This document shows, piece after piece, positions 1 through 64,000 of a stretch of 64,000 nt of DNA (the first letter of the stretch is position 1; each line of letters opens with the position of its first letter). The position numbers and the translations under genes are program-made. The notes under the pieces are model-generated. The model saw only the letters and a program-made list of their open reading frames with translations, had not been told where the DNA came from and ran no database searches. The DNA is from Syntrophus aciditrophicus (GTDB lineage: Bacteria > Desulfobacterota > Syntrophia > Syntrophales > UBA5619). Where the stretch lies: the NCBI GenBank assembly GCA_020722315.1, contig DYLD01000001.1, positions 13,296 to 77,295 of the forward strand. The letters are read 5' to 3'.

Positions 1-649
1 TTTTGGCCCCGCTTGGGTCCTCGGGACGGGCGGCGCAAAACGACGCGAAATCGGGAAAGGTCTTTTTCGTCGCCTTATCGTAGATGCCGACATCGGGCAG
101 TTGCACCGGCTCGCCGCAGGGGATATCGAGACCATATTCCCGGTTTAGCGTGTAGATGATCATGTTGCGGATATTTTCCCGGGTGGCCGTCCGGAAATAG
201 GACTGCATTTTCGGATCGAAGACAATCCCCATCTTTTTGAGGTCGTCGTTGTAGGCGGCGCCGACATCATACACCTTGCCGCCGTGCCGGACGACCTCGG
301 CTATCTCAGGTTTTACCGCCTTGAGCAGTTGCCCGCCCATGACAAAGATGATCACCAGCCGTGACTGGCGCAGGTGGGTCAAATCCCTCTTCTCGATGTT
401 CTTGTCCGGATAGACGCGGATATCGAACGATTTTTCACCGTTTTTTCCCGATGTTTTCCCATCGGAAACAAAGAGCCCAGTCTTTTTCAATTCCTCCGAA
501 ACCGCCCGGACGGCCTCGATAGCCGTACGGGAATTCGTGTCGCCCAAAAGGAGGCTGACCTTGACGGTCTCGGCATAACCTGCCGCAGCCGCGAAAAGCG
601 CCGCCATGAGCAGGGAGACAATAAGAGACAATTTTACGATTTTATTCAT
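1..649 (-). CDS. CobN/Mg-chelatase-family large-subunit-like protein; only the N-terminal part is visible because the gene runs off the window start. Carries a signal peptide
   Basis: Not in the ORF track because it leaves the window. Hand translation of the minus strand from the ATG at 647-649 gives MNKIVKLSLIVSLLMAALFAAAAGYAETVKVSLLLGDTNSRTAIEAV...LVIIFVMGGQLLKAV...YFRTATRENIRNMIIYTLNREYGLDIPCGEPVQLPDVGIYD. The frame stays open to position 1. The N-terminus is Sec-like, and the layout resembles the CobN N-terminal region as I remember it. Confidence 0.5.
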   Translation of the reverse strand, partial: MNKIVKLSLIVSLLMAALFAAAAGYAETVKVSLLLGDTNSRTAIEAVRAVSEELKKTGLFVSDGKTSGKNGEKSFDIRVYPDKNIEKRDLTHLRQSRLVIIFVMGGQLLKAVKPEIAEVVRHGGKVYDVGAAYNDDLKKMGIVFDPKMQSYFRTATRENIRNMIIYTLNREYGLDIPCGEPVQLPDVGIYDKATKKTFPDFASFCAARPEDPSGAK

Positions 650-722
650 GGATATGGAGTACCTTTCGGATGGGCGCAACAACGCACCGTTCATACAATG
701 CATGCAAATGTTGCCCGAATCT

Positions 723-1061
723 CTATTCGGGAACATAGACAACCCTTCCATCTTTGAGCTGATAAGCCGTGCCGAGCCTCGTTCCCTCGCCGCTGAGGCG
801 CTTGTCCGTTACCTTTGTCACCTTGATCTCCCTGCCTTTTTTGACGACCATCTCGATCTTGCCGTCGGCTGTCTTTTTGACGATCGTCATCTCCGATTTT
901 GGGTCGAGTAAATCCAGCATGTTGTAGGCCATGAAGAGGGCGATCATCATGCTGACGATGAAGACGACGCTTGCGTCGAAGAGGTTGGCGACGCCGGAGA
1001 TCGGGTCTTCGAGGGGTTCGTCGTAGCGGTCGAAACGCCTGCGTCTCTTAAGAAATCTCAT
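723..1061 (-). CDS. Small single-TM protein of DUF2149 type with ExbD/TolR-like topology
   Basis: 112 aa. It has a basic N-terminus (RFLKRRRRFDR), one TM segment (GVANLFDASVVFIVSMMIALFMAY) containing an Asp, and a beta-rich C-terminal domain. It overlaps the upstream MotA-like gene by 14 nt. Confidence 0.55.
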   Translation of the reverse strand: MRFLKRRRRFDRYDEPLEDPISGVANLFDASVVFIVSMMIALFMAYNMLDLLDPKSEMTIVKKTADGKIEMVVKKGREIKVTKVTDKRLSGEGTRLGTAYQLKDGRVVYVPE

Positions 1062-1641
1062 CGTCCCCGGCCTCCTCGTTCTTCACGCCGCCGCGATGCC
1101 GCCCCTGGGAGCGCAGGGCGAGTTCGGTGTGGTACTCCATCTCGCGGATATCCGCGCGCACCCACTTTTCCTTGACGAGCGCCATCAGGTAGGCGGCGAC
1201 GCTGACGGCAAGTCCCACGACGGTCGTTGTGAAGGCCGTGACCATGCTCGACGCCATTCGGGGCATGTCGCCTTTCGCCAGGGCGGATAGAGCAATGCCC
1301 ATCGGGATCAGCGTTCCCATGAGTCCCAGGGCCGGGCCGGTGCGGATGACGAAGCGGATCCGGTCGAGGGATTTGATCGCGTCCAGTTCCGCTACCTGCA
1401 GCAGCCTTTCGAACGTGATGTCGATGTTGTTGTCCGGCGAGGCAAGCTCATGTTTCAGCGTGTCTTTGTAGGCGGCAAGAACCGACGATTCGCCCCGCCT
1501 GCGTTCCACCCATTCCTGGAGAAATCCGCCCAGAAGAATCAGTATCCAGAAGGTAAGCAGCACCAGCCCTGCCACGACGGGGAAAAACAGCGCCGACGAT
1601 AGAACGTAGAGAAATGTTTCGAGTCCGGGAAGGATATTCAT
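1048..1641 (-). CDS. MotA/TolQ/ExbB-family proton-channel protein (divergent)
   Basis: 197 aa with three TM segments. The motif GPALGLMGTLIPMG...TTTVVGLAVSVAAY resembles the ExbB/TolQ signature. It shares a 4-nt ATGA overlap with the upstream gene. Confidence 0.7.
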   Translation of the reverse strand: MNILPGLETFLYVLSSALFFPVVAGLVLLTFWILILLGGFLQEWVERRRGESSVLAAYKDTLKHELASPDNNIDITFERLLQVAELDAIKSLDRIRFVIRTGPALGLMGTLIPMGIALSALAKGDMPRMASSMVTAFTTTVVGLAVSVAAYLMALVKEKWVRADIREMEYHTELALRSQGRHRGGVKNEEAGDDEIS

Positions 1642-2387
1642 TGCTTATGTCCCTTCAGCCTGATGATGTAGCCCATCGCCAGCGCCGCGAACAAGATCAG
1701 CAGCACCCCTGCCATGTTGGAAGCATCGGCGCTTCCGCCTGTGCCCGTGAAGGAGGCGTACATCGCCCGGCCCTCCTCGATCTTTGCCGGCAGAAACAGC
1801 GAACCGATGAAATAGAGGCCGATTACGACCATCGCCAGCCCCAGCGAGGCGTCGGGATGCGTCGATTTGCCGAATCGGGCGAGCAGCAGAAAAAAAAGCG
1901 ACAGGACGGCGAAAGCCGCCCCCAGCCCGAGCCCGACCAGCGCCGGCGGCATCGCCAGCGCCCCCAGCGCCGTCCACGTCGAAAAGGACATCGCCGACAG
2001 GCAGACGGGGCAGGGGATGATCAGCAGAAGCGATGACTTGAAGGCGCCATCACCGATGGATGCCGGGGTTCCCGGCGCCGCATGATGCCCCCCCCGGAGC
2101 ATGTAAACGCCCCAGACGATCATCCCCGCCGCCATCAGCAGGTGGATATAGGGCCCCTTCTTCAGGATGGGCATGGCCATCTCCATCAGCCTGCCCGCGA
2201 GAAGCGCAATCGCCACGAACAAGAGGACGTACCCCGTAAGCGTCAGAACGATCCCCTTCGTCCCGAACCGCCCGTACCCGAGCCCGAAGCCGACCTTGAC
2301 GGCGAAAATCCCCAGGCTGAAGAGCGTGCCCAGGACCCATAGGATGATGTTCAAATCCACTATCTCTACCCTCCGTGATGTATTCAT
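1638..2387 (-). CDS. Polytopic membrane protein (DUF2162-like predicted transporter) with an intramembrane CPVC motif
   Basis: 249 aa, about 7-8 hydrophobic segments. It has IIPCPVCL in a TM helix and a GGHH loop. Confidence 0.5.
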   Translation of the reverse strand: MNTSRRVEIVDLNIILWVLGTLFSLGIFAVKVGFGLGYGRFGTKGIVLTLTGYVLLFVAIALLAGRLMEMAMPILKKGPYIHLLMAAGMIVWGVYMLRGGHHAAPGTPASIGDGAFKSSLLLIIPCPVCLSAMSFSTWTALGALAMPPALVGLGLGAAFAVLSLFFLLLARFGKSTHPDASLGLAMVVIGLYFIGSLFLPAKIEEGRAMYASFTGTGGSADASNMAGVLLILFAALAMGYIIRLKGHKQ

Positions 2388-2589
2388 GCGCCAGACGCGC
2401 TGTTAGATGTTCCGGTCGTTGCGGATAATTTATGAACATGAAGCTGCGCTTTCAAACCCGAAAGCCCGTTGCAGACCGTTTTCTTCCGGGACAATCGGGG
2501 TCGGATCCTGTCCCGTTCCAGGCGACCCGACCCCGCATATCCCGGTGATTCCCCTTTTTTCTATCGTTCGGTAACGCAGCGTCAGCCGT

Positions 2590-4809
2590 TCAGTAACGCA
2601 GCGTCAACTCCAGAAACCACGAGCGACCCGGCGCCAAAGAGTAAGAGAAATACTCCCGGTCGAGGATATTCGCAACCGAAAACGACGCGGATGCCCACGA
2701 AGTGACCTGGTATGATACCTTCGCGTCCATCGTGAAAAACTGGTCGTACGCGCCGTACACCCCGCTTGCGGTGTCGGTATTGTCGTCAGTGTTGTAGCGT
2801 TTGTCCATGTACCGTCCCGTGAGCGACGCGGAAAGCGGGCCTTTTCGCAGCTCCCCTCCCGCATTGAACATGGTGCGCGGCAGGTCGGTCATCTCCTTGC
2901 CGACGGAGGCGGGGGCGGCGCTGTTTTCGAGGATTTCGGAGTCGGTCCAGGTGAAATTGGCGAAGAGCCTCAGCCATTTGTCGAAGCTCTGCTCCGCCTC
3001 CAGCTCGACGCCGCGGCTTTTCCCCCGTCCCGCGTTGATCTTCTCCTTTGTCGTCGCGGTGAGCGTTCGCGTGTAGATCATGTCCGAAATCTCGTTTTCA
3101 AAATAGCCGGCCGCGATCCGCGCCCCTTTCCAGAGTTTCCGGTCAACGCCGACCCCCCACGAGACGGCCGTCTCCGGGGTCAAGTCGGGGTTGCTGAGGT
3201 ATGTTGTTCCCCCGGAGGTGGTCCAGGTGCGGTAAAGATCGTGGAGATTCGGCGAACGGAAAGAGCGTCCCAGCGAGGCGCGCAGCGTGGTCTTCGCGAA
3301 CGGGGCGTAAACGAGGGCCGCCTTCGGGCTGAACGAGGACTGCTTGCGGCTGTCGTAGGTTTTTGGATAGCCGACCGTTCCCGCCTGGTTCACGTAGCCG
3401 TCGAACGTCTCCCACCAGTCCTGCCTTGCGCCTATCCAGGCGGTAAGCTTGTCGAAAATCTGTATCTCGTCCTGAAAAAACAGGGCGTAGTTCCGGTCTT
3501 TCCCCTTTGCCTGATAGGTCAGGTTTGTCGCCGATCCCTCGTCCGTCCAGTTGGTCAGACTGGTTTCCTGCGAGTCGGACCATCCGGTCTTGTATGACCC
3601 GCCGATGGTCGCAAGCTGGCTTTTGAAAAGGGGAAAGGTTGCCTGCATATCGGCGCTCCAACTCGCCGTTGGGGTGTCCGACAGCTTGCCTGGGCCGCCG
3701 GTTCGGGTTGCCGTCGCGCTTGTGGGGGTGACATACCAGCGCTTTTGCTGATCGACGTAGCCCAGCGTGATCTTGACCGCAGCCTGCTGAAACCATTCGG
3801 TTTCCAGTCCAAGACGGTACAGATTGCGGGCGGCCCCTCCGGCCCCTTTCAGGAAGGATCCTTCTTTGACCGTTGAGTACGTCCAGACCTCGGCTCCCGC
3901 GGCGTTCCGGAGATACGTCTCGGGAGCGCCGTTTTCGTAATCGTGCGTCGCCCTCTGAAACTGGAGATCGGCTTTTGTGGCATCGGAAAAATCGTACCGC
4001 GCCTTGAAGGCGATGTTGTCATTTTTCCACGCGTCGTTGCCTCTGTTGCCGATCAGGTAGCGTTTCGCCCCGGTGGTGGATGTCGTCTCGGACCAGCCGG
4101 TCAGCCCCGCCGTGGGCTTTTTCGTCTGGATGTTCAGGTTGGATATGTTGCCGTTTGTGCTTTTTTCATCATAACTGATGAAAAGACGGAGCTTTTCTCC
4201 GATTTTGTCGCCGCCCGCCGCATACAGGGAAACGAGGTCGTTCTGCGCGTCGCCGCGACTCCAGGCCGTTCCATAGCCGGTTTTGATGATCGCTTCCCGT
4301 TTGTCGGGCATCCTTGTTATGATGTTCACCACCCCGCCCATCGCATTTCCGCCGTACAGGCTGGAAAACGGACCCTTGACGACCTCGATTTTCGCCACGT
4401 CCTCGACGGCGATGCCGCTGGAATCGAACGAACCGGAATAGGGGCTGTTCAGGGATATCCCGTCGAGCAGGATCAGCGTCCGGCCCTGGCCGGGAACCCC
4501 GCCGACCGTCAGATACGACATCGTGTCGCGCAGACGCGCCCGGCCTGCGATAACACCGGGGAGCAGATTCAATGTCTGGTCAACACTGAATATCTGTCGG
4601 TTGGCGATCTCCTTTTGCGTGACGACGCCGACGCTGCCCGGCACCGTCTCCAGGGTTTTTTCGGTTCTCGTCGCGGTGACGATGATTTCATCCATGCGGG
4701 CGGGCGCCTCTTGCGCCCTTAACGGTGAGGCAAGAGACAGCAGCAGAACGAGAAGATTAAAACCGGACCGCAACGGCAATTGATTGAAGATATGGTTGTT
4801 TTTATTCAT
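2590..4809 (-). CDS. TonB-dependent outer-membrane receptor
   Basis: The track ORF is 2590-4944. I trimmed the start to the ATG at 4807-4809 (MNKNNHIF..., RBS TAAGGAG), which is followed by a signal peptide. It has the plug motif DEIIVTATRTEKTLETVPGSVGVV and a C-terminal ...LELTLRY aromatic end. Confidence 0.85.
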   Translation of the reverse strand: MNKNNHIFNQLPLRSGFNLLVLLLSLASPLRAQEAPARMDEIIVTATRTEKTLETVPGSVGVVTQKEIANRQIFSVDQTLNLLPGVIAGRARLRDTMSYLTVGGVPGQGRTLILLDGISLNSPYSGSFDSSGIAVEDVAKIEVVKGPFSSLYGGNAMGGVVNIITRMPDKREAIIKTGYGTAWSRGDAQNDLVSLYAAGGDKIGEKLRLFISYDEKSTNGNISNLNIQTKKPTAGLTGWSETTSTTGAKRYLIGNRGNDAWKNDNIAFKARYDFSDATKADLQFQRATHDYENGAPETYLRNAAGAEVWTYSTVKEGSFLKGAGGAARNLYRLGLETEWFQQAAVKITLGYVDQQKRWYVTPTSATATRTGGPGKLSDTPTASWSADMQATFPLFKSQLATIGGSYKTGWSDSQETSLTNWTDEGSATNLTYQAKGKDRNYALFFQDEIQIFDKLTAWIGARQDWWETFDGYVNQAGTVGYPKTYDSRKQSSFSPKAALVYAPFAKTTLRASLGRSFRSPNLHDLYRTWTTSGGTTYLSNPDLTPETAVSWGVGVDRKLWKGARIAAGYFENEISDMIYTRTLTATTKEKINAGRGKSRGVELEAEQSFDKWLRLFANFTWTDSEILENSAAPASVGKEMTDLPRTMFNAGGELRKGPLSASLTGRYMDKRYNTDDNTDTASGVYGAYDQFFTMDAKVSYQVTSWASASFSVANILDREYFSYSLAPGRSWFLELTLRY

Positions 4810-4956
4810 GTTGCTCCTTATTTGGGATTTTTGCGCACCGTCCGCGCTGCTTTCGGAAGTCGATCCTGGATAAACCGTGAAGCTCTTCCCCTGTGGCAAT
4901 GTTGTTTTGGATCGTCTTGCATGCCCGTTTCCCCCGCCGCTCACCGGCGCAGGCCT

Positions 4957-5946
4957 CTACATCGCGATATGGCTGTCGCGGGCGACGTCCCGTATATGCT
5001 GAATCAGGATGCTGGAAATTTCATGGTTCACGCCCAATCCCTCAAGCACGGGAATGACCTCGATTCCCCGTGCCTGGAAAACCGATTTCCATGAATCTTT
5101 CTCGTCCCCGGCCATATCGTTTGTGGCGTGGTCGCCTGCAACAATCATGAAAGGCTTCAACAGAACTTTTTTGATTCCGTATCTCTCCAGTTCAGCGACG
5201 ACGCCGTCAAGATCAGGAAATCCTTCCACGGTGCCCACGCAGATCGGCGTTGATGGATAGAGCCTTCGCATTGTCTCCTGAAATTCCGCATAGACGCCTG
5301 TGGAGAGATGTTCGTTTCCGTGTCCCATATAGACCAGGGCGGCGCTGTTCTTCGCGGCAAGTTCCACATCGGACCGCACCGCCTTTGCCGCCGTTTCCAG
5401 ATCCTTGCGGTACGGATATTTTTTCCCTTTTTCACCCAGCAGGGGCCTGCCGAGCGCCACTTTTCGGAAGGGCCTGAACGCTGGTTTGATCGTTTCGATG
5501 GAATCCAGCGCGTGGACGAGAGCCTTGAGATCAAGGTACTCCTCTCCCTCCATAACATGGTTCGATTGCACGATGATTGTGTTGTATCCGTCATCCTGCA
5601 GGTCTGCAAGCGTGGCCAGGGGGGCCTTGACCTCCAGTATTTCCCTGGAGATGCCCTTGTTTTCGGCAAGAAACCGCTTATCGTTTTGCCGTTCATGCCA
5701 TATTTTTCTGATAATGTTGGATGTGAACGCCAGTTTTACCTTCACGCCGGGAAAGGCGGACTGGACATTCTTTTGAATATCGAGCAGCGATCGCAGAGCA
5801 GAAGGGTAGCTGGTCCCGAACTGGGCAAGAACGATCGCCCTGCCGTCGTTTTTCTGATCCATTGCAAAAACGTCGCCTGTAAAGAAGAACCATGCGGACA
5901 TCGCGGATAACACAATGATCCATGCCTTTTTCAGAAATTCTTTCAT
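4957..5946 (-). CDS. cbiK: Sirohydrochlorin cobaltochelatase CbiK paralogue with signal peptide (exported, CbiK(P)-like)
   Basis: It is collinear with, and clearly similar by eye to, the second CbiK at 11699-12607 (IVLAQFGTSYP..., FTSNIIRKIW, VQSNHVMEGEEY, GHGNEH). The start MKEFLKKAWIIVLSAMSAWFFFTGDVFA follows the RBS GGGAGG. An alternative upstream ATG at 6021 also has an AGGAGG RBS. Confidence 0.8.
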   Translation of the reverse strand: MKEFLKKAWIIVLSAMSAWFFFTGDVFAMDQKNDGRAIVLAQFGTSYPSALRSLLDIQKNVQSAFPGVKVKLAFTSNIIRKIWHERQNDKRFLAENKGISREILEVKAPLATLADLQDDGYNTIIVQSNHVMEGEEYLDLKALVHALDSIETIKPAFRPFRKVALGRPLLGEKGKKYPYRKDLETAAKAVRSDVELAAKNSAALVYMGHGNEHLSTGVYAEFQETMRRLYPSTPICVGTVEGFPDLDGVVAELERYGIKKVLLKPFMIVAGDHATNDMAGDEKDSWKSVFQARGIEVIPVLEGLGVNHEISSILIQHIRDVARDSHIAM

Positions 5947-6044
5947 TTTTTCCTCCCTCGAGATTTTTTGTTTGACCAGGGGGGAGCAGTTCCTTTTGTC
6001 AACAGCGAATTCCGCTTCCATGGAACCTTTTCCTCCTGGATTGT

Positions 6045-6210
6045 CTCAACCTGGACAGGCTTTCCGGCTTCGGGCTTATGCCTACTTGCCCGCCTTCCCG
6101 CCATCTTTTATCGACGGCAGTGGCTTATATTCGGGCGTTCGTTCCCTTCACGGCTGCGGGGCAGCGGGAGCTTTTCACTCCTCTTTCCTGACTTCCGGTT
6201 GATGACAGAT
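6045..6210 (-). promoter_or_regulatory. Cobalamin riboswitch (proximal copy of a tandem pair)
   Basis: The minus strand reads ...GGAGTGAAAAGCTCCCGCTGCCCCGCAGCCGTGAAGGGAACG...GCCACTGCC...GGCGGGAAGGCGG...GAAGCCGGAAAGCCTGTCC (B12 box). It is followed by AGGAGG and the cbiK(P) start region. Confidence 0.85.
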
Positions 6211-6363
6211 TCATTGTTTCCGAGACTGTGAACATTAAGCTTTGCTTTATTGCCTTCTTTGCGGACGCGATTTCAGCATGCTCCGTCAGATAGGACTTTC
6301 TTCACATCGCCTCCTTTGTTTATGTGCGAATAGCGAATGCAACAACGCCTGCCGTTGAGCGTC

Positions 6364-6400
6364 AAAAAAAATCCTCGAACCCAATGTATCAGGTCCGAGG
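6364..6400 (-). terminator. Intrinsic terminator, the likely expression platform of the distal riboswitch
   Basis: The minus strand reads CCUCGGACC-UGAUACAUU-GGUUCGAGG followed by AUUUUUUUU. Confidence 0.7.
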
Positions 6401-6469
6401 ATGCCGTTTTTCACCCGTAACAAGTTTATCGATCGGCTTCCGTCCACGAAGCCCAATCCCATATAACAT

Positions 6470-6650
6470 ATCAAGAAGGTCTTCCGGCTTCCGGATCAGC
6501 TTACTTACCGCGCCTTCCCATTCCTTCCAAACGGAACAGTGACGTCACTGCGGCTTTCATCCCCGGTTACGGCGGCGGGCCCGCGACGGATTCGCACCGT
6601 CTTCCCTTTTACGGCCATAAGGCCTCTCGATTGTTGTGGATCATTACCAC
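6470..6650 (-). promoter_or_regulatory. Cobalamin riboswitch (distal copy of a tandem pair)
   Basis: The minus strand reads GTAAAAGGGAAGACGGTGCGAATCCGTCGCGGGCCCGCCGCCGTAACCGGGGA...GTCACTG...ATGGGAAGGCGCGG...GGAAGCCGGAAGACC. It starts about 16 nt after the cbiH stop. Confidence 0.85.
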
Positions 6651-6665
6651 CCTTGATTTCCACTG

Positions 6666-7448
6666 TCAAGATTTTTTTATTGCGTAGCCTCTGGGGGTGA
6701 TGAGCCATTTCCCCGAAATCCGGGAGGTGCTGTTGCCGACGATCACGACGCTTCGCATTGTGATCGGCAGGTCGCAAAAACTCTCGAGATCGGAGATGAC
6801 GATATCCTCTTCCGGTGTTCCGACCGCCGTTCCGACACCGACGGGAGTGGTTCCGGGCCGGTGAGTCCGGAATATCTCCGCGGCCTCTTCGAGCTGGCGG
6901 GTGCGCTTCTGCGAGCGAGGGTTGTAGATCGCAACGACCAGATCCGCCGCCGCAACGGCCTCGAGACGGGCCCGGATCGTCGGCCACGGCGTCATCAGGT
7001 CGCTCAGACTGAGCGTCGCGAAATCGCACATAAGAGGAGCCCCGAGGCCGGCCGCGAGTGCGTTGGCGGCGGAAACACCAGGCACAATCTCCACCGGCAC
7101 GTTCGAACCGTTTGCCTCCGCAAGCTCCAGAACCAAACCGGCCATCCCATAAATCCCCGGATCACCGGAGGAAACCAGGGCCACCGTTTCTCCGGCCGCG
7201 GCCTGCGCCAGCGCAGTCCGGCATCTTTCAATCTCCCTGGTCATCCCCGTGGAGATCAGTTCCTTTCCGCCGGTGATGTCCCGGATCAACTCAAGGTAGC
7301 GCGTGTATCCGACGACAACCGTGCTTTGCGCGATTGCTTCCTCCGCGCGGCGCGTCCTGTCTAACGCCCCTCCGGGGCCGATTCCGACCACGAAAATTTT
7401 TCCCTGGCCAGGGAAACCGTTATTCCGCCTACGATCTTCTTTCGACAA
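6666..7448 (-). CDS. cbiH: Cobalt-factor III / precorrin-3B C17-methyltransferase
   Basis: Contains KIFVVGIGPGGALDRTRRAEEAI..VVVGYTRYLELI...SSGDPGIYGMAG. The annotated start is a TTG that overlaps cbiG by 88 nt, so the start is uncertain. Confidence 0.8.
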   Translation of the reverse strand: MSKEDRRRNNGFPGQGKIFVVGIGPGGALDRTRRAEEAIAQSTVVVGYTRYLELIRDITGGKELISTGMTREIERCRTALAQAAAGETVALVSSGDPGIYGMAGLVLELAEANGSNVPVEIVPGVSAANALAAGLGAPLMCDFATLSLSDLMTPWPTIRARLEAVAAADLVVAIYNPRSQKRTRQLEEAAEIFRTHRPGTTPVGVGTAVGTPEEDIVISDLESFCDLPITMRSVVIVGNSTSRISGKWLITPRGYAIKKS

Positions 7449-8191
7449 ATAAAAGTCGTCCTCCTTCCCGCAATTAGTGCCGCCGGTTCGGCGACGGCCG
7501 GAAGATTCACCTTCCGGGAAACAAAGTCGGAACGGGAGAAATCCCGTTTTGACTCTGTAATCTCCGTTGAAGAGATAAAACGCAACGGCAGGCCGAGCAT
7601 CCCCGCGGCCTCCATCAAACCCTGTTCGTTAGCCTTTACGTCCGCCGACGCCATGAGGCGGACTTCCTCAACGGCGATTCCCTCCGCTGTAAGAACCTCG
7701 TTGACGGCGGCGACGATCTGTTCCGCCGGTGTAGAGCGCCGGCATCCTATCCCGACGATCACCGACTTCATCGCCTCGGTTGTTGTCGTTATGACCGGCT
7801 CCGCGCCGGTAAGGTTCGCGATCCGGAACGCCAGATCATTCGCCCCTCCCTCGTGACCGGAAAGCAGGCTTATCACCCAGCGGCCTCCGACATCGAGCAC
7901 GACGACGGCGGGATCGTCATACTTATTTCTTATAAGCGGGGAAACAGCCCGGACAACGACGCCGCAGGGCGCGGCATACACGAGATTGTCGTACAACCCG
8001 AACAGGCTCCGCGTAAGCTCCGTGATCTTCGCAAAGCGCTCCGCCTTCGCCGTTTTCCGGGATGGACCACTCCGAAGGGTTCCCGCGCCGATGGATTCGT
8101 GGACGAAGAGTTTCGCCTCTGGAATCCGGGCGGCAACGGCAACAAAAAGCCTTGCGCCGGCGTCGGAAAGGGTGATCAGCGCCGTCCTCAC
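7361..8191 (-). CDS. cbiG: Cobalt-precorrin-5A hydrolase
   Basis: 276 aa. The CbiG-like middle and C-terminal regions (VIVGIGCRRSTPAEQIVAAVNEVL...) and its position between cbiF and cbiH support the call. Confidence 0.75.
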   Translation of the reverse strand: MRTALITLSDAGARLFVAVAARIPEAKLFVHESIGAGTLRSGPSRKTAKAERFAKITELTRSLFGLYDNLVYAAPCGVVVRAVSPLIRNKYDDPAVVVLDVGGRWVISLLSGHEGGANDLAFRIANLTGAEPVITTTTEAMKSVIVGIGCRRSTPAEQIVAAVNEVLTAEGIAVEEVRLMASADVKANEQGLMEAAGMLGLPLRFISSTEITESKRDFSRSDFVSRKVNLPAVAEPAALIAGRRTTFICRKKIVGGITVSLAREKFSWSESAPEGR

Positions 8192-8946
8192 TTCTTTCCC
8201 CCCTTTCTGAAGCCGTGCGAAAAAGTGGCGTCGTAAAGCCTGGAAGCGGGAATATCCCGCGAAAGAGCTTTTCCGACGATGATCATCGCCGTGGAGCTTA
8301 TCTTTGCCTCTTTTGTCTTTTCGGAAATATCGGCGAGCGTTCCCCGGATTATAAGTTGATCAGGCCAGGAGGCGCGGTAAACAACGGCGGCCGGGCACTT
8401 AGGGCCGTAATAGTACCGCAGCGTGACGGCCACCTCGTTGATCTTTTGCACCGACAGGAAAATGCAGAGCGTCGCGCGCGTTTTCGCGATCCTCTCGAGC
8501 TGCTGTTCCTCCGGCAGAGGGGTGCGCCCCGCCGTTCTGGTGAGAATAATCGTCTGCGCCGTCTCCGGGGCGGTAAGCTCCGTGCGCAATGCGGCGGCGG
8601 CGGCCTGAAAGGAACTGACACCGGGTGTGACGTCGTATCCGATTCCAAGCTCGTCGAGCCTGTTCATCTGCTCGCGCGTCGCCCCGTAAATCGAGGGATC
8701 CCCGGAATGAAGGCGGACGACGTCGACTCCCTTCTCGGCTGCCTTTTGATAAACGGCGACAACCTCATCCAGCGACATCCCGGCGGAGTCGTAGCACTCA
8801 GCATCTTTCGGGATAAGCGCCAGAACCTCGGGGCTGACAAGGGATCCCGCATAGATGCAGATACGGCAGGCGCCAAGCAGTTTCTCCGCCTTTTTGGTAA
8901 GCAGATCCGGATCCCCCGGACCCGCGCCGACGAAATGAACCATCAT
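8188..8946 (-). CDS. cbiF: Cobalt-precorrin-4 C11-methyltransferase
   Basis: Contains MMVHFVGAGPGDPDLLTKKA...IYAGSLV...LHSGDPSIYGA...TPGVSSFQAAAA. The track ORF extends to 8994, but those 16 extra codons lie inside repeat copy A. The true start is ambiguous (8946, 8943 or 8994). Confidence 0.85.
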   Translation of the reverse strand: MMVHFVGAGPGDPDLLTKKAEKLLGACRICIYAGSLVSPEVLALIPKDAECYDSAGMSLDEVVAVYQKAAEKGVDVVRLHSGDPSIYGATREQMNRLDELGIGYDVTPGVSSFQAAAAALRTELTAPETAQTIILTRTAGRTPLPEEQQLERIAKTRATLCIFLSVQKINEVAVTLRYYYGPKCPAAVVYRASWPDQLIIRGTLADISEKTKEAKISSTAMIIVGKALSRDIPASRLYDATFSHGFRKGGKK

Positions 8947-8960
8947 ATCTCTTATCCGTG

Positions 8961-9151
8961 GAGACCGTTGCAAAACGCCGCCTTTCGCGCTCATAAATCT
9001 TTTTCGACCCCGCTGCGTCTCGCTAAAGACTATACAGGCTAAACGCTCTCTAACGTTCGCGTTCTTAACGCCTTTCGAGTCTTGCTGCGACGGCGGGGTA
9101 CCCCGAAAAATCTTTGAAATCGCGCTTCAGGCAGCATTTTTCAAAGGTCAC
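8961..9151. repeat. ~190-bp palindromic intergenic repeat, copy A (within the cbi operon)
   Basis: It aligns by eye along its full length with 21405-21595, and in reverse complement with 43955-44153 and 46802-46998. The termini are GAGACCnTTGCAAAACGCC ... GCATTTTTCAAAGGTC. Confidence 0.85.
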
Positions 9152-9199
9152 CGTGCTCGACTTCCCCGGCCGGGCAAAAAAGCGGCCGGGACTCCGCCG

Positions 9200-9943
9200 T
9201 CATGTCCCTTTATCGGCGTTAACCAGAATGACGGACAGGTATCCCGCCTCCGGCGCCCCGGTCTTAAGGCGCCGCAGATCCGTCTCGATGCGCTGATCGG
9301 CCATCGTCGCATGCGACACGAACACGGCCTGCTCCAGGAGGCCTTCCTGATCAATGATGGCAAGAATCTCCTGCAGCCGCCCGCCTATCTTCATCAGAAC
9401 AACAGTCCCTCCGAGAGACAACGCATCGCGTACCGCCTTCAGATCGTCCGCGGTCGGGATGATCGTTACCGGTTTTTTGCCCTCTCCTATCGCGAAATCC
9501 GTCAAAGCGGCCGCCGCAAAGAACGACGTGATCCCTGGAACCGTGACGGTCTCGACGGCGGGAAGCCTTCTTTTCACCGCCTTCAACAGGTAGATATACG
9601 TCGAATAGAGCAGCGGATCGCCGAGCGTAAGAAAGCAGGCATCCTCTCCCCTTTCGAGAACCTCGGTGACGTGGACGGCAGCCTCGTCCCATTTCCTTTC
9701 GAGCTGCTCCCTGTCGGCCGTCATCGGGAATACGAGTTCATGAACCGCCGTTTTCGGGCCGATAAGGCCCCGGGCAATATGAAGGGCGACGCTTTCCGCG
9801 GCCGTTCTTGCTTTCGGTACGAACAGGTGCGGCGAGGCGCCGATCAGACGCGCCCCTTTCAACGTCATCAGTTCCGGATCTCCCGGCCCTGCGCCGATTC
9901 CGTAAAGTATCCCCGTTTTACAATCCCTGGCGTCCGTTCTCAT
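9200..9943 (-). CDS. cbiL: Cobalt-factor II (precorrin-2) C20-methyltransferase
   Basis: Contains GILYGIGAGPGDPELMTLKG...FPMTADREQLERKWDEAA...LGDPLLYSTYIYL...VPGITSFFAAAA. Confidence 0.8.
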   Translation of the reverse strand: MRTDARDCKTGILYGIGAGPGDPELMTLKGARLIGASPHLFVPKARTAAESVALHIARGLIGPKTAVHELVFPMTADREQLERKWDEAAVHVTEVLERGEDACFLTLGDPLLYSTYIYLLKAVKRRLPAVETVTVPGITSFFAAAALTDFAIGEGKKPVTIIPTADDLKAVRDALSLGGTVVLMKIGGRLQEILAIIDQEGLLEQAVFVSHATMADQRIETDLRRLKTGAPEAGYLSVILVNADKGT

Positions 9944-10587
9944 GAAAACAGTTCTCTCTTCACAGCCAGAACGATGACCCTCGTCGAGACTTCACGCTCT
10001 GTAAGCTCATCGGGCTTGACCTCGGTGATCTTTTCGTCGGGGAGGGTAAGCTCCTCGCAGAGAAAAACCCTCCGCCCATCCCCGAGTTCCTTCAAAAGCC
10101 CGGCGATCCAGTGGAGGCTTGCGGTTCTCCCGCCGAGAATGGCGATCTTCCCGGCAGGACGAAGCTCATCCGCCGAAATCCTAGGATCCTCCTTATGGGC
10201 GGAGAGGATCGTCACATCCTCCCACGAAAGGCCGATTCTCGCGAAGGCGACCTGGATGGAGCTGATCCCGGGGATAACCTCGCAGTTTTCGCGCCCAAAA
10301 TGCCGGATGACCGGCTGCGCCAGGCTGAATATCCCCGGATCCCCGGTTGCCAGCAGAACAACCTGTTTGCCCATATCCCTCTGCCTGGCGATGATTTCCA
10401 GCGTTTGCGCTATATCAGCCCCCGCATCGATCCTCTCGGCGGAGGACTCCGTAAACAATCCCTCAAGGCGCTTGGAGACGATCAGCACGTCCGCCTTCCC
10501 GGCGGCGGCGGCCGCCGCAGGCGGCAACAGATCAACCGAACCGGGGCCGCAGCCGACGATGATAATTCTTTTCTTTTCTACCGCCAT
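9940..10587 (-). CDS. cbiE: Cobalt-precorrin-7 C5-methyltransferase (stand-alone CbiE)
   Basis: 215 aa. Contains IIIVGCGPGSVDLL...LATGDPGIFSLA...IPGISSIQVAFARIG..W.D..ILSAH. No CbiT domain is attached. Confidence 0.7.
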   Translation of the reverse strand: MAVEKKRIIIVGCGPGSVDLLPPAAAAAAGKADVLIVSKRLEGLFTESSAERIDAGADIAQTLEIIARQRDMGKQVVLLATGDPGIFSLAQPVIRHFGRENCEVIPGISSIQVAFARIGLSWEDVTILSAHKEDPRISADELRPAGKIAILGGRTASLHWIAGLLKELGDGRRVFLCEELTLPDEKITEVKPDELTEREVSTRVIVLAVKRELFS

Positions 10588-11645
10588 TTTTGAGTATCCC
10601 CCGCCTCGCCGAATATCCGGCCGGAAAGGTCGATCAAAACCGTCGCGACAATAAGCTTATCCCCGACTTTTTTTGTTATGGCCTCTCTGACAGCCTCGGC
10701 AAGCCGGTCCCCGAGCCGCCGCCGCTGTTGGGTTTCGAGGGCCATGAATATCCCCTCGACGGTAGCGACTTTCGCGGCCGGTCGTCCGATGACCGCCTTA
10801 TGAAACGCCTCCACGATCCCAACGGCGCTTTGCGACCTATGGGAGTGCGTATCGAAGTCTCCCCGGATCAGTTTGGCGAGTTTGCCGGGGTGACCGAGCG
10901 CCATCAGGGCTGTAAAAGGGTGTTTCACCGACTCGTCCAGCGCAACGCCCCACTCGTTTCCGGTTTCTATAACCTGCTCCGGCACGGTATTAAAATCGCG
11001 CCGCGCCGCGCGTTCACCGATATGGCCGGGAACCAGTATCGGCATCTTGACTCCAGCGGCGGCGGCCACGCTCAGCGAACAACGGACCGTTTCCTGTAGA
11101 GCGGCCAGACTGAAAGGTCTGACGATTCCCGTCGTTCCGAGGATCGAGATGCCACCTGTAATGCCGAGCCTCGGGTTGAAGGTTTTGGCGGCCAGTTCTT
11201 CGCCTTTTTCCACCGAAATCGTCACCTGTACGCCGCGGGACGTGACCTCCCTGATTGCCTTTGTAATCATGCTGCGCGGTGCCGGGTTGATGGCCGGCTC
11301 GCCGGGGGGAATGGCAAGTCCCGGTTTTGTCACGATTCCCACCCCCGTTCCGGCAACAAATGTCACCTTTTGATCCCCCCGCCAGCAGACGGCGGCCCTG
11401 ATAAGCGCCTTATCGGTAACATCGGGATCGTCGCCGGCATCCTTTTGCACGGTCGCCTCCGCGCCGTCTCCGGCAAGCTTCAGATCAACGATGGGAATGG
11501 AAAGCCTTTTCCCATCGGGCAGGGGGATATCCATTTCCCTTTCCTTTTCTCCCCTGTCCAAGAGCAGAACGGCCGCCTTTGCGGCCGCCGCCGCACAGCT
11601 TCCGGTCGTGTATCCCTCCCGCAGCGTTCCGGTCTTATTCATCAC
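10578..11645 (-). CDS. cbiD: Cobalt-precorrin-5B C1-methyltransferase
   Basis: Contains LREGYTTGSCAAAAAKAA...GISILGTTGIVRPFS. Confidence 0.85.
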   Translation of the reverse strand: MMNKTGTLREGYTTGSCAAAAAKAAVLLLDRGEKEREMDIPLPDGKRLSIPIVDLKLAGDGAEATVQKDAGDDPDVTDKALIRAAVCWRGDQKVTFVAGTGVGIVTKPGLAIPPGEPAINPAPRSMITKAIREVTSRGVQVTISVEKGEELAAKTFNPRLGITGGISILGTTGIVRPFSLAALQETVRCSLSVAAAAGVKMPILVPGHIGERAARRDFNTVPEQVIETGNEWGVALDESVKHPFTALMALGHPGKLAKLIRGDFDTHSHRSQSAVGIVEAFHKAVIGRPAAKVATVEGIFMALETQQRRRLGDRLAEAVREAITKKVGDKLIVATVLIDLSGRIFGEAGDTQKWR

Positions 11646-11698
11646 CTAACCCCGATAAACCAAAGCTTCCCCGTTCTGCAAGCCGAAGGTACCGGCGG

Positions 11699-12607
11699 CT
11701 ACAGCTCGATGCGGTTGTCCCGCGCGACGTCCTTTATATGCTGAACGAATATCCTTCCGATCGCAGGATTTTCACCCAGCCCGCGGCTAACCGGGATAAA
11801 CGTAATCCCGTTCGCCTGGAAGATCGTCTTCCAGGAATCCTCTTCATCACCGGCCATATCGTTTCTGGCATGCTCCCCCGCGACGATCATCAAAGGTTTT
11901 ACCACCACCTTGCGTATCTTGTCCCTGAGGAGCTTTGTAACAACACGCTCAACGGACGGAAACCCCTCAACGCATCCGATATAAACAGGCGTATCCGGGT
12001 ACATCTTGCGTAACGATTCCTGAAATTCCATATAGATGCCGGTGGAGAGATAGGCGTTTCCGTGTCCCATATAAACGAGCGCCGCATGATGCTCTTTGGC
12101 CATATCCAGATCTGGCCGCAGCGCCTCCGCGGCGACGCGAAGATCATGATGATAAGGATATTCCTTTCCCTTTTTCCCCAGAAGGGGCCGTCCCAGAACT
12201 ATTTTCCGGAAGGGCTTGTGCCGGGGATTGATTGTGTTTATCGAATCGAGCCCGTCAACGCAGGATTTGAGATCGAGATATTCCTCCCCTTCAAAGATGT
12301 GGGTGGACTGGACAACGATCGTCTTGAAACCTTTATCCTGCAGGTCGGCAAGCGTTGCAAGGGGGGCCTTGACATCGAGAATTTCATCGGGGATATCCCT
12401 GTTTTCTTTGAGAAATCCCGCATCGTCACGCCTGCCGCGCCAGATTTTTCGAATTATGTCCGAGGTAAAGGCGATGCGGATCTTGACGCCAGGGAAGGCA
12501 GCGGCGATTTGTCTCTGAATGCCCGTCAGGGCGCCAAGCGCCGCGGGATAGCTCGTGCCGAACTGGGCAAGAACGATTGCAATCTTTTCTTCTTTGTTTT
12601 CCATCAT
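11699..12607 (-). CDS. cbiK: Sirohydrochlorin cobaltochelatase, cytoplasmic paralogue
   Basis: Start trimmed to MMENKEEKIAIVLAQFGTSYP. There is no signal peptide. It is a paralogue of 4957-5946. Confidence 0.8.
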   Translation of the reverse strand: MMENKEEKIAIVLAQFGTSYPAALGALTGIQRQIAAAFPGVKIRIAFTSDIIRKIWRGRRDDAGFLKENRDIPDEILDVKAPLATLADLQDKGFKTIVVQSTHIFEGEEYLDLKSCVDGLDSINTINPRHKPFRKIVLGRPLLGKKGKEYPYHHDLRVAAEALRPDLDMAKEHHAALVYMGHGNAYLSTGIYMEFQESLRKMYPDTPVYIGCVEGFPSVERVVTKLLRDKIRKVVVKPLMIVAGEHARNDMAGDEEDSWKTIFQANGITFIPVSRGLGENPAIGRIFVQHIKDVARDNRIEL

Positions 12608-12659
12608 AAATCCCGACTTTCCTCTGACGTAGGCTCCACGCCTGATCCTCACATCGGCC

Positions 12660-13415
12660 TCATCCTTGCCGCTGTTTGTCGAACTCGTACCCCCTTGAAC
12701 AGCTCACCGAAGGCGACGGGGGGACGGTTGTTACGTGTTGAGGATTGCCGATGCCGCAGAGCGCATTGATCGTGCTTGCAGCAAGCGGGCTTCCCCCGCG
12801 GCGGCCTGCAACGGCAATATAAGGGATGTCCAGTGTCATCAGCTCCTCCTTGCTCTCCACGACATGAACAAACCCGACCGGCATCGCAATGACAACAGCC
12901 GGTCTAATTCCCTCTTCAATGACCATCCGGTTGAGTTCCATCAACGCGATGGGTGCATTTCCAAAGGCTACGATCGCGTTTTGAAGAAAAGGGCGCGCCT
13001 TTCTTATCGCAAGCAGTGAACGGGGCAATGAGGTGCGTTCAGACATCTCTTCGATATCCTTATCTGCGATATGGCAGACGATGCTCTTCCTCCGGTAACG
13101 TCGGCAGACAAAACGGAGGCGGGAGACCGAAATCCCGGCGCGGATCATGTTCGAATCGACAATAATTGGCCGACAGGCCTTGAGGGCATCAAGGGCGGCC
13201 GTGACCGCGCCCTGAGAAAAGCGGATGTCTGCGGTGATTGCGACATCACCGGTTGCATGAATGATCCGCCGGACAACCGGCCATTCCTGTTCGGAGAAGG
13301 ATTGCCTCCCGATTTCCCGCTCGATGATTTCCATCGAACGGGCCTCAATCTCCGGACCGCTGAGCGGCGATGCCATAAAATCCCGCATGAGCGGGCGTCG
13401 CGGCCCTTCCATCAT
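12660..13415 (-). CDS. cbiC: Cobalt-precorrin-8 methylmutase
   Basis: Contains IEARSMEIIEREIG...VVRRIIHATGD...VAFGNAPIAL, which is CbiC/CobH-like. Confidence 0.8.
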   Translation of the reverse strand: MMEGPRRPLMRDFMASPLSGPEIEARSMEIIEREIGRQSFSEQEWPVVRRIIHATGDVAITADIRFSQGAVTAALDALKACRPIIVDSNMIRAGISVSRLRFVCRRYRRKSIVCHIADKDIEEMSERTSLPRSLLAIRKARPFLQNAIVAFGNAPIALMELNRMVIEEGIRPAVVIAMPVGFVHVVESKEELMTLDIPYIAVAGRRGGSPLAASTINALCGIGNPQHVTTVPPSPSVSCSRGYEFDKQRQG

Positions 13416-13418
13416 ACT

Positions 13419-14840
13419 TTAGCTCCTGCAACGTTCTATAAAGTGGTTGATCGCCGCCGGTCGTGAGGCGAAATGGAGATGGAGATAACTCGCAAGAATT
13501 GCCCCGCGTTGGAATCCCTCCGTCTCCAATGCCTCCTGTCTGGGCCGGCGTACCTGGTAAATTGCCTCCCATCGGGGATCCGCCGTCGGGTTATCAATCA
13601 ATTCCGAATAGTGGAACTCATGTCCGCGAAATGTATCGCCGGATCCGCCCCAAAGCGAATCATTCCGAAGCGTCACCTCTACGTAGCCAAGGGCCTTTTT
13701 CCCCGCCCGCATCCTCGTTCGTGCCGGCAGGACGCCGGCAAAGGGATGGTATTGATCGCCGACCTCTATTCCCCGCGATAGATACATAAGCCCACCGCAT
13801 TCGGCATAAAGCGGACGTCCAGAGTCCGCATATCTTCGTATCTCCTCAAGCATCCGCTTGTTGGCAGCCAGTCTGTCCGCGTATAACTCCGGATAACCTC
13901 CTCCGATATATAATGCACAGAGCCCATTTGGCAACGAAGCATCCGTAAGCGGGGAAAAGAAAAGCAAGTCACAGCCGGCTTCGGCGAGTTCATCGAATAG
14001 ATCCGCATAATAGAAATGGAAGGCATCATCACGCGCGATGCCGATGCGCAGAGGTTTTTTTCTCCCGCCGGATCGGCGCCTGGTCTGGGTGCGTTCCAAA
14101 CCATCTGAAGCTTTTTCGTTTCCTGCCTTTTCGGAAGACGAAGCCGTGTTCTTTGTCGCATCGAGCGAAAATATGTTTTCGATGTTGATATGCCTTTCAA
14201 AGACATCGGCCAAGGAGTTCAGAAACTGCTCTGAAAGGAGCCTCTGATCCGCCGTCACGAGGCCCAGATGACGGGAGGGGATATTGGGAAGGATGCCATC
14301 GTTTATTGCGCCGAGCAGAGGCGGGAGCCCCGCCGCCGCAAGCGAAAGGGAAAGCCATTCGGCATGACGCGCGGAGCCGCAACGATTGGCAATGATCCCG
14401 GCAAAGCGAAGGCCTGTCTCAAAGGTCGTGTAACCCTTGACAACTGCGGCGAAACTTCGTGCCATTTTGCGAACATCGACAACAAGAAGCACCGGGATGT
14501 CGAAAAGACGGGCGATTTGGGCCGTGCTTCCTTCATTGCTCTGCGGATCGGCGCCGTCGAAAAGACCCATGACCCCCTCGACAACGACGAAATCGGCGTC
14601 CCGGCACGCCCTTGCAAACAGCCGGCGGCAGTAGCCGCCCCCCGCCATCCATCCATCAAGGCTGTAGCAAATTCGGCCCGAAGCGATCGAAAGATAGGTC
14701 GGATCAAGAAAATCCGGACCGACCTTGAATGTCTGCACCCGCTTTCCCCGCCGCACAAGCGCATGCGTCAGCGCAATCGCAAGCGTTGTTTTTCCCACGC
14801 CGCTGTTTGTACCGGCAATAACGATAGATTGCAATGACAT
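13419..14840 (-). CDS. cbiA: Cobyrinate a,c-diamide synthase
   Basis: Start trimmed to MSLQSIVIAGTNSGVGKTTLA (P-loop). It has a C-terminal glutamine amidotransferase region (PLYAECGGLMYL...GHEFHYS). Confidence 0.85.
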   Translation of the reverse strand: MSLQSIVIAGTNSGVGKTTLAIALTHALVRRGKRVQTFKVGPDFLDPTYLSIASGRICYSLDGWMAGGGYCRRLFARACRDADFVVVEGVMGLFDGADPQSNEGSTAQIARLFDIPVLLVVDVRKMARSFAAVVKGYTTFETGLRFAGIIANRCGSARHAEWLSLSLAAAGLPPLLGAINDGILPNIPSRHLGLVTADQRLLSEQFLNSLADVFERHINIENIFSLDATKNTASSSEKAGNEKASDGLERTQTRRRSGGRKKPLRIGIARDDAFHFYYADLFDELAEAGCDLLFFSPLTDASLPNGLCALYIGGGYPELYADRLAANKRMLEEIRRYADSGRPLYAECGGLMYLSRGIEVGDQYHPFAGVLPARTRMRAGKKALGYVEVTLRNDSLWGGSGDTFRGHEFHYSELIDNPTADPRWEAIYQVRRPRQEALETEGFQRGAILASYLHLHFASRPAAINHFIERCRS

Positions 14841-14847
14841 CAAAAAC

Positions 14848-15108
14848 TCATCCGAAAAGCCGTAGTTCACGGCCGGTCAATTCCAATCGCGAACCATGGA
14901 CGACCTCGGCCATCTTGCAGACGATCAACCCCATTCCCCTTGCTATAAGCTTCCACCAGGCATCCATGAAGTATTGGTCGTACTCGTCGGACAAGACAAC
15001 TTCGATTTGATCGGCCTTAATATCCAGCCCTTTGGCCGCCTTTTCCGGATCAAAATCCTTCCGCATCCGTTCACTGCCGGCAACATAGACGATTACCCCG
15101 TTTTTCAT
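14848..15108 (-). CDS. Hypothetical small protein (86 aa)
   Basis: An ORF packed tightly between exbD and cbiA on the operon strand, with a GGGG-rich RBS upstream. I recognise no family. Confidence 0.35.
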   Translation of the reverse strand: MKNGVIVYVAGSERMRKDFDPEKAAKGLDIKADQIEVVLSDEYDQYFMDAWWKLIARGMGLIVCKMAEVVHGSRLELTGRELRLFG

Positions 15109-15184
15109 TTTCCGCCCCCCTTTCTTTATTACTTTTCAATGAGACCGTCTCTTTTTGTTTCATACACCAAAGCGATGATGGCCT

Positions 15185-15568
15185 TTACTTCTTTATCTCT
15201 GTCTGGACGGCGACTTTTTTGAACCCCCCGTGATTGATAATATCAAGGACATCGATAAAAACCTGGAGCCTTATATCGGAGTCCGCGCGGATAATCAGCG
15301 GCGTTTCCCGATCCAACGGACGTATGGTATTGTTCAACTCATCCAGTCCGACCTCCCGGGAATTGAAATAGACTTTGCCGTCCCGGTCAATCGAAATTAT
15401 ATCGTTTTTGACGACTTCGGCCTTGCTTGGGGACGCCTTCGGGAGGGAGACGGAGATCATACCGGTAGCAATAAACGTCGAGGTCGTCAAAACGATCGTC
15501 AGCAGCACCAGCATGACATCGACAAGCGGAATCACGTTGATGTAATTAAACTCCTTCTCGTCGTTCAT
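15185..15568 (-). CDS. exbD: Biopolymer transport protein ExbD/TolR
   Basis: Contains INVIPLVDVMLVLLTIVL, one TM segment and a periplasmic domain. Confidence 0.8.
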   Translation of the reverse strand: MNDEKEFNYINVIPLVDVMLVLLTIVLTTSTFIATGMISVSLPKASPSKAEVVKNDIISIDRDGKVYFNSREVGLDELNNTIRPLDRETPLIIRADSDIRLQVFIDVLDIINHGGFKKVAVQTEIKK

Positions 15569-15983
15569 GTTTCAGCTCCCACTCTAAAATAATGCCCTTC
15601 GCGCGCCGCAAAAGGAGGTTGTAAAAAACGACGGAGGGAATCGCTACGAGAAGTCCCACCGCCGTCGCCTTCAGCGCCATTGAAAGACCGATCATGATTT
15701 TCCCCGTGTCGGCGAAGCCCTCCAGCCCCATCGTGTAAAACGTCGCCATGATCCCCAGCACCGTCCCGAGCAGCCCGACATAGGGCGCGTTGCTTGCGAT
15801 CGTGGCGATGAGATGGAGCCTTTTGGTAAGCTCGAATTCCAGCGCGCGTTTATCGTGAAATTTCCCGCCGTTGATGTTGCGGTAGGACAAAAACCTTTCG
15901 ATCGCGATCGCCAGCGCGGCGACGCTCATCAAAACGAGCAATCCCATGATCCCGTAATCCACCAATGCCGATAAATATGCCAT
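15546..15983 (-). CDS. exbB: MotA/TolQ/ExbB proton channel (short form)
   Basis: Contains NAPYVGLLGTVLGIM...LKATAVGLLVAIPSVVFYN. Confidence 0.8.
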   Translation of the reverse strand: MAYLSALVDYGIMGLLVLMSVAALAIAIERFLSYRNINGGKFHDKRALEFELTKRLHLIATIASNAPYVGLLGTVLGIMATFYTMGLEGFADTGKIMIGLSMALKATAVGLLVAIPSVVFYNLLLRRAKGIILEWELKHERREGV

Positions 15984-16039
15984 CTCTCAACGTCCTCAAA
16001 TATCCATTACAGGGATGATCCCTTTTTTATTGGGTGATT

Positions 16040-17017
16040 CTATTCCAGTTTGAAACGAATCGGTAAAACGGCGCGGGAGGCGATATTGCGTCCTTGTATT
16101 CGCGCCGGGGCAAAGGTCGATTTTCTGACCGCCTCAATCGCCGCCTCCGTCAAACCGTAACCGGGCGATTCATTAACGTCTATTTTCTGAACCCTGCCCG
16201 TGCTGTCGATAAGAAGGGTCAAGACGACCCTTCCCTCCTTGCCACGTCTTCTTGCCAACGCCGGATAGACGGGAATCTCCCTGTGAATAAACCTCGGGGC
16301 GTTCAGCTCGCCGAACCTGGTCTCCAGAGGACTCCCGGCGCCCCCACCCCCTCCGGAACCCGTACCTGTTGACGCATAGTTTCCGGAACCGTCTCCAAAA
16401 GCGCCTTCCAACGTGCTTCCCGCCGCATCGGAAACGCCGACGGAATGACCTCCTTCACCGTGCCGGGTGCCGGCGGCGGCCGTACCTATGGCAGGAACGG
16501 CATCGGCGTCGATGAACTCATCACCCTTCGGCTTCCCTATAGCGGGCGGCAGCTGCGTTTCCGTGGTCTTTACCGATGCGTATTTTCCCTCAACCGGGTG
16601 CATAACCCTTTCTTCGGTCGTTATTTGGTCGATCGGGGCCAAACGAGCGGCCGCGGGACGTTCGACGGTTGTCGGGCGGTTCGCCTGCCTGCGCGCTCCG
16701 GGAGGGTTGTGTTTTTTCATCGGCTTGGAAATCAAAGAGGGCTTCTCGGCTTTCACTTTCATCCCCGAGTCAGGATGGATCGGGCGATCCTGCAAGAAGG
16801 AGGCTCCTTCGTCAAAGCTGATATGAAAGGTTTTGAGCTCGATCATCTTTGCGCCGGGCTGGATCATCAGCAGAAAGATAAAGGCGATATGGACCAAAAG
16901 CGAGCAGACAATGCCGATATGACCCTCACGGATATGTGCTATGCCGGAACCCCTCCGTGTTGATGAAACATCAAGGTACGCCGAATAGCTCTTTTCTTCA
17001 GCACTCATACTTCGCAA
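16040..17017 (-). CDS. tonB: Energy transducer TonB
   Basis: It has an N-terminal TM segment, a low-complexity linker, and a C-terminal domain reading YPALARRRGKEGRVVLTLLIDSTGRV...APARIQGRNI. Confidence 0.8.
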   Translation of the reverse strand: MRSMSAEEKSYSAYLDVSSTRRGSGIAHIREGHIGIVCSLLVHIAFIFLLMIQPGAKMIELKTFHISFDEGASFLQDRPIHPDSGMKVKAEKPSLISKPMKKHNPPGARRQANRPTTVERPAAARLAPIDQITTEERVMHPVEGKYASVKTTETQLPPAIGKPKGDEFIDADAVPAIGTAAAGTRHGEGGHSVGVSDAAGSTLEGAFGDGSGNYASTGTGSGGGGGAGSPLETRFGELNAPRFIHREIPVYPALARRRGKEGRVVLTLLIDSTGRVQKIDVNESPGYGLTEAAIEAVRKSTFAPARIQGRNIASRAVLPIRFKLE

Positions 17018-17169
17018 ACGCTCCAGATTCAGTAACTTTTATTGACACGAGAAAATCCAAACAAAAAATCCCCGGCCATATCAAACGTATGACCGGGGAT
17101 TAAACGTTTTTATAATCCGGATTAACCCAACACCTTCGGCCTTCTTTACCGTCGAAGATAAAGCCGAGC

Positions 17170-17365
17170 TGATTCTGGCAGGTCTCCTGGCTTGCAGTTC
17201 ATTCCTCCTCCCTCGCCTTCCCATCGTAACGACAGTGGCCGGCATCTCGGAACCCGGTACTTGCAGTATCGGCATGAGCTTTCCGAGTCCGTAGAGGGAA
17301 TCGTCGCTGCTTACAGTGGCGGGTCCGCTCCCGATTCTTACGGGATTCCCTATTATACCGCCCGA
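17170..17365 (-). promoter_or_regulatory. Cobalamin riboswitch upstream of tonB-exbBD-cbi
   Basis: The minus strand reads AATAGGGAATCCCGTAAGAATCGGGAGCGGACCCGCCACTGTAAGC...GCCACTGTCG...ATGGGAAGGCG...GCAAGCCAGGAGACCTGCC (canonical B12 box). Confidence 0.9.
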
Positions 17366-17598
17366 AGGGGCGGCACCAGAACAGCATGACTTGTAAAAGA
17401 ACCTGTATTTTTCCCAACAACCGTTTTGTGAAATCGGTAACATGGCTTTCCTTTTTCTGTCAAGTGATATTTGCATCGTTACTTTCCCGCTCTTTTCAAG
17501 ATGCGGGGATACTGAAGCCACCACCGGAACTGATTGGAAAAGATTCGTCTCAGCCGTCAATCCGTCCTTCCGGCAAAAAACGAGCTCCTCCGTCAGGA

Positions 17599-17799
17599 TT
17601 ACTTGTCGGACAATCTCATCAGTATCTCAACAGAATCGTGCAATTTTCCGGCCGCTTCCAAAAGCACCGAAGCCGTTTTCGCGCCGCCCTTTTGATTCTG
17701 AATCTTTTTTGCCCACTCCTCGTACTCGGCGATATGCTGCCGTTCATGTTCGATCCAGTGTTCAATCAGATGTTTTTTTACCTTTGTTAAGTCGTCCAT
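17599..17799 (-). CDS. Hypothetical small His-rich helical protein (66 aa)
   Basis: Start trimmed to MDDLTKVKKHLIEHWIEHERQHIAEYEEW... after the RBS GGGAGG. There is no signal peptide. Confidence 0.4.
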   Translation of the reverse strand: MDDLTKVKKHLIEHWIEHERQHIAEYEEWAKKIQNQKGGAKTASVLLEAAGKLHDSVEILMRLSDK

Positions 17800-17900
17800 G
17801 AATCCTCCCGTTGCGTTACTTTTTTTCGCTTTTTTGTGTATGCCGATGCAAAACCACGCACGGAATACAGCGAAATTTAAGTCAAAGTGGTGTCTTGGCT

Positions 17901-18953
17901 TCATTTGTTCCAGACGGCGGCGTAGGGATCGCCCTTGACAAGCATCCCCGCCAGTGCCGCCTTCCCGGAAAAGCGTTTCAGCGGGACAATAAAGGGAAGA
18001 TTCTTTTCGATGGGCCGCCCGGCCAGAGCCGAACCCATTTTTGCGCGGGAGATAAGTGGAAGAAGACCCCCTTTCGCGTTAAATTCCTCTCTGCTGACCT
18101 TGCTTGCGGCAAAGGCCGCATTGAAGTCGAAACCCAGCGCGATCCCGTCGCAGACGTCGCTTTTTTTGTTCACGCGCATTGCCACAAGCGTCGGGGAGAT
18201 GCCGTTTACCGCATATTTCTCCATATCCCTGTCGCTGATCGCATCCGCGTACCCGCCCCCCTTGCCGGTCGTCGTATCGAACATGACCTGAAGGGCGTCG
18301 GCCCAGCACTTCGCCGGGGCGCTGACAAACACGTAGCGATCCCCTTCGCGCAGCGGCAGTTCCCTCATGATGAACATCCCCGACAGGTAACCGATATTGA
18401 CCCCCGGGCAGACGTGGTTGTGAAACGACGCCGCCATGAGCAGCGTCCAGGGGGCATCCACGGACCACGCCCGGCTGATCGTCACGATGGAAAAGAGGTT
18501 CTGCCCGATCGGCCCTGCGGAGGCCTCCTTCCAAGCCGCGGGTTTCAGAATGACCTCCGGGGCCGCGTTGATCCGCTGCGTCTTGATGCCGCCCTTTGTC
18601 CAGCCGATATACATCAGCGCCCCCGTATCCTTCCGGTAGAGGGAGGCCCAGAGCGGTGCGTAAAATGGGGAGTGAACGGAAAGCAGCGACCGCTTCCCGA
18701 GCGTGCAGCCCGTCGCCGCGCTTGCGGCATCCCAAAAGGCCTCGGTCGATTGGTTTTCCATCTGTCCATACCCGGCATTGGTGAGCATGAAAAGCCTGCC
18801 GTCGCCGACGGGAAGGCCGATTTCGTCAAGGGCGGCTTTCAGCGCCGCCTCCATTTTCCCCATATCCGCGGGCGCCGCTGCTGCCGATAGCGGAATCAGG
18901 AAGGAAAGCGCCGCCGCAAGTACAAACAATAAAAGAGGTTTCAGTTTTTTCAT
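17901..18953 (-). CDS. Exported FmdE-family protein
   Basis: The signal peptide is MKKLKPLLLFVLAAALSFLIPLSAAAAP. The motif SFHNHVCPGVNIGY matches the FmdE-domain H-x-C-P-G signature as I recall it. Confidence 0.55.
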   Translation of the reverse strand: MKKLKPLLLFVLAAALSFLIPLSAAAAPADMGKMEAALKAALDEIGLPVGDGRLFMLTNAGYGQMENQSTEAFWDAASAATGCTLGKRSLLSVHSPFYAPLWASLYRKDTGALMYIGWTKGGIKTQRINAAPEVILKPAAWKEASAGPIGQNLFSIVTISRAWSVDAPWTLLMAASFHNHVCPGVNIGYLSGMFIMRELPLREGDRYVFVSAPAKCWADALQVMFDTTTGKGGGYADAISDRDMEKYAVNGISPTLVAMRVNKKSDVCDGIALGFDFNAAFAASKVSREEFNAKGGLLPLISRAKMGSALAGRPIEKNLPFIVPLKRFSGKAALAGMLVKGDPYAAVWNK

Positions 18954-19066
18954 CGTTAAATGTCCTTTCTGGCATATCAGCCTGAAAATGCATGCATTTA
19001 TTATCCTGAAGCGTGGGGAGGGCGGCGGATACGGGCCAGTTATCTCCCCCGCGCTTTCACGAACGG

Positions 19067-21283
19067 TTAAAACTCCACGGATGCAGACAGTATCGCCGAA
19101 AACGGGGCGCCCGCCATATAGCTTGTTGAGCCCGCGCGTGTATCATCCGAGGAATTGATGCGTGAGATGTATCTTCGGTCGAGGATGTTGTTCAGCTCGG
19201 CTGCGATCTTGAGATTTTCGGCGACGGGAATTTTCTTGAACGTGTAACTGAGTTTAAGGTTTAGCGTTGCATAGGATGAAACCTCTTCCTTATGTTCCAC
19301 GTCCGCATAGCGCGAGCCGATGAAATTCACCGACGGAATTGCCTCCAGGGCGCCCCATTTGTAGATCAAGCCTGTTTTTACGATCATTCTGGGTGTATCC
19401 ACGACCTGGTTATCCTTTGCCTTCAGCGTGGCGCCGTTATAGGTTAAATCGTCGTCGTACTCCAAAATGGTGTACGTCGGATTGATGAAAACAGTAACGC
19501 TGGGATGAAGATGGAAGTTTGCCTCCACATCAAGACCATAGCCGGTGGCCTTGCCGATGTTCTGCTGGTAGTTGAGATTGACCCGCGAATCGTAGATCGT
19601 CGTGAGCAGGTTTTTGTGCCTGCCGTAAAAGACCGTCGGCGCGAAATCGAACCGTGCGGTTTTCAGACGCATCCCCAGATCGATATTGTCCGACTCCTCA
19701 ATGTCGTACCCTTTGAAGAGGTCATTGAGCATGATCCCTTTTGCGGTAAATGCCGCTTTATTCTGGCTGTAGAGGTTCACCAGCGGCAGGTACGCATAGG
19801 GACGGATGAAGTTTTTTCCGTAGCTTGTGTAAAATTGCAGATTTTCAGAATGCGTCCAGGAAAGTCCCGCGCTTGGCAGGACAATGTCGTACGTTCTCGC
19901 CTCGCGGTCAAGGGCCGCATCCCGTATCAGGCTGTAAGCAGGCGCAGGCCCGGATCTGTACCCTTCGCTTGCCGAGTCCTCAAAACGGAAATACTTGACG
20001 CCCGCCTGCCAGTCTATCTTCTTGAGCGAGCCGGCAATCTTCAGATAGGGGCTGTGGATATACGTGTCGCCGGTCGTGGCCGTCACCCCGTAGCCCTGCC
20101 AGGCAAGCCCCACCGGGTTGTATTTTTGCGTGTAAATCTGCATGTCCGAGTTTTCAAAATGGTAACCTGCGGTGATATTCACCGGTTTGGCGCCCCAGAA
20201 GCCCTCGACGATGACGCCCTTGCGGTCGATATCGCGGGTTCGTTTCTGGATAATACCACCCCCGGAGCTGCTCCCCTGATAAATCTCTGTCTCTTCATCG
20301 CAAAAATAGGGTTTCAGCGTGAATCGGAGTTGTTCCGAGGGAGTGACCGTGATGAAGGCGATCAGGTCCTTGTTCTCGTATTCGCCCCTGTTGTAGTCGT
20401 AGTAATTGATATCGGTCGCCTTAACGCCGGTGAGGGTTTCATTGTAATCGAGTTTGTAATTGGCGTCGAGGTTCTGGCTCTCGGCGTAGGTAAGCGATCG
20501 GTAGAGATTCTGCTTGAGGTCGTTGGAGTTGAGCCAGAGCTTCACATCCACGATGCTGCCCAGCGGCTGCTCCAGGGCGAGGTTAAAGTTGTTCCGCGGA
20601 CCTGTTTTCCCCGGCCCCTTCCATTTGTCGGCTTCGGTATAGGAATAGGAACCGGAAAACGCCGTGCCCGATTTCGTGAGGCTGCCGGAATCAAAACGGA
20701 GGTAGGTGCGGTGGTAGTTGTCCGTGCCGAACCCCTGTCGGAACGTGAAACCCAGTTCTTTTTTGGGCCAGTTTGGTTTCAGATCGATCGCCCCTCCGCG
20801 CGAGCCGATTCCCGCGCCAAAATCGGCAGGCGCCGCCCCTTTATACACCGATAGGGATTGAAAATTCTCCATATCGTAGATGTATTCGCGCGGCCCGATC
20901 GGGTTGCCGCCGTAGTTCGGAACCCCGCTTACACCCAGGGCACCAAGCATGCCGCGAACCCCCCGCACGCGGATGGTTCTCTGTTCCGCCCCTAATCCAT
21001 AGGGATCGGCGCTCTCCACACTGACGCCCGGCAAAATGCCGATCGCCTCATAGACGCTCGTGCTTGCCGGCGTTCCCTGGACTTCGATGCCTTTCGCTGT
21101 GATCTCCGTCCCGGTGTAAACGGTCTCTCCGGTTTCACGGGTCGGCGCAATGATCTTCTCCCCCGTGACAACGATCTCCTCGAACTGTTTGATAGCGCGT
21201 GCATCTTCGGCTGCGCCGGCGCCCCAGGGGATGCATACGCTCACAACCGCCACGACCCCCAAAAACCATTTACCCTTTTTCAT
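19067..21283 (-). CDS. TonB-dependent outer-membrane receptor
   Basis: It has a signal peptide, the plug motif EEIVVTGEKIIAPTRETGETVYTG, and a C-terminal ...SASVEF end. Confidence 0.85.
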   Translation of the reverse strand: MKKGKWFLGVVAVVSVCIPWGAGAAEDARAIKQFEEIVVTGEKIIAPTRETGETVYTGTEITAKGIEVQGTPASTSVYEAIGILPGVSVESADPYGLGAEQRTIRVRGVRGMLGALGVSGVPNYGGNPIGPREYIYDMENFQSLSVYKGAAPADFGAGIGSRGGAIDLKPNWPKKELGFTFRQGFGTDNYHRTYLRFDSGSLTKSGTAFSGSYSYTEADKWKGPGKTGPRNNFNLALEQPLGSIVDVKLWLNSNDLKQNLYRSLTYAESQNLDANYKLDYNETLTGVKATDINYYDYNRGEYENKDLIAFITVTPSEQLRFTLKPYFCDEETEIYQGSSSGGGIIQKRTRDIDRKGVIVEGFWGAKPVNITAGYHFENSDMQIYTQKYNPVGLAWQGYGVTATTGDTYIHSPYLKIAGSLKKIDWQAGVKYFRFEDSASEGYRSGPAPAYSLIRDAALDREARTYDIVLPSAGLSWTHSENLQFYTSYGKNFIRPYAYLPLVNLYSQNKAAFTAKGIMLNDLFKGYDIEESDNIDLGMRLKTARFDFAPTVFYGRHKNLLTTIYDSRVNLNYQQNIGKATGYGLDVEANFHLHPSVTVFINPTYTILEYDDDLTYNGATLKAKDNQVVDTPRMIVKTGLIYKWGALEAIPSVNFIGSRYADVEHKEEVSSYATLNLKLSYTFKKIPVAENLKIAAELNNILDRRYISRINSSDDTRAGSTSYMAGAPFSAILSASVEF

Positions 21284-21404
21284 TGCTTCTCCTCCTTTCC
21301 TCTTTATTGAATTAAATGCGGAAATTTCCTGAAAGGAAGGAGTTCCATGGCATGGCGGCTGTGCTCGACGGAATAACTTTTGTTTTCTCGAGAACTTACA
21401 TGGA

Positions 21405-21595
21405 GAGAACTTTGCAAAACGCCACCTTCGCGCTGATCGGATCTTTTTCGACCCCGCGGCGCCTCACATCGGCTTCAAAGGTTAAACGCTCTGGGATAGT
21501 TCGCGTTCCTGACGCCTTTGCAGCCTTGCTGCGACGGCGGGGTACCCCGAAAAATCAATAAATGCGCGCTTCAGGCGGCATTTTTCAAAGCTCTC
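21405..21595. repeat. ~190-bp palindromic intergenic repeat, copy B
   Basis: Same orientation as copy A. The shared core is ATCTTTTTCGACCCCGC...TAAACGCTCT...GTTCGCGTTC...CTTGCTGCGACGGCGGGGTACCCCGAAAAATC...GCGCTTCAGGC.GCATTTTTCAAAG. Confidence 0.85.
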
Positions 21596-21617
21596 ATGGA
21601 TAAAAACACAATTCCGC

Positions 21618-21669
21618 AAAAAAAACGCCACGAAAGCGCCCCCCTCCAGGGAATTCACGCCTTCGTGGC
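21618..21669 (-). terminator. Intrinsic terminator-like hairpin inside the leader of the receptor/FmdE operon
   Basis: The minus strand reads GCCACGAAGGCG-loop-GGCGCTTTCGTGGC followed by GTTTTTTTT. Confidence 0.6.
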
Positions 21670-21980
21670 ATTCTTGATAGGTCTTTTTCTGCTTATTATC
21701 GCAGATGTTTTTCTGTAACCAGCTTCTTCACCGGCTTCAATGCCGGTTTTCCACCACCGACTTCTCGGATGATTTGCGGACTGCTTATCACGACCATCTG
21801 CCGAAGTCAAGCCTTTTTCTGGGAAATTTTTCCGTTTCAGGCAACAGGTTTTAAGCAAAATTTAACCGAACCTGAAGATTTCTTTTCCGGCGACGGGTTC
21901 ATTAAAACTTAACCGAACCTAAATAATGTTGCAACAAACGGCTGCTATCATCGCCCCCAAACACGGTCAAGGAGGCTGTT

Positions 21981-22793
21981 ATGAAGACAATCAAAGCTGT
22001 GAAAGTCAAACTCGGTTATGGAAACAAGGTCGTCTTGACGGATATCGATCTGGAGGTGTCCGGAGGCGAATTTATCAGCATCATCGGCCCTTCCGGTGTG
22101 GGGAAAACGACGCTGCTGATGGCGATCAACGGCAACGTAAAGATCTTCGATGGAGAAATGTCCGTTCTCAACCACAATTTGCGAACCATCGGAAACACCG
22201 ATTTGAAATCGATACGCGCCCGGATCGGGGTGATTTTCCAGGGGTATCACCTCGTTAAGCGCCTGAACGTGCTCGACAACGTCGCCGGGGGAATGCTCCG
22301 GAAAATGAATTCCCTGCAGGCCGCCATTAAGTACTACCGGCACGACCAGTACGAGTTGATCTACGGGTACATGCGTGCGGTCAGGCTTGAAAACGAGGCG
22401 CTGCAGCGCTGCGATAGGCTTTCCGGCGGGCAGATGCAGCGTGTGGCCATCGCCCGTGCGCTTGCCCAGGAACCTGAGATCATCCTAGCGGATGAACCGA
22501 TTTCTTCCCTTGATCCGATAAGCGCGACGGGCGTGATGGATACACTGGCCAGGATCAATAAGGAATACGGCCTGACCGTGATCGCCAATCTTCACCAGCT
22601 TGAATACGCCCGGCGCTATTCCCGGCGGATCATCGGGATGAACAAAGGCCGGATCATCTATGACGGCAAGCCCGAGGCGCTCGACGACGCAACCGTCGCC
22701 CGGATTTATCAGGGAGAACGCGCCGGCGAGGTCGAACCATCGCTCGAATTCCCGCTGCCTGCCGCTGCACGGGTAGCTGTCTACAATGCGTAA
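21981..22793 (+). CDS. phnC: Phosphonate ABC transporter ATP-binding protein
   Basis: Walker A GPSGVGKTT, signature LSGGQMQRVAIARAL, and operon context. Confidence 0.85.
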   Translation: MKTIKAVKVKLGYGNKVVLTDIDLEVSGGEFISIIGPSGVGKTTLLMAINGNVKIFDGEMSVLNHNLRTIGNTDLKSIRARIGVIFQGYHLVKRLNVLDNVAGGMLRKMNSLQAAIKYYRHDQYELIYGYMRAVRLENEALQRCDRLSGGQMQRVAIARALAQEPEIILADEPISSLDPISATGVMDTLARINKEYGLTVIANLHQLEYARRYSRRIIGMNKGRIIYDGKPEALDDATVARIYQGERAGEVEPSLEFPLPAAARVAVYNA

Positions 22794-22895
22794 CCGTCGA
22801 AATGAGACGAAACAACACACCGTGAACAAGGAACTACCGTTTTTTTGAAGCAACACATCTCGCTGAACCATCATAAAATTAATAAGGAGGTTACT

Positions 22896-23780
22896 ATGAA
22901 ACAGATGTTAAGAACGGCAATTACGGTCTTGGTAATGACAGGGATCATTCTTACAAAAACGGCATTTGCAGCCGGTAACCCTTCCGACTGGCCCGCTAAA
23001 CTTACGTTCGGCATCATCCCGACGGATTCCTCGTCTAACATAACCGAAAGGACCAAAAATCTTGTCGAATACCTGGAAAAAAGCATCGGCCTACCGATTA
23101 CCGTCAAGGTAACGACGGATTACGCCGGCGTGATCGCCGGTATGCAGTTCAAACATGTTGATTTTGCGTATTTCGGCCCGAAATCGTACGTCGAGGCGGC
23201 AAAGAGAGCCAATGCGGAGGCTTTTGCCATTGAGGTCGGCGAAGACGGAACGACCGGCTACTATGGACTGATCATTACAAAGAAGGGTTCCGGACTCAAC
23301 AGCATCGCGGATATCAAAGGCAAAACATGGGCCTTCACCGACCCGAACTCGACGAGCGGGACGCTTGTCCCGTCCGTCTATTTCTACAAGGAGCTCCATG
23401 TGGCTCCCGAAAAATATTTCTCGAAGGTTATCTATTCGGGAAGTCATGCGGCTTCGATGATCGCCGTACGATCCGGCAGGGTTGATGCGGCATCCACCAA
23501 TGACCTCGATATGGCCCGGGGGGAAGGAAAGACATGGAACTCAGAACAGGATTTCAACATCATCTGGAAGTCTAAACTGATCCCCGGTTCGCCGATGGCA
23601 TACAGGAAAGACCTGCCGCCATCTCTGAAAAAGAGGATCAAAGACGCCTTTCTCGCCTACAGGGATCCTGCCGGCCTCGAAATGCTGAAAATCAAGGGAT
23701 ATGCGGACGGAAATGATTCCGTCTATGATCCCATCAGGGATCTGATTGAGGTCAAGGCCAAAATGGTCGCAAAGAAGTAA
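22896..23780 (+). CDS. phnD: Phosphonate ABC transporter substrate-binding protein
   Basis: Start trimmed to the ATG after the AAGGAGG RBS. It has a signal peptide and the PhnD-like stretch FGIIPTDSS...YFGPKSYVEA...FTDPNSTSG. Confidence 0.85.
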   Translation: MKQMLRTAITVLVMTGIILTKTAFAAGNPSDWPAKLTFGIIPTDSSSNITERTKNLVEYLEKSIGLPITVKVTTDYAGVIAGMQFKHVDFAYFGPKSYVEAAKRANAEAFAIEVGEDGTTGYYGLIITKKGSGLNSIADIKGKTWAFTDPNSTSGTLVPSVYFYKELHVAPEKYFSKVIYSGSHAASMIAVRSGRVDAASTNDLDMARGEGKTWNSEQDFNIIWKSKLIPGSPMAYRKDLPPSLKKRIKDAFLAYRDPAGLEMLKIKGYADGNDSVYDPIRDLIEVKAKMVAKK

Positions 23781-23807
23781 TAGTTTTAAAAGAGGGCAAA
23801 TTCCCCC

Positions 23808-24689
23808 GTGCCGGGCCATGGATGTTGTGCCATGCAGCTTGAAGAGATCAAAAAGAGAACCAATCCGCTCAATCGTTATAACCTGGCGGTTCTGCTAATG
23901 ATGTTTGTACTTGCAACGTGGAGCTGGAAGTCCACCGAGATGAGCGTCGGTGTCCTCGCAAAGGGCTGGCTTAATATGATTGTCTATCTGACGGGAAATC
24001 CGGAGATCGAAAACAGCGGGTTTTTCCCTCCGGCTTCTAGCTCGACCGGGATTGTGAAGTATGTCAAGCTGATGGTTGAAACGGTGCAGATGGCCTTTCT
24101 GGCGCTGATTCTGTCGGTGGCGATCTCTTTCCCGCTCGCGTTTTTTGCCTCGCGCAACACGCTGGAGATCATCTTTCCCGGGCAGCGGCTTTTTGACAGG
24201 GTGATCCGTAAGGTCTCCTATATCACAACCCGGTTCGTGGCGAACCTGGCCCGCTCGATCAACGAACTGGTCTGGTCGCTGATGTTCGTCTCGGCGGTGG
24301 GACTGGGACCGATGCCCGGGATACTCGCGCTCGGCGTGCACACGGGCGGGGTTTTGATCAAGCTGTTTTCCGAGGGAATAGAGAATATCCAGAGCGAGCC
24401 GGTAACCGCGCTGACCGCGACGGGGGCCGGGCCGCTGAAGGTGATACGCTACGCGGTGATCCCGCAGATATCGCCGTTTTTTGTCTCGATGCTCCTCTAC
24501 CGCTTCGAATCGGATGTCCGCTCGGCGACGATTCTCGGTTTCACCGGCGCGGGCGGCATCGGGGTCTATCTGTACGACAAGCTCCGGTCTTATGAAAACA
24601 GGGATGTGACGACAATGCTGATTATCATTATCATCACAGTCGCCATTGTGGATCGGATGAGCGCCTGGATACGGAAAAAATATACCTAA
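23808..24689 (+). CDS. phnE: Phosphonate ABC transporter permease
   Basis: Contains INELVWSLMFVSAVGLGPMPGILAL...YRFESDVRSATILGFTGAGGIG. The start may instead be the ATG at 23832. Confidence 0.8.
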   Translation: MPGHGCCAMQLEEIKKRTNPLNRYNLAVLLMMFVLATWSWKSTEMSVGVLAKGWLNMIVYLTGNPEIENSGFFPPASSSTGIVKYVKLMVETVQMAFLALILSVAISFPLAFFASRNTLEIIFPGQRLFDRVIRKVSYITTRFVANLARSINELVWSLMFVSAVGLGPMPGILALGVHTGGVLIKLFSEGIENIQSEPVTALTATGAGPLKVIRYAVIPQISPFFVSMLLYRFESDVRSATILGFTGAGGIGVYLYDKLRSYENRDVTTMLIIIIITVAIVDRMSAWIRKKYT

Positions 24690-24790
24690 AAAAACGCTCG
24701 CCTCTCCCCCTTAAAGCCTTCTTTCCGGGAACACCCTCCACCCGGGAAGAAGGCGGGGAGTCGGCATATGAAAGAGATGGGAGGATCTGT

Positions 24791-25225
24791 ATGAACATGG
24801 AAGATCAAGAAGCAGCCGGATGGGATCACGTTTTATCGCGGACGGATCTCAAAACGGACCGCCGCATTCTGCTTGTGGTATCGGAAGGTTTGACTGTTCT
24901 GCGGGAGCCGCGTCCGGCGCTGGTGATGATGGCGGTAACGGACAGCTCCGGCGAAAGATTCAATCTCGGAGAGGTTTTGGTCACCGAGGTGGAGGTTTCC
25001 TGCAACGGCGAGAGGGGCTATGGAATCGCCGTAGGGGATTCCGCCGTCAAGGCGATGGCGATGGCGATTGTTGCCGCGGTGATGAAAGGGGAAAACACGG
25101 CCGTAAAGAGGCGACTGCTCAAACTTTTGGAAAGGATAAAACGGAGCAGCCGGCAGGCTCTGGATGTGGAAAATGCCCTTTATGCTGCGACAAAGGTTGA
25201 TTTTCAAATGATGGTGAAAAAATAG
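24791..25225 (+). CDS. phnG: C-P lyase core complex subunit PhnG
   Basis: Contains GERFNLGEVLVTE and a C-terminal ATKVDFQMMV, compared with E. coli PhnG ASRVDFFTMV. Confidence 0.8.
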   Translation: MNMEDQEAAGWDHVLSRTDLKTDRRILLVVSEGLTVLREPRPALVMMAVTDSSGERFNLGEVLVTEVEVSCNGERGYGIAVGDSAVKAMAMAIVAAVMKGENTAVKRRLLKLLERIKRSSRQALDVENALYAATKVDFQMMVKK

Positions 25226-25807
25226 ATGCTTTTTAAAACCGGTTCAGAAGATCAGAGCGTATTCAGGACTATCCTGCAGGCGGTCAGCCATCCCGGCCGA
25301 ATTTTTGTGCTTCCGGAAGCGTCCGATAGGCGAAAGAAGTGGGCTTCGTTGCTGAAACTTCTTACCGCGGTTATGGACGGCGAGATAACGCATCATATCG
25401 TAGACGGCGCATTGTGCCCGGACTTTTCCGATCTTCTCTACGCCGCGACAAAGAGCCCCGCCGTCGCTCTCGAATCTGCGGATTTCGTTATTGTCCCCGG
25501 CGGAGATACAAAAGGGTCCATCACGTCGGCGAAGCGGGGGACGCCGGAGTATCCCGACATGGCGGCAACAATTGTCTACGGGGTTCGTTTTATTGCCGCG
25601 GGCGAGGCTCAGGATGACGGGATTTTTTTACAGGGCCCCGGCATACATGGACGGATTGCTCTGCCGGTGATGGACGGCCTCAACAGCAATGATCTGCGGC
25701 TTCTTTTCGAGATCAACAATGATTTTCCGCTCGGCGTGGACACGCTCTTCGTAGATGAAGCGGGAAGGGTTGTCGCGATTCCGCGCAGCACCCGGATGAC
25801 CGACTGA
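25226..25807 (+). CDS. phnH: C-P lyase core complex subunit PhnH
   Basis: Contains FRTILQAVSHPGRIF, plus matching position and size. Confidence 0.75.
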   Translation: MLFKTGSEDQSVFRTILQAVSHPGRIFVLPEASDRRKKWASLLKLLTAVMDGEITHHIVDGALCPDFSDLLYAATKSPAVALESADFVIVPGGDTKGSITSAKRGTPEYPDMAATIVYGVRFIAAGEAQDDGIFLQGPGIHGRIALPVMDGLNSNDLRLLFEINNDFPLGVDTLFVDEAGRVVAIPRSTRMTD

Positions 25808-25823
25808 ATAAAGAAGAAGCTTT

Positions 25824-26957
25824 ATGGGATATGTTGCGGTAAAGGGTGGCGAACAGGCGATCGAAAACGCCTGCAACCTTTTTGCGTACCAGCGCATAAA
25901 GGGCGGCTCGCGTCCGCTTGCGGTCAAACAGATAGAAGAGCAACTCTATTTGCTTATTGATCGCGTGATGGGTGAAGGGTCGCTCTACGCACCCGAACTC
26001 GCTGCGCTTGCCGTCAAACAGGCCGCGGGGGATACGCTGGAGGCATCGTTCATGCTTCGGGCCTACCGTACGACGTTGCCGCGGATCGCCTCTACGTTGC
26101 CCGGGTCAACCGCGCGGATGAGGATATTTCGGAGGATTTCCGCATCGTTCAAGGATGTTCCGGGAGGTCAGGTGCTCGGTCCGACATCCGACTACACGCT
26201 CCGGCTTCTCAACTTCGATTTGTTTGATGAAACGAAGGCCTCGGCACAGCTTTTCCGCCGGTTCGTCGAACACAACCTGCGGAGCCATGAAAGACTTCCC
26301 GACACCTTTCCCAAGGTCATCGAAATCCTAAGGACGGAAGGATTGATCGTCAATCCGAAATCCGCCGGCTATAGCGACGAAAGTGACGGAGAACCTTTTG
26401 ACATCACCAGGGAGTCCCTTGTTTTTCCCGCTGCCCGCTCCGCCCGCTTACAGGCGATGGCGAGAGGAGAGACCGGCGGTCTTTTGCTTCTGGCATATTC
26501 CAGCATGCGCGGCTACGGTGATGTCCACCCGATTGTCGGCGAGCTGCGTGTGGGCTATCTTCCCGTTGTTGTTCCGGATCCTTATACAAAAGCGCCCCGG
26601 GTAGCCGGAGAGGTCAAGGTGACGGAGGCCGAGATCATTGCCCGTTACGACAGCGGATCCGGGAAACCTCTCTTTACGGTAGGTTACGGTCTGTGCTTCG
26701 GGCAGAACGAGATCAAGGCGATTTCGATGGCGATTCTCGATAGGGCGATGGAGGCCGCGGAAAACAACTCCCCCGCAAATGATCAGGAGTTTGTTCTTTC
26801 TCATATCGATGGGATCGAGTCGATGGGGTTCTGCAATCACTGGAAGCTTCCCCATTATGTTGATTTTCAGTCGGATCTTGACCGACTCAGAAAGGCGCAG
26901 GCATACCATGCCGATCGTGGAAAAGAGCAAAAAACAGACACGACAAATTCTCTATAA
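25824..26957 (+). CDS. phnI: C-P lyase core complex subunit PhnI
   Basis: The N-terminus is MGYVAVKGGEQAIENA. Size is 377 aa. Confidence 0.85.
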   Translation: MGYVAVKGGEQAIENACNLFAYQRIKGGSRPLAVKQIEEQLYLLIDRVMGEGSLYAPELAALAVKQAAGDTLEASFMLRAYRTTLPRIASTLPGSTARMRIFRRISASFKDVPGGQVLGPTSDYTLRLLNFDLFDETKASAQLFRRFVEHNLRSHERLPDTFPKVIEILRTEGLIVNPKSAGYSDESDGEPFDITRESLVFPAARSARLQAMARGETGGLLLLAYSSMRGYGDVHPIVGELRVGYLPVVVPDPYTKAPRVAGEVKVTEAEIIARYDSGSGKPLFTVGYGLCFGQNEIKAISMAILDRAMEAAENNSPANDQEFVLSHIDGIESMGFCNHWKLPHYVDFQSDLDRLRKAQAYHADRGKEQKTDTTNSL

Positions 26958-27774
26958 TTTTGCATTTCTCGACGATGTCGCAAAAAGGGAAATCCGGCGC
27001 AAGATATTAAAGGCCGTGGCTGTTCCGGGCTATCAGGTGCCTTTCGGCTCCCGTGAAATGCCGATTGCCCGCGGCTGGGGTACCGGCGGACTGCAGATTA
27101 CCCTTTCACTGATAGAGCCGTCCGACACGCTCAAGGTGATTGATCAGGGATGCGATTACAGCGTCAATGCGGTCAATATCAAGAAATTCGTGCAGGCCGT
27201 CACCGGCGTCAGAATAACAACCGATACGACCGAGGCGACACTGATTCAGACGAGGCACCGGATCCCCGAAGAACCGATGACCGAGGATCAGATCCTAGTG
27301 CTGCAGGTGCCGTATCCGGAGGCGCTGCGGGAGGTGGAGCCCTCCGAGCAGAAAACCCGTGCGATGCATGCGGAAGGCGACTACGGCCGCATGTGGCTTT
27401 TTCTCTACGAAGACATCATCCATTACGGCGAGGTACGGCTGAGCTACCGGTATCCGGTGCTGGTCAACAACAAATACATCATGGATCCCAGCCCTATCCC
27501 GCGCTGGGACGTGCCGAAGCTCAACATGGCGCGGACGCTTTTTCTTTTCGGGGCCGGGCGTGAGAAAAGGATCTACGCGGTTCCCCCGTACACCAGCGTG
27601 GAGCCTCTGCAATTCGAGGACCATCCGTTCCGGGTCGAGTCGTTCGCCGGCAAGAGGTGCGAACGATGCGGAGCGGAGGATACGTATCTTGATGAGATCA
27701 TCGCGGAAGACGGGGTAACGAGGCACTATTACTGTTCCGACACCTCGTTCTGCGACAAGAGGAGACGAACATGA
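26908..27774 (+). CDS. phnJ: Alpha-D-ribose 1-methylphosphonate 5-phosphate C-P lyase PhnJ
   Basis: Start trimmed to MPIVEK.... Contains YNFAFLDD..REIRRKILKAVAVPGYQVPFGSREMPIARGWGTGG and a C-terminal Cys cluster (CERCG...YCSDTSFC). It overlaps the phnI end by about 50 nt. Confidence 0.85.
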   Translation: MPIVEKSKKQTRQILYNFAFLDDVAKREIRRKILKAVAVPGYQVPFGSREMPIARGWGTGGLQITLSLIEPSDTLKVIDQGCDYSVNAVNIKKFVQAVTGVRITTDTTEATLIQTRHRIPEEPMTEDQILVLQVPYPEALREVEPSEQKTRAMHAEGDYGRMWLFLYEDIIHYGEVRLSYRYPVLVNNKYIMDPSPIPRWDVPKLNMARTLFLFGAGREKRIYAVPPYTSVEPLQFEDHPFRVESFAGKRCERCGAEDTYLDEIIAEDGVTRHYYCSDTSFCDKRRRT

Positions 27775-28610
27775 AGCCTCTGCTGAAGGTCTCCCGTCTC
27801 TCCAAGCGCTATGGGAACGGATGCCTCTTTTGCGCAAACGAAAACGGCGCCGGATTGGTCGGGAACCAGTGCCCGCACTGCAAGTCCGTATTTGCATGCC
27901 GCGATGTCTCGTTCGACCTTTTTCCGGACGAGGTGCTCGGCATCGTCGGGGAAAGCGGGTCGGGGAAAAGCACACTGGTCAGGCTTTTGCATTTTGAGGA
28001 AGAGGCCACCGGGGGAGAGGTCTTCCTGAATGCGTCCACAGGCGAGGAAAAGTCGCAAAACGTGCTTGCGTTGGGCCCTTTCGCAAAACGGCAGCTCAGA
28101 AACCGTAAGTTCGGCATCGTCTATCAGAACCCCCAGATGGGGCTCAGGATGGATGTCAGCGCGGGCGGCAACGTCGCGGAAAAACTACTCGCGGCGGGCT
28201 GGCGCAACGTCGGCCTGATACGGGAAAGGGCGGGAGAACTCCTAAAAAAGACCGAGATTCCGCTCAGCCGGATGGACGAAGCGCCCCGCAATTTCAGCGG
28301 AGGCATGCAGCAGCGCGTCCAGATCGCCAAGGCCCTGTCGAATAAACCGCGGATTCTGCTGCTGGACGAAGTAACGACCGGCCTTGATTTATCTGTTCAG
28401 GCGCGGGTGCTCGATCTCATCAAGAATCTCCAGCGGGAACTGAAACTCTCCGCCCTTGTGGTTTCCCACGACCTCGGTGTCATCCGTCTTTTATGTCACA
28501 GAACCATCGTGATGCGCTACGGGAGGGTCGTCGAGTCCGGCCTGACGGACCAGATCCTCGAGGATCCGCAGCATCCATACACGCAGCTGCTTGTCAGCTC
28601 GCGATTGTGA
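27771..28610 (+). CDS. phnK: C-P lyase system ATP-binding protein PhnK (with a Cys4 insertion)
   Basis: Contains [28 protein letters not shown] and a C-terminal [13 protein letters not shown], compared with E. coli PhnK. Confidence 0.85.
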
Positions 28611-28621
28611 GTCGGAAATTT

Positions 28622-29311
28622 ATGCTGAAGGCGACAAATCTATCAAAAAGTTTCGTATTGCATGCCCTCGATAAAAAACAGATCGACGCATTCCGGAAGG
28701 TCTCTTTCGAACTGGCGCCGGCGAGGTTTCTCGGCATCCGGGGTATCAGCGGCTCCGGAAAGAGTTCGATACTGAAATGCATTTACCGAACCTACCTTCC
28801 GACGGAAGGAACGATCAACTACCATTCCCGACGGGGTGTGTTGAATCTGGCGGATCTTCCCGAACAGCAAATCCTTGCGCTGCGCCGCGAGGAAATAGGC
28901 TTTGTTTCCCAGTTCCTGCACGTTCTGCCACGGGTTTCGGCGCTTGATCTCGTCGCGGAGCCGCTTTGGTCGCAGGGAGTCCCGCTGCCGCAGGCAAAGA
29001 AACGGGCAAAAGAACTGCTCGGCTATCTGAATATTCCGCCTGCTCTTTATGATGCCTATCCCGCGAACTTCAGCGGCGGGGAGCAGCAGCGGATCAACAT
29101 CGCCCGGGCGGTGATCTGGAACCCCCGACTGTTGCTGCTGGACGAACCCACCGCGTCGCTGGACGAAGGGTCCGTCAAACGGGTGATTTCGCTTCTGAGG
29201 GAACTGAAGAATGCCGGGACGGCGATGATCGGGATTTTCCACGATACAGCCGTCATGGATTCCATTGCGGATGACATATATCATATTAAACCGGTGAGCC
29301 ATGAAACCTGA
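28622..29311 (+). CDS. phnL: C-P lyase system ATP-binding protein PhnL
   Basis: Start trimmed to [11 protein letters not shown]. Contains GISGSGKSS and [14 protein letters not shown]. Confidence 0.8.
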
Positions 29312-30464
29312 ACGTTTTTTTGTAGATAACGGTACTGTCGTTCTTCCTGAACGGGTAATGGAGAACGCCGTTGTTGTCATTGAAAAGGGGCGGATCGCCG
29401 CCGTCGAAAACGGCAAAAAACGATTCAACGGCGCGCGCCGGATCGATGCGTCCGGCTGCCTTGTGCTGCCGGGGCTGATTGATTTGCACAGCGACGCGCT
29501 GGAAAGGGAACTCGAACCGAGGCCGAACGCCTTTTTCCCGACGGAGATGGTCCTGCGTGAACTCGACAAAAAGCTTGCCGCCGCGGGCATTACGACGATC
29601 TACCACGCGATCTCATTTGCCGAAGGGGAAATAGGAACCCGCTCAAACGAGATGGCGAAGCAGATTGTCGAAACGGTAAAAAAGCTGACGGACAAGTTCC
29701 GGGTTCGAACAAGGGTTCATGCCCGCTACGAGCTTACCGACATCGAGGCACTGCCCATCGTCCGGGATCTGATCGGCGAACACAGAATTGATATGCTCTC
29801 GTTCATGGATCACACCCCCGGGCAGGGTCAGTTCCGCGAGGCCGCCTCGTTCCACCGGTACTACAGCGTAGTCTACAGCAAAACGGACATCGAGATAGCC
29901 GAGATGATAGAAAAAAAACAGGCGGCGCATGCCTCGACGGTGGAACGTCTGCTCTATTTGCTTAATCTATGCCGATCCTCCGAAATCCCGCTGGCCTCGC
30001 ACGACGACGACTCGAGGGAGCGCCTCGCGTGGCTCAACGAACAGGGCAGGTTCATTTCGGAATTTCCGGTAAATATCGAAGCGGCCCAAGCGGCGCGGGA
30101 TTTCGGGTTTTCGGTCAGTATGGGTGCACCGAATGCGCTCAGGGGAACCTCCGTAACCGGCAATCTGAGCGCCCGGGAGGCGATCGAGCGGAAACTCTGC
30201 AACATCCTCTGCTCGGACTATGTGCCGTCGGCGCTGTTGCAGGGGGCATTGAAACTCGTTGATACAGGTATGCTGACGATGCCGGAGGCGATCAAACTCG
30301 TTTCGCTGAATCCGGCCCGTGCGGTAGGCATCGACCATGAAACCGGCTCGCTGGAGCCTGGTAAGGCTGCCGATTTTCTGCTGTTGAAAAAAACAAACGG
30401 CTACGGAGACGTGACAAAAACCTTCGTCACCGGAAAGGAAATCTATTCGACATGCTGGAGATAG
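29301..30464 (+). CDS. phnM: Alpha-D-ribose 1-methylphosphonate 5-triphosphate diphosphatase PhnM
   Basis: An amidohydrolase-fold protein. Contains [15 protein letters not shown] and ...ASHDDD.... Confidence 0.85.
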
Positions 30465-31399
30465 GAAGTCAGATCAACGAGGTAAGAACGGACGGGGATC
30501 TCGATGTGCTGCGACGGGATCTGGACTACTTTACAATGATCGGTCTCGAGGCAGCGGAGATTCCGCCGCACGGGCTCGATGCGATCAAAAACGGACAGCT
30601 TGATAAAACGAGAACGAAGAAGATCCGAAAGATCCTCAGGGACTATAAGCTGATCTATTCCGTGCATGCCCCTGATCCGCTGAATCTCATGGAGAAGGCG
30701 AAAGCGGCGCTCCATATCCAGGTTTTTCAGGCAAGCATGGAATTTGCAGGAGCGATCGGAGCCGGAATCGTCGTGTACCATGCCGGACGTCCCATTTCGG
30801 AAGAGGCGTTTCTGGATGTACCCCACACCGAGCTGCCGACGGGGCAGTTGAAGGCGTTGCAGGAGCTGGAGGCCGAACGTCTGCAGAAAATGGCCGACGC
30901 GTTTCCGGACATCACGATCTGCGTCGAAAACGCCCGCCCCTATCTCGGCCATTCACCGTATTGCTACGGTGAAGAACTCGACAAACTGCATGCTCAAATC
31001 AAGATGATCAACCGCCCGAATGTCCGCATTGCGCTCGATCTCGGCCATCTGTATATGTCCGCTCGCTTTTTCTCGTTCAACCCGGTTGTCGCCGTTCGGG
31101 AGGCGCGGGAATCCATCGGGCATGTCCATATCCACGACAATTTCGGGGATGCGGTGTATTACGGGGAAAAACAGCAAACCCATCAACTGCCGTTCGGCCG
31201 GGGGGACTCCCATATGCCGGTCGGATGGGGCATCATTCCGTTTCGTGAAATCCTGGGGCAAATGCTTGACTGTTATGAAGGACTTTTCATCATGGAGCTG
31301 CGCAGCCGCTACTTTTCGGCTACGGAGGCATCCTTGAAAAATTTGAAGGAGATTCTCGCCCCGTTCAAGCGGCAGCGAAAGAAGCATCAGAAGCATTGA
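30452..31399 (+). CDS. Xylose-isomerase-like TIM-barrel (sugar phosphate isomerase/epimerase / AP-endonuclease-2 family) protein
   Basis: The motif series HAPDP, VVYHAG, CVENAR, DLGHLY, HVHIHDN and IMELR fits the metal-ligand pattern of that fold. It overlaps the phnM end by 13 nt. Confidence 0.65.
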   Translation: MLEIGSQINEVRTDGDLDVLRRDLDYFTMIGLEAAEIPPHGLDAIKNGQLDKTRTKKIRKILRDYKLIYSVHAPDPLNLMEKAKAALHIQVFQASMEFAGAIGAGIVVYHAGRPISEEAFLDVPHTELPTGQLKALQELEAERLQKMADAFPDITICVENARPYLGHSPYCYGEELDKLHAQIKMINRPNVRIALDLGHLYMSARFFSFNPVVAVREARESIGHVHIHDNFGDAVYYGEKQQTHQLPFGRGDSHMPVGWGIIPFREILGQMLDCYEGLFIMELRSRYFSATEASLKNLKEILAPFKRQRKKHQKH

Positions 31400-32303
31400 T
31401 GAAGGGTTGAAGTGTTGCCCCTGTCCGGAGATTCTCTTCGTCGTAGAGCGTCTCGATGATTCCATCGACGAGACCCTTTCTCGAAACATGGATAAAATCG
31501 GCGCCGCTCCATTTTAGACACTTGAGAAAGATATCGGCGGCGGGAACAATGACATCCGCCCTGTCCGGACGCAGGCCGAGCCGACTGATTCGGGCATCCA
31601 CGCTAAGCCCTGACAGGGTTTTGAATGCAGTCTCCAACCGGCGGACCTTGATCACCGAAATCCCGGCTTTCCCGTACATTTTGAAAAGCTTGTTGATGTT
31701 CCCGCCGGAACCTACCGGATAGATCTCCGAGCTTTTGCCCTTCAGGGGGCGGAGCCATTCCTGAAGCCGTTGCCATTCGCTCTCGGCAACGAGGTTATCC
31801 CTCAGACGGATCGTTCCGATGCTGAACGACGCCGATTGTATTGTCGTCTTGCCTTTTACAAAAGAAAGCTCGGTGCTGCCGCCGCCGACATCAATGTAGA
31901 GTTTGTATTTGAAGGGCTTCGGTACGAAAATATTGTTGACCCTTGCAAGAATACGCGCCTCTTCTATGTCGTCGACAATAACGACATCTATCCCGGCCTC
32001 CTGCCGGAGGCGCTCCAGTACCGCTTTTTTGTTGGCCGCTTCCCGCATCGCGGCGGTCGCGCAGGCAAGGCATCGTCGGGGTCTGTAGATATCAAGCAGC
32101 AACCGGAAGGCCTGAAGCGTGGACACGAGATTTTCCGTCTTTTCCTCCGAGACGGCTCCATAACGAAAAACATCCTCGCCGAGGCGAACAGGAACTCTGA
32201 TCAGGTTATACTTGGTTACAACACCGTCTTGCTCCCCAACGCCCGCGATCAGCAGGCGGACCGCATTGGAACCGATATCAATTCCGGCAAGAACCATCTG
32301 CAT
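31365..32303 (-). CDS. Ppx/GppA-family exopolyphosphatase (two-domain short form)
   Basis: Contains LAGIDIGSNAVRLLIA and ...YIDVGGGSTELSF. Confidence 0.8.
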   Translation of the reverse strand: MQMVLAGIDIGSNAVRLLIAGVGEQDGVVTKYNLIRVPVRLGEDVFRYGAVSEEKTENLVSTLQAFRLLLDIYRPRRCLACATAAMREAANKKAVLERLRQEAGIDVVIVDDIEEARILARVNNIFVPKPFKYKLYIDVGGGSTELSFVKGKTTIQSASFSIGTIRLRDNLVAESEWQRLQEWLRPLKGKSSEIYPVGSGGNINKLFKMYGKAGISVIKVRRLETAFKTLSGLSVDARISRLGLRPDRADVIVPAADIFLKCLKWSGADFIHVSRKGLVDGIIETLYDEENLRTGATLQPFINASDASFAAA

Positions 32304-33504
32304 TTTCTCCTCTTGCGGCAGGCAGCTTTAGGCTTTTGCCTGCCGGATAGTTGTCGGTAATGGTGTTACGAACACAAGTCTTCTTCGCCGCGAACAGAAA
32401 GCCGCCGACAACCGCCGTAAACGGGGCGACGGCCACGAGGCCGAAACTGCCGACGACCGTTTTCATAAGCTCCGCGGCGATGTAATTGAGATTCAGTATA
32501 TGAACCGCCGGAATGCCCTTCGACAAAAGAACCATCAACAACGCCATATATCCGGAAACATAGGCCATCAGTAGCGTCGTAACCATCGTATTGACCATCG
32601 AGCGCCCCATCGTGAACCCGGAACGGATCAGCTGCGCCGGGGAAAGGTCGGGGCGCTTGACGGCTACCTCGTGCATCGAGGCGGCCACGTCGATCGCAAT
32701 ATCAATCACGGCGCCCGAAGCACCCAAAAAAATCGCGGCGATGAAAAGACGCCCGAGATTCAGGCCCTCAAACCCTGAATAGAGAAGCGTTTCCGAAAAC
32801 GGCTGGATCGCCCCATGCAAACGAAAGGCGGGAAACAAAAGCCAGGAGATCGTCGCCGTCAGCACGACACCGAGCAGCGCCCCGATCCAGGCGGTTAGGG
32901 CCGTCCGGTTGACGCCAGCGACGAGAAACAGCGTAACCCCGGAAATAAACGAAACCACGAGCAGCGATATCCAGACTGGGTCGGACCCCCTCAGAATACC
33001 GGGCAGCATCAGCTTCATGATCAACAAAATCGCGAACGCAAACGAAATCAGCGAACGGATGCCCGACCAACCGGTAAACGCGATCAGCAACCCGGCGAAA
33101 AGCAAAACGAGAACGCCTTCCACACCGAGGCGGTAATGATCATAGGCGGCGGCCGAGGCTATTTCGCTTCCGTCGGTATCCATGACGATATAGGCCCGGT
33201 CGTTCTTCTTGAACATCTTGTCGCTTTCCATCTTGCCGATCAAATCGTTTTTCGCGTCGATGATCCGGCCCTTATACGGTCCCTCGATAATCCTGACCCT
33301 CAGGTTCTGGCTCCCTGCTTTGAGTATCCCGTATTGCTGGATCAGTGAGTTGTCAACCTCCTCGACAAGGCCGACATATCGCTCCTCTTGGGTCGTGTAG
33401 GGACTTTTATAGATGTCCGGCAAAAGCAACAGGATGCCGGAAACCACAAGGATGACAAAAACAAAGACAGCTTCGGACTTCCAGGAGATCTTTAGCGGTT
33501 CCAA
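32278..33504 (-). CDS. YibE/F-family membrane protein
   Basis: 408 aa. It has an N-terminal soluble-like domain followed by about 7 TM segments with a YibE/F-like composition. Confidence 0.6.
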   Translation of the reverse strand: MEPLKISWKSEAVFVFVILVVSGILLLLPDIYKSPYTTQEERYVGLVEEVDNSLIQQYGILKAGSQNLRVRIIEGPYKGRIIDAKNDLIGKMESDKMFKKNDRAYIVMDTDGSEIASAAAYDHYRLGVEGVLVLLFAGLLIAFTGWSGIRSLISFAFAILLIMKLMLPGILRGSDPVWISLLVVSFISGVTLFLVAGVNRTALTAWIGALLGVVLTATISWLLFPAFRLHGAIQPFSETLLYSGFEGLNLGRLFIAAIFLGASGAVIDIAIDVAASMHEVAVKRPDLSPAQLIRSGFTMGRSMVNTMVTTLLMAYVSGYMALLMVLLSKGIPAVHILNLNYIAAELMKTVVGSFGLVAVAPFTAVVGGFLFAAKKTCVRNTITDNYPAGKSLKLPAARGENADGSCRN

Positions 33505-33523
33505 ATCTTTCCTCTCTTTACCT

Positions 33524-35128
33524 TTATTTTTTCAATCCCGCAATTTTCACCACTTTCGCGTGGATGTCCGTCTGGTCGTAATATCCGTTAAACAGTGCTG
33601 AGCCGACCCCGATTGCCGAGGTCTGGACCGGAACCCCCGTATGGGAATACGATGTCCAACCGATGCCCGCCTTATTGTTGAGAATCGTGGTCAGCTTGAC
33701 ACTCAAAGGTTCATAACCTCCGTATAGCAGATAGGTGTAGTCATCCTTCGCGCGTTCCTTTTTGCCGAGCATGCTCTGCATAAACGCATCCCGTAAGCAC
33801 TTGAGCTCTAGCTTCGTCAGGGCCATACTGTATTTAAGGGATTTCTCCGCCTGCTTGCCGGCCTTTTTCTCTTCCTCGGAAGCGTCTTTCGCCTTTCCCG
33901 CGATCACGATCTTTTCGAGTCTCGCCTCTTCTTCGGGCGAAAGCAGATAAAGACCAAACGTGTCGCGAATCAAAGGGAGGAGATCTTCAAGTTTTGCATC
34001 GGCAACCGTATGATTCTTCTTGTATTCCTCAAGCCTTTTTCCGAACTCAATATAACTTGCCTTCTGATACTGGATCTTATCGACGAAAGAAGAATAGCGT
34101 GTGCCGGCGAAGCCGATCGTCATTCCTCCCGTTTCATGGTCGCCGGTTACGACAATCAGGGTCTCCCGGGGATGTTTGACGTAAAACTTGAGTGCTTCAT
34201 TAATCGCGTCGTCAAAAGCTATCGTGTCGTGGATCGAAGCCGCGGCGTCATTGGCGTGACAGGCCCAGTCTATCTTGCCCCCCTCAACCATCATAAAAAA
34301 GCCTTTGGGGTTGTAGAGAAGCTCGATCCCTTTTTGTGTGTATTCTGCGAGGCTTACATGATCTCTTTTGTCGAATTGGTCGATGGTATAGTACATCGCT
34401 GCATCCTTGTCCACCTTGTCATTCATCGCGATGACCTTGCCGGCGCCTCGCTTGATCCGCTCGAAACCGGATCTGCCAATGTATATGCCGTAGCCGTTTT
34501 TTCTTGCGATATCCAGCGCGTTCGGCTTTCCGGGATTTTTGGGATCACCAGGTCTGAGCATTTGTCCGCCGGCAAAATAGTCATATCCGGAGTTGGCCAG
34601 GGCAACGCTGATATCATACATCTGACTCCGATGAGGGACATGCGCATAGAATGCCGCCGGCGTTGCATGATCCAGGGAAACGCTTGAAAGGATGCCGATT
34701 TTCCATCCCTTCTTTTTCGCCCATTCCGATATGTTCGGGTAGGATATCTTCTGCGCCGGGTCCATGCCGATTACGCCCGATTTTGTCTTAAACCCGCACG
34801 CAATGGCCGTCGCGGTCGAAGCGGAGTCGGGAATGACACTTGTCAAATCGTAGGTCGTGTTCACCCCCTGGGCCGGAAATGTATTCATCACGAGCCTTAC
34901 CTTTTCAGGCCTGTCGGCACCCCTTGCGTTCGCCAGGTACAATTCGGCGGCATTTCTCTGCGCGATTCCCATGCCGTCGCCGATAAACACGAATACATAC
35001 TTTGCCATTGCGGATGCGGAACCGGCCATCGCCGCAGCCTGGCCGAATAACAGGAAAGCAGCCGCGACAACCATGACGATGAAGCTTTTTTTGTCAAAGA
35101 CAACCTTCTTTAAACCTTTTGTCAGCAT
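33524..35128 (-). CDS. Alkaline phosphatase (PhoA family), exported
   Basis: Start trimmed to MLTKGLKK... after a GGAGG RBS. It has a signal peptide and the motifs FIGDGMG, DSASTATA, TGDHETGG and GWTSYSHTG. Confidence 0.8.
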   Translation of the reverse strand: MLTKGLKKVVFDKKSFIVMVVAAAFLLFGQAAAMAGSASAMAKYVFVFIGDGMGIAQRNAAELYLANARGADRPEKVRLVMNTFPAQGVNTTYDLTSVIPDSASTATAIACGFKTKSGVIGMDPAQKISYPNISEWAKKKGWKIGILSSVSLDHATPAAFYAHVPHRSQMYDISVALANSGYDYFAGGQMLRPGDPKNPGKPNALDIARKNGYGIYIGRSGFERIKRGAGKVIAMNDKVDKDAAMYYTIDQFDKRDHVSLAEYTQKGIELLYNPKGFFMMVEGGKIDWACHANDAAASIHDTIAFDDAINEALKFYVKHPRETLIVVTGDHETGGMTIGFAGTRYSSFVDKIQYQKASYIEFGKRLEEYKKNHTVADAKLEDLLPLIRDTFGLYLLSPEEEARLEKIVIAGKAKDASEEEKKAGKQAEKSLKYSMALTKLELKCLRDAFMQSMLGKKERAKDDYTYLLYGGYEPLSVKLTTILNNKAGIGWTSYSHTGVPVQTSAIGVGSALFNGYYDQTDIHAKVVKIAGLKK

Positions 35129-35159
35129 GATAACCTCCTCTGAAATGTTGTATGAAAGG

Positions 35160-36302
35160 TTAGGCAGGGCGTACGATTTTTGCCACCGCCTCGGCCAATC
35201 CATCTTTACCCTTCAGGCTGTAGGTATGGTAAAGGGTCATCGCCGTAGCCTGAGAAAACACATAATTTCTGAAACAATGAAACATCTCTCCATTCAAATC
35301 CTTTTCCGTCATTGCATATCTTTCCACGGCGATGGTCTGCATGACAGGAAGCAGCCATTGCACGGCGGGCACGGTGAGAACCCAATCATGATCTCCTAAG
35401 TGGCAGACAAAGTTTTCCATCCGCCTCGGCTGAGGCAGTGTATTCCCATTTGTGCCCAGTAGGCCCTTTTCCCGCGGATCTACGCCGCAGAGAATGGATG
35501 CGGCCTTGATCCAGCCGACGACATCCGCCTCGTCTTTTGGCGATCCCGGATGATTGTGGGCGCAGGCCTGGGCCACGCATATTTCAGCAGGGATGTTCCG
35601 GAAGATACTTTCCGCTATACTGTAAACGTGATGTTCGCCGGTGCCGGCAAGAGGCAGTTCTGTGCGGGAAGAGGCGTCTTTTCCCCACTGAAAAACCCAT
35701 GGTTTATGCAAATCGTGGAGCACCTGGGAGGCTATAATCATATCCCTGTCGAGTTCATAGCCGTAAATGTCCCTGTACCCGTCAAATATTCCCAGAGATA
35801 CCTTAACATTCAGAGCGGTGTGCGTTACGAGTCCGCCCGGATAAGAGTGATGGCTCTGGTATCCGCTTCCGGGAGCGGAATAGAAAGGCTGGGGACTTTT
35901 TCTATAGTCGGCGGTGGCGGGCAAAAAATTCTCAAATGATGTTCCTTTGAGAAGATGTTTTGCCTGCAATTCCTCCCAAACGGATTTTCTTGTCTGGCTG
36001 TTTTCGAGCGGCCCAAAGAAAAGCGGAGCTGGATTCGCCAGAATTTCCACAACCTGCCGGCGGAGCTGAGCGTTCTTTATTGTGGACACCGTCATTTGCA
36101 GATAATCCCACGAATCCATTACCAGTTTTGAATTCTCCGCCATCTTTTTCACCGACATGCCAATGCATTCATCCAGACTGATTTTTTTGACGTCCGCCCA
36201 GACGAATTTCGGCATTGCGGCCGCCGCTATCGCGATGGCTCCCGTCGCGGCGCTCAGTTGCAAAAACTCCCTTCGACCCATAATGACGCTTTTTTTCTCC
36301 AT
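35160..36302 (-). CDS. Tat-signal HD-domain-like metal-dependent phosphohydrolase
   Basis: The start MEKKSVIMGRREFLQLSAATGAIAIAAAA carries a twin-arginine motif. HD-type ligands are present: SHHSYPGGLVTHT and VLHDLHKP. Confidence 0.5.
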   Translation of the reverse strand: MEKKSVIMGRREFLQLSAATGAIAIAAAAMPKFVWADVKKISLDECIGMSVKKMAENSKLVMDSWDYLQMTVSTIKNAQLRRQVVEILANPAPLFFGPLENSQTRKSVWEELQAKHLLKGTSFENFLPATADYRKSPQPFYSAPGSGYQSHHSYPGGLVTHTALNVKVSLGIFDGYRDIYGYELDRDMIIASQVLHDLHKPWVFQWGKDASSRTELPLAGTGEHHVYSIAESIFRNIPAEICVAQACAHNHPGSPKDEADVVGWIKAASILCGVDPREKGLLGTNGNTLPQPRRMENFVCHLGDHDWVLTVPAVQWLLPVMQTIAVERYAMTEKDLNGEMFHCFRNYVFSQATAMTLYHTYSLKGKDGLAEAVAKIVRPA

Positions 36303-36575
36303 TGGTTTTCTCCTTTCTCCATTTTTGTCCAAAAGACACGGGAAATAGGCCTTCTTTCAGTGTCAGATGGCTTACTGTTCAGCATCTGCCGCGGATGTTT
36401 GGGACAAATTACAATGCGATTGTTTCAGCATGATGAAGAAGGCATGAAGTTTTATTGACGGACGGGGTTATCCCGGTGCCCTTGCCGGGACCTTGCATGA
36501 TGTTTCCTCCCGGAAGGTCGCCTATGAGAGATCATGGAGGCACTGGAGCGACAAAACGGATTCAAGCTTTGGATG

Positions 36576-37310
36576 CTACGAGGTCTCGCGAACTTCCCGA
36601 AAATGGGTAACCTCCACCCCCTCTTCATCTTTTAGAAGCGCCTCTGCATTCGTAAGGGCCTTTTGCATATCTTCGTCCGGGGTCTTTGAAATTTCTCCGT
36701 GTCCGGGATAGAATTCGTTTATCTTCCTTGTCGCCAGAAGACTGATGGAATTGATGTAATCGCCGACGCTTCCGGATTCACCGATGTAGGAAAGTTTACC
36801 TCCCGCAAAGAGGGTGTCCCCGGTGAAAAGAATCTTGAAAGCAGACTCATAGATGCAGATGGAACCCGACGTATGTCCGGGGGTATGGATCACTTCCAGA
36901 CTGTAGTTCCCCAGATCAAAGCGGGACCTGTTTTCCAGCCAGATGTGGACTTTGAGAGAAGGCTCATTGAGGTCTCCCGATTTATACATGGTAACGTATC
37001 TGTCTTCCACGGTGATCTTGGTGGCGGCAAAACGATGGGCGGCGATGAGGGCGTAATCCTGGAAATACCGATTCGCTCCGATATGGTCAAAGTGCTCATG
37101 GGTATTGACGACGATATCGATATCCCTGACCTTGAGCCCCAGTGCAAGCAGGGATTTCTGCAACCCGGGGAAATTTTTGTCCACGCCCGAATCAATGAGA
37201 AGATTTTTGTAATCGCCCTTGATAAGATAGCTGTGACTGCTTGTCTCCTCGCCTCTGATCAGGAATATATTAGGGCATAACTCCGTAATCCGATCATTGT
37301 TTGCCATCAT
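36576..37310 (-). CDS. Metallo-beta-lactamase (MBL)-fold hydrolase
   Basis: Contains VNTHEHFDHIGAN and ...HTPGHTSGS...TGDTLF. Confidence 0.8.
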   Translation of the reverse strand: MMANNDRITELCPNIFLIRGEETSSHSYLIKGDYKNLLIDSGVDKNFPGLQKSLLALGLKVRDIDIVVNTHEHFDHIGANRYFQDYALIAAHRFAATKITVEDRYVTMYKSGDLNEPSLKVHIWLENRSRFDLGNYSLEVIHTPGHTSGSICIYESAFKILFTGDTLFAGGKLSYIGESGSVGDYINSISLLATRKINEFYPGHGEISKTPDEDMQKALTNAEALLKDEEGVEVTHFREVRETS

Positions 37311-37651
37311 TTTCCTCTTGACTCTTTCTTGGCCGTTTCCCTGTTTTCATAAATATGGAAGAGACAATCCAAGCGATTTTGCGTTATATATTTCATGATT
37401 TCGGGGTTTAGGGAGCATAACTTCAAGTCCCCTCTCAAAAGGTTGATTTCTTTCCTTATACTGCTCAGGACGCCGACAACGGTGATCGGTTCAAATTTTT
37501 CCAATTCTTTCATGTCTATAATCACCCTCATGCCCGTTTCCTTGAGATAAGGGAACAGACATTTCCTGGCCATGACGGCCTCGTTTTTTCTGGTTTTTCC
37601 CGATACCTCGATCAGATAGAAACCATTTTCTTCAACAATGCGATAGTTCAT
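37307..37651 (-). CDS. STAS-domain protein (anti-sigma-factor-antagonist-like)
   Basis: 114 aa with a STAS-like pattern (VIIDMKELEKF...LRGDLKLCSLNPEI). It shares a 4-nt overlap with the MBL gene. Confidence 0.6.
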   Translation of the reverse strand: MNYRIVEENGFYLIEVSGKTRKNEAVMARKCLFPYLKETGMRVIIDMKELEKFEPITVVGVLSSIRKEINLLRGDLKLCSLNPEIMKYITQNRLDCLFHIYENRETAKKESRGK

Positions 37652-37739
37652 TTCCCTTCAAGTTCTCCTTTGCACTTCTTCTTGTGATGCTGGCGACTTT
37701 ATTAGCAGATTCTTGTTACGGTCTGCTTACGCGCCGGCT

Positions 37740-38380
37740 AAGATTTGATGAAGAGTCCACAGCTCAGAGGAAGTTATGACCCGGACGGATTACGCTTATC
37801 TTTCCGGGCTAAAGCAGGCCGGTCGAATTGATCGAATCAGCAAGACTGCCGGATTCGCGGATATGCGACAGGATTCTGCCGGCGAAAACAGTATCCCCGG
37901 GAAAAAACATCCGGTGGCAAGGTTCATACATGCAGAGCGATTTGGCGCTCAGAAAACCGACGTGCCGTACGCGCCCGGCAAGAGCGAAAACAACTGTCTC
38001 TTTCGCTGTCAGATTTGCCTTATAGTTACCAAAGCTATGTTTTATCAATCGCGATATCCGAGGGTTGTATCAAGAAAAGAAAGACGCAACTGTTTCAGAT
38101 ACTTTCCCGCTTGACGTGAAAACGGACGGATGAGCCGGTGACCTTGCTCTTTCCGCTATAAAGGAAAACGTTGAACTTATCCATGTCCATTCGTTTTCCG
38201 CGGGAGGGATCCCTCTTGTCGGCGAGCAGATCTTCCTCAACTGTTCAGATTCGGGACATCGCCGAAACCCATCCTTTCAATTGCCTCCCGGAGCGTAGGT
38301 GTAGATGCCGAAACCCCGCGGCGAAGATGAGCTGTGTGACCAAATATGACATCGGCTCTACTCATAACCCTGCCTCTGCC
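37740..38380 (-). pseudogene. Decayed paralogue of the MBL-fold hydrolase
   Basis: The minus strand encodes FGNYKANL...FFPGDTVFAGRILSHIRESGSLADSINSTGLL*PGKISVIRPGHNF. The intact gene has LGNYSLEV...LFTGDTLFAGGKLSYIGESGSVGDYINSISLLATRKINEFYPGHGE. There is an in-frame stop, the HTPGH ligand motif is lost, and the upstream HxHxDH region has degraded to GHTAHLRRG. Confidence 0.55.
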
Positions 38381-38689
38381 TGCCTGAATATGAATCTATA
38401 TTTGCTCTCATTTCCGGAACAAACCTCTTTCCTCGTCGGACGCAGTGTACAAAAAGAAAATGACCCTGTTATTAACAGTCTGTGAATTTTCGATGAAATT
38501 AGAAAAAGGATGATTTCTTCTCGGGAATAGTGTTCGATCAGCACTTTACGCTGTTCGTCCACAAACCGCCTTTCTAACCGATGATAATAGCCCCTTTGTT
38601 TCCCGCCTGTTCGCCTATTCATTCGTAGCCGGCGAAATTTTATTTCTGCTTGACAGGAACCGGAATTTTTTATAACGAAAAATCGTTTA

Positions 38690-38850
38690 TAAGATCATGG
38701 TGGATCAGAGGAAGAGGGGTGTGATTCCCCCGCTGCCCCGCAGCCGTGAAGGGAACGAAAGCCTAAAAATATCCACTCCTGAGATAGGTCAGGGGGAAGG
38801 AAGGCAAGTAGGGGGCCCGAAGCCGGAAGACCGATCCGCCGGGGTGATTC
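38690..38850 (+). promoter_or_regulatory. Cobalamin riboswitch upstream of the btuCD-like genes
   Basis: Reads GAGGAAGAGGGGTGTGATTCCCCCGCTGCCCCGCAGCCGTGAAGGGAACG...CCACTCC...GGGGGAAGG...GAAGCCGGAAGACC. It is followed by GGGAGG and the ATG at 38861. Confidence 0.85.
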
Positions 38851-38860
38851 TCGTGGGAGG

Positions 38861-39901
38861 ATGATCTTGCCGGATAGCGAGTCCCATCTGACCCTGAGCA
38901 GAATAGCCAGGGTTTCATTTTTTCTGGCCGCCGTATTGGCGGCGGTTTTTGTGCTGGCCCTTTTTGCCGGGCCGGCATCGCTGAGCTTTTCTTCGGTCCT
39001 TCATGAGCTTTTCTCTGTTTTTCCGTTTTCGGGCAACGGAGGGGCACTCTCCGAATCCGAGCGTGCAATCCTCTTTTCGATACGCATTCCCAGGGTGATA
39101 TTCGCCGGCATCGTAGGGGTTTCTCTTTCCTGCTCCGGGGTCGTCTTTCAGGGACTCCTGCGCAACCCCCTGGCGGATCCTTACGTTCTCGGCGTTTCCG
39201 GAGGCGCTGCGGCGGGTGCAATTATCGCAATCCTCTGCGATTTTGATTCGGTGGCGTTCGGCGTTCCGTTGGTCGCCTTTGCAGGCGCCGTGGCCTCGAT
39301 TCTTCTCGTATGGGGCCTTTCCGGTCCTACGGCAAGAATGAAGATGGAAAGGGTGCTTTTGTCCGGCGTCATCGTCAACGCGTTTTTTTCAGCCCTCATC
39401 ATGTTTCTCGTCTCAGTAATCGGAAGCGATCGCATCCATAACGTGTTCTTCTGGCTGATGGGGGACCTCGGAATGGCGCAGGGCAGAGACATCATGTTTG
39501 CGGCCCTCTTCATGCTCGCCGGCTTTATCGTTATGATCTTCTACGCCCGAGACCTCAATGTCCTGCTGACCGGCGAGGATGCCGCCCTCCAGCTCGGCAT
39601 TCACGTGGGAGCTACACGGATGATTCTGCTTTTGTCGGCCTCGCTCGTGACCGGAGCCGCCGTGTCGATGAGCGGCATCATAGGCTTTGTCGGATTGATG
39701 GTTCCCCATATCGTTAGAATGCTTTTCGGCTCGGACAACAGGCTTCTGTTTCCGGCATCGGCCCTCTTCGGCGCATCGTTTTTGATTATTGCCGACGCGA
39801 TCGCCCGCTCGATCCTTGCGCCGTCCGAACTGCCGGTCGGCGTGATCACCGCCCTCTGCGGCGCCCCTTATTTCGCCTATCTTATGAAGAGGTTCAAGTA
39901 G
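38861..39901 (+). CDS. FecCD/BtuC-family ABC permease (corrinoid/iron-complex type)
   Basis: 346 aa, about 9-10 TM segments, with RIPRVIFAGIVG..LRNPLADPYVLGVSGGA and ...GVITALCGAPYFAYL. Confidence 0.85.
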   Translation: MILPDSESHLTLSRIARVSFFLAAVLAAVFVLALFAGPASLSFSSVLHELFSVFPFSGNGGALSESERAILFSIRIPRVIFAGIVGVSLSCSGVVFQGLLRNPLADPYVLGVSGGAAAGAIIAILCDFDSVAFGVPLVAFAGAVASILLVWGLSGPTARMKMERVLLSGVIVNAFFSALIMFLVSVIGSDRIHNVFFWLMGDLGMAQGRDIMFAALFMLAGFIVMIFYARDLNVLLTGEDAALQLGIHVGATRMILLLSASLVTGAAVSMSGIIGFVGLMVPHIVRMLFGSDNRLLFPASALFGASFLIIADAIARSILAPSELPVGVITALCGAPYFAYLMKRFK

Positions 39902-39904
39902 CGC

Positions 39905-40735
39905 ATGGAAATTCTAAAGATCGAGGGCGTCAGTTTCCGGTATGACGCCGAATGGATTTTAAAGGATATCAGTCTCACGATCGGAAGGGGCGAGCTGTGG
40001 GGGATTTTAGGGCCGAACGGCTCCGGAAAGACGACGCTGCTGAATCTGATCGACGGGATCATCTCGCCGCAGAAGGGCGCGATAAAGATCGAAGGAATCG
40101 CCGTCGGGAAGATCCAAAGAAGGAATCTCGCGAAGCTGATCGCCGTCGTTCCGCAGGAAACCGCGTGGATCTTCCCCCTGACCGTCGAAGAGGTCGTCCT
40201 GATGGGTCGGACGCCCCACCTCGGCCGATGCGAGTTCGAATCGAAGCAGGATTTCGATGTCGCCCGGTCGGCCATGGAGGCAACCGACGTGCTCGGGTTT
40301 TCATCGCGCCTTATCCAGTCGTTGAGTGGCGGGGAGAGGCAGAGGGTTCTGATCGCCCGCGCGCTTGCCCAGCAGCCGAAGATGCTTCTTCTCGACGAAC
40401 CCACTTCATCGCTGGATATAGCCCACCAGATACGGATTTTTGAACTCCTTCGCCGGTTGAGCGAAGAATCGGGGCTTACCGTCCTGGCTGCCACGCATGA
40501 TATGAACCTGGCCTCACTGTACTGCAACAGGATCGCCCTGTTGCACAAAGGAGATTTTTATTCAAACGGGACGCCTGAGGAGGCACTGACACAAAAGAGC
40601 ATACGAGATGTTTACGGGGTCGACACCGTTGTCGACCGTCATCCATTAACCGGTCTGCCGAGGATTTCACTCCTCGGCGGCCATTCGCCCAAACGAGGAA
40701 GCCGGTGGAAATCCGGCGCTGCCCCGCATCTGTAA
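39905..40735 (+). CDS. ABC transporter ATP-binding protein (BtuD/FepC type)
   Basis: Contains GPNGSGKTTLL and LSGGERQRVLIARAL. The last ~20 codons overlap the next riboswitch. Confidence 0.85.
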   Translation: MEILKIEGVSFRYDAEWILKDISLTIGRGELWGILGPNGSGKTTLLNLIDGIISPQKGAIKIEGIAVGKIQRRNLAKLIAVVPQETAWIFPLTVEEVVLMGRTPHLGRCEFESKQDFDVARSAMEATDVLGFSSRLIQSLSGGERQRVLIARALAQQPKMLLLDEPTSSLDIAHQIRIFELLRRLSEESGLTVLAATHDMNLASLYCNRIALLHKGDFYSNGTPEEALTQKSIRDVYGVDTVVDRHPLTGLPRISLLGGHSPKRGSRWKSGAAPHL

Positions 40736-40832
40736 GCGTAACGAACACCGCACGATGCCACTGGTTTCTTTCAGAAACCGGGAAGGCGCGGCAAGTAGGG
40801 AGACGCAAGCCAGAATATTCGCCCGGCGGATG
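40672..40832 (+). promoter_or_regulatory. Cobalamin riboswitch upstream of the btuB-like receptor
   Basis: Reads GAGGAAGCCGGTGGAAATCCGGCGCTGCCCCGCATCTGTAAGCG...GCCACTGG...CCGGGAAGGCGCGG...GCAAGCCAGAATATTCGCC. The B12 box is degenerate. Confidence 0.75.
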
Positions 40833-40973
40833 AAACACAACTGCTTTTCGAGAGGGAAAGGAGGCTGTATGAAGGAATCGGAAAAGAAAACGCCATCCTA
40901 ATGAGTCGATGTGATTGAAGGAGCAAAAGCAGGAATGACTTACAGACCGCAAACTCACAGGAGGGAGTGAAAG

Positions 40974-42833
40974 ATGAACAAACTGGTATGGTGCATCGCA
41001 GGTTTTTTATTCTCAGGGATAGTTCTACCCGGCTCCATTCTGGGGCAGGAAATCAAAGGAACCATGGAGGAGGTTGTCGTTACGGCAAGCAGGTTGGAGG
41101 AGCAGGTGAAATACTCTCCTGATTCCATTACCGTGATCACAAAGGAGGAGATACAAAAAGCCGGTAAGGAAACGGTCATCGACGTCTTAAGGGAAACACC
41201 GGGGGTTTACATTTCCCAGAACGGCAAGTTCGGGGGAAGCGCCTCGATTTTTCTGCGCGGCACGAACAACGCCCACACGTTAATCATGATAGACGGGATA
41301 AAGGTCGGCGATCCTATGGCCACAGACGGGAGGATCAGCATTTCCGATCTCCCGACGGACAACATCGAAAGAATCGAGGTCATCCGCGGTGCGCAAAGCG
41401 TCCTGTATGGATCGGACGCGATCGGCGGCGTGATCAACATCATTACGAAAAAAGGAAAGGGGAAACCTGCCGTATCCTTTTCTGCTGAAGCAGGTTCATT
41501 TGAAACATTCAGGGAAAACCTTGGAGTCCGTGGCGCAAACGACAAGGTAAGCTATGCGGCATCCGTCTCGCGCCTCGACACGAAGGGTGTCTCAAAAGCG
41601 GCTGAAGACCTCGGAAACACCGAGCAGGATTATTATCACAATACGAACTTCTCCGCCCGGCTGAATGCGAAGTTAACCGAGAAACTGAAAGCAGGCTTTA
41701 TGGCCTCTCATTCGGAATCTTCAATGGATTATGATAATCCTGGCGTGGACGCGGACAAGGTCCAGGACACGGATATCACGACCGTTTCGACGAATCTGGA
41801 TCATGACATACTGGACTGGTGGCAACAGATCATCAAGCTGGGTGCAACACAGACAAAAAGGGAATACACCGCGAACGGCGCGTTTGACAGCACGTACAAA
41901 GGGACGATAAAATCAGCCTCCTGGCAGCACAACTTCTTCCTCAAGGATGTCGATGTTTTAACCGCCGGCTTTGACTACCTGGAAGAATCGGGAGACAGCC
42001 AGAGCCTTTGGGGAAATATATCGGAAAAGAAGGTTGATACGAGAAGCTTTTTCATTCAAAATAAATTGACCCCGCTGCAGGGTCTTTCCGTTACGCTCGG
42101 GGCCCGTCACGACGATCATGAAACCGCCGGCGGCGAGAACACCTATAAGGCGGCGCTGGCGTATTTTTTCGATCCCACCGGAACCAAGATCAGGGGAAGC
42201 TACGGCACAGGGTTTCACGCCCCTTCCCTCTACCAGTTGTACTCTGCTTTCGGCGATCGGAACCTGAAACCGGAAGAAAGCAAGGGATATGACATCGGTC
42301 TGGAACAGGAACTTCTTAACAGAAAGGTTCTGATTTCGATAACTTATTTCGAGACCGATATCGAAGATTTGATAGACTGGAACTGGGTTACATGGAAGTA
42401 TTACAATGTCGGGAAGGCGGAAACAAAGGGATGGGAAACCGCTGTCTCCTACAAACCCGTGGACTGGTTAAGCGTTGATCTGAACTATACCTATACCGAC
42501 GCAAAGGACAGGACGGCCGGAGGAACGAATGAAGGCAAATATCTGATATACAGGCCGAAGCATAAGGCCTTTGCCGCCGTCAACATCAAGCCGGTCGAAA
42601 AATTGAACCTCAATATCAACGCCCAGCATGTCGGCAGAAGATACCGCAACGCGAACAATGCCGATGAAATGCCTGCCTACACGCTTCTCAACCTCTTTGC
42701 CACGTACGACCTGACGAAAAATTTACAGCTATTCGGCAGGGTTGATAACGTAACGGACAAAAATTACGAATCTATATACCAGTATGGCGAACCAGGCATC
42801 GGGGTTTATGGAGGAATCAGGGTCAATTTTTAA
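40974..42833 (+). CDS. TonB-dependent receptor, BtuB-like
   Basis: 619 aa. It has a signal peptide, the plug motif EEVVVTASRLEEQVKYSPDSITVI, and a C-terminal ...GGIRVNF end. It sits behind a riboswitch. Confidence 0.85.
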   Translation: MNKLVWCIAGFLFSGIVLPGSILGQEIKGTMEEVVVTASRLEEQVKYSPDSITVITKEEIQKAGKETVIDVLRETPGVYISQNGKFGGSASIFLRGTNNAHTLIMIDGIKVGDPMATDGRISISDLPTDNIERIEVIRGAQSVLYGSDAIGGVINIITKKGKGKPAVSFSAEAGSFETFRENLGVRGANDKVSYAASVSRLDTKGVSKAAEDLGNTEQDYYHNTNFSARLNAKLTEKLKAGFMASHSESSMDYDNPGVDADKVQDTDITTVSTNLDHDILDWWQQIIKLGATQTKREYTANGAFDSTYKGTIKSASWQHNFFLKDVDVLTAGFDYLEESGDSQSLWGNISEKKVDTRSFFIQNKLTPLQGLSVTLGARHDDHETAGGENTYKAALAYFFDPTGTKIRGSYGTGFHAPSLYQLYSAFGDRNLKPEESKGYDIGLEQELLNRKVLISITYFETDIEDLIDWNWVTWKYYNVGKAETKGWETAVSYKPVDWLSVDLNYTYTDAKDRTAGGTNEGKYLIYRPKHKAFAAVNIKPVEKLNLNINAQHVGRRYRNANNADEMPAYTLLNLFATYDLTKNLQLFGRVDNVTDKNYESIYQYGEPGIGVYGGIRVNF

Positions 42834-42845
42834 CAGGTAAGGACG

Positions 42846-42882
42846 AACATCTCCGCACCCGCCTCTCGGGGGCGGAGATGTT
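42846..42882 (+). terminator. GC-rich hairpin after the receptor gene (a possible terminator, but with no U-tract)
   Basis: AACATCTCCGC ... GCGGAGATGTT forms a perfect 11-bp stem with an inner CCCG/CGGG stem. Confidence 0.4.
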
Positions 42883-42953
42883 GTCGGGAAGGGTAATGCA
42901 TCTTAAAAAAACAAGATACACGAAAGTTTCGGGAGGCGGATTACCGCGGGAAA

Positions 42954-43664
42954 ATGGAGGGCGTCGTAAAACCAAAAAGCTTCGTTTCGTGGAGCGGCGG
43001 AAAGGATTGTGCGCTGTCGTACTACCGTGCAACAGAAACAAACAGGATCGCCTATCTTTTGAACATGATTGCCGAGACCGGCGACGTGTCCCGGTCTCAC
43101 GGCATCCGGACAAAAATCATGCAGCTCCAGGCGGAGGCGATAGGAGTCCCGCTGATGCAGGTCAAAAGCTCATGGGAGAGTTATGAAGCACAATTCAAGA
43201 AGGCCGTAGCCGTTCTCAAAGAAAAAGGGGTGGAAGTGGGGATCTTCGGAGACATCGACCTCGAAGAGCACAGACAATGGGAGGAAAGGGTCAGCAGGGA
43301 ATCGGGCATAAGCGCTGTTTTGCCGCTCTGGGGGACAAAAAGGGAACAGCTTCTGCACGAATTTATCGAATCCGGATTCGAGGCCGTCATTGTTGCGACA
43401 AAGGAGGATCTACTTGGGGACAAATGGCTGGGACGGAGAATCGATAAAGATTTTATCAGCGAAATCTCAAATGTCTCCGGCGTTGACGCTTCAGGTGAAA
43501 ACGGGGAGTACCACACCTTCGTGCTGTCCGGCCCGATATTCCACAAACGTTTGCAAATCGTGAAGTCCGAAAAGATCACACGCCAGGGGTACTGCTTTCT
43601 TGACATATCGGAATGCGAGCTAGTGGAAAATGAATTGCATCAGGCACGAAACACGAAAGACTAA
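42954..43664 (+). CDS. Dph6-related / MJ0570-type ATP pyrophosphatase (DUF71)
   Basis: It has the PP-loop FVSWSGGKDCALS and the later motif GENGEYHTFV. Confidence 0.65.
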   Translation: MEGVVKPKSFVSWSGGKDCALSYYRATETNRIAYLLNMIAETGDVSRSHGIRTKIMQLQAEAIGVPLMQVKSSWESYEAQFKKAVAVLKEKGVEVGIFGDIDLEEHRQWEERVSRESGISAVLPLWGTKREQLLHEFIESGFEAVIVATKEDLLGDKWLGRRIDKDFISEISNVSGVDASGENGEYHTFVLSGPIFHKRLQIVKSEKITRQGYCFLDISECELVENELHQARNTKD

Positions 43665-43699
43665 AAAGAGGGATTTGTGTGAATTACAATGAGGATTCG

Positions 43700-43942
43700 C
43701 TGATTAGGTTCCCGGATTTCGGGGGAATAATAACGGGGGTTACGAAGGCCTGATTGTCCTTATCGTCGAGGTGCTGGCCGATGGCCGGCGAGATTAGGAT
43801 AGGACGTTCTTCCGGACATGAAATACTCGATAATGACGCGCAAAATGCGGCCGGAGGCTGGCGTTTCGAACCGGGAACAAGAAATGGCAAGCCCGTGAAA
43901 ATGCTTGCCGAGGTGCCGGTACGATCCGTCCTGAACGAGTAG
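43700..43942 (+). pseudogene. TonB C-terminal-domain fragment with a frameshift
   Basis: One frame reads GYEGLIVLIVEVLADGR. The next frame reads GEIRIGRSSGHEILDNDAQNAAGGWRFEPGTRNGKPVKMLAEVPV. Together they resemble a TonB C-terminal domain. No N-terminal part is present. Confidence 0.55.
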
Positions 43943-43954
43943 CATCCTCGATGT

Positions 43955-44153
43955 GAGACCTTTGAAAAATGGTGCCTGAAGCGCAAATTTATTGATTTTT
44001 CTTAGGCACCCCCCGTTCTGAGAGCAAGGCTTTTAAAGGCATTAAGAACGTAAGCGATCCCAGAGTGTTCAGCCCCCCTAGAGCCTTTTCGCCAAGACGC
44101 CGCGGGGTCGAAAAAGATTTATGAGCGCAAGGGCGGCGTTTTGCAAAGATCTC
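43955..44153. repeat. ~190-bp palindromic intergenic repeat, copy C (reverse orientation relative to A and B)
   Basis: Its reverse complement aligns with copies A and B along the full length. The termini are GAGACCTTTGAAAAATGG ... GTTTTGCAAAGATCTC. Confidence 0.85.
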
Positions 44154-44175
44154 GATATGTTATGAGCACAGCAAA

Positions 44176-45024
44176 ATGATGCCGATAAACCAGGCAAAAA
44201 GATCACTCTTTTTCATGTTGACGGCCATTTTTCTTATGTTCCCCGTAATCGCTCTTCCGGCCTCTCCAAAACGTATTGTCTCGCTTGCACCCAGTTTAAC
44301 GGAAATTATATGCGATCTCGGCATGTCGGAAAGGCTAGTCGCGGTGACCGATTATTGCGACTACCCGCCCGAAGTGATCAAAAAGCCCAAGGTCGGAGGT
44401 TTTGCGAATCCATCTCTGGAGATGATCGTCTCTTTGAAGCCAGATCTGGTTGTGCTGACCGAAGACGGCAATCCGAAATCACTGAATGACCGACTCCGGA
44501 ATATCGGGATAAAGACGTACATTTTCCGGGCGCGAAGGATCAAGGAGCTTCCCCAGGCTATTGTTGATCTCGGAATTGCGCTTGGCATACCCAAACGGGC
44601 GGAGTTGAACGCACACCGGTTTTCAACCCGACTGGATCGTTTCGAAAAAAGTGTTCAAAAACATACTGCGGGCAAGGCTAAAAAGGCCGTCTTCATTGTT
44701 CAACCGGTTCCACTGGTCGTCGCGGGAAAGGAAACGGTCATGGACGATGCGTTTACGATTCTCGGAATAGAAAATATCGGGGCCGCGGGAGGAAGAGGCT
44801 ATCCGAAATTCTCTGTCGAGGAGATTATACGTCTTGAGCCCGATGTCTTGTTTTTCGGCAAAGGAACAAAAATGGAAGAACGCTCCAAACCCCTCCTCAA
44901 CAAGCTCTCATTTCTGCGTGCCGTTCGGGAAGGGAAGGTCTTTTTTCTTGACGTTGCGGTTTACCGGCTTGGACCCAGAATAATCGATATTATGCAGGAA
45001 ATCTCCGACAGGATTTATCCCTGA
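44176..45024 (+). CDS. Periplasmic corrinoid/iron-complex-binding protein (BtuF-like)
   Basis: It has a signal peptide and the stretch RIVSLAPSLTEIICDLG...VAVTDYCDYP...KPDLVV. Confidence 0.8.
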   Translation: MMPINQAKRSLFFMLTAIFLMFPVIALPASPKRIVSLAPSLTEIICDLGMSERLVAVTDYCDYPPEVIKKPKVGGFANPSLEMIVSLKPDLVVLTEDGNPKSLNDRLRNIGIKTYIFRARRIKELPQAIVDLGIALGIPKRAELNAHRFSTRLDRFEKSVQKHTAGKAKKAVFIVQPVPLVVAGKETVMDDAFTILGIENIGAAGGRGYPKFSVEEIIRLEPDVLFFGKGTKMEERSKPLLNKLSFLRAVREGKVFFLDVAVYRLGPRIIDIMQEISDRIYP

Positions 45025-45102
45025 CAACGGCGGCCAGGCCGGCTTGAGGCGGCTGGATGGGTGATCCGCTTTGGATCGGTCGTTCGGAATTTCAAAAAAG
45101 CC

Positions 45103-45132
45103 TTGACACATTACAATAGCGTATCCTATAGT
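45103..45132 (+). promoter_or_regulatory. Sigma-70-like promoter for the fchA-like/folD genes
   Basis: TTGACA (45103-45108), an 18-nt spacer, then TATAGT (45127-45132), about 50 nt upstream of the ATG. Confidence 0.45.
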
Positions 45133-45181
45133 TCGGCGCTGCAAAAAGGCTCTTATCACAAAAGAAAAGGAGGGAACAGAC

Positions 45182-45814
45182 ATGTCGATGGTGGATAACC
45201 CCTGTACGCACTTTTTGTCCGAACTGGCGTCCAAGGCCCCCGTCCCGGGAGGAGGGGGAGCTGCCGCGCTCGGAGGCGCGATAGGTATGTGCCTCAGCAA
45301 CATGGTGGGCAATCTTACCGTGGGTAAAAAGAAGTATGCCGATGTGGAAGGCGAAGTCAAAGACCTGCTTCAGCGCGGCGATGCGGTCATCGAAAAACTC
45401 AAAAACCTTGTGGATAAAGACGCCGAAGTGTTTGCCCCTCTGTCCAAAGCATACGGATTACCGAAAGACACGCCGGAACAGATAAAGAAAAAAGACGAAA
45501 CCATTGAGGAGTGCAGCAAGGTCGCCTGCTCAGTTCCGCTGGAGATCATGCGGAATGCCTATGAAGGAATACAAATTCATAACAGAATGGGGCAGATCGG
45601 CTCGATGCTTGCGATCTCCGATGTGGGCTGCGGCGTCGCTTTTTTGAAAAGCGCATTGATAGCCGCTAGCCTTAACGTCATCATCAATTTAAATACAATT
45701 AAAGATCCCAAATTCTTGGAAGAAACACGAAACGAAATGAATAAGCTGCTGGACGAGGGGTCAAGGCTGGCCGATAAAACGCTCGATCTGGTTATTGCTA
45801 AACTGACAAAATAA
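45182..45814 (+). CDS. Cyclodeaminase/cyclohydrolase-family protein (FTCD C-terminal-like, FchA-like)
   Basis: Contains FLSELASKAPVPGGGGAAALGGAIG and ...NLTVGKKKY. It lies next to folD. Confidence 0.7.
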   Translation: MSMVDNPCTHFLSELASKAPVPGGGGAAALGGAIGMCLSNMVGNLTVGKKKYADVEGEVKDLLQRGDAVIEKLKNLVDKDAEVFAPLSKAYGLPKDTPEQIKKKDETIEECSKVACSVPLEIMRNAYEGIQIHNRMGQIGSMLAISDVGCGVAFLKSALIAASLNVIINLNTIKDPKFLEETRNEMNKLLDEGSRLADKTLDLVIAKLTK

Positions 45815-45826
45815 AGGAGAGGATCA

Positions 45827-46684
45827 ATGGCAGAAATTCTTAAAGGAAAACCTGTAGCTGATGCGATAAACGCAGAGCTTACCCAGAAGGTTGCTCAACT
45901 CAAATCGCGCGGCATCTCCCCCAAACTCGGCATAATACGTGTCGGGGCGAGGCCGGACGATCTTTTTTACGAGGGAGGTGCAAAGAAGAACTGCGCCGCT
46001 ATCGGCATGGAATCCGAGGTTTTTGAATATCCGGAAGATATTCAGCAGGATGCTCTGGAAAAAGCCGTAATCGAAGTCGGCGCCAAGAAGGATGTGCACG
46101 GCATTCTGATGTTCTTCCCGTTGCCGAAGCATCTTGACGGGAAAAAAATACGGGATCTGATACCCGTGGAAAAGGACGTGGACTGTTTGACAACCGCAGG
46201 AGCCGCGAAGGTATTCACCGACGATCCCACCGGTTTCCCCCCCTGCACGCCGACCGCGTGCATGGAGATGCTGCATCACTACAACGTCCCTCTGAAGGGC
46301 AAGAAATGCACCATCGTCGGAAGATCTCTTGTCGTAGGCAAGCCGGTTGCGATGCTCCTCCTAAGAGAGCACGCCACTGTGACGATATGCCATTCAAGAA
46401 CCGAAAACCTGCCCGATGTCTGCAAGGAAGCTGACATACTCGTCGCGGCGGTAGGCCGCGCGAAAATGGTGAAGAGCAATTTCGTCAAACCCGGTCAGAT
46501 CGTCATCGATGTAGGCATCAACCCCGATCCGGACAACCCCGGAAAGTATTGCGGGGATGTCGATTTCCCGGGTGTTGAGCCGATCGTCGCGAAAATCTCA
46601 CCCGTGCCCGCAGGCGTCGGTTCCGTCACAACTTCGGTCCTCTGCAAACAGACACTGCAGGCCTGCGAGATGCAAACGGCGTAA
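45827..46684 (+). CDS. folD: Bifunctional methylenetetrahydrofolate dehydrogenase/methenyl-THF cyclohydrolase
   Basis: Contains ILKGKPVA and ...[15 protein letters not shown]...[10 protein letters not shown]...[11 protein letters not shown]. Confidence 0.9.
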
Positions 46685-46713
46685 GTTATCGCCTCATTTT
46701 ACCTCTTTTCATT

Positions 46714-46761
46714 AAAGCGGCTTTTCGTGAAAGACACAATGACCGAAAAGCCGCTTTTTTT
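46714..46761 (+). terminator. Intrinsic terminator after folD
   Basis: AAAGCGGCTTTTCG ... CGAAAAGCCGCTTT followed by TTTTT. Confidence 0.75.
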
Positions 46762-46801
46762 CTTTGACATCTGAGCGCCAGTTATTTCTAATAATCTTAA
46801 T

Positions 46802-46998
46802 ACCACTGAAAAATGGCGCCTGAAGCGCAAAATTATTGATTTTTCTTAGGTACCCCGCCATCAAAGAGCAAGGCTTTTAACGGCGTTAAGAACGCGAACG
46901 ATTCCAGAGCGTTTAGTCCCGTAGAGCCTTGCTCTTTGAGACGCTGCGGGGTCGAAAAAGATTTCGTCAGCTTAAAAGGGGCGTTTTGCAAAGGTCTC
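46802..46998. repeat. ~190-bp palindromic intergenic repeat, copy D (same orientation as C)
   Basis: It aligns with copy C and, in reverse complement, with A and B. It has an internal palindrome CAAAGAGCAAGGCT...AGCCTTGCTCTTTG. Confidence 0.85.
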
Positions 46999-47074
46999 GC
47001 GGTGCTGTGCTGACGCTTTATTGCTCATTTGACATGTACGATTAGAGGCGATCTCGGAAGGCTGCAGGAAAAAC

Positions 47075-47326
47075 ACGCCGGAACGGCATTTGTATCCATT
47101 CCGTGTCTGGCCAAGATCAAGGTTGCCGACCTGCTTTAAGGCCTTTGAACTTGGTGCGGAGGGGGTTTTGCTTGTCGGCTGCCTCTCAGATGATTGTCCT
47201 TATGAACAGGGCGATGTCTGGGCCGGGCGCCTGCATCTTCAGTGCACTGCCGGCATCCGGACCGGAGCAATGGACAGCTTGCCGGAAGAATTCACAGGCA
47301 AGCTAAAAGGGCTGTCAGTCTCTTAA
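47075..47326 (+). pseudogene. MvhD/FlpD-like (hydrogenase/heterodisulfide-reductase-associated) domain remnant
   Basis: One frame reads FVSIPCLAKIKVADLL*. The next reads KAFELGAEGVLLVGCLSDDCPYEQGDVWAGR, compared with MvhD ...[35 protein letters not shown]. The N-terminal Cys motif is absent and there is at least one frameshift. Confidence 0.4.
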
Positions 47327-47900
47327 GGCCCCCTGCCAGGGAATCTTCGCAGCCGAGGAGGAAGGCCAATTCATCCGGCCTGAAGGAAAGTCGCTTGAAA
47401 ATTTTATCTTCAAGTCCCTTGGATCGTTCCCGGAGCACATGCAGCAATTTCATGCGCTCTGCCGTCGTTCCGTACCTTTCCATAATATAATTCATCCGTT
47501 CCTCCAGAGAAGCGATACTGCTGTGAAGGACACGTTTATCCGCATAATTAACAACTTCCGCTTCGGTAATTCGATCATCAGGGACAGATTCATAGATGAA
47601 TACATGCTGGCCAATGATCCTGCCGACTTCAGGATAACCCCTGGAGGCAAGCAATATCTCCCCCGTCTTTGCATGATCCTCTTTGGTCTGGAGGCTTTTT
47701 ATCTTCGTGATGTCGTGCAGCAGAGCGCCTGCTCCAACAAGCTCCCTGTTCAAAGGATGATCAAACAGATGGTCGGCCAGAAACAGCGAAACCCTCTGAA
47801 CCTGAACGGAGTGCGCTATGATGTTTTGCGGCATCCCCATCTCGGCAATCATTGCATAACATTCTTTCTCAGACGGGATTTCTGTTTGTCCGGTACTCAT
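47292..47900 (-). CDS. HD (HDIG)-domain phosphohydrolase
   Basis: Contains IIAHSVQV and ...GALLHDITK...RGYPEVGRIIGQH. Confidence 0.7.
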   Translation of the reverse strand: MSTGQTEIPSEKECYAMIAEMGMPQNIIAHSVQVQRVSLFLADHLFDHPLNRELVGAGALLHDITKIKSLQTKEDHAKTGEILLASRGYPEVGRIIGQHVFIYESVPDDRITEAEVVNYADKRVLHSSIASLEERMNYIMERYGTTAERMKLLHVLRERSKGLEDKIFKRLSFRPDELAFLLGCEDSLAGGLKRLTALLACL

Positions 47901-47986
47901 ACTTAATAATCATTTTATCAAATCCCGCATTGGAAATCCATCTATTTTTGCGGCCCCATCCCCCGGTGTCATCCAACAAAATCCCC

Positions 47987-48016
47987 TTGACATAACCGTC
48001 CCACGTCTTCTATCAT
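47987..48016 (+). promoter_or_regulatory. Sigma-70-like promoter for the DUF59 gene
   Basis: TTGACA (47987-47992), an 18-nt spacer, then TATCAT (48011-48016). Confidence 0.4.
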
Positions 48017-48102
48017 AAAAAGCAGTTGGACCTTTCATATCCGGTAGCAATCACAGAACGGTCCTTGGGAAAAAACACCACGATGATTGAAAGGGGGAAA
48101 TT

Positions 48103-48411
48103 ATGGGCGGAAACGTTTCCTTGGAGGATGTACAAGAGGCGGTGGGAAAGGTGATGCACCCGGCGATAAACAGCACCCTTCTGGATTTAGGGATAGTCAA
48201 GGATATAGACTTTGACGGCATCAATGCAAGCCTCACACTTGCGCTGCCGGCGTTGAACATTCCCCCGGCGATTACCAACTATATGATCGACAGCCTCACT
48301 GAGGCCCTACAGGAAATCGGTGTGGGAATCAACGTCAACACAAGGGAAATGGACGACGAGGAGAGGCAAAGATTTTTCTCGCTCGAACAGCAAAACTGGA
48401 AAGGGCTATAA
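48103..48411 (+). CDS. DUF59/MIP18-family (Fe-S assembly-related) small protein
   Basis: Contains VQEAVGKVMHPAINSTLLDLGIVKDI, the typical DUF59 N-terminal pattern. Confidence 0.6.
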   Translation: MGGNVSLEDVQEAVGKVMHPAINSTLLDLGIVKDIDFDGINASLTLALPALNIPPAITNYMIDSLTEALQEIGVGINVNTREMDDEERQRFFSLEQQNWKGL

Positions 48412-48428
48412 CGGGGAAAACTGCTAAG

Positions 48429-49874
48429 TTATTCTATCGTCCAGATCGTTTCGGCCGCTGTGTCCCTGATTGAAACGCCCGTTTCGGCCAGCTTTTTGCG
48501 TATCCGATCGGCCCGCTGCCAGTCCCGGGCCTTTCTCGCTTCGTTGCGTTCGGCGATGAGGCTTTCGATTTGGGCAGTATTCAAACCCCTCTTTGTTGTC
48601 TCCCTTTCTCTGTCCTGGAGAAGATATGCTGCCGGATCTTCAAGAAACACGCCGAGCACCTTTCCTATCTCCAAAAACCGCCCGGTCATGAATGCAGCGG
48701 CATCAGAGGAGATCAGGTTTTTGGCAAGGTCGGCGTTGACGGCGCGGGCTGCGTCAAAGAGGTATCCTATCGCACGCGCGGTGTTGAAATCATCATCCAT
48801 CGCCTCAATGAATCGATCCCGAAGCTTCTCGATTTCTTCAGCGGCTGAAGAGGCAACTTTCTTCGGTTCCTTCGTAGGGATTGCGGCAATCTCCTGAAGC
48901 GACTTCAGGACGGAATAAAGGCGATTCATGCCCTGCCTGGCCTCGTTGAGCGCGGCATCCGAAAAATCAACCGGGCTTCGGTAGTGACTCTGCAAGAAAA
49001 AGAAACGGAGCACTTCGGGGTGGTACTTTTGAAGGATGTCCCGGATCGTAAAGAAGTTGCCCAGCGATTTCGACATCTTTTCGCTGTTCACCCTGACAAA
49101 GCCGTTGTGCAGCCAGTATCGGGCAAACGGTTTCCCCGTTGCCCCTTCCGACTGGGCGATCTCGTTTTCGTGATGCGGGAAAATCAGGTCCTCTCCGCCG
49201 CCGTGAATATCAAGCGTCTCTCCAAGATAACGCTGGGACATCACCGAACATTCGATATGCCATCCGGGGCGTCCCTTTCCCCACGGGCTTTCCCACCAGG
49301 GTTCCCCTTCTTTGCTGGCTTTCCAGAGCACAAAATCAAGAGGGTTCTTCTTTTTTTCATTCACATCGATACGCGCCCCGGCCATCATTTCTTCGAGATT
49401 CCGTCCGGAAAGCTTGCCATACCCCGGAAAATCCTGCACGGAGAAGTAGACATCCTGATCGATGACATAGGCCAGTCCCTTTTTCAGGAGCGCGGATACG
49501 AGATCGATCATCCCTTCGATATTCTCGGTAGCCCTGGGCGTGACATCAGGAACGGCGACATGAAGTTTTTTCATGTCCACGTCGTGCTCGACGATATAAC
49601 GCTCGGCTATTTGCTTGATATCGCTCCCCTCACGATTTGCCTTGTCGATAATCTTGTCGTCGATATCGGTAAAATTCTTCACATAGGTCACATCATAGCC
49701 GATGTAGCGAAGATAGGCGACAATCACATCGAACACGACCGCTGAACGGGCATGCCCTACATGACAGAGATCATAGGCGGTGATACCGCAAACGTAAATC
49801 CCAACCTTATTATCCTTGAGCGGATGAAACTCCTCTTTCTTTCTCGACTGGGTATTGTAGATTTTCAGCGTCAT
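48429..49874 (-). CDS. cysS: Cysteine--tRNA ligase
   Basis: Contains YVCGITAYDLCHVGHAR (HIGH region), KMSKSLGN and WHIECS. Confidence 0.95.
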   Translation of the reverse strand: MTLKIYNTQSRKKEEFHPLKDNKVGIYVCGITAYDLCHVGHARSAVVFDVIVAYLRYIGYDVTYVKNFTDIDDKIIDKANREGSDIKQIAERYIVEHDVDMKKLHVAVPDVTPRATENIEGMIDLVSALLKKGLAYVIDQDVYFSVQDFPGYGKLSGRNLEEMMAGARIDVNEKKKNPLDFVLWKASKEGEPWWESPWGKGRPGWHIECSVMSQRYLGETLDIHGGGEDLIFPHHENEIAQSEGATGKPFARYWLHNGFVRVNSEKMSKSLGNFFTIRDILQKYHPEVLRFFFLQSHYRSPVDFSDAALNEARQGMNRLYSVLKSLQEIAAIPTKEPKKVASSAAEEIEKLRDRFIEAMDDDFNTARAIGYLFDAARAVNADLAKNLISSDAAAFMTGRFLEIGKVLGVFLEDPAAYLLQDRERETTKRGLNTAQIESLIAERNEARKARDWQRADRIRKKLAETGVSIRDTAAETIWTIE

Positions 49875-49889
49875 TTCTTCTCCTTATCG

Positions 49890-50927
49890 TCATGGATAAA
49901 GCCCCGTGCGCGGAAGCCCCGTCTCTTCGGGAAGATTGCACATCAGGTTCATATTCTGAATCGCCTGACCGGAGGCTCCCTTGACGAGGTTATCGATCGC
50001 GGTGACGGCGATAAGGCGGCCGGTCCTCTTATCGATTGTAACGCCGATATCACAAAAATTGGAGCCGGCCACACTGGAGATATTGGGAAACTGACCGGCG
50101 CGATAGATTCGCACAAAGGGTTCCTTCCCGTAGAACTTGCGGTAAATCTCGAGCACCTCTTCGGCACCGATATCCTTCACAAGCTTGCCGTAGAGCGTGG
50201 TGAGTATGCCCCTCTTGACCGGCAGAAGATGCGGTACAAACGAAATCGTCATCTGCCGGCCTGCAAGGATGCCCAGTTCCTGTTCCATCTCCGGGATGTG
50301 CCTGTGGCCTTCGACCTTGTAAGCCTTAAATCCCTCCGCCACCTCGCAGAAAAGAGACGCGATCTGCGGCTCTCGGCCGGAGCCGCTGACTCCGGACTTG
50401 GAATCGGCGATTACCGATGAGGGCTCTATCAATCCGGATCGCAAAGCAGGGGCCAACCCCAGTATGACGCTTGTCGGATAGCACCCCGGATTGGCAAGAA
50501 GACGGGCGTTGCGGATCCGATCCCGGTACAGTTCAGGAAGTCCGTAAACGGCTTCTTCAATCAACGCGGCTGCTGTGTGTTTACGATACCATGATTCATA
50601 AACGGCTATATCCCGAATCCGGAAGTCCGCACTCAGGTCAATGACCTTCTTGCCCGCCTCGAGAAAAATGGGTGCAACCCCCATCGATACCCCGTGTGGA
50701 AGCGCCAGGAATACCAGATCGGCGCTATTGCCCAGGACCTCCGGTTTCTCATCGGTGAAGACAAGGTCAGTTTGTCCAACAAACACCGGATAGACTTCTG
50801 CAACGGGAACCCCGGCAAATCTCCGGGAGGTTATCGACACAACCTGCGCCTCGGGATGGGCCAACAAAAGCCTCAACAATTCCTCGCCGGTATAACCGCT
50901 TCCGCCATAGATGCATATTTTGATCAA
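49890..50927 (-). CDS. argC: N-acetyl-gamma-glutamyl-phosphate reductase
   Basis: TTG start after an AGGAGG RBS. Contains IYGGSGYTGEELLRLL...LANPGCYPTS and ...DNLVKGASGQAIQNMN. Confidence 0.9.
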   Translation of the reverse strand: MIKICIYGGSGYTGEELLRLLLAHPEAQVVSITSRRFAGVPVAEVYPVFVGQTDLVFTDEKPEVLGNSADLVFLALPHGVSMGVAPIFLEAGKKVIDLSADFRIRDIAVYESWYRKHTAAALIEEAVYGLPELYRDRIRNARLLANPGCYPTSVILGLAPALRSGLIEPSSVIADSKSGVSGSGREPQIASLFCEVAEGFKAYKVEGHRHIPEMEQELGILAGRQMTISFVPHLLPVKRGILTTLYGKLVKDIGAEEVLEIYRKFYGKEPFVRIYRAGQFPNISSVAGSNFCDIGVTIDKRTGRLIAVTAIDNLVKGASGQAIQNMNLMCNLPEETGLPRTGLYP

Positions 50928-50976
50928 TTACCCCTCCTCGTTGGAACATGTATTATCCCTGTTTCCACTCACCACC

Positions 50977-51003
50977 AAAAAAAGGGAGGCCGATCAGCCT
51001 CCC
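50977..51003 (-). terminator. Intrinsic terminator after rpsI
   Basis: The minus strand reads GGGAGGC-UGAUCG-GCCUCCC followed by UUUUUUU. Confidence 0.7.
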
Positions 51004-51011
51004 TTTGGGAT

Positions 51012-51404
51012 TTATCTCTTGGAGAACTGGAAACGTTTCCGTGCCCCCGGCTGACCGTACTTTTTTCTTTCCTTTACGCGGGAATCACGGGTAAGAAAAC
51101 CTGCCTTTTTCAACGGCGCCCTCAGGTCGGGATCGTATACGATCAGGGCCTTCGAAATTCCATGTTTGATCGCACCCGCCTGGCCGGCGATCCCCCCTCC
51201 ACTAACACTTATATCAAAACTCAGAAGTCCCTTCTTCCCGGTGATTTCGAGAGGCTGCTGGATCAGCATCTTCAAACTCTCCCTGGTAAAGTAATCATCA
51301 AAATTCCGCTTGTTTACCGTCCATTCCTGTTGGCCTTCCTTCAGGTAAACCTTGGCAATAGCGCTTTTTCTTTTTCCCGTCGCGTAAAAGCTTTTTTGTG
51401 TCAT
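51012..51404 (-). CDS. rpsI: 30S ribosomal protein S9
   Basis: Ends ...[11 protein letters not shown]. Size is 130 aa. Confidence 0.95.
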
Positions 51405-51455
51405 TCCATTCTCCCTAAAGCATATTTAAACCGCCAGATATGATTCCCGATAACG

Positions 51456-51884
51456 CTACAATTCCAGGACGCGTGGACACTGAGCTTCATGGGGATGATC
51501 GCTTCCAGCGTATATTTTGAGCTTTTTCAACATCGCCCGTCCCAGCGTGTTCTTCGGAAGCATGCCCCTGACTGCGGCCCTGATAAGTTCTTCGGGTTTT
51601 TTATTAAGCATATCGCCGGCGGCTGTTTCCCGAAGCCCCCCGGGGTAACCGGAGTGTCTGTAGTAGATTTTATCCGTCGGTTTCTTGCCTGTAAGGACCA
51701 ATCCTCCGGCATTCACAACAATGACAAAATCACCTGTATCCGTATGGGAGGTATAGTTCGGCTTGTGTTTTCCCCGTAAACGCCGGGCAATTTCGCTTGC
51801 CATCCTGCCAAGCACCTTCCCGTTTGCGTCAACGAGATACCAATCACGCGGAACTTCTCCCTTTCTTGCCTGATATGTTTTCAT
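51456..51884 (-). CDS. rplM: 50S ribosomal protein L13
   Basis: Start trimmed to [20 protein letters not shown].... Confidence 0.95.
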
Positions 51885-51954
51885 TTCTCTCCCACCACTC
51901 ATAGTTTTGACGCTGCAAGCTACGCAAATTAGCCATCGTTGTCAAGGAAAAAAT

Positions 51955-54126
51955 TTAATTATTTCTCCCTAGACCCAGAAGCGAAAAATAGACCATGAAG
52001 CTTCGGTCTTTTTTGTTATTCTGATCATCTTTCTCGGTAACACTGAACCCCAGGGACCAGCACTGTTTCCGGTACGTGAGCCCTAACGTAGATTCCACGG
52101 TTCGGTGGTCAAGCATGTTTTCATTCAGTAGATACATAAGTCCCAATCTCTTACTGATCTCGGCCTTGACGGAAAGATTGATTCCCTCCAGCGTATCTTT
52201 CGTGTAACGGTAGCCGTACGAGAGAGAATCCCCGCGACTATCGGATAAAACCAGGTCATAATTGTTCTGTTTCATCCCACCGGAAGTCACGTCGAAGGTA
52301 TTACGCGCCGAAAGCCAGAAAAAAGAAAAAGGGGAAACATCCAATTCCGTTATGATATCGCCGAACGGTCGATTGTCCTTTTGTCCCGTGTCGTCACGTC
52401 TCGCCTCGATGATATCGTATACCTGACTGATCTTAAAACGCATCAGCTCACGGTAGATGAACCTATCATCATCCTGCCTTATCTTCGCGGTAAGGGTGTT
52501 GACTATTCCATACGTAACTGCATTATACGGTAACACTGCACCCAGAAAGGATGGGAAAGTTTTGTCATATACGCGGGGTATATGGGTATATTGATACGAA
52601 AGCTCCGGCTTGATAACATGTCTCAACTTTTCAACCGCTTGCGAACGAAGGGTAAAAACACGGTTCACTTCAGTAGAAACAGCGGCCCCAACGTTAAAGA
52701 CATTCCGTTCGCCGCTTTTGTCTTTGGTCATCAGCGAATCACTGCGATCCCAGGCACTCATGCCGACCCCGGCCCACGGCGTAACCTGAAAATACTGCAA
52801 TACATTAAACGGCAGATACAAGGTCGGATTCAGTTCCCACAGATGCCCCTTCTGCTCTTCTTCGCTGAAGTAATAATCATAGCCGGCGGTAAATCCCATC
52901 TCCAGAGGACTTTCAAACAACGGCCGCCGAAAGCCGGTCAGCTTCACCTCGGGGTATTTCTGCAACGTCGCGCCATTATCCGTTGAAGAAAAATCATCCG
53001 TGTATTTGGCCAGAGCCGTCAGGTTGTAAAGCTGCCAATCTTTTGTTACCGCCAGTGTCGAAGAAAGATAGCTGACGGAGTCATCAGCCTTGAATGAAAC
53101 ACGATTGAATCTATCCTCTTTAGCAACCGAATAATGATCCAGATAATAGTTGAACGAATCGAAATCCTGAAAATACCGATGATCCGAAACCCTATTGACA
53201 TCGGCACTGATTCTTAAACTATCGGGAAGGATGGTTTCGTGGTTGAGATAATACGACCATCTTTTCCGGCTGCCTTGCGAGTTCGGCCTTATTGTACCGC
53301 CTGTTTCAGCTACTGCTTTTTTATCATTAATAAAATCCCCGTAGAAGACACCCGAGGTGCCTGGATCCGGGAAATAGCGAAACTCAAGTCCTTCCTTGAA
53401 CCCGCGTTTTTGTATGTAACGCGTGTATAAAGTCATATCGGCACTTTCCGAAAATGCCCAGTAGAAAGGGACCTCGACGTCCGGTCCGTTTTCGGAGGAG
53501 TATGTTAAATGAGGGAATAGAAACCCGGATTGCCTTGTTGTTTTCGCGGGAAAGATAAACCACGGAAAATACAAAAGAGGGATATCCCGAACAAGAAAAC
53601 GACCGTCTTTCACCGTGCCGTAGCCATCGACGGTAATATCCAGTTTCCCGGCTGCTATTCTCCAGTCAGGCTGTATGCCGTCGCAGGTTGTGACCGAGCC
53701 GTTCTGCAGGCTGTAATCCGCGTCGGATTTCTTTTCTATGGTCTCTCCACGAACATATAGGTGATTATCGGAAATGAACATCTCTCCGTCCTCGATCAAC
53801 CCGGTTTTAGAGCCGATGTCGAAGAAAACCCTATCACCTTCGATAAGATCGCTATTGCTTTTCAGCTCAACATTGCCCGCTGCCCGGGCCTTATTCAGAG
53901 CATGATAAAACGTGACCGAATCAGCCTTCAGATATCCGCCGGAAAAGGTTATAAGGACATCGCCATTTGCCGAATAGGTGTCCCGATCGCCTTCGTAGAC
54001 AATGCTGTCGGCCTCGATCGAAACAGGCCCTTGTTGAAAATCCAAATCCAGGGCATAGAGTCGAGGCACCGCCAAGACCAGCAAAAAGACTACTGCCAGC
54101 GAAAAACCGCCCTCCCGCTTTCGCAC
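51955..54126 (-). CDS. lptD: LPS-assembly protein LptD (OstA family)
   Basis: 723 aa. It has a signal peptide, an N-terminal OstA-like region and a large beta-barrel-type C-terminus. Confidence 0.75.
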   Translation of the reverse strand: MRKREGGFSLAVVFLLVLAVPRLYALDLDFQQGPVSIEADSIVYEGDRDTYSANGDVLITFSGGYLKADSVTFYHALNKARAAGNVELKSNSDLIEGDRVFFDIGSKTGLIEDGEMFISDNHLYVRGETIEKKSDADYSLQNGSVTTCDGIQPDWRIAAGKLDITVDGYGTVKDGRFLVRDIPLLYFPWFIFPAKTTRQSGFLFPHLTYSSENGPDVEVPFYWAFSESADMTLYTRYIQKRGFKEGLEFRYFPDPGTSGVFYGDFINDKKAVAETGGTIRPNSQGSRKRWSYYLNHETILPDSLRISADVNRVSDHRYFQDFDSFNYYLDHYSVAKEDRFNRVSFKADDSVSYLSSTLAVTKDWQLYNLTALAKYTDDFSSTDNGATLQKYPEVKLTGFRRPLFESPLEMGFTAGYDYYFSEEEQKGHLWELNPTLYLPFNVLQYFQVTPWAGVGMSAWDRSDSLMTKDKSGERNVFNVGAAVSTEVNRVFTLRSQAVEKLRHVIKPELSYQYTHIPRVYDKTFPSFLGAVLPYNAVTYGIVNTLTAKIRQDDDRFIYRELMRFKISQVYDIIEARRDDTGQKDNRPFGDIITELDVSPFSFFWLSARNTFDVTSGGMKQNNYDLVLSDSRGDSLSYGYRYTKDTLEGINLSVKAEISKRLGLMYLLNENMLDHRTVESTLGLTYRKQCWSLGFSVTEKDDQNNKKDRSFMVYFSLLGLGRNN

Positions 54127-54147
54127 CTGGCCATTTTCTCCTTTGGT

Positions 54148-55419
54148 TTAAAAATCTGGTTTGCCCTGATAAACCTTTTTCACCTCTCCAACAAGGTAGA
54201 GAGAACCGGCGACACAGACAAGATCGTCCTTTTGGGCATATCTCAACGCATATTTCAGCGCATCAACAGGACTGGTAATGGTCTTTACATTTTTGCTGAA
54301 TTCGATGGCGATCGGCTGCAGGACACGTGGATCAAGTGCCCTTTCAGAAGGGGGGGAAGTGATAATGACAGCATCGGCCAGGGGGAAAAGCCTCTTTACC
54401 ATCGCCCGGTAGTTTTTATCCCCCATGACTCCAAAAACAAGGATAAGATGCCGATAGATAAAATCATTTTTGAGAGCGCGGCAAAGCGTGGCGACCCCCG
54501 CGGGATTATGAGCCCCATCAAGGACCACCAATGGCGAACGCTGAACGATCTCCAGCCTTCCCTCCCACCTTGCAGTTTCAAGGCCTTTACGAACAGCTTC
54601 GTCGGCTACTTTAAACCCGGAAGATGCCAGATTTTCGATCACGGCAAGTGCCAGAGCCGTATTGGATATCTGATGCCTTCCTAGAAACGGACTGTTCAAA
54701 TGGTTGAATTCTCTGATCTCGCCACGATACGAAAAAGTCTGATCCCGATGAACACAGGTATGAAAATCTCTTCCCATCCTGTATAAACTCGCATGGTTCT
54801 TTTTACAGATCCCTTCCAATACAGCGATCACCGGCTTTTGTTTTGCAGCGGTTATGCAAACCTTTCTTTCTTTTATAATGCCGCCCTTTTCATACGCGAT
54901 CTTCTCAAGCGTGTGCCCGAGGTACTCCTCATGTTCCCGGGCAATGTTGGTGACGACGGAAACAACGGCATCAGCCACGTTAGTTGCATCCAGTCTCCCG
55001 CCCAAACCCACTTCCAGCACGGCGATATCAATTTTCCGGCGCTGAAAATGCAAAAAGGCCATCGCGGTGACAAATTCAAAATAACTGACCGTCTCGACCA
55101 CGTCCTTCTTTACGGCTTCAACACACTCAACGGTGCTTTCCGGGGTGATCATTTCCCCGTTTATCCGTATCCTCTCCCGGAAATCAATAAGATCCGGAGA
55201 GGTATAAAGCCCCGTTTTAAAACCGGCGGTATTTAATATCGAAGCGGCCATTGCGGCAACGGATCCTTTGCCGTTCGTCCCTGCTATTAAAATTGACGGA
55301 TATGCGCTTTGTGGATTGCCTAGTCGCTGAAGAAGCGCCCGGACCGGCCCAAGCCCCAGACGGATGCCCATCGGATTCAATTTGTTCAAGTATGCCAGCG
55401 CTTCAGTATAGGTCATCAT
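54148..55419 (-). CDS. folC: Folylpolyglutamate synthase/dihydrofolate synthase
   Basis: Contains IAGTNGKGS and ...EVGLGGRLDATNV...DGAHNP. Confidence 0.9.
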   Translation of the reverse strand: MMTYTEALAYLNKLNPMGIRLGLGPVRALLQRLGNPQSAYPSILIAGTNGKGSVAAMAASILNTAGFKTGLYTSPDLIDFRERIRINGEMITPESTVECVEAVKKDVVETVSYFEFVTAMAFLHFQRRKIDIAVLEVGLGGRLDATNVADAVVSVVTNIAREHEEYLGHTLEKIAYEKGGIIKERKVCITAAKQKPVIAVLEGICKKNHASLYRMGRDFHTCVHRDQTFSYRGEIREFNHLNSPFLGRHQISNTALALAVIENLASSGFKVADEAVRKGLETARWEGRLEIVQRSPLVVLDGAHNPAGVATLCRALKNDFIYRHLILVFGVMGDKNYRAMVKRLFPLADAVIITSPPSERALDPRVLQPIAIEFSKNVKTITSPVDALKYALRYAQKDDLVCVAGSLYLVGEVKKVYQGKPDF

Positions 55420-55517
55420 ATATCTTCCAAATGCGCTAATTGAGACCGATGATCATGCAATTTTCAACAAGGCCGCTTTAGAAAGGTCCGAAATGAATGC
55501 AAACAAAATGATTGTAT

Positions 55518-55552
55518 AAAAAAAGAGACGGGTTTATGGCCCGCCTCTTTTT
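55518..55552 (-). terminator. Intrinsic (bidirectional-looking) terminator after rplQ
   Basis: A GAGGCGGG-loop-CCCGTCTC hairpin flanked by A and T runs. Confidence 0.7.
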
Positions 55553-55555
55553 GAG

Positions 55556-55960
55556 CTATTCTTCCTTCGCGGCGGATTTTTTCTTTGCCGCTTTATCACG
55601 TTTTTTACTTGAGACCAGCTCAATAATACTCATCGGGGCATTATCGCCGACGCGATTTCCAGAATGGACAAGTCTTGTATATCCTCCCTGTCGATCTTTG
55701 TATCGCTCTGACAACTCCCCGAACAATTTCCCCACCATCTCCCTCTCCCGAATATAGGCGGCAGCCTGCCGCCGGGCATGCATATCTCCCCTCTTGCCGA
55801 GCGTGATCATCTTATCAGCCATTTTTTTCAATTCCTGAGCTTTGACAGTCGTTGTATGAATGGTTTCATACTTCAGCAGAGACGTGACCATGTTTTTCAA
55901 CATCAAGCTGCGATGACTTGCGGTTCTGCCCAATTTACTCCCCAATCTAGCCCGACCCAT
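55556..55960 (-). CDS. rplQ: 50S ribosomal protein L17
   Basis: Contains [28 protein letters not shown]. Confidence 0.95.
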
Positions 55961-56000
55961 TGAATCTATCCTTTCGCGATTAACAAAACCCTGCTACTTT

Positions 56001-57005
56001 TTATGCTTTTTCTTTCTTGCCGGCCTTCGCCCAAAAATCAGGATCCAGTTTCATCCCAAATCCGAGTCCCGCTTCCCTTAAAACTTCCTTGATCTCATTG
56101 AGGGATTTCCGGCCAAAATTCTTTGTTTTCAGCATCTCGGCTTCAGTTTTCTCTACGAGTTCTCCAATGAGATTGATCCCCGCGTTTTTCAAACAGTTAG
56201 CGGATCTGACCGAAAGTTCCAATTCATCCACACTTCGATAAAGGAGTTCATTACTCTGCTCGGTATCAGCTTCTTCTTGTGGAGCACCTTCTTCCGCTTC
56301 TTCTTCAGGAAAATTGATGAATAAGTCAATCTGCTCCTTAAGAATCTCCGCGGCGTAAGCTACAGCATCCTCCGGCAAAACGCTTCCATCCGTCCATACC
56401 TCCAAAACCAAACGGTCATAGTCCGCAACCTGACCGACGCGCGCGTAGGTAACCGTGTAATTGACCTTTTTTATCGGTGAAAAAATGGCATCGATATTGA
56501 TGGTTCCTTCCGGCTGTTCGGGATCCCTTTCTTTCTGGGCAGGAACATAACCCTTTCCTGACTTGACCACCATTTCGGCCTTCAGCGAAGCTCCCTCCAT
56601 CAACGTGGCAATGTGGTGCTCCGGGTTAAGAATCTCTATCGTCGGACCGGCCTCTATATCGCCCGCAGTAACTTCCCCTTCACGGGATATATCCAGGTGT
56701 ACGGTTCTCGGTCCTTCGTCATTAAGTTTAAGACGCACCCCCTTAAGATTCAATATGATATCCGTCACATCCTCTTTAACACCGGGAATGGTCGAAAATT
56801 CATGAAAAACGCCATCAAACTTCACGGAAACGATAGCGGCACCCTGTATCGAGGAAAGAAGCACCCTGCGCAAGGCGTTTCCCAGTGTAATCCCAAAGCC
56901 GCGTTCGAGCGGCTGGCAGAGAAACTCGGCGTAGAATCTCGTATGTGTGGACTGATCTATCTCTATCTTTTTCGGCTTAATCAAACTCCGCGGGTTCTTA
57001 TGCAT
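56001..57005 (-). CDS. rpoA: DNA-directed RNA polymerase subunit alpha
   Basis: Start trimmed to [13 protein letters not shown].... Contains [21 protein letters not shown]. Confidence 0.95.
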
Positions 57006-57043
57006 TATTGTCCCCTCTATCATCCTGATGGTTGACGGCAATT

Positions 57044-57670
57044 TTATTTGGAGTACAACTCCACCACAAGCTGCTCGTTCACCGGCATTGTCAGTTCTTC
57101 ACGTGCCGGAATCATCTTGACCAATGCGCGGAAGTTTTTCTTGTCAACCTCAATCCATTGCGGCACCCCTCGTCTGGCAACCGTTTCCATGGCCTCAACA
57201 ATGCTCGGGAACTTGCGGCTTTTCTCCCGCACCTGCACCTCATCACCGGCGGAAAGCAGATAGGAAGGAATATTTACCGGCTTGCCGTTTACAAGGAAAT
57301 GGTTGTGCCTTACGAGTTGCCTCGCCTCCGTCCTCGAATTAGAAAATCCCATTCTGAAGACCATATTATCCAGCCTTCTTTCCAACAGCAAAAGCAGATT
57401 CGTCCCCGTTATCCCTTTTTGTTTTTCCGCCTTCAGAAAATAACCCTTGAACTGCCTTTCGAGTAAACCGAACATCCTCTTGAGCTTTTGTTTTTCGCGT
57501 AGCTGCAGGCCGTAGTCAGACGGCTTCTTTCGCAACTGTCCGTGTTCCCCCGGGGCGAAACCCCTCCTTTCAAAAGAGCACTTTTCACTGTAGCACCTGT
57601 CCCCTTTTAAAAAGAGCTTCAGTCCCTCTCTCCGGCAGAGTCTGCAAACGGAATCTCTATATCTTGCCAA
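57044..57670 (-). CDS. rpsD: 30S ribosomal protein S4
   Basis: Begins [26 protein letters not shown]. Confidence 0.95.
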
Positions 57671-57735
57671 CCAAACCTCCTTGTTGCTAATTAAAAATAA
57701 GTCCTCTTTTTAAGATCGATCATACCTTCTGTTTT

Positions 57736-58128
57736 CTAAACCCTTCTGCGCTTCGGCGGGCGGCATCCGTTGTGCGGAATGGGAGTCACATCCCTGATGG
57801 AAAGGATTCTTATTCCCATCGTCTGTAGAGACCTTAGGGCTGATTCCCTTCCGGAACCGGGCCCTTTTACATAAACCTGAACACTTCTCAGGCCATGTTC
57901 TTTAGCCTTCCTAACGGCATCCTCGGCCGCCATCTGTGCTGCAAACGGTGTGCTCTTGCGGGAGCCCTTGAACCCCTGCATACCCGACGAAGACCATGCC
58001 ACTACATTGCCTTGCGGATCCGTAACCGTAACAATCGTATTATTAAAAGTCGATTGAATGTGAATGATTCCCTCAGGAATATTCTTCTTCTCTTTCCTTT
58101 TTCCTGTTTTTCTGACCGCTTTTGTCAT
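57736..58128 (-). CDS. rpsK: 30S ribosomal protein S11
   Basis: Contains [18 protein letters not shown] and ...[13 protein letters not shown]. Confidence 0.95.
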
Positions 58129-58143
58129 TCATCCTCCCCAAGC

Positions 58144-58518
58144 TCACACCGCTTTTTTCTTTATCGCTATGGCCCTTCTCGGACCTTTTCTGGTCCGCGC
58201 GTTTGTGCGGCTTTTTTGTCCTCTGACGGGCAGTCCTTTACGATGTCGCAATCCCCGGTACGTTCCTAGATCCATTAATCGCTTGATAGACATCGAAACA
58301 TCTCTTCTCAGGTCCCCCTCGACCTTTACATCCCTGTCGATAACACCACGGATGGCGGTCACTTCACCATCGGCCAGTTCATCAGTTTTCTTATCAGGAC
58401 TTACACCGGCTTTACGGAGAATTTCCAATGACTTGGTCCTCCCTATACCGTATATATAGGTAAGGGCGATCTCCATTCTCTTGTTCTTTGGTAAATCGAC
58501 ACCCGCAATTCTTGCCAC
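58144..58518 (-). CDS. rpsM: 30S ribosomal protein S13
   Basis: Begins [26 protein letters not shown]. Confidence 0.95.
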
Positions 58519-58545
58519 GTTTTAAAGACCTCCTGATCTGTACGG

Positions 58546-58659
58546 CTATCCCTGCCGTTGCCTGTGCTTTGGGTTCTCACAAATGACCCGTAATACTCCC
58601 CGTCTTTTTACAATCTTGCATTTATCGCAAATCTTCTTAACCGATGACCGTACCTTCAC
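58546..58659 (-). CDS. rpmJ: 50S ribosomal protein L36
   Basis: Not in the ORF track because it is too short. Hand translation from a GTG start gives (M)[36 protein letters not shown]. Confidence 0.9.
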
Positions 58660-58703
58660 AACCCGCTCCTTTTAACTCGAATGTAGCTGTTAAGCTTGTC
58701 CCC

Positions 58704-58922
58704 CTACTTCGTACGATAAACAATCCTGCCACGGGTAAGATCATAAGGGGAAAGCTGTATCGTCACTTTATCGCCCGGAAGGATCTTTATGAAATGCATT
58801 CTCATTTTACCGGAAATGTGGGCAAGGACTCGATGTCCGTTTTCCAGCTCCACCCGAAACATCGCATTCGGAAGCGGTTCAATGACCCTTCCCTCAACCT
58901 CTATCGAATCCTCTTTTGCCAT
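58704..58922 (-). CDS. infA: Translation initiation factor IF-1
   Basis: Begins [30 protein letters not shown]. Confidence 0.95.
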
Positions 58923-58956
58923 AAAGAACTTCCCAAGCCCGATTTCGCGACGAAAT

Positions 58957-60264
58957 CTATCTCCTTCTTGCTATTTTCCCCTTTTTCATGAAACCTTCGT
59001 ACTGCCTGGTAAGCAGATGTGTTTCAATCTGACCGGCGGTATCCAGCGCAACACCGACAACGATCAAAAGGGCGGTTCCTCCAAAATAAAAGGGGACATT
59101 AAAATACCTGATCAAAATACTGGGAAGCACGCAGACCGCCGACACATACAAAGCCCCCCAGAATGTTAATTTTGTCATAACCTCATCAATATAATCCGCC
59201 GTCTTCTTACCCGGCCGGATACCAGGCACATAACCGCCGTATTTCTTCATATTGTCGGCCATGTCCACAGGGTTAAACGTCACGGCCGTATAAAAATAGC
59301 TGAAAAATATGATAAAGGCGACATAAAGCAACTCATAAAAAAGCCTGCCTGGTATCATCGCCTCGGCAACCGCCTTCATCCACGGGTGCGGGATAAAATT
59401 CGCAATGGTGGCGGGGAACATGATGATCGAGGATGCAAAAATAGGCGGAATAACACCGGCGGTGTTGACCTTCAACGGAAGATGCGTCGTCTGGCCGCCG
59501 TACATCTTTCGGCCTATGACCCTTTTGGCATACTGAACGGGGATTCTTCGCTGACCGCTTTCGACAAAGACGATCACGCCGACTACCACTATCATCATTA
59601 CGATCAGAATAATGATGAAGAAAAATCCCATTTCTCCCGATGCAAGAAGACGGAACGTGTTGATGATAGCCTCCGGACCGCGGCAGACGATACCGGCAAA
59701 AATGATCAGGGATATCCCGTTACCGATTCCTCTTTCGGTCATCTGCTCGCCGAGCCACATGATAAAGGATGTTCCCGCAGTAAGGGTAATCACCGTCATC
59801 AGGCGAAATCCCCAGCCGGTTTGGATCACAATGGAGGCGCCGGTCGGCCCGGCCATATTCTCAAGACCTATCGCAATACCGAACCCCTGAATCAAACTTA
59901 ACAGAACGGTCCCGTATCTTGTGTACTGGGTTATTTTCCTGCGGCCGGATTCCCCTTCTTTGGAGAGTTTTTCCAAGTAGGGGATTGCTACTGTAAGAAG
60001 CTGCAGGATAATAGAGGCGCTGATATAAGGCATGATGCCCAACGCAAAGACAGAAAGATTGCTTAAAGCGCCTCCGGCAAACATGTCAAAGAGCCCGAGC
60101 AGCGATCCCTTGGCCTGTTCGAAAAAAGCCGCCAGGGCCGCGGCATCAATTCCGGGAGTCGGCACATGCGCGCCTATTCTGTAAACCGCCAGCAAAAGGA
60201 AAGTTACCAGTATCCTCTTCGTGAGTTCCGGAACTTTGGAAATATTTCCGAGCCCTTCTAACAA
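58957..60264 (-). CDS. secY: Preprotein translocase subunit SecY
   Basis: 435 aa, 10 TM segments, with [15 protein letters not shown]. Confidence 0.95.
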
Positions 60265-60265
60265 A

Positions 60266-60709
60266 TCAAATGACCTCTACAACGGTTCCGCCGGCAGCTT
60301 CGATCTTCTGTCTTGCCCCCAGACTCACCATATCTACCTTTACGGAAAGGGGATAATCAATTTCTCCGTTACCTAAAATTTTGACACCGTCAACCTTTCC
60401 GTTAACAAGACCTGCAACCTTTAACGATTCATTGTCGACAATGGAACCACTGGCGAAGATTTTCAACTGTTTAATATTTACGACCGCAATATTCTTCTTT
60501 GAGGGATTCTTGAATCCTCGTTTCGGGAGCCTTCTCGACAGAGGCATTTGACCACCCTCAAAATTGGGCCTTACACTATGCCCCGAGCGGGCATTCTGGC
60601 CTTTCGCCCCTTTTCCTGCAGTGCCGCCGTGTCCGGAACCATCGCCCCGTCCGATCCTTTTTCTGTTTTTTCTTGAATTCTTCGGCGGCGTCAACGTAGA
60701 TAAATTCAT
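60266..60709 (-). CDS. rplO: 50S ribosomal protein L15
   Basis: Contains [26 protein letters not shown]. Confidence 0.95.
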
Positions 60710-60894
60710 GATTCTTTCCCTTTAACTTCTACTGAGACTACAAGATGCTGAACCTTTCTTATCATCCCTCTAACTTCCGGGGTATCCTTCAAAACAACGC
60801 TTTTATTGAGCCTGCCCAAACCCAGACCCTTCAGCACCTTCCTTTGGCTTTTTGGCCTGCCTATATAGCTATGAATTTGCGTGATCTTAAGCAT
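60706..60894 (-). CDS. rpmD: 50S ribosomal protein L30
   Basis: Start trimmed to [26 protein letters not shown]. It overlaps the rpsE end by 8 nt. Confidence 0.9.
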
Positions 60895-61387
60895 TTCGTT
60901 CAAGGCTTCCCTCTTTGCTGTTCCCCTTGCCTCTCGCCGCCAGAATATCCGCGGGAGCTCTGAGCTGTTCAAGCCCCTGGATCGTGGCTTTAACAAGGTT
61001 ATGGGGATTATGAGACCCCAGACATTTCGTCAAAATATTGTGGATGCCCGCCACTTCCAGAACCGCCCGGACAGCGCCTCCGGCAATCAACCCTGTCCCG
61101 TCCGAAGCAGGCTTCAGAAGCACCTTGCCTGCTCCGTAATGTCCTGTGACACTGTAGGGGATGGTCTTGTTGGCTATCGCTACCTTGACCATCGACTTTC
61201 TGGCCTGTTCCGTTCCTTTTCTTATCGCCTCCGGAACCTCATGGGCCTTGCCGAGCCCGGCCCCCACCGAACCATTTCCATCGCCGACAACAACAACCGC
61301 GCTAAAACGAAAACGCCTTCCTCCTTTGACGACCTTGGCCGTTCGGTTAATTGCGATAACCCTGTCCAGTAGTTCTGATTCTTCCAT
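60887..61387 (-). CDS. rpsE: 30S ribosomal protein S5
   Basis: Contains [27 protein letters not shown]. Confidence 0.95.
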
Positions 61388-61424
61388 ACTTGTCTTCCTG
61401 ATAACTCATTTAATCATTAAACAG

Positions 61425-61787
61425 TTAAAACTGGAGTCCCGCCTCTCTTGCCCCTTCGGCAAGAGCCTTCACCCTGCCATGATAGAGGAACCGGCCCCGG
61501 TCAAACACAACCGCCTTGATCCCCTTTTCCTCTAGCCGTTGCGCAACAAGCATACCGACAGATCGGGCTATCTCTGTTTTATTATTCCCGCTTAACAAAT
61601 GTTTGTCCTTCGGCAGAGTTGATGCCGCCGCTATCGTTCTGCCCGATACATCATCAATCGCCTGGACATAGATATGAGACAAGGATCTGTATACAGAAAG
61701 CCGCGGACAGTCCGCGGTACCCTTGATCCTCTTTCTGACCCGCAATTTCCGTTTCCGCCTCAGTTTTTCTATCTTCTTGGTGGCCAA
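61425..61787 (-). CDS. rplR: 50S ribosomal protein L18
   Basis: Contains [18 protein letters not shown] and ...[28 protein letters not shown]. Confidence 0.95.
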
Positions 61788-61830
61788 CTCTTTACCCTCT
61801 TGTTCATATACGAATTTAGATTTCAGGTGA

Positions 61831-62370
61831 TCATTTCGTTGCAGACTTTCCGACCTTGCGCTTTATATGCTCTCCTACGTACTTGATCCCCTTCCCTTTG
61901 TAGGGCTCGGGGCTTTTTATCTTTCGAATCTCCGCACAAACCCTTCCCACCTGTTCCTTATCGGCTCCGGAAACCAGTATGTTAACCTGCTTGTCTACCT
62001 TGACATCAACACCTTTCGGTATCGCGTATTCAATCGGCGCCGAATATCCGACAACCAACCGAAGTACGTTGCCTGAAACCTCGGCACGATAACCAACCCC
62101 GGAAATCTCGAGGCTCTTTTGAAACCCGACATGGACACCATGCACCATATTTGCAACCAGTGCCCTGACAAGCCCGTGCAACGACCTTGCCGTTCTTTGA
62201 TCCGAATCTCTTTTGACCTCGATCGTTTCATTACCCAGCACGAGATCAATCGCATCCGGGATTTTATACGTGAGTTTGCCCTTGGGACCCTCCAGCGTCA
62301 AAACCTTTTCCTTCTGGACTACCTTAACACCCTTAGGAACCAAAATGGGCAATTTACCGATCCTCGACAT
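61831..62370 (-). CDS. rplF: 50S ribosomal protein L6
   Basis: Begins [17 protein letters not shown]. Confidence 0.95.
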
Positions 62371-62486
62371 CTCTTATCCTCTATATCCCCAAAACATTTC
62401 GTCTCGTAATTCCTTCCGGCAACTCACCGGTTAATAACAGCCACCCGCCGCTATTGAAAAACAACTTCATAGGGGCAGCGCCAAAC

Positions 62487-62888
62487 CTACCATACATTAC
62501 AGATAAGCTCGCCGCCTATGTTCAATTCCCGGGCCTCCTTGTCCGTCATAACCCCCCTGGACGTGCTTAAGATGGCTATACCATAGCCGTTCAGGACAGG
62601 AACAAGCTTCGCGCTTTTGACATAGACCCTTCGACCCGGCTTGCTGATTCTTTGCAGATCGTTTAAGACAGGCCTTTTCGAGTCCTGATACTTCAGATAA
62701 ATTCGCAGCATTTCATGCTTTCTCGCATCCCTCTTGATGTCATAACCGCTGACATAACCGTTTTTCTTCAGGACTTTCACAATGCTGTGATTCATCACGG
62801 AATTCATTACATCCACGCTTTTCATCTGAACGCTGTTTGCATTCCTTATTCGAGTCAGCATATCCGCGATAGGATCAGTCATGCCCAT
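62487..62888 (-). CDS. rpsH: 30S ribosomal protein S8
   Basis: Contains MTDPIADMLTRIRNA. The true start is probably the third codon, at 62882. Confidence 0.95.
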   Translation of the reverse strand: MGMTDPIADMLTRIRNANSVQMKSVDVMNSVMNHSIVKVLKKNGYVSGYDIKRDARKHEMLRIYLKYQDSKRPVLNDLQRISKPGRRVYVKSAKLVPVLNGYGIAILSTSRGVMTDKEARELNIGGELICNVW

Positions 62889-62908
62889 TTTTATCGCTCC
62901 TCTTTTTT

Positions 62909-63094
62909 CTACCAGCTTGCCTTTATAAGACCCGGGATTTCGCCCCTAAGAGCAAGATTTCTTAAGCATATCCTGCACATATCAAACTTCCGATAATAAC
63001 CTCTCGGCCGGCCGCAGATCGGACATCGGTTGTATTTCCTCGTGGAAAACTTCACATCCCTTTTGGCTTTAGCAATCAACGATTTCTTAGCCAC
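62909..63094 (-). CDS. rpsN: 30S ribosomal protein S14, zinc-binding type Z
   Basis: 61 aa with [20 protein letters not shown]. Confidence 0.95.
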
Positions 63095-63124
63095 ACTTCC
63101 CCCTTGAAAAAAACAAGAACCCTC

Positions 63125-63664
63125 TTAATTTCTAAACGGCATCCCCAGCATCCTCAGAAGCTCTCTGGCCTCATCGTCCGTCTTCGCCGTTGTTACGATA
63201 ACAATATTCATGCCTCTGATTTTATCAATCTTATCGTAATCAATCTCCGGAAAGATGATCTGTTCCTTGATCCCGAGAGAAAAGTTCCCCCTGCCGTCGA
63301 AAGACTTCGGGTTGATACCCCTGAAATCACGCACACGGGGCAACGCGACATTGACAAGCCTGTCAAAAAACTCGTACATCCGTTCCCTGCGCAGTACAAC
63401 GCTGCACCCAATCGGCATCCCCTGCCGCAATTTAAACGTCGAGATCGACTTTCTCGCCTTCGTTATAACCGGTTTCTGCCCCGTTATCGCAGCAAGCTCC
63501 GCCGCGGCATTATCAAGCACCTTCACATTTTGTATCGCCTCGCCGAGTCCCATATTCACGACGATCTTTACCATTCTGGGAACCTGCATCAGGTTTTTAT
63601 AAGAAAACTCCTCGGTGAGCGCCTTCACAACCTCATTTTTATAGTAATCTTTAAGTCTAGCCAT
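63125..63664 (-). CDS. rplE: 50S ribosomal protein L5
   Basis: Begins [13 protein letters not shown], with ...NVMQVPR-like [18 protein letters not shown]. Confidence 0.95.
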
Positions 63665-63676
63665 TATTCATGAGCC

Positions 63677-63997
63677 TCAAGCATCCAAAATCTCGTGGCA
63701 CTTGGCGCAAACACGCACCTTTTTCCCGTCTTCAAGGGTTTTGTACCGAATGCGCACCCCGACACCACACTTACTGCAAAGATACATGACATTCGATACA
63801 TGGATGGGGGCCTCCTTTTCCACGATCCCACCCTTTCCCTTTGCATCGGGTTTCTGATGTTTTTTAACGATATTGACCTTTTCAACGATAACACGTCCCT
63901 TATCCACAAGGATCTTCTGAATCTTGCCGGTCTTTCCTCTATCTTTTCCCGAGATTACCTTAACGGTATCTCCCTTTTTCAAACCCCTTATCTGCAT
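63677..63997 (-). CDS. rplX: 50S ribosomal protein L24
   Basis: Begins [26 protein letters not shown]. It has a CxxC...CxxC insertion (CSKCGVG...CAKCHE). Confidence 0.9.
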
Positions 63998-64000
63998 TAT

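Follow-up and report, generated by a model that had tools for sequence, protein, structure and literature searches.

Two cobalamin riboswitches in series, a terminator switch followed by a probable translational switch, upstream of an exported-CbiK uptake operon

Tandem riboswitches have been defined as aptamers that lie on the same transcript, with no intervening ORF and with a gap not above ~300 nt (PMC9481103). The survey that used this definition counted 26 AdoCbl doublets, first noted in its ref. 25 as cited there, which were classed as pseudo-cooperative and whose platforms were not detailed. The same survey described "bi-mechanism" tandems, namely SAM-II/SAM-V and some SAM-II/SAM-II doublets, in which an intrinsic terminator invariably follows the first switch and accessibility of the ribosome-binding site (RBS) is governed by the second (PMC9481103). 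The benefit proposed for this design is that mRNA synthesis is stopped and the existing mRNA is silenced (PMC9481103). Thus, tandem AdoCbl doublets and bi-mechanism tandems have both been documented previously. Further, the L5-L13 kissing loop is described as an established coupling device of cobalamin riboswitches (PMC9600662, with references 71 and 72 therein), and a single cobalamin riboswitch was reported upstream of periplasmic cbiK (cbiKP) in Oleidesulfovibrio alaskensis G20 (PMC11124144).

We analyzed a stretch of 64,000 nucleotides from Syntrophus aciditrophicus (hereafter, the window), in which two B12-sensing riboswitches are arranged serially in one leader on the minus strand, upstream of a B12/cobalt uptake operon. 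When the leader was searched against Rfam 15 using cmscan (RF00174 gathering score, 31.5 bits), a distal aptamer at 6457-6645 (99.3 bits, E = 1.3e-23) and a proximal aptamer at 6037-6239 in Rfam coordinates (58.4 bits, E = 6.7e-12) were each matched over model positions 1-189. Both regions, and not only one of them, scored above gathering, as the original prediction of two complete minus-strand aptamers implied; its statement that same-ligand B12 tandems are uncommon agrees with the number of doublets in the survey. The gap is 217 nt in Rfam coordinates, or 256 nt when measured to the compact P1, and is within the limit for tandems. The two aptamers do not share a single expression platform as in glycine-type cooperative dual aptamers, because a complete P13 hairpin and a terminator lie between them. 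The same arrangement was present in two independent assemblies that were 2 SNPs apart (NCBI MAG GCA_975419235.1; JGI 3300000227), and it is therefore not an assembly artefact. A strain comparison for covariation gave no informative variation among three assemblies, which were 99% identical.

The first controlled gene encodes an exported CbiK of 329 aa with a signal peptide (4957-5946, minus strand; Pfam and homologs), and its closest counterpart among species-representative genomes was found in an uncultured Syntrophobacter sp. (63% identity). Downstream of cbiK, Pfam matches identified a TonB-dependent receptor (2590-4944), and the operon further contains DUF2162 (1638-2387), an ExbB-like gene (1048-1641) and DUF2149 (723-1061). 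We consider it probable that this operon for exported CbiK and outer-membrane uptake is under two cobalamin checkpoints in series, that is, a same-ligand tandem of the bi-mechanism type. This type of arrangement is rare yet already known, and is also found in Geobacter-like bacteria.

A consensus scan detected a putative sigma-70-type promoter of the leader at 6640-6669 on the minus strand (10 of 12 matches), which consists of a -35 box TTGACA (6669-6664), an 18-nt spacer and a -10 hexamer AATGAT (6645-6640). The -35 box overlaps the cbiH stop codon TGA (6668-6666) and precedes Rfam model position 1 of the distal aptamer by 24 nt. A TTGAC box was present upstream of 76 of 96 full-type aptamers from related loci (79%) versus a background of 9%; its distribution peaks at -18 to -30, so that the -24 of the window sits on the peak, and a promoter geometry like that of the window was found in loci L001, L003, L016 and L058. 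Judging from this usual promoter position of TTGACA relative to the distal aptamer, the tandem pair is most likely transcribed as a separate unit that begins here. In contrast, the original prediction had placed the pair inside a longer transcription unit, which is not supported in view of a putative promoter that overlaps the cbiH stop.

It is unlikely that the pair lacks its own promoter and lies within the cbi transcript, where it would gate read-through from cbiH and where the proximal switch would act on AGGAGG/ATG 6021. The short distance of ~20 nt from the cbiH stop to the distal aptamer with no terminator, the weak -10 hexamer and the choice of ATG 6021 by gene callers are consistent with such an arrangement. 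However, the distance of TTGACA from the aptamer is the modal one for promoters, and all homologous leaders that we inspected have a TTGAC-type promoter there although their upstream contexts are unrelated. Further, the lengths of CbiK homologs and the conserved block around ATG 5946 argue against it, and AGGAGG/ATG 6021 is mostly paired within a non-conserved insert hairpin, as described below. Elsewhere in the window, an ABC ATPase ORF ends within another aptamer (40658-40841), for which no promoter-like site was found; in-operon riboswitches may therefore exist in this genome. We prefer a leader with its own promoter, which extends over ~720 nt (6669-5944, minus strand) and is self-contained in the proposed model; read-through from cbiH into it may occur but is superfluous to the model.

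The distal aptamer is of the full type, with a P2-L2 hairpin and a P6 extension. ViennaRNA folds placed a P13-like hairpin in its platform (6431-6458; GAUUGG.CUUC / GAAGCCGAUC), with GUGGACG (6447-6441) in its loop as the candidate L13; a GUGG loop also occurs in distal units of the Trichlorobacter type. The intrinsic terminator that the original prediction had recognized after this aptamer was confirmed by a terminator scan and by folding (6363-6402). It comprises a stem of 14 pairs (6402-6371) followed by T8 (6370-6363), with an energy of -19.7 kcal/mol for the terminator alone and a z-score of -3.7 for the region. The T-run starts 90 nt past the distal aptamer versus 90-107 nt in 10 metagenomic tandems, and a terminator follows the first riboswitch in the window and in all 10 of these tandems.

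The 5' half of the P13-like hairpin is predicted to double as a candidate antiterminator, since the duplex of 6458-6436 with the 5' arm of the terminator (-13.6 kcal/mol; ViennaRNA) excludes P13 and vice versa. The full-type aptamer would bind corrinoid and thereby favor the P13 hairpin, probably through a kissing loop between L5 and the P13 loop, as suggested by analogy with other cobalamin riboswitches. Formation of P13 would free the terminator and the transcript would be aborted; when no ligand is bound, pairing of the 5' half of P13 with the 5' arm of the terminator could let RNA polymerase read on. In apo/holo modeling of the distal unit, P13 plus terminator was the minimum-free-energy structure even without the aptamer constraint, and no clear switch was observed. 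We also attempted to assign orthologs of the distal aptamer by identity and discarded the result, as the best matches (0.72) were inside the background (mean 0.63, 95th percentile 0.76). The distal aptamer lies outside the Trichlorobacter-type distal clade (0.57-0.71).

A scan for sigma-70-type promoters found neither a sigma-70-like site nor TTGAC in the spacer between the aptamers (6360-6205, including the region 6216-6360), in line with a true tandem. Two independent units, with an unrecognized promoter in 6360-6205 driving the proximal riboswitch and cbiK, perhaps of a type other than the sigma-70 one covered by the scan, are regarded as very unlikely. A distal part that ends the cbi transcript, or that makes a short riboswitch RNA serving as a ligand sponge or in trans, is just as improbable. 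Promoter-like sequences do occur at this position in two relatives, namely TTAAGA-16-TATAAT just before the second aptamer of L016 and TTGACA in the spacer of L145. However, the spacers of the metagenomic tandems are as short as 132-177 nt and consist largely of platform and terminator. When 5900-6460 was searched for other RNA families in Rfam, none was above threshold; a sub-threshold match to NsiR1 was the terminator itself, and a match to the lncRNA KCNQ1OT1_1 on the opposite strand (5930-6026; 9.2 bits versus a gathering score of 70) was taken as chance.

The only ORFs between the aptamers were a non-conserved ORF of 10 codons and an ORF of 62 aa (6286-6474, minus strand), which was disregarded because it runs through aptamer and terminator sequence and lacks a Shine-Dalgarno (SD) sequence. 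The former is the micro-ORF of the original prediction (GTG 6305 to TGA 6273), which is present as letters but is not conserved. What is conserved is its supposed RBS, the GGAGGYGA element: the anti-16S-like leader element GGAGGCGA (6307-6314, minus strand) was identified by motif enrichment upstream of compact aptamers, where RGGAGGYGA precedes 20 of 114 compact aptamers versus 0.36 +/- 0.57 in shuffles, and strain L081 carries the consensus form GGAGGTGA. A start codon at usable spacing after the element was found in 5 of the 20 homologous leaders, which is the chance level, with ORFs of 2-10 codons. Accordingly, we rejected the micro-ORF, both as GTG 6305 to TGA 6273 and as an ATG-TGA start-stop at 6307-6302.

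The proximal aptamer is of a compact type without P2-L2, and model positions 22-44, which correspond to the P2-L2 region, are replaced by unaligned nucleotides in its match. The core is retained, including P3-P6, the GCCACUG extension and the B12-box-like AGCCGGAAAGCCUG; P5 is GCUG/CAGC, with L5 CCCCG at 6161-6157. P1 is most likely formed by AACCGGA (6200-6194) and UCCAGGUU (6055-6048). Given this P1, the boundaries 6045-6210 of the original prediction fit better than the Rfam span (6037-6239), in which the 5' extension to 6239 is forced. The closest relatives are the sole aptamers of loci L084 and L085 (73-74% identity), and the P1 stems of the window and L085 differ by two compensatory pairs (G-C, G-C to A-U, A-U). 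The terminator scan found no terminator after the second aptamer in the window or in 10 full-plus-compact relatives, and the same scan did detect terminators in L058 and L016. Thus, the proximal switch has no terminator and most likely acts on translation, in line with the original prediction; a conserved SD element follows the aptamer.

The proximal aptamer could alternatively be a decaying relic, with only the distal terminator switch regulating the operon, as its score of 58 bits, imperfect P1, 64-nt insertion and absence of modeled SD switching might suggest. We consider this improbable, and we attach equally little probability to a rearrangement in which the porin gene seen in L084 and L085 was lost and the second riboswitch was gained. 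For the compact subtype, 55-77 bits is an ordinary score, and the compact aptamers of 10 tandem relatives span this range; the score of the window is the second-lowest among the tandems. Further, P1 shows the compensatory changes described above. Both the core and the SD element are preserved, and 24/24 nt are identical to L085 at ~70% protein identity. Variants with hairpin inserts occur in ~14 loci, and a Geobacteraceae-like clade has kept the two-stage layout in its paralogous leaders.

The proximal expression platform, UCUC-CGAGGG-AGGAA, and the cbiK start lie at 5944-5963 on the minus strand, and were recognized through identity with L085, motif enrichment and homolog lengths. CGAGGG is located at 5960-5955, the SD sequence GGGAGG at 5957-5952 within the conserved UCUCGAGGGAGG element, and the ATG of cbiK at 5946-5944. 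The sequence TCTCGAGGGAGGAAAAAATGAAAG at 5963-5940 is identical in L085 (24/24 nt), and CbiK homologs are all 324-330 aa and alignable from ATG 5946. On this comparative sequence evidence, the true start of cbiK is ATG 5946 and not ATG 6021, which gene callers had used, and CbiK is shortened from 354 to 329 aa. The original prediction had taken an AGGAGG (6037-6032) and ATG (6021-6019) abutting the aptamer as the cbiK signals. These signals were ruled out by the homolog lengths, the conserved 5946 block and their burial in a lineage-specific 64-nt hairpin between P1 and the SD element (5976-6039), in which they are predicted to be paired. The base of this hairpin is CCAGG (6039-6035) / CCUGG (5980-5976), and it appeared in the minimum-free-energy and centroid structures of both apo-like and holo-like folding models, with P(unpaired) ~0.2. 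An unrelated hairpin occupies the insert position in L085, and inserts of this kind were found in ~14 of 106 metagenomic relatives.

CGNGGG, with an AGG SD and with no terminator, occurred within 40 nt after 92 of 111 metagenomic compact aptamers versus 3.5 +/- 1.8 in shuffles, and the consensus of the SD element is WUYCY-CGMGGG-AGGAA. Ligand binding most likely sequesters the SD: L5 CCCCG would pair with CG(A)GGG, this pairing would stabilize a small anti-SD/SD hairpin, and the 64-nt insert hairpin would hold P1 and the SD element close. The P13-like stem of the window is short here (UCUC/GAGG). Within each class, L5 and L13 are consistently complementary, at the class level only, since L5 is fixed by the search pattern. 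The anti-SD/SD hairpin showed little true covariation, and slid-register controls paired about equally well. In thermodynamic modeling, P(unpaired) of the real SD was ~0.55-0.66 in all models, with no ligand-dependent change. As a modeled switch was obtained at neither platform, both switches would depend on effects of a kinetic or tertiary nature.

Coupling to Rho is established in other riboswitch classes. Here, there is only a very slim chance that the proximal switch, instead of blocking initiation directly, works by way of Rho-dependent termination or mRNA decay, with the C-rich, poorly structured region 5990-5961 as a rut-like site. The long untranslated leader, the C-rich tract at 5986-5979 and the absence of modeled SD occlusion are compatible with such a mechanism. 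However, the SD element lies 0-25 nt after the aptamer in most relatives, too close for a rut site to fit in between, and it is the SD element that is most strongly conserved. We retain translation as the most likely level of proximal control.

The ordered layout of promoter, full aptamer, terminator, compact aptamer and SD-ATG recurred in 10 of 89 metagenomic loci, one of which is a Trichlorobacter. In all 10, both aptamers pass gathering, with 100-124 bits for the full type and 55-77 bits for the compact type. Their cargo comprises TonB-dependent receptors, porins and DUF2162 transporters, families that are also found in cbiK operons (receptor and DUF2162 in the window, porin in L084 and L085). 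The two modules also occur singly before cbiK, as a full aptamer with a terminator in L001 and L003 and as a compact aptamer with an SD in L084 and L085; ~75 of 80 surveyed cbiK loci have one aptamer. The full-then-compact layout is thus present in the Syntrophobacter-like MAG of the window and in the Trichlorobacter/Geobacteraceae-like clade, and the distal sequences of the two are unrelated.

In the proposed model, transcription would begin at the sigma-70 promoter overlapping the cbiH stop. There is most likely a division of labor in which the distal switch stops transcription and the proximal switch blocks translation, so that transcript synthesis would be cut at the first switch and translation of existing mRNA would be blocked at the second. 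The net outcome would be a steeper dose-response to B12. More speculatively, the fixed order of full/terminator and compact/SD might let genes for corrinoid salvage and uptake be controlled by a device with two inputs or two thresholds, which we consider doubtful. The two subtypes might then differ in corrinoid selectivity or affinity, for example for complete cobamide versus cobinamide or base-off forms, or for different upper ligands, and the conserved anti-16S-like GGAGGUGA element might be a third functional part, such as a standby ribosome or pause site; these suggestions are likewise doubtful.

These results provide comparative support that cobalamin riboswitches, too, form terminator-then-RBS tandems, a design described only for SAM in PMC9481103. 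The tandems control genes for outer-membrane corrinoid/cobalt uptake in anaerobic Thermodesulfobacteriota and Geobacteraceae. Further, a compact cobalamin subtype is defined, whose SD element, given above as a consensus, can be used to annotate low-scoring translational cobalamin switches in Rfam, and a conserved anti-16S-like leader element is flagged. Leaders of this kind also offer a natural starting point for building a sharper B12 sensor. How riboswitch logic is understood in general is not altered by these results.

The window resembles the AdoCbl/AdoCbl doublets in that a single 5' leader holds two complete RF00174-type switches without a gene between them; each switch has its own platform, and a steeper B12 response is expected. 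In contrast to the doublets as described in PMC9481103, its platforms differ from each other (terminator versus SD element), its subtypes differ and their order is fixed. Serial, independent same-ligand switches are also found in the tandem TPP riboswitch of Bacillus anthracis and in the cobalamin tandems of L058 and L016; these have two terminators, whereas the window has a terminator after the first aptamer only. In the translational cobalamin riboswitches of E. coli btuB and env8, which use an L5-L13 kissing loop (references 71 and 72 in PMC9600662), as in the proximal unit, there is no terminator, a small hairpin that follows P1 contains or adjoins the SD, and the C-rich L5 is complementary to a G-rich loop, as far as the sequences indicate. 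Unlike them, the window has a compact subtype without P2-L2 and a 64-nt hairpin between P1 and the SD element. The regulated gene family and the aptamer family are the same as for cbiKP of O. alaskensis G20, which has one aptamer where the window has two. The SAM bi-mechanism tandems share with the window the same ligand for both switches and the order of terminator first and, for the probable role of the proximal switch, RBS second; they differ in ligand and folds, and the two aptamers of the window belong to one Rfam family.

An Rfam scan of the whole window detected five RF00174 matches, namely cobalamin (Cbl) aptamers, two of which, both on the minus strand, fall within the flagged region. 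Consistent with the original prediction, both were above the gathering score of 31.5: the distal aptamer, which is transcribed first (6457-6645), scored 99.3 bits and the proximal aptamer, adjacent to the exported cbiK (6037-6239), scored 58.4 bits. The canonical intrinsic terminator predicted after the distal aptamer was also found on this strand, as a 14-bp stem (6402-6371) followed by a T8 run (6370-6363), with a fold energy of -19.7 kcal/mol; the fold z-score of the region was -3.7. The tandem and its terminator were thus supported, whereas the longer transcription unit, the cbiK start signals and the micro-ORF that were part of the same prediction were not. The same locus was present in MAG GCA_975419235.1 and JGI metagenome 3300000227, and because these copies agree save for two SNPs over ~820 nt, the arrangement is real.

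Upstream on the same strand lies a cbi operon comprising CbiD, four TP_methylase genes, CbiG and a CbiH-like gene (stop TGA 6668-6666, minus). Downstream, the gene order is exported CbiK, TonB-dependent receptor, DUF2162, ExbB-like gene and DUF2149. Among species-representative genomes, the nearest CbiK was that of an uncultured Syntrophobacter sp. (63% identity only), followed by those of other Thermodesulfobacteriota MAGs; the best identities among 120 homologs listed from a large protein collection were 68-72%. The 64 kb contains two cbiK paralogs, one cytoplasmic (317 aa, 11699-12652, inside the cbi operon) and one exported (4957-5946). Another aptamer (17160-17395), with a TTGACA promoter (~17463) and a terminator (~17100-17063), precedes a TonB gene and then the cbi operon.

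The pair was originally placed inside a longer transcription unit. However, a promoter-like site, TTGACA-18-AATGAT (minus strand, 10/12 consensus matches), overlaps the cbiH stop, and its -35 box precedes Rfam model position 1 of the distal aptamer by 24 nt. This is the modal distance: among all loci collected, TTGAC was found in the 90 nt upstream of 76/96 full-type aptamers, which possess the P2-L2 hairpin (79% vs 9% background), with a sharp peak at -18 to -30. A TTGAC-type box was also present in the homologous leaders of four related loci (L001, L003, L016 and L058) and of the metagenomic tandems (a full-type and then a compact aptamer), regardless of the upstream gene. Because the TTGACA site is present and the box is common to full-type leaders in such varied contexts, the sequence indicates that the leader is most likely transcribed from a promoter of its own. 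Transcripts from cbiH may also run on into it, since no terminator lies between, but are not needed. In the spacer (6360-6205), a consensus scan found neither a promoter-like site nor TTGAC, suggesting that the proximal aptamer is transcribed only when the distal terminator is passed and that the pair is a true tandem.

Elsewhere in the window, an aptamer at 40658-40841 (plus, 97 bits) overlaps the last ~78 nt of an ABC-transporter ATPase ORF (39905-40735), and no promoter-like site or terminator was found nearby. Downstream of it come CGAGAGGGAAAGGAGG, a 10-codon ORF (40870-40902) and then a TonB-dependent receptor (40974). This aptamer is a candidate for a truly intra-operonic riboswitch, the situation originally proposed for the 6.4-kb pair.

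Public gene callers start the exported cbiK at ATG 6021 (354 aa; 4957-6021, minus), and the AGGAGG and ATG abutting the aptamer had been read as its start signals. However, most of the 120 CbiK homologs listed were 324-330 aa long, and the 329-aa form from ATG 5946 aligned with them end to end and has a canonical signal peptide at its N terminus, MKEFLKKAWIIVLSAMSAWFFFTGDVFA. Further, L085, which is among the closest relatives, shares all 24 nt of TCTCGAGGGAGGAAAAAATGAAAG (5963-5940), there preceding a porin gene, itself in front of cbiK. Homolog lengths, signal peptide and conserved Shine-Dalgarno (SD) sequence thus all point to ATG 5946 as the start and to the public call as wrong. AGGAGG (6037-6032) and ATG 6021 lie within an inserted 64-nt hairpin (6039-5976, minus) that was present in all folds run, and are mostly paired (P(unpaired) ~0.2-0.35 in folding models); they were therefore ruled out as the regulated start. 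Stable hairpins of unrelated sequence between P1 and SD occur in the window (5976-6039, minus), L085 (2756-2800) and ~14 metagenomic loci (e.g. L089, L144, L181 and L205), which suggests that this linker in compact Cbl riboswitches tolerates, or uses, a structured spacer.

Nearly all of 80 loci encoding CbiK relatives had a single aptamer, in one of two solutions. The first (e.g. L001 and L003) consists of a promoter, full aptamer, P13 hairpin, terminator, ~100 nt and RBS-cbiK; the second (e.g. L084 and L085) of a compact aptamer, without P2-L2, and an SD immediately after it. L084 and L085 encode the closest CbiK homologs (70-71% identity) and carry the aptamers nearest to the proximal one (73-74% identity). 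The window stacks both solutions in series. In the best reading of the proximal P1, AACCGGA (6200-6194) pairs with UCCAGGUU (6055-6048); compared with GGCUGGA/UCCAGACC of L085, two G-C pairs are replaced by two A-U pairs in an unchanged register.

When metagenome contigs were scanned with the 23-nt core CCCGCAGCCGTRAAGGGAACGAA, at least 120 loci were obtained. Among the 111 unique compact aptamers listed with at least 150 nt downstream, 92 had CGNGGG in the first 40 nt after the aptamer (shuffles, 3.5 +/- 1.8) and 106 in the first 150 nt; a hairpin was inserted before the motif in ~14 of those listed, as in the window and L085. The consensus of the SD element was WUYCY-CGMGGG-AGGAA, with a start codon 5-10 nt later. 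The element can fold into a small anti-SD/SD hairpin, but slid-register controls paired about equally well, so covariation leaves the register unfixed. A compact aptamer of the proximal subtype at 38685-38853 (plus), with a 31-nt identical core and the SD element CUCGUGGGAGG, precedes a FecCD permease whose called ATG (38861) touches the SD directly. Because homologous metagenomic leaders read GGGAGGAAGATCTTG, the permease may start at the in-frame TTG two codons later.

In the distal unit, the 5' half of the P13 hairpin (6458-6431, minus; loop GUGGACG) can pair alternatively with the terminator 5' arm (-13.6 kcal/mol), and is therefore, in the folding model, a plausible antiterminator. Ligand would stabilise P13 and favour termination, because the 5' half would otherwise serve as antiterminator. 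In the proximal unit, ligand binding would sequester the SD (GGGAGG, 5957-5952) via L5 and the small hairpin. Equilibrium folding reproduced ligand switching for neither unit; we infer the direction and level of control in both from their anatomy and the known behaviour of the family. L5-loop complementarity was consistent within each aptamer class: in the compact SD type it was between L5 CCCCG and CG(N)GGG, the variable N being compatible with a bulge; in several leaders of the terminator type, between L5 CCCG and CGGG; and in the window distal unit and Trichlorobacter-type distal units, between GUGG loops and CCGC. The L5-L13 kissing loop is an established coupling in Cbl riboswitches (PMC9600662), and the complementarity observed here may represent coupling of this type.

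Between the aptamers, a micro-ORF with a strong RBS had been proposed. This RBS, GGAGGCGA (6314-6307, minus), belongs to a conserved element, RGGAGGYGA ('aaaGGAGGUGA'), whose sequence is perfectly complementary to the 3' tail of 16S rRNA. The element was found upstream of 20/114 compact aptamers listed (0.36 +/- 0.57 in shuffles), usually about 40-60 nt before P1; besides the window, the sites were in L084 (~2895), L085 (~2400 and ~2490) and 17 metagenomic loci. The strain copy of the locus, L081, carries the consensus T in the element. In the 20 leaders, no conserved start codon or ORF was found after it: a start codon at 4-10 nt spacing occurred in 5/20, compared with ~29% expected by chance per locus, and the ORFs had 2-10 codons. 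We therefore rejected the micro-ORF, only the RBS-like element being conserved.

The two-stage layout recurred in metagenomes. Among the 89 unique compact aptamers listed with at least 650 nt upstream, 10 were preceded on that strand by a full-type aptamer at a distance of 132-261 nt, always in the order full to compact. In 10/10 of these tandems, an intrinsic terminator began 90-107 nt downstream of aptamer 1, none was found after aptamer 2, and the SD element and start codon directly followed aptamer 2. Aptamer 1 scored 100-124 bits and aptamer 2 55-77 bits, all above gathering, an asymmetry equal to that of the window (99 and 58 bits). Their cargo was TonB-dependent receptors (one annotated Trichlorobacter sp.), a Phenol_MetA_deg-type porin and DUF2162. 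Their distal aptamers shared 75-97% identity among themselves (at least 80% in most pairs) but only 57-71% with that of the window. The window thus represents a separate case of this design.

Cbl-Cbl tandems also occur in cbiK operons of two other Desulfobacterota MAGs, L058 (5290-5456, 5608-5786) and L016 (3615-3819, 4069-4257), with a terminator after each aptamer, the classic pseudo-cooperative layout; TTAAGA-16-TATAAT just before aptamer 2 of L016 may be a second promoter. In the window, the DUF2162/ExbB-like/DUF2149 trio (723-2387, minus) ends the riboswitch-controlled operon, and in L135 and L150 a two-stage Cbl tandem lies upstream of DUF2162 with a short unannotated ORF between. Together, these contexts suggest that the set, an uncharacterised transporter, takes part in the uptake of corrinoids or cobalt.

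A single Cbl riboswitch has been described at cbiKP in Oleidesulfovibrio (PMC11124144). We found no description of a Cbl terminator-plus-RBS tandem or of a full-plus-compact pairing in the literature searched. It is conceivable, if rather improbable, that corrinoid selectivity or threshold is not the same for the full and compact subtypes, and that the GGAGGUGA element adds a third functional part. Doublets of same-class AdoCbl riboswitches are already on record, 26 having been counted and filed as pseudo-cooperative (PMC9481103), and some of these may be of the terminator-plus-RBS type; the window likewise carries a same-ligand tandem. In 'bi-mechanism' tandems, namely SAM-II/SAM-V and some SAM-II doublets, a terminator comes first and RBS control second (PMC9481103), and the window shares this anatomy for Cbl, with putative RBS control. 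Thus, the leader is a new example of a kind that is already known, a tandem riboswitch for a single ligand that has the anatomy of a bi-mechanism pair.

Follow-up and report, generated by a model that had tools for sequence, protein, structure and literature searches.

A TonB-dependent receptor operon with an exported FmdE-family protein and its own leader RNA: a candidate nickel or cobalt uptake locus in Desulfobacterota

What does a bacterium import when it encodes a TonB-dependent outer-membrane receptor together with an exported protein of the FmdE family? The question is raised by a three-gene operon within the 64,000-nucleotide stretch of DNA analysed here (the window). An ORF check found all three open reading frames (738, 350 and 66 aa) on the minus strand, at the positions where a reading of the sequence alone (the sequence-only reading) had put them, and the operon proposed there is real. 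The genome that carries it is of the sulfate-reducer type. The order is receptor, FmdE, DUF8180, cobalamin riboswitch and tonB-exbB-exbD, the last three genes encoding the energising complex:

21618..21811, minus strand: promoter-like site, then the conserved leader RNA of the receptor operon (four-locus alignments; nhmmer; covariance model R1)
19067..21283, minus strand: TonB-dependent outer-membrane receptor, 738 aa (Pfam Plug and barrel domains)
17901..18953, minus strand: exported two-lobed FmdE-family protein, 350 aa (Pfam FmdE)
17599..17799, minus strand: putative DUF8180 protein, 66 aa, a His/Glu-rich helical hairpin (conserved in relatives; model)
17436..17463, minus strand: internal promoter-like site before the cobalamin riboswitch (invariant block, five loci)
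17067..17395, minus strand: cobalamin riboswitch aptamer (17160-17395) and intrinsic terminator (17067-17101) (Rfam RF00174)
16040-17017, minus strand: tonB, start uncertain (Pfam TonB_C)
15546-15983, minus strand: exbB (Pfam MotA_ExbB)
15185-15568, minus strand: exbD (Pfam ExbD)

The identification of the 350-aa product as an exported FmdE-family protein was borne out by several comparisons. It matches Pfam FmdE (PF02663) in two stretches at 71.2 bits (cut-off 22.9, E 1.1e-19), the motif FHNHVCPGVNIGY in its sequence lines up with the loop that binds metal in PDB 2GLZ, and a profile comparison with 2GLZ (E 2.9e-8) aligns the metal ligands, with H178, H180, C182 and C216 corresponding to His15, His17, Cys19 and Cys55 of a His2Cys2 site. 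Of these four, H178 and C216 do not vary among 49 relatives, and at least 90% of the sequences keep H180 and C182. Near the site, alignments of relatives likewise show no variation at D219, T228 and K231 and at least 90% conservation of Q222. The AlphaFold model (pLDDT 92.1) has the FmdE fold, the 2GLZ chains being the sole Foldseek matches in the PDB with E <0.001 (probability 1.00). The N terminus (MKKLKPLLLFVLAAALSFLIPLSAAAA/P) resembles a Sec signal peptide by inspection, with neither a twin arginine nor a lipobox, and N termini of this kind occur in 48 of the 49 relatives. The signal peptide (about residues 1-27) is followed by an N-terminal lobe (about 30-165) without a metal motif and by a C-terminal lobe that forms the FmdE core. 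Comparison of the two halves with hhalign (E 0.078) gives a weak likeness suggestive of internal duplication and, because the similarity is weak, a fused pseudo-dimer of two FmdE-like lobes is put forward only as a suggestion. The exported family is small and its membership almost purely Desulfobacterota.

In the 2GLZ crystal the equivalent residues hold a mixed Zn/Ni site; the solved FmdE site is mostly zinc, and the nickel may derive from purification resin. An unidentified ligand lies 1.8 Å from the equivalent Cys in 2GVI, which makes an enzymatic instead of a carrier role conceivable: the exported protein would free metal from an imported metallophore, or modify cargo, by means of the Cys beside the metal. 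The conserved D219, Q222, T228 and K231 near the site would suit such chemistry, the 2GVI ligand is consistent with a thioester, genes for a flavin reductase, a methyltransferase and a TrmO-like protein recur near FmdE loci, and archaeal FmdE-TrmO fusions have been reported. However, these neighbouring enzymes would act in another compartment because they are without export signals, no FmdE protein has a known catalytic activity, and metallophore biosynthesis genes were not seen in the window or the related loci. We consider a periplasmic enzyme unlikely.

The 738-aa protein has the two domains by which TonB-dependent receptors are defined, a Plug domain (PF07715, 33.7 bits) and a 22-strand barrel domain (PF00593, TonB_dep_Rec_b-barrel, 112.7 bits), as well as a signal peptide, a plug that begins with the TonB-box-like EEIVVTGEK and a C-terminal Phe. 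It reaches no NCBIfam subfamily cut-off, scoring 104.8 bits against 223.5 for the siderophore model TIGR01783 and 24.5 against 599.7 for the BtuB (B12) equivalog TIGR01779. The nearest solved structures, FyuA, FhuA and CntO, are weak matches that cover the C-terminal part of the barrel only.

Receptor orthologues lie 5′ of the FmdE gene in three loci of a close clade (L045, L047 and L048), in which the whole receptor-FmdE-DUF8180-TonB-ExbBD set is complete. A fourth locus (L058) keeps the part from FmdE to ExbD on a contig that ends ahead of any receptor gene, and in L060, which is partial, DUF8180 precedes tonB-exbBD. The arrangement thus recurs in four to five other close-clade loci, in all of which the order tonB-exbB-exbD after DUF8180 is kept, and DUF8180 follows the FmdE gene in the first four. 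In Desulfofustis glycolicus (L020) the linkage recurs independently: there the long FmdE gene belongs to an operon whose first gene encodes a different receptor (21% identity, plug only). The linkage is therefore not unique to this genome, and our literature search found no publication connecting FmdE with TonB-dependent receptors, in agreement with the sequence-only reading, which knew of no such description. Adjacency recurs but is a minority context, with a receptor at most 10 kb from the FmdE gene in only 3 of 43 more distant loci. Outside the close clade, tblastn of the receptor, TonB, ExbB, ExbD and the small protein against 44 loci recovered no orthologue of the receptor or of DUF8180, and a metagenome scan for further members of the clade gave only 3 distant loci.

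The commonest partners in the 43 distant loci are a cytoplasmic short FmdE (14 loci) and a Nik-like ABC importer (12 loci); BtuF-type binding proteins occur in 3, and about 15 have none of the scored recurrent neighbour families. The best NCBIfam likenesses of the ABC parts are to NikA and to nickel or nickel/cobalt permeases, all below cut-off. A nickel model is the top match for the L047 binding protein and for the NikB-like permeases of L002 and L047, and the second match for the L002 binding protein and the NikC-like permeases of both loci; these importers fall short of the curated cut-offs of the NikA, NikB and NikC models that define the NikABCDE type (116 bits against 393 for NikA, for example). 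The window itself encodes neither a NikABCDE-type importer nor any other inner-membrane Ni/Co importer. A 570-aa outer-membrane-like neighbour (cluster c12) had no match in a PDB sequence search.

The picture of FmdE as a family known only from formylmethanofuran dehydrogenase operons is outdated, as metal-ion transporter genes adjoin most PF02663 genes and only 13 of 208 lie in fmd operons (Axelrod et al. 2010, PMC2954224). That the protein handles molybdenum or tungsten, as an analogy with the fmdE genes of those operons would suggest, has only the family name in its favour. Genes of the fmd/fwd, mod, tup and Moco groups are absent from the window and about 50 related loci, neither a ModE box (none convincing 5′ of the receptor gene in four close-clade loci at the thresholds used) nor a Moco riboswitch was found, and we regard this function as very improbable. 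As neither the window nor the related loci contain fmd/fwd catalytic subunit genes with which it could be co-transcribed, the protein is not, strictly speaking, subunit E of a formylmethanofuran dehydrogenase.

The 66-aa reading of the third gene proved correct, with a strong Shine-Dalgarno sequence (GGAGG) 5 nt 5′ of its ATG and a product conserved in relatives. A 101-aa reading, whose start overlaps the FmdE stop as ATGA, was rejected, since relatives keep only a 65-68-aa form and in view of the Shine-Dalgarno sequence. The protein has no signal peptide; its model (pLDDT 94.5) consists of helices 3-33 and 39-61, with His 10, 14, 18 and 22 lined up along the same side of a helix (HLIEHWIEHERQH). 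Relatives with 63-98% identity bear a precomputed PF26551 (DUF8180) label and share the invariant core HWIEH..H..Y..WA, and in our Pfam profile search the 66-aa protein and these labelled relatives alike were unmatched to PF26551. Among distant DUF8180 members, some lie between CooT and a CooC-like ATPase, others 3′ of a CooC-like ATPase and 5′ of a receptor, and some have His-rich C-terminal tails.

These surroundings bear on zinc or iron as the cargo, in which case the receptor would be an importer of the siderophore or zincophore type, and the FmdE protein would bind Zn or Fe in the periplasm. Zinc does occupy the site in 2GLZ and 2GVI, and the receptor's weak best matches are siderophore and metallophore receptors. 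Yet relatives of DUF8180 have CooT and CooC-like genes beside them, the neighbours of the locus relate to B12/cobalt and Nik-like systems rather than to Fe or Zn, and the sequences 5′ of the receptor gene in the four close-clade loci yielded no convincing Fur or Zur box at the thresholds used; we find this assignment quite improbable.

The operon has a conserved leader RNA of its own, a feature absent from the sequence-only reading. In the four-locus alignments of the close clade it comprises promoter-like elements (CTTGAC, 21811-21806; TGATAAG, 21790-21784), a hairpin HP1 (CCGA-GAAG-TCGG, 21768-21757) and a terminator hairpin (21669-21627, 5′ arm GCCACGAAGGC) with a U-run that extends to 21618. 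Searches with nhmmer and covariance model R1 placed the motif 5′ of FmdE operons in about 27 species, irrespective of the first gene, with a covarying hairpin bearing an AYGAA loop and a terminator 5′ arm that is a near-invariant GCCAYGAAGGC. The leader had no gathering-score match to Rfam in 21 related loci (only noise at E up to 10), and no known riboswitch class, guanidine-II/mini-ykkC included, was found 5′ of the receptor gene at E up to 1 or 10. It is a candidate new riboregulator and, because it ends in a terminator, factor- or ligand-dependent antitermination is suggested. A switch in which HP1 would pair with the terminator's 3′ arm was unsupported, as loop variants do not covary with the terminator by inspection, and no ANTAR gene is conserved near leader-bearing operons.

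Using the delta-proteobacterial NikR box GTGTTAC-N13/14-GTAACAC (consensus from PMC545781), we found no site with at most 4 mismatches 5′ of the receptor operon in the window, L045 or L047, and only 4-mismatch matches in L048. A palindrome with 1 mismatch lies 31 nt 5′ of the receptor gene in Desulfofustis (L020), and in L057 a perfect reversed palindrome lies 37 nt 5′ of an exported FmdE gene that stands alone. The number of NikR-like matches in 1 Mb, 7, does not exceed the chance expectation; all that stands out is where they lie and that one of them is perfect, when about 0.015 perfect sites would be expected at random per 1 Mb.

Downstream, the adjacency of the operon to the riboswitch-tonB-exbBD unit stands, and the two have separate conserved promoter-like sites; that of the tonB unit, CTTGACAG-N15-TGTTACC, is invariant in the window, L045, L048, L058 and L060. 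The riboswitch matches the full RF00174 model (106.3 bits, gathering score 31.5), has a terminator-like hairpin of 14 pairs and a T-run, and occupies the same position 5′ of tonB in five of six loci (the window, L045, L048, L058 and L060). It lies within a cobalamin island of five riboswitches and cbi genes; across the window and its close-clade loci the neighbours are cbi genes, CbiZ (3′ of exbD in L048) or a B12-regulated receptor/DUF2162 module.

The dedicated, B12-controlled tonB-exbBD, the CbiZ gene and the cobalamin island would all suit corrinoid salvage, in which incomplete corrinoids or cobamides would enter through the receptor, to be bound or remodelled in the periplasm by the exported FmdE-like protein. 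Against this, the receptor gene has a different leader and no B12 riboswitch, the receptor scores far below the cut-off of the BtuB model, and the window already has btuC, btuD and btuF together with a BtuB-like receptor under riboswitch control. Nik-like importers outnumber BtuCDF-type ones among relatives (12 loci against 3), four of the loci with Nik-like importers have no B12 riboswitch, and NikR-type boxes occur in two lineages. Salvage of this kind thus seems improbable.

The reading that we prefer, at a probability of roughly 0.5, has the locus import a scarce transition metal by a TonB-dependent pathway. The cargo would most likely be nickel and/or cobalt, as an ion or small chelate. 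These two metals are indicated by the NikR-type boxes, the CooT/CooC-like neighbours of DUF8180 and the B12/cbi surroundings. The periplasmic metal binding and hand-over previously proposed fits because of the conserved His2Cys2 site and the transporter neighbourhoods, with nothing found for molybdenum or tungsten. The receptor would carry the substrate across the outer membrane with energy from the adjacent TonB-ExbB-ExbD, and the Sec-exported FmdE-like protein would be its periplasmic partner, capturing the metal at its single His2Cys2 site or processing the chelate. It may then hand the metal to an inner-membrane importer (the Nik-like ABC system, encoded next door in relatives rather than in this operon), and the cytoplasmic His-rich hairpin DUF8180 would buffer or chaperone what enters. 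Receptor, FmdE and DUF8180 genes would be governed by the leader RNA and its terminator, and the B12 riboswitch would turn off tonB-exbB-exbD, which would tie the pathway to corrinoid (cobalt) status.

We regard the locus as a real new variety of TonB-dependent metal uptake. A wider proposal is possible, and we hold it tentatively: that exported FmdE-like proteins are an unrecognised class of periplasmic Ni/Co binding proteins serving whichever importer a Desulfobacterota lineage uses (TonB-dependent receptor, Nik-like ABC or BtuF-type ABC), and that the leader with its dual AYGAA loops is a new riboswitch class or protein-dependent antiterminator, sensing metal status and replacing NikR where present. 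Nickel and cobalt are almost insoluble in the sulfide habitats of sulfate reducers and their relatives, which rely heavily on [NiFe] hydrogenases, CO dehydrogenase and corrinoid enzymes; little is known of how these organisms bring the two metals through both membranes. If our reading is right, FmdE, with solved structures and an experimentally unassigned function, gains a testable role, DUF8180 gains a working hypothesis, and a direct search can be made for the ligand or binding factor of a new cis-regulatory RNA common to about 27 species.

Compared with the solved FmdE members 2GLZ, 2GVI and 3D00 (PMC2954224), the protein of the window has the same alpha+beta core, HxHxC...C ligands and C..DA.Q....T.GK motif, and shares the family's general tendency to adjoin metal-ion transporter genes. 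Known members are cytoplasmic, dimeric, 150-200 aa long and often end in a zinc ribbon, whereas this protein has a signal peptide, no zinc ribbon and an extra N-terminal lobe with a similar order of secondary structure and no metal motif.

Among nickel systems, Helicobacter FrpB4/FecA3 take up nickel by means of TonB-ExbBD under NikR control, and CntO is a receptor that works with the CntA-F metallophore system. Like these, our locus combines a receptor in the outer membrane, powered by TonB-ExbB-ExbD, with a putative step of binding in the periplasm, and relatives of the window share a Nik/Opp-family ABC importer and, in two lineages, NikR-type boxes. Kinship of the receptor to FrpB4, FecA3 or CntO is not demonstrable (the CntO match is weak and confined to the last 150 residues), the periplasmic partner has an FmdE fold instead of being a NikA/CeuE-type binding protein, and control is proposed to act through a leader RNA, not through NikR as in Helicobacter. 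Another parallel is CbiK(P), the periplasmic cobaltochelatase of Desulfovibrio, of which 4957-6021 in the window presumably encodes an example: it too is the exported version of a metal-handling protein that normally stays in the cytoplasm, and its gene adjoins that of a TonB-dependent receptor in a B12-regulated context in sulfate reducers, but it differs in fold and family, and the CbiK module lies directly behind B12 riboswitches, unlike the FmdE operon. The leader, finally, recalls the two-hairpin antitermination leaders targeted by ANTAR proteins (AxxGxx hexaloops) and the guanidine-II (mini-ykkC) riboswitch (ACGR tetraloops) in its two small hairpins with identical loop sequences, the second overlapping the 5′ arm of the terminator, and is set apart from both by its AYGAA pentaloops and by the genes that it would control.

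The organisation of the receptor operon is real: the ORF list and Pfam scans confirmed the three genes of the sequence-only reading (a 738-aa receptor, a 350-aa FmdE protein and a small ORF), and the last of these had been correctly read as 66 aa, its product aligning end to end with 65–68-aa proteins encoded 3′ of the FmdE gene in relatives.

15185–21811, minus strand: whole region read (ORF list and Pfam scans)
21618–21811, minus strand: conserved leader RNA of the receptor operon (alignment of regions upstream of receptor genes at four loci)
19067–21283, minus strand: TonB-dependent receptor, 738 aa, with Plug and barrel domains (Pfam)
17901–18953, minus strand: FmdE-family protein, 350 aa (Pfam FmdE 71.2 bits, cut-off 22.9)
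17599–17799, minus strand: small protein, 66 aa, probable DUF8180 member (ORF list; GGAGG 5 nt 5′ of the ATG)
17436–17463, minus strand: conserved promoter-like block, CTTGACAG-N15-TGTTA(G/C)C, directly 5′ of the tonB-exbBD B12 riboswitch
17160–17395, minus strand: cobalamin riboswitch, 106 bits
17067–17101, minus strand: riboswitch terminator, 14 pairs
14848–15108, minus strand: 86-aa ORF between exbD and cbiA, no family match

Downstream of the riboswitch and its terminator lie tonB, exbB and exbD (Pfam). The receptor fell into none of the curated NCBIfam subfamilies (BtuB, 24.5 vs 599.7 bits; siderophore receptors, 104.8 vs 223.5 bits). The promoter-like block precedes the B12 riboswitch at all five riboswitch-bearing loci (the window and its close relatives L045, L048, L058 and L060) and no terminator was found 3′ of the DUF8180 gene in the window. 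There are therefore two units, a leader-controlled receptor-FmdE-DUF8180 unit, for which read-through into the second is possible, and a B12-controlled tonB-exbB-exbD unit, which possibly extends into the 86-aa ORF and cbiA. At L047, another member of this close clade, the riboswitch is absent and all six genes abut. The 86-aa product has a 38%-identical homologue at the related locus L003 (9022–9279), ~0.7 kb from the FmdE gene.

The FmdE assignment of the 350-aa protein holds by its Pfam score and by a match of a profile of 49 relatives to the FmdE-family structure 2GLZ (E 2.9e-8), in which FH-x-H-x-CPG and C..DALQ are aligned. In 2GLZ and 2GVI a tetrahedral metal is bound by His15, His17, Cys19 and Cys55 (2GLZ numbering); 2GVI carries zinc there and 2GLZ a mixture of zinc and nickel (PMC2954224). 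The sequence alignment places H178, H180, C182 and C216 of the window protein at these ligands, with H178 and C216 invariant and H180 and C182 at least 90% conserved among the 49 relatives. The AlphaFold model (pLDDT 92.1) has 2GLZ as its sole significant PDB fold match, with the FmdE core forming the C-terminal lobe. The N-terminal lobe (~residues 30–165) has secondary-structure elements in the same order and a look-alike TGCTLGKRS segment, without the metal motif. Since hhalign of the two lobes gave just E 0.078, a fused pseudo-dimer is offered as a suggestion rather than a result. At the N terminus, basic residues lead into a hydrophobic core that gives way to Ala-rich sequence, without a twin arginine or lipobox, and predicted export is a trait of the whole family, because this signal-peptide-like pattern is common to 48 of the 49 relatives.

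The linkage of receptor and FmdE genes extends beyond this genome. Within the close clade (65–75% identity), the order receptor-FmdE-DUF8180-TonB-ExbB-ExbD is preserved in L045, L047 and L048 and, up to contig limits, in L058 and L060. The cluster of Desulfofustis glycolicus DSM 9705 (L020; 47% identity) is headed by a different receptor, which aligns over the plug alone at 21% identity, and the receptor link therefore arose at least twice. This receptor is followed by a short FmdE bearing a zinc ribbon, then by a methyltransferase and the long exported FmdE; more methyltransferases come next, with genes for a Nik-like ABC importer and yet a third FmdE beyond them, and the cluster closes with a B12 riboswitch and another receptor. 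Across 43 more distant loci, a receptor is a minority context of the exported FmdE: within 10 kb, short cytoplasmic FmdE genes occur at 14, Nik-like ABC genes at 12, an unknown 570-aa outer-membrane-like protein (c12) at 4, and BtuF-type binding proteins and TonB-dependent receptors at 3 each. For the ABC parts beside FmdE genes, NikA and nickel or nickel/cobalt permease models rank first or second in NCBIfam, all below cut-off. Metal-ion transporter genes adjoin most PF02663 genes (Axelrod et al., PMC2954224), and no paper in the literature searched connects FmdE with cobalamin uptake, riboswitches, TonB-dependent receptors or a location in the periplasm. Among 1.84 billion cluster representatives searched exhaustively, just 218 proteins matched at E ≤0.001 (42 at E ≤1e-30), and 42 loci were recovered among 185,579 species genomes, nearly all from Desulfobacterota (Desulfobacteraceae, Desulfatiglandales, Desulfarculia, Desulfomonilaceae and Desulfovibrionaceae).

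Two recurrent neighbours are notable. The c12 gene, for a 570–580-aa protein with a signal peptide, a C-terminal Phe and no match in Pfam or PDB, lies 3′ of the exported FmdE gene at four loci (L026 12659–14395, L032 11479–13191, L036 and L037). Three of these loci bear the label Desulfomonilaceae or delta proteobacterium and the fourth Pseudomonadota; the protein could be an outer-membrane channel so far unrecognised. SAM-methyltransferase and TrmO_N-like genes repeatedly adjoin long and short FmdE genes (L020 9031–9822, 11223–12095 and 12602–13360; L012 11132–11680; five other loci), in agreement with the FmdE-TrmO fusions reported in archaea (PMC11237513).

The four-locus upstream alignment revealed a promoter-like site, a structured leader and a terminator hairpin of striking conservation (GCCACGAAGGC ... 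GCCTTCGTGGC followed by a U-run), which in L048 carries a compensatory C-to-U/G-to-A change. Searches with an HMM of this region, followed by a covariance model, recovered the element at ~27 loci, on the coding strand, with a single copy in the 64-kb window.

L003 9751–9856: leader copy
L015 9803–9907: leader copy
L002 4183–4280: leader copy
L007 2525–2623 and 19034–19132: two leader copies, one of them ~0.5 kb 5′ of a receptor fragment
About 20 more loci: leader copies

The leader always lies directly 5′ of the operon containing the exported FmdE gene, whether the first gene encodes FmdE, a Nik-like binding protein, a flavin reductase, a BtuF-type protein or a receptor. A promoter (TTGACA-N17-TAtAAg) is followed by a first hairpin, HP1, whose 4–7-bp stem is free in sequence and whose loop reads A(C/U/A/G)GAA. 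Next come 35–110 nt of A/U-rich linker and a near-invariant GCCAYGAAGGC. The latter forms the terminator's 5′ arm and can alternatively fold into a mini-hairpin, GCC-AYGAA-GGC, mirroring HP1. In an alignment of 14 species fitted to the model, 93.8% of cells pair, with double changes at 7 of 16 pairs and co-variation at 4 of the 5 HP1 pairs; on the model-fitted alignment the covariation score was 0.375, compared with 0.175 for shuffles (0/500 reaching 0.375) and ≤0.16 for slid controls. No Rfam family matched the leader; we regard it as a candidate for a riboswitch or an antiterminator target of a new kind. Its layout suggests that the terminator would form by default, and that a factor recognising the two AYGAA loops, be it a protein or a loop pair bridged by a ligand, would favour the mini-hairpin and read-through.

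Three lines, namely NikR boxes, DUF8180 and the cobalamin setting, point to nickel and/or cobalt. The delta-proteobacterial NikR box is GTGTTAC-N13/14-GTAACAC (PMC545781), and in Desulfofustis a site with one mismatch lies 31 nt 5′ of the receptor gene, with another ahead of the third FmdE gene.

L020 6169–6195, 18504–18530 and 5942–5968: NikR-type palindromes directly 5′ of the Desulfofustis receptor gene and third FmdE gene
L057 7979–8006: perfect NikR-type palindrome, reversed, 37 nt 5′ of a lone exported FmdE gene
L026 12611–12637: NikR-type palindrome 5′ of an unknown outer-membrane-like gene

The total of seven hits in 1 Mb is not above chance; for a perfect site the expected number is just ~0.015, and the positions of the hits are telling. 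The leader is absent from several loci, including these three, which hints that leader and NikR-type control substitute for each other. DUF8180 is modelled with confidence (pLDDT 94.5) as a helical hairpin, its His residues spaced i, i+4, i+8 and i+12, and some DUF8180 proteins end in His-rich tails. Genes for distant members (L053 5506–6842; L059 1271–4707) are flanked either by CooT and a P-loop ATPase resembling CooC or by an ATPase of this type and a receptor; the second arrangement runs CooC-like ATPase and DUF3786, DUF8180, TonB-dependent receptor. The window clade is surrounded by cobalamin genes: a B12 riboswitch precedes tonB at five of six loci, and neighbours include cbiA and other cbi genes, CbiZ, or a B12-regulated receptor/DUF2162/MotA/DUF2149 module. 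A corrinoid as the receptor's own substrate is argued against by a receptor gene without a B12 riboswitch, a proper BtuB-like system elsewhere in the window and the absence of B12 riboswitches from Nik-like FmdE loci. No Fur, Zur, ModE or NikR box was found 5′ of the receptor gene in the clade, and nickel and/or cobalt is therefore a metal that we infer.

723–6645, minus strand: tandem cobalamin riboswitches (6037–6239 and 6457–6645) and CbiK module
38685–45024, plus strand: separate B12 uptake system
21981–31399, plus strand: apparent phosphonate ABC transporter and C-P lyase (phn) cluster (ORF translations only)

The CbiK cobaltochelatase behind the tandem riboswitches has a probable signal peptide when read from an internal start, MKEFLKKAWIIVLSAMSAWFFFTGDVFA, and is followed by a 784-aa TonB-dependent receptor, DUF2162, a MotA/ExbB-like protein and DUF2149; in L045 the receptor-to-DUF2149 part comes after exbD, behind a riboswitch. 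In the B12 uptake system, one riboswitch stands ahead of a FecCD-type permease and an ATPase, and another ahead of a 619-aa BtuB-like receptor; a protein resembling diphthamide synthase and a BtuF-type binding protein follow this receptor. The phn-like cluster is divergent from the receptor leader.

Periplasmic metal binding and hand-over, as proposed from the sequence alone, is the best-supported general interpretation, within which we infer the hand-over itself and the identity of the metal. The leader RNA stands as a result of its own, arguably more novel than the operon, which is best read as a new form of TonB-dependent metal uptake in which an FmdE-fold protein would serve in the periplasm and DUF8180 in the cytoplasm.

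What the first reader, a model, noticed from the sequence alone, without database searches (positions are those of the whole stretch)
30452..31399. The C-P lyase operon ends with a TIM-barrel metalloenzyme instead of phnN/phnP
The operon is phnCDE-GHIJKLM. phnF, phnN, phnO and phnP are absent from the window. In their place, a 315-aa xylose-isomerase-like TIM-barrel protein overlaps the phnM stop by 13 nt, which suggests translational coupling. It has a plausible E/D/H/E metal-ligand series. Established pathway knowledge: PhnJ releases 5-phosphoribosyl-1,2-cyclic phosphate, which E. coli processes with PhnP and then PhnN. Some organisms lacking PhnP use an unrelated PHP-family cyclic phosphate dihydrolase (PhnPP, described in Eggerthella lenta). 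Inference: this TIM-barrel protein is a candidate third, non-homologous solution for cyclic-phosphate or ribose-bisphosphate processing.
Basis: partly seen in the sequence, partly recalled or inferred. Interest (0 to 1): 0.6.

Follow-up and report, generated by a model that had tools for sequence, protein, structure and literature searches.

The report
Endo-IV-like hydrolase in phosphonate operon
A conserved metal-dependent TIM-barrel enzyme closes the phosphonate-breakdown (C-P lyase) operon here and in about 75 other anaerobe genomes whose operons lack the usual finishing enzymes PhnP and PhnN, so it probably does their job of freeing phosphate from the pathway's cyclic-phosphate product, though no activity has been measured.

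Summary
The window carries phnCDE-GHIJKLM. A 315-aa PF01261 TIM-barrel gene (30452-31399, +) overlaps the phnM stop by 13 nt. No phnF, phnN, phnO or phnP homologue is in the 64 kb.

- **Linkage to phn.** Eighty species-level genomes hold a homologue (47-60% identity). In 71 it lies on the same strand as core C-P lyase genes, and in 4 more next to phnCDE. It directly follows phnM in 51 and phnE in 14. Relatives at 44, 39 and 37% identity also follow phnM.
- **PhnP/PhnN.** None of these loci gives a PhnP or PhnN match.
- **Active site.** It is more than E/D/H/E. All nine residues that bind the three metals of endonuclease IV are present and invariant in 79 sequences. Four clade-specific arginines accompany them.

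Best reading (about 0.6): a three-metal phosphoesterase that processes PhnJ's product, 5-phosphoribosyl 1,2-cyclic phosphate. It would be analogous to, but not homologous with, PhnP (MBL fold) and PhnPP (PHP fold).

The 2H/DUF1045 family has already been proposed as a PhnP substitute, so this would be a fourth candidate, not a third. Activity is untested, and whole genomes could not be checked for phnP or phnN elsewhere. I found no paper describing this family.

The parts
21981..22793 (+). phnC, phosphonate ABC transporter ATPase
   Evidence: PF00005, 105.9 bits; first gene of the directon
22845..23780 (+). phnD, periplasmic phosphonate-binding protein (called start in public contigs corresponds to 22896)
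   Evidence: PF12974 Phosphonate-bd, E 1.5e-71; gene call in L001
23808..24689 (+). phnE, transporter permease
   Evidence: PF00528
24791..25225 (+). phnG, C-P lyase core subunit
   Evidence: PF06754, 68.8 bits
25226..25807 (+). phnH, C-P lyase core subunit
   Evidence: PF05845, E 1.1e-32
25824..26957 (+). phnI, C-P lyase core subunit
   Evidence: PF05861, E 6.6e-142
26908..27774 (+). phnJ, radical-SAM C-P bond-cleaving subunit (longest ORF starts at 26779; public gene calls use 26908)
   Evidence: PF06007, E 1.1e-143; gene calls
27771..28610 (+). phnK, non-transport ABC ATPase
   Evidence: TIGR02323, 255 bits, the best hit although below the 302.85 cut-off
28622..29311 (+). phnL, non-transport ABC ATPase (longest ORF starts at 28493)
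   Evidence: TIGR02324, 256.7 bits vs 256.3 cut-off
29301..30464 (+). phnM, RPnTP diphosphatase
   Evidence: TIGR02318, 394.1 bits vs 390.55; NF011990, 434.6 bits
30452..31399 (+). Endo-IV-like TIM-barrel metalloenzyme, last gene of the operon. Candidate ligands H72, H110, E159, D196, H199, H226 (or H228), D252, H254, E282. Clade-specific R113, R162, R284, R286.
   Evidence: PF01261; AlphaFold2 model with pLDDT 90.3 and pTM 0.91; ligand mapping to E. coli Nfo; invariance in 79-83 sequences; phn linkage

Best explanation
The 315-aa protein is a cytoplasmic (beta/alpha)8-barrel phosphoesterase with a three-metal centre like that of endonuclease IV. It is a fixed component of a widespread variant of the C-P lyase operon that has no phnP and no phnN. 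The most likely job is to hydrolyse 5-phosphoribosyl 1,2-cyclic phosphate (PRcP), which PhnJ releases. The metal-activated water would open the cyclic diester. The enzyme may also remove the resulting phosphomonoester, as the PHP-fold enzyme PhnPP does, giving ribose 5-phosphate plus Pi and making PhnN unnecessary. The four invariant arginines would hold the 5-phosphate and the cyclic phosphate. What is shown: gene order, conservation, fold and ligand set. What is inferred: substrate, products and regiochemistry.
For: (1) Context. Of 80 species-level loci with a homologue, 71 carry phnI, phnJ or phnM on the same strand within 10 kb, and 4 more carry phnCDE on short contigs. The gene directly follows phnM in 51 loci, with start/stop overlap in 45 by my ORF calls, and follows phnE in 14. 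Relatives at 44%, 39% and 37% identity are again placed after phnM. (2) It is the only gene besides phnC-M common to these operons. Other accessory genes occur in 14 loci or fewer. (3) E. coli PhnP and PhnN give no tblastn hit at E <= 0.01 in the window or in any of the 80 loci, whereas PhnO and PhnF do in some. (4) Nfo ligands H109, E145, D179, H182, H216, D229, H231 and E261 align with H110, E159, D196, H199, H226, D252, H254 and E282. H69 corresponds to H72. All are 100% conserved in 79 locus-derived sequences, as are R113 and R286, with R162 in 78/79 and R284 in 76/79. All sit at the C-terminal ends of barrel strands in a confident model. (5) Precedent: CbiR, the best NCBIfam hit, is an AP_endonuc_2 member that hydrolyses a small-molecule ribosyl phosphodiester (PMC7733943). 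From my own knowledge, Endo IV has both 3'-diesterase and 3'-phosphatase activities. (6) A 35%-identical relative sits between a Ugp-like ABC importer and a Na/Pi cotransporter, which is also a phosphorus-scavenging context. (7) A sulfate reducer with a phnNP-less cluster grows on phosphonates as sole P source (PMC4046663), so something must replace PhnP in such operons.
Against: No biochemical or genetic data exist for any member. Whole genomes could not be searched, so phnP, phnN, PhnPP or DUF1045 may be encoded elsewhere. Fold search ranks ketose 3-epimerases as high as Endo IV, so fold does not discriminate. In L029 a PHP-domain phosphoesterase follows the TIM gene. In other lineages various phosphoesterases follow it: Metallophos, His_Phos_1, NUDIX and PF01663. 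So the TIM enzyme may do only one of the two hydrolytic steps, or a different one. Four loci have the gene without phn genes nearby.
Confidence: 0.6

Rival explanations
1. It is a sugar-phosphate isomerase or epimerase, as databases annotate it. It would convert a ribose-phosphate product of the pathway (for example ribose 1,5-bisphosphate or ribose 5-phosphate) into a form that central metabolism can use. The cyclic phosphate would be opened by another, unlinked enzyme.
For: Source annotations read 'sugar phosphate isomerase/epimerase'. Top Foldseek hits are ketose 3-epimerases and L-xylulose-5-P 3-epimerase. The E/D/H/E core is shared with those enzymes.
Against: The family also keeps the other Endo IV ligands (H72, H110, H199, D252, H254) invariant. 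NCBIfam best hits are a phosphodiesterase (CbiR) and nfo, not an isomerase. The closest solved relative, MJ1311, was to my recollection reported to conserve the nine Endo IV zinc ligands; that paper could not be read here. This rival leaves the essential PhnP step without any linked gene in 75 operons.
Confidence: 0.1
2. It is a phosphoesterase acting before C-P cleavage. It would hydrolyse phosphonate esters, or other imported organophosphorus diesters, to supply free phosphonate to PhnI. Alternatively it would trim another pathway intermediate.
For: A 35% relative is linked to a Ugp-like importer and a Pi transporter and not to phn genes. Another is linked to an ABC transporter. In 14 loci the gene follows the transporter genes phnCDE and not phnM. 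D. phosphitoxidans uses phosphite and phosphonate esters (PMC4046663).
Against: The commonest position is translationally coupled to phnM, in 51 of 80 loci. The protein has no signal peptide by inspection of the N-terminus. This rival does not explain the consistent absence of phnP and phnN from these operons.
Confidence: 0.12
3. It is only a phosphomonoesterase for ribose 1,5- or 2,5-bisphosphate, so it would replace PhnN and not PhnP. Ring opening of PRcP would be done by an unlinked or lineage-specific enzyme such as an MBL, a metallophosphoesterase or a PHP protein.
For: Diverse extra phosphoesterases occur in some operons: a YfcE-type enzyme between phnK and phnL in three Nitrospirota loci, a PHP protein in L029, Metallophos in L056 and L075, and an MBL+STAS pair near 6 loci including the window.
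Against: Each of those enzymes is confined to a few lineages, in 8 loci or fewer, whereas the TIM gene is universal in this operon type. The window MBL is not PhnP-like. The PHP protein is not PhnPP (19.7 bits vs 500).
Confidence: 0.1
4. It is a DNA-repair endonuclease IV or a cobamide-remodelling CbiR that merely lies next to the operon.
For: It shares the ligand set with Endo IV. Its best NCBIfam hit is CbiR. A cobalamin biosynthesis cluster lies 16-25 kb upstream in the window.
Against: The scores are far below both family cut-offs: CbiR 30.5 vs 105, nfo 24.7 vs 129.65. The conserved neighbours in 75 of 80 genomes are phn genes, not cbi genes.
Confidence: 0.03

Closest known systems
Endonuclease IV (Nfo, E. 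coli; PDB 1qum, 8rly)
   Same: Same PF01261 TIM-barrel superfamily. All nine trinuclear-metal ligands have conserved counterparts. Foldseek E about 1e-10.
   Different: 17% identity. The TIGR00587 score is 24.7 against a 129.65 cut-off. The protein has a 17-20 residue insertion between strand 7 and the D252/H254 loop, and clade-specific arginines. Its context is phn genes, not DNA repair.
MJ1311 of Methanocaldococcus jannaschii (PDB 3wqo, 'D-tagatose 3-epimerase-like protein', function unknown)
   Same: Closest solved structure by sequence (E 2.4e-13) and by TM-score (TMt 0.83). In the HMM alignment it shares the His/Asp/Glu ligand motifs, including the HxHxHDN strand.
   Different: About 20% identity. 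It lacks the insertion at residues 231-250 and the ELRSRYF arginine pair. No phn link is known.
CbiR, cobamide-remodelling phosphodiesterase (Akkermansia muciniphila)
   Same: An AP_endonuc_2 member acting on a small-molecule ribosyl phosphodiester. It is metal-dependent, was identified by gene context, and its conserved His/Asp/Glu residues are needed for activity (PMC7733943). It is the best NCBIfam hit.
   Different: The score is 30.5 against a 105 cut-off. The conserved neighbourhood is different.
PhnP (E. coli), PRcP phosphodiesterase
   Same: Proposed same substrate and same place in the pathway. In E. coli phnP lies three genes after phnM, at the end of the operon.
   Different: Unrelated fold (metallo-beta-lactamase) with a dinuclear site. 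No sequence similarity. It is absent from all TIM-type operons examined.
PhnPP / cyclic phosphate dihydrolase (PHP family; NCBIfam NF041661)
   Same: A non-homologous replacement of PhnP in operons that also lack PhnN. From my own knowledge, PHP enzymes also use a trinuclear metal site and PhnPP hydrolyses both ester bonds.
   Different: Different fold family (PHP). The TIM protein gives no hit to NF041661.
2H-phosphoesterase DUF1045 ('rcsF' in Podzelinska et al. 2009)
   Same: Another predicted PhnP substitute, proposed purely from its association with phnP-less phn operons (PMC10574752; PMC11893972).
   Different: Unrelated fold with metal-independent 2H chemistry. Not seen among the annotated accessory genes of the TIM-type operons.

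Membership tests
Xylose isomerase-like TIM barrel / AP_endonuc_2 (PF01261) | Pfam HMM score above the gathering threshold | tested here: met
   107.1 bits vs 31.1, E 1.6e-30, residues 30-290
Xylose isomerase-like TIM barrel / AP_endonuc_2 (PF01261) | (beta/alpha)8 barrel fold | tested here: met
   AlphaFold2 model with pLDDT 90.3 and pTM 0.91, showing alternating strands and helices. Foldseek probability 1.00 to many family structures.
Endonuclease IV (Nfo, TIGR00587) | Family HMM above the curated cut-off | tested here: not met
   24.7 bits vs 129.65
Endonuclease IV (Nfo, TIGR00587) | Nine ligands of the trinuclear metal site (H69, H109, E145, D179, H182, H216, D229, H231, E261) | tested here: met
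   Eight align directly in MAFFT and hhalign. H69 corresponds to H72 with a 1-3 residue local shift. All are invariant in 79 and 83 sequences. The geometry was not measured.
Endonuclease IV (Nfo, TIGR00587) | DNA-binding groove and AP-endonuclease activity | not testable with these tools
   No coordinates or assay were available.
CbiR (NF041277) | Equivalog HMM above cut-off, and a position adjacent to cobamide biosynthesis genes | tested here: not met
   30.5 bits vs 105. The conserved neighbours are phn genes.
PhnP (MBL-fold PRcP phosphodiesterase) | Homology to PhnP / MBL fold | tested here: not met
   The protein has a different fold. E. coli PhnP gives no tblastn hit in the window or loci.
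PhnPP (NF041661, PHP fold) | Homology to cyclic phosphate dihydrolase | tested here: not met
   It is not among the NCBIfam hits of the TIM protein at E <= 0.01.
Ketose 3-epimerase / sugar isomerase branch of PF01261 | E-D-H-E single-metal site with catalytic Glu pair; epimerase activity | tested here: inconclusive
   The E159/D196/H226/E282 core is present but is embedded in the larger nine-ligand set. The iolE model scores 18.5 vs 290. Activity is not testable here.
C-P lyase operon (phnGHIJKLM) accessory component | Conserved same-strand placement inside or at the end of phn operons across distant taxa | tested here: met
   75 of 80 loci hold phn genes. The gene directly follows phnM in 51 and phnE in 14. 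The placement holds down to 37% identity.
C-P lyase operon (phnGHIJKLM) accessory component | Activity on a pathway intermediate (PRcP or ribose bisphosphate) | not testable with these tools
   This needs an enzyme assay or genetic complementation.

The most novel reading that the evidence does not exclude
This family is a new, fourth type of enzyme for the last steps of the C-P lyase pathway. An endonuclease-IV-like trinuclear TIM-barrel 'cyclic phosphate dihydrolase' would convert PRcP straight to ribose 5-phosphate and Pi, replacing both PhnP and PhnN. It would be the standard solution in anaerobic Desulfobacterota, Nitrospirota, Geobacterales and perhaps Methanocella. It would then mark functional phosphonate use, and methane release from methylphosphonate, in anoxic sediments and digesters.
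Probability: 0.3. Interest if true: 0.7.

Novelty: new variant of a known kind. Interest (0 to 1): 0.55.

Why it matters
About half of known phn operons lack phnP (27 of 54 had it in the survey cited in PMC10574752). For many of those, including operons of cultured sulfate reducers that grow on phosphonates, nothing has been assigned to the step that releases the phosphorus. If this TIM-barrel family does that step, three things follow:

- It closes the pathway for a large group of anaerobes.
- It allows hundreds of genes now labelled 'sugar phosphate isomerase/epimerase' to be renamed.
- It adds a small-molecule cyclic phosphodiesterase to the endonuclease IV superfamily, beside CbiR.

It would also be another case of independent enzyme recruitment for a single reaction (MBL, PHP, 2H and TIM folds). 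The claim can be tested directly by complementing an E. coli phnP mutant and by 31P-NMR of the products.

Tried and rejected
- **Window MBL (36576-37310) as a hidden PhnP.** Rejected. The listed NCBIfam hits are B3 beta-lactamase- and glyoxalase-type families, and BLASTP against E. coli PhnP gives E 0.19.
- **CbiR membership, prompted by the upstream cbi cluster.** Rejected on score and on conserved context.
- **PHP protein after the TIM gene in L029 as PhnPP.** Rejected (19.7 bits vs a 500 cut-off).
- **hhalign of the family profile against single-sequence Nfo.** The probability was meaninglessly low (1%), although the motifs aligned. A first MAFFT --keeplength run scrambled the Nfo numbering. 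The 12-sequence alignment settled the mapping.
- **MJ1311 structure paper.** Could not be retrieved. What I say about it rests on memory plus the alignment.
- **Literature searches.** Searches joining phnJ or phnM with xylose isomerase, TIM barrel, PF01261, sugar phosphate isomerase or endonuclease IV found nothing relevant. The library does not cover most subscription journals.
- **Promoter and terminator scan of 21000-32500.** Uninformative. Promoter-like sites were not above shuffles, and no terminator lies between phnM and the TIM gene.
- **Taxonomy of distant relatives.** Cluster look-up returned no organism names.
Full report
**1. The observation**

The ORF at 30452-31399 (+) exists, starts with ATG and encodes 315 aa. 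It matches PF01261 (AP_endonuc_2 / xylose isomerase-like TIM barrel) at E 1.6e-30. The phnM stop codon TAG is at 30462-30464, so the two genes overlap by 13 nt.

The ten genes upstream are phnC, D, E, G, H, I, J, K, L and M. This rests on Pfam and NCBIfam, where PhnM scores 394 bits against a cut-off of 390.55 and PhnL 256.7 against 256.3.

tblastn with E. coli PhnF, PhnN, PhnO and PhnP (sequences taken from NC_000913) finds nothing in the window at E <= 0.01. A Pfam survey of the other large ORFs shows three blocks:
- cobalamin biosynthesis genes and TonB-dependent receptors upstream;
- Ppx/GppA, YibE/F, alkaline phosphatase, an MBL+STAS pair and iron-type transporters downstream;
- housekeeping genes (cysS, asd, lptD, rpoA, ribosomal proteins) further on.

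There is no PhnN, PhnP, PHP or 2H protein. The MBL protein at 36576-37310 (-) is not PhnP.

Identical copies of the gene lie on three public metagenome contigs with the same gene order.

**2. Linkage to phn genes elsewhere**

A search of 5.8 billion proteins gave 683 homologues. The best 120 are 53-100% identical, and most are labelled 'sugar phosphate isomerase/epimerase' in Desulfobacterota MAGs.

A scan of one genome per species found 299 relatives. The best 80 loci (47-60% identity) were fetched with 10-kb flanks. They come from Desulfobacterales, Desulfobaccales, Syntrophales, Desulfobulbales, Geobacteraceae/Desulfuromonadales, Nitrospirota and two Methanocella MAGs.

tblastn with the window's Phn proteins gave the following:
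- 71 of 80 loci carry phnI, phnJ or phnM on the same strand.
- 4 more show only phnCDE, because the contig ends.
- 1 is uninformative because the gene sits at a contig edge.
- 4 have no phn gene within the available flanks.

The gene directly upstream is phnM in 51 loci. By my ORF calls the start and stop overlap by 7 nt in 38 of these and by 13 nt in 6. The upstream gene is phnE in 14 loci, which have the order phnHIJKLM-CDE-TIM typical of Desulfobacula and Desulfobacter. In L013 the TIM gene comes first, and L034 has two copies.

In a neighbour-joining tree the four unlinked copies nest inside phn-linked clades, so they look like relocated or paralogous copies.

In a library clustered at 50% identity, the whole clade collapses to one representative. 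There are 74 further representatives at E <= 1e-30. Contexts of some of these more distant relatives:

| Relative | Identity | Context |
|---|---|---|
| P0121 | 44% | follows phnL-phnM |
| P0126 | 39% | follows phnM after a 65-aa ORF in a full phn operon; pstCAB-phoU downstream |
| P0129 | 37% | follows phnM in a full phn operon |
| P0128 | 37% | hexapeptide transferase, TIM, glycosyltransferase; no phn genes seen |
| P0136 | 35% | ABC transporter, TIM fused to a Zn ribbon, LMW phosphatase |
| P0141 | 35% | Ugp-like ABC importer, TIM, Na/Pi cotransporter |
| P0159 | 32% | no phosphorus-related context |

**3. What else is in these operons**

I clustered 1,411 crude ORF products from the loci. 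Apart from phnC-M, the TIM protein is the only family common to these operons. The other accessory genes are patchy (annotations):
- a PhnO-like GNAT in 14 loci;
- the known phn-associated hexapeptide transferase TIGR03308 in 11 loci;
- PF01663/PhnA-like proteins in 6-8 loci;
- a GntR regulator in 5 loci;
- a YfcE-type metallophosphoesterase between phnK and phnL in three Nitrospirota loci;
- a methyltransferase in 3 loci;
- single cases of Metallophos, SixA-like His_Phos_1, NUDIX and a PHP-domain protein.

The PHP protein in L029 is not PhnPP: NF041661 scores 19.7 bits against a cut-off of 500.

E. coli PhnP and PhnN find nothing in any locus, while PhnO finds 23 loci and PhnF finds 7.

**4. 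The protein itself**

An AlphaFold2 model built on 83 sequences is confident (pLDDT 90.3, pTM 0.91) and shows a (beta/alpha)8 barrel.

Foldseek against the PDB returns ketose 3-epimerases, MJ1311 (3wqo, the highest TM-score at 0.83) and endonuclease IV, all at E 1e-10 to 1e-13. Fold alone therefore does not decide the function. By sequence, the only clear solved relative is MJ1311, at E 2.4e-13.

The informative feature is the ligand set. Residues 69, 109, 145, 179, 182, 216, 229, 231 and 261 of E. coli Nfo are H, H, E, D, H, H, D, H and E, as expected for its three-metal site. That these nine are the ligands is from my own knowledge.

A 12-sequence alignment that includes Nfo gives these pairings:

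| Nfo ligand | TIM protein residue |
|---|---|
| H109 | H110 |
| E145 | E159 |
| D179 | D196 |
| H182 | H199 |
| H216 | H226 |
| D229 | D252 |
| H231 | H254 |
| E261 | E282 |

H69 corresponds to H72 with a small local shift.

All nine residues are invariant in 83 database sequences and in 79 sequences taken from the loci and the window. Each sits at the C-terminal end of a barrel strand or in the loop after it.

The clade also has:
- invariant R113 and R286, with R162 in 78/79 and R284 in 76/79;
- a 17-20 residue insertion (about 231-250) that MJ1311 and Nfo lack.

R113, R162 and R284 are kept in all sampled phn-linked relatives but lost in several of the others, while R286 is more widely conserved.

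NCBIfam has no model for this family. The best hits, all far below their cut-offs, are CbiR (a cobamide phosphodiesterase), nfo and iolE.

**5. Mechanism**

Established pathway knowledge is summarised in PMC10574752. PhnJ produces PRcP. E. coli opens it with PhnP to ribose 1,5-bisphosphate, and PhnN converts that to PRPP. Variant operons lack PhnP and PhnN. PhnPP, a PHP-fold enzyme, hydrolyses both ester bonds; this is from my own knowledge, and NCBIfam NF041661 exists for it. A 2H/DUF1045 protein has also been proposed as a substitute.

Four observations point the same way:
- a universally retained extra gene, translationally coupled to phnM;
- operons that never contain phnP or phnN;
- an Endo-IV-type hydrolytic metal centre plus extra arginines suited to a bisphosphorylated sugar;
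- CbiR as a precedent for small-molecule ribosyl-phosphodiester hydrolysis in this superfamily.

From these I infer that the enzyme hydrolyses PRcP. Whether it stops at a ribose bisphosphate or goes on to ribose 5-phosphate plus Pi is open. The lack of any conserved second gene, together with the phosphatase activity of Endo IV (my own knowledge), favours the double hydrolysis. The scattered extra phosphoesterases in some lineages favour a split of the two steps.

I put 0.6 on PRcP processing in general and about 0.3 on a PhnPP-like dihydrolase.

**6. Comparison and novelty**

The protein works like PhnP or PhnPP but belongs to neither family. It belongs to the PF01261 superfamily, but not to the Nfo, CbiR or epimerase families by their curated models.

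I found no paper that links this family to phn operons. The genome paper on Desulfotignum phosphitoxidans describes an 'atypical' cluster lacking phnNP in an organism that nevertheless grows on phosphonates, and names no replacement. The searchable library is incomplete, so earlier mention elsewhere cannot be excluded.

I rate this as a new variant of a known kind: a known pathway with a new, non-homologous candidate for a known step. It is well supported by comparative genomics and unsupported by experiment.

**7. Limits**

- PhnP and PhnN detection used E. coli queries only.
- Gene calls in the loci are crude longest-ORF calls, so the overlap lengths are approximate.
- Whole genomes were not searched.

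Noticed in passing
window 36576-37651 (-); also L013:11895-13017, L017:15445-16555, L020:11066-12152, L023:11629-12769, L027:9232-10303: A STAS-domain protein plus an MBL-fold hydrolase (PF00753; not PhnP) recurs as a pair near TIM-type phn operons in 6 loci. In L013 it directly follows phnM on the same strand. Its function is unknown; it could be another phosphorus-starvation or phn accessory module.
   Followed up: partly
window 31365-35203 (-); L048:3588-6277, L051:2391-5080, L060:15638-17200 onward: An alkaline phosphatase plus a YibE/F membrane protein lies next to the operon. In the window it is joined by a Ppx/GppA gene, which is convergent with the TIM gene and overlaps its 3' end by 35 nt. 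In L048 and L051 the PhoA-YibE/F pair follows the TIM gene on the same strand. This looks like a phosphorus-starvation gene island.
   Followed up: partly
L034:3-3646 and L082:9944-10975: Two Methanocella (methanogenic archaeon) MAG contigs carry the TIM gene. L034 has phnM-TIM-hexapeptide transferase-TIM, with two copies. C-P lyase genes in a methanogen would be notable, but the contig is only 4.6 kb and a binning error was not excluded.
   Followed up: no
L019:7447-8172, L029:1019-1747, L063:7441-8166: In three Nitrospirota operons a YfcE-family metallophosphoesterase is inserted between phnK and phnL. L029 also has a PHP/CehA-like protein (4577-5269) right after the TIM gene.
   Followed up: partly
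L067:2853-4016 and 8829-10007: One Nitrospirota operon carries two phnM copies, one before phnG and one before the TIM gene.
   Followed up: no
L037:4055-8819: phnI, phnJ and phnM appear split into fragments while the TIM gene is intact. This is either a decaying operon or frameshift errors in the assembly.
   Followed up: no
L097:2705-3982 (P0136): A 35%-identical relative is fused to a C-terminal zinc-ribbon domain (PF12674). It sits between ABC-transporter genes and a low-molecular-weight phosphatase.
   Followed up: no
L098:1755-8576 (P0141): A 35%-identical relative lies between a Ugp-like ABC importer (with a LacI regulator) and a Na/Pi cotransporter-PhoU fusion. This suggests a phosphodiester-scavenging role for that branch. 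A second PF01261 gene lies 5 kb downstream.
   Followed up: no
window 2590-14870 (-) and 17901-18953 (-): There is a large anaerobic cobalamin biosynthesis cluster (two CbiK, CbiD, CbiC, CbiG, four TP_methylase genes, a CobB/CobQ-type amidase) with a TonB-dependent receptor, followed further on by an FmdE-domain protein. I judge its nearness to a CbiR-like superfamily member to be coincidental.
   Followed up: partly
L087:7807-8004 (also L088, L089): A 65-aa ORF with no Pfam hit lies between phnM and the TIM gene in the 39%-identity branch.
   Followed up: no
window 26779-26957 and 28493-28621: The longest ORFs for phnJ and phnL start well inside the preceding genes. Public gene calls use the later starts at 26908 and 28622, so the long overlaps in the ORF list are artefacts of taking the first start codon.
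   Followed up: yes

Follow-up and report, generated by a model that had tools for sequence, protein, structure and literature searches.

It is well known that small palindromic repeats derived from insertion sequences (IS) enter intergenic sites and promote deletions. Correia elements of Neisseria and ERIC/IRU elements of enterobacteria are hairpins of 100-150 bp over their whole length; found between genes and transcribed along with them, they can influence how mRNA is processed. The systems closest to the one described here are MITEs of the IS5 family. In Porphyromonas gingivalis, ISPg1 (IS1126) and the MITEs BrickBuilt and MITEPgRS carry the termini GAGACC(A/T)TTGCA ... T(T/G)CAAAGGTCTC; these MITEs have no transposase, are present in 10-20 copies, and have been tied to rearrangements (PMC4596501, PMC2575886). 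The duplications that flank MITEs with such ends vary from 2 to 5 bp (PMC4596501, PMC2575886). ATR (AT-rich repeat) is a MITE proposed to derive from ISNme1, an IS5-family element of Neisseria meningitidis (PMC4596501).

We analysed a stretch of 64,000 nucleotides, referred to below as the window, in which four copies of one element are found, each 191-199 bp long and set in unrelated flanks. The coordinates and orientations given for them by an earlier, sequence-only reading were recovered by BLASTN and by an nhmmer profile, which returned exactly these four copies on the window. Copy A (8961-9151, plus strand, 191 bp) separates two co-directional tetrapyrrole methylase (cbi) genes identified with Pfam, both on the minus strand (9200-9943 and 8188-8946). 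Copy B (21405-21595, plus strand, 191 bp) lies between two divergent transcription units, a TonB-dependent receptor gene (19067-21283, minus strand) and a phn ABC/C-P lyase operon that begins at 21981 on the plus strand. Copy C (43955-44153, minus strand, 199 bp) is found in the spacer between the stop codon of TonB (43942) and the start of a BtuF-like gene (44176), and copy D (46802-46998, minus strand, 197 bp), intact at its 46998 end and degenerate at its 46802 end, lies between folD and a remnant of an hdrA-like gene. The four copies are 75-80% identical, and pairwise BLASTN within the window gives E values of 1e-28 to 1e-48, with similarity that stops at the element ends.

Further copies exist beyond the window. 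A fifth full copy, F, lies in the same genome about 8 kb past the left end of the window (L071), giving a density of five full copies in about 73 kb of one genome, and a truncated copy, E, is found on a short contig of the same cave metagenome (L011). The contig with copy E has a G+C content of 46% and was binned as Anaerolinea. With the outside copies included, identity ranges from 73 to 87%, with similarity ending at the inverted repeats; since the copies are thus 13-27% diverged, they demonstrate no recent movement. The neighbouring genes are unrelated in function, with the cbi genes, the TonB-dependent receptor and phn genes, btuF, and folD with the hdrA remnant beside the window copies, and ubiA/ABC transporter genes and toxin-antitoxin/restriction-modification genes beside the outside ones.

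The similarity among the copies might be an artefact of assembly or binning, or a chance palindrome. The window comes from a metagenome-assembled genome, C and D each contain a break in one of the assemblies (L043), and the assemblies disagree over a 30-nt patch of C (44113-44142). However, C and D occur with the same flanks in three independent assemblies (JGI, NCBI MAG and Logan), A and F are present in at least one assembly besides the window, and copies matching at the E values given above are diverged from each other rather than collapsed. We regard an artefact as having a negligible probability, the independent assemblies having effectively refuted it.

The element, whose length falls in the range of bacterial MITEs (about 50-1000 bp), has a G+C content of 47-55%, stops in all six frames of most copies, and no open reading frame conserved between copies. 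That the window lacks a transposase gene, as had been noted from its sequence, was confirmed by comparing about 40 open reading frames with Pfam and by consulting public gene tables, which extend over the greater part of it; no transposase domain was found. The retrieved loci also contained no transposase, and about 85 kb of the source genome yielded neither a transposase nor a full-length IS bearing the ends of the element.

The terminal inverted repeats are about 15-30 bp long. The left terminus GAGACCTTTGCAAAA and the right terminus TTTTTCAAAGGTCTC are complementary at 14 of 15 positions, and the repeat extends to about 30 nt at about 77%. The imperfect terminal repeats that the first description had proposed are borne out at seven of the eight ends of the window copies, where the pattern GAGACCTTTG[C/A]AAAA is matched with no more than two mismatches, and inverted repeats are found at nine of the ten ends of the five full copies. 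The exception is the degenerate end of D at 46802, which reads ACCACTG and has lost the terminal GAG. The nested internal palindromes described in the same reading are real, the whole element being an imperfect palindrome with 63 pairs in the consensus hairpin; 91% of the hairpin cells are paired, and shifting the partner by 1-3 columns lowers this to 39-52%. Some internal blocks, TCTTTTTCGACCCCGCNGCG among them, show no change across the six copies, which is more conservation than one would expect of dead copies decaying neutrally.

The ends of the element match those of two described IS5-family elements. Compared as strings printed in Table 2 of PMC4596501, the left terminus is identical to that of ISNme1 (15/15) and the right terminus TTCAAAGGTCTC to the right inverted repeat of ISPg1 (12/12), and the link to IS5 rests on these 12-15 nt. 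The 15-nt inverted repeat of ISNme1 (GAGACCTTTGCAAAA / TTTTGCAAAGGTCTC) is a perfect one, unlike that of the element, whose right end falls one mismatch short. Like ATR, which has about 19 copies per genome, the element is small and non-autonomous, but ATR is AT-rich and, like ISNme1, is hosted by Neisseriaceae, whereas the host here is Desulfobacterota-like. BrickBuilt and MITEPgRS contain internal tandem repeats of 23 or 41 nt and have dissimilar 'leader' and 'tail' halves, whereas the element has no tandem repeats and forms one continuous palindrome. Correia and ERIC/IRU elements differ from it in having unrelated termini, TA target duplications and a shorter length, and none of their defining motifs was seen in the element. 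We conclude that these repeats are probably a family of non-autonomous MITEs with ISPg1/ISNme1-type (IS5-family) ends, presumably mobilised in trans. The family is new and its kind is known: it is an IS5-type MITE, an ordinary bacterial mobile repeat.

Short direct repeats flank three of the five full copies and are uneven in length. Copy A is bordered at the consensus boundaries by an exact 4-bp repeat, CGTG (8957-8960 and 9152-9155), which reads CCGTG (5/5) if the last base of the element is counted as common to both. Copy B is bordered by ATGGA on both sides (21400-21404 and 21596-21600), a 5/5 match that two sites at this distance (190 bp) in the window would show with a probability of 0.0015. 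At copy C, GATGT (43950-43954) faces GATAT (44154-44158), a 4/5 match; agreement this good or better has a probability of 0.02. When the element boundaries were compared, no flanking duplication was found at F or at D, and its absence at D is as expected after a deletion.

These duplications bear on whether the repeats are of the REP/REPIN type, that is, inverted pairs of repetitive extragenic palindromes (REP, units of 20-40 nt) moved as single-stranded DNA by a RAYT (IS200/IS605-like Y1) transposase, a 'REP-like' nature having been offered earlier as an alternative. The element resembles the REP/REPIN-RAYT system in being palindromic and intergenic, in folding into a long hairpin, and in occurring in several copies with no transposase of its own nearby. 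In contrast, its inverted repeats are classical ones, identical to those of DDE-type IS5-family elements; the duplications at three copies, probably of target sites, are of a kind that Y1 transposition does not make; and no Y1_Tnp gene is present in the window or in the retrieved loci, nor is there a RAYT gene in the accessible sequence. Typical REPINs are, moreover, about half as long as this unit of 190-200 bp. The REP-like alternative is therefore not supported, and we hold it to be very unlikely.

Relatives that do not carry the element show what its sites look like when empty, and this comparison of synteny finds it missing at three sites, those of A, C and D. At the site of A, the orthologous cbi methylase genes of a relative overlap (ATGA) at locus L053, versus a spacer of 253 nt here; at the site of C, the spacer between TonB and BtuF is 20 nt at locus L046, versus 233 nt here; and at the site of D, locus L044 has an intact HdrA/MvhD-like gene of 646 amino acids after folD, where here we find D and a remnant. 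The element is absent from about 615 kb of the relatives' loci, and the orthologous operons of these relatives work without it.

Copies C and D have the same orientation and, as had been pointed out, bracket a 2.65-kb segment, measured here at 2648 bp, which carries on its plus strand a btuF-like gene (Peripla_BP_2), an fchA-like gene (FTCD_C) and folD (44176-46684, Pfam). A composite transposon bounded by C and D was considered and rejected, because btuF-fchA-folD is the ancestral gene order, found likewise at the relatives' loci L044 and L046, where the element is absent. The bracketing has no special meaning and the genes are not cargo.

The sequence-only reading had also proposed that both copies mark insertion or recombination events beside gene remnants, which proved correct for D and not for C. 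The tonB fragment on the outer side of C does end at 43942, as described. It is a C-terminal remnant (43738-43942, plus strand) that corresponds to residues ~266-334 of a 334-aa TonB, intact in L046, and its 3' end is the native one, with the stop codon 12 nt from C. It is the 5' side, facing away from C, that is truncated (~43738), and C as the cause was rejected, the breakpoint being about 200 bp off and on the other side. With the native stop beside C and the truncation on the far side, C is therefore a plain insertion in the TonB-BtuF spacer. The MvhD-like remnant next to D is real, but it starts directly at the end of D, at 46999, and not at around 47075 as had been suggested. It comprises the last ~125 codons of an HdrA/FlpD(MvhD)-like gene (46999-47314, plus strand), the 646-aa gene being intact in L044, and is decayed, being spread over three reading frames and interrupted by an in-frame stop and a gap of 18 aa. 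Homology to the intact gene resumes exactly at the intact end of D, which thus marks the breakpoint of a deletion of about 1.7 kb in which the leader and the first ~520 of 646 codons were lost.

The core of the sequence-only reading, a MITE-like mobile palindrome without its own transposase, is supported by these results, and is strengthened by the IS5-type termini, the short duplications at three copies, the empty sites and the copies outside the window. On this basis a mechanism can be proposed. An IS5-family DDE transposase, encoded elsewhere in the genome, would bind both ends of the element and excise or copy it; insertion at a staggered cut would then leave a short target duplication of 4-5 bp, the landing sites here being intergenic spacers of B12, phosphonate and folate gene clusters. 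The deletion next to D may have arisen by aberrant one-end transposition or by recombination between two copies in the same orientation. Mobilisation in trans by such a transposase and the route of the deletion are what we infer from this arrangement.

The invariant internal blocks could also suggest that the element serves mainly as a structured RNA or a cis-acting mRNA module (such as an attenuator, a stabiliser or an RNase III site) that is transcribed together with the adjoining operons and retained for this function, which is compatible with a transposon origin. Copies A and C are inside operons and so must be transcribed through, and in all four window copies the better-folding, G-U-rich strand is the transcribed strand of the neighbouring genes, with folding energies for the transcribed versus the other strand of -80.2 vs -67.6 kcal/mol at A, -87.2 vs -73.3 at B, -61.3 vs -58.8 at C and -69.9 vs -62.9 at D. 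However, copies F and E lie opposite to their neighbours, so that an orientation bias of 4/4 in the window falls to 4/6 with the outside copies and was dropped as evidence; furthermore, all copies owe their strand asymmetry to one master copy, so that it counts as a single observation. Covariation is not above that of shuffles (two double changes, with 47 of 500 shuffles as high), and neither is the percentage paired (54 of 500 as high). The unrelated functions of the neighbouring genes and the relatives' operons, which function without the element, also argue against such a role. Membership of a known structured RNA family had been named as the outcome that would count against a MITE; Rfam searches at the gathering threshold and at E<=5 gave no match to any of the copies. 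Elsewhere in the window, Rfam matches five cobalamin riboswitches. No sigma-70-like promoter was found in A or B, and a weak terminator-like motif (GCGCTTCAGGCGC followed by a T-run) is present only on the non-transcribed orientation of D. A primary function as RNA thus appears improbable.

In 185,579 species genomes the exact 20-mer TCTTTTTCGACCCCGCNGCG had one real match, copy E, and 11 others due to chance, and all 13 of its matches in metagenome contigs were due to chance. Three patterns gave no real match in viral contigs, and among 72,556 plasmids BLASTN with copy A as the query found only a chance match of 22 nt. To detect spurious open reading frames called on other copies, all copies were translated in six frames and joined into a chimera of 1888 aa, which was compared with 5.8 billion proteins; no protein matched at E<=10. 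The collections scanned are without the window's source, and their negatives are silent on copy number in the source genome.

Two further possibilities concern the biology of the element, and we consider both speculative and unlikely. The unchanging internal blocks, together with the transcribed strand being the better-folding one at the four copies of the window, could mean that it has been co-opted as a co-transcribed RNA hairpin. Alternatively, the truncated copy on the contig assigned to Anaerolinea could point to a recent transfer of the element between unrelated bacteria that share one sulfidic-cave biofilm. If an RNA hairpin is indeed at work, it could act as Correia elements do and adjust or uncouple the expression of genes within the B12, phosphonate and folate operons. 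The main value of the finding is for the annotation and history of the genome, with no new mechanism. In this uncultivated, sulfate-reducer-like bacterium it explains four long spacers of the B12, phosphonate and folate region that would otherwise be puzzling, and accounts for the loss of the HdrA/MvhD-like gene and for assembly breaks at these points. Furthermore, ends of the ISPg1/ISNme1 type, previously known from Neisseria and Porphyromonas, are now seen on a MITE of a Desulfobacterota-like genome.

Four copies of a palindromic repeat, described in a sequence-only reading as a MITE/REP-like family, were located by alignment, BLASTN and a profile search at the positions first proposed: A (8961-9151) and B (21405-21595) on the forward strand, and C (43955-44153, 199 bp) and D (46802-46998) on the reverse strand. 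When the four copies were aligned with 20-nt flanks using MAFFT, mean column identity was 79% within the element, with none beyond it. Copy-against-copy BLASTN inside the window gave E values of 1e-28 to 1e-48, and in the window a four-copy profile matched A, B, C and D and nothing else. The copies start with GAGACCTTTGCAAAACGCC and finish with CATTTTTCAAAGGTCTC; the terminus of D at 46802 is degenerate (ACCACTG), its last three bases being missing. The proposal that the element can fold into a long hairpin also held, since either strand of every window copy forms a single long hairpin, with energies on the two strands of -67.6 and -80.2 kcal/mol for A, -73.3 and -87.2 for B, -58.8 and -61.3 for C, and -62.9 and -69.9 for D. 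In the consensus hairpin, derived from five full copies, 63 base pairs form and 91% of cells are paired; sliding the 3' partner by 1-3 columns lowers pairing to 39-52%.

A full-text literature search with the terminal 15-mers matched Table 2 of PMC4596501, where the inverted repeats of two IS5-family elements are printed, ISNme1 of N. meningitidis (GAGACCTTTGCAAAA / TTTTGCAAAGGTCTC) and ISPg1 (GAGACCATTGCA / TTCAAAGGTCTC). Compared with these printed termini, the left end of the element is identical to the ISNme1 inverted repeat at 15/15 positions, and its right end to the ISPg1 right end at 12/12. MITEs with such ends include ATR in Neisseria and BrickBuilt and MITEPgRS in P. gingivalis, which are present in 10-20 copies, have variable 2-5-bp duplications and are often tied to rearrangements (PMC4596501, PMC2575886). 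Pfam scans and gene tables revealed no transposase gene in the window, as previously noted, or in adjacent contigs. The element most probably represents a new MITE family of the IS5 type (ISPg1/ISNme1-like). Its 15-30-bp ends would be recognised by a DDE transposase whose gene lies at another place in the genome, and insertion by this enzyme would leave a short duplication. A REPIN/RAYT repeat does not fit, because DDE-type ends and flanking duplications conflict with it, so that the MITE part of the original label stands and the REP-like part does not.

Flanks were read by exact indexing at the consensus ends. B lies between ATGGA and ATGGA (5/5), which two sites at a distance of 190 bp in this window would show with a chance of 0.0015, and C between GATGT and GATAT (4/5; a match of 4/5 or better has a chance of 0.02). 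On both sides of A stands CGTG, or CCGTG when the repeat is taken to include the last base of the element, and no flanking repeat was found at the consensus ends of D or of F, a copy outside the window. Evidence for a putative target duplication of 4-5 bp is good, though not uniform across copies.

Close relatives were reached through FolD homologues (L044, 96% identical; L046, 91%; L047-49, 87%), and the element is absent from these loci and, in more distant relatives, from the cbi loci (~615 kb searched in all). L046 has an intact 334-aa TonB and, only 20 nt beyond it, BtuF, whereas at site C the TonB stop at 43942 and the BtuF start at 44176 are separated by 233 nt, a difference explained by the 199-bp copy C. 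The two orthologous methylase genes of the distant relative L053 overlap (ATGA); the corresponding window spacer is 253 nt and holds A. At 9166-9191, within the 48 nt that separate A from the stop of the upstream cbi gene, there is a short G+C-rich hairpin (CCCGGCCG ... CGGCCGGG), and since this hairpin-bearing spacer is wholly missing in L053, the addition here exceeded the 191-bp element.

Site D differs. In L044, folD is followed by a terminator, a promoter-like TTGACA box and a 646-aa HdrA/FlpD(MvhD)-like gene. The window retains the folD terminator and the TTGACA box, then has D, and homology to L044 restarts at most 2 nt from the intact end of D (window 46997-46999 = L044 ~4394-4396); therefore ~1.7 kb is gone, namely the leader plus ~520 codons from the start of the gene. 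The MvhD-like remnant previously placed at ~47075 is indeed present, but begins at 46999, at D's end, and consists of ~125 codons over three frames with one stop and an 18-aa gap. D marks the exact boundary of a deletion, and its lack of a flanking duplication is as expected there.

C had also been linked to the tonB fragment ending at 43942. This end is correct, but C was rejected as the cause of the truncation, since the native stop is kept beside C and the breakpoint lies at the opposite end of the fragment, at ~43738, with a diphthamide-synthase-like gene (42954-43664) in place of the TonB 5' part. Within 42954-43942, this Diphthami_syn_2 gene fills the place of TonB's 5' four-fifths relative to L046, and the replacement is a separate event without element involvement. 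The C/D pair was likewise rejected as a mobile cassette: element-free relatives have the same btuF-fchA-folD order, and the significance attached to the bracketing falls. Apart from these two points and the REP-like option, the sequence-only interpretation was largely right.

We considered whether the element might be a functional RNA, given that in 4/4 window copies the better-folding, G-U-rich strand is the locally transcribed one, and that A and C sit inside operons. However, an Rfam search gave no match on the element, covariation in the hairpin is no better than in shuffles, the two copies outside the window have the reverse orientation relative to their neighbouring genes, and the same operons run in relatives without the element.

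Copy B occupies the divergent spacer upstream of a complete phosphonate uptake and C-P lyase cluster at 21981-31399 (phnC/D/E-like genes, then PhnG, H, I, J and ATPases), itself flanked by two B12 uptake and biosynthesis clusters. Five cobalamin riboswitch aptamers (58-106 bits) lie within the single 64-kb window, at 6037-6239, 6457-6645 and 17160-17395 on the reverse strand and at 38685-38853 and 40658-40841 on the forward strand; two of them share an orientation and precede a CbiK-like gene (4957-6021) with only ~220 nt between them, and may be arranged in tandem.

By exact protein matches the window belongs to the metagenome-assembled genome GCA_975419235.1, and it occurs too in JGI sample 3300000227 and Logan SRR1559028, all from sulfidic-cave sample AS07-7; an artefactual origin of the repeat family is excluded, being contradicted by three independent assemblies. 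Within C, the 30-nt patch 44113-44142 holds 5 changes that set the window and the Logan contig apart from the JGI and NCBI assemblies, with 99.6-99.9% identity outside it. Here the window sequence is like that of copy A, and the JGI/NCBI sequence like those of B and D; the cause could be strain variation, gene conversion among the copies or a chimeric assembly. Logan contig L043 (SRR1559028) corresponds to window 44101-46866, beginning within C and stopping within D. The element is therefore a point at which short-read assembly breaks, perhaps owing to more similar copies at other places in the genome or in strains that occur alongside. FolD shares 82% identity with Desulfobacula FolD, and CbiA homologues bear the names Syntrophales, Deltaproteobacteria or Thermodesulfobacteriota; the genome encodes LptD and TonB-dependent receptors, and the organism is therefore diderm and Desulfobacterota-like.

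The fifth full copy, F (18527-18720 of L071, a contig of the source organism), lies outside the window, ~8 kb before its left end, and shares 87% identity with A; its neighbours are a UbiA-like gene on one side and an NMT1/ABC transporter operon on the other, and it is opposite in orientation to their transcription. An invariant 20-mer scanned against 185,579 species genomes had a single real match, a copy at 866-1009 of L011 that is cut off after ~140 nt. L011 is a 3.5-kb contig from the same cave sample, with 46% G+C against 53% in the window and binned as Anaerolinea sp., in which the copy adjoins toxin-antitoxin-like ORFs and a DNA methyltransferase-like ORF (named from translations only). 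It is either a mis-binned contig of the same organism or evidence that another member of the community carries the element. No real match to the element came from metagenome, viral or plasmid searches. The window's own contigs were absent among the matches of all these scans, whose negatives therefore concern other organisms and not the copy number of this genome.

Identity among copies is 73-87%, with internal blocks, among them TCTTTTTCGACCCCGCNGCG and its partner GCGGGGT, unchanged in 6/6 copies. These blocks are most simply read as subterminal parts required in transposing master lineages; if so, the divergence among copies would be mostly older than insertion. Elements of this kind are already well known; the family itself is new and seems confined to this lineage.
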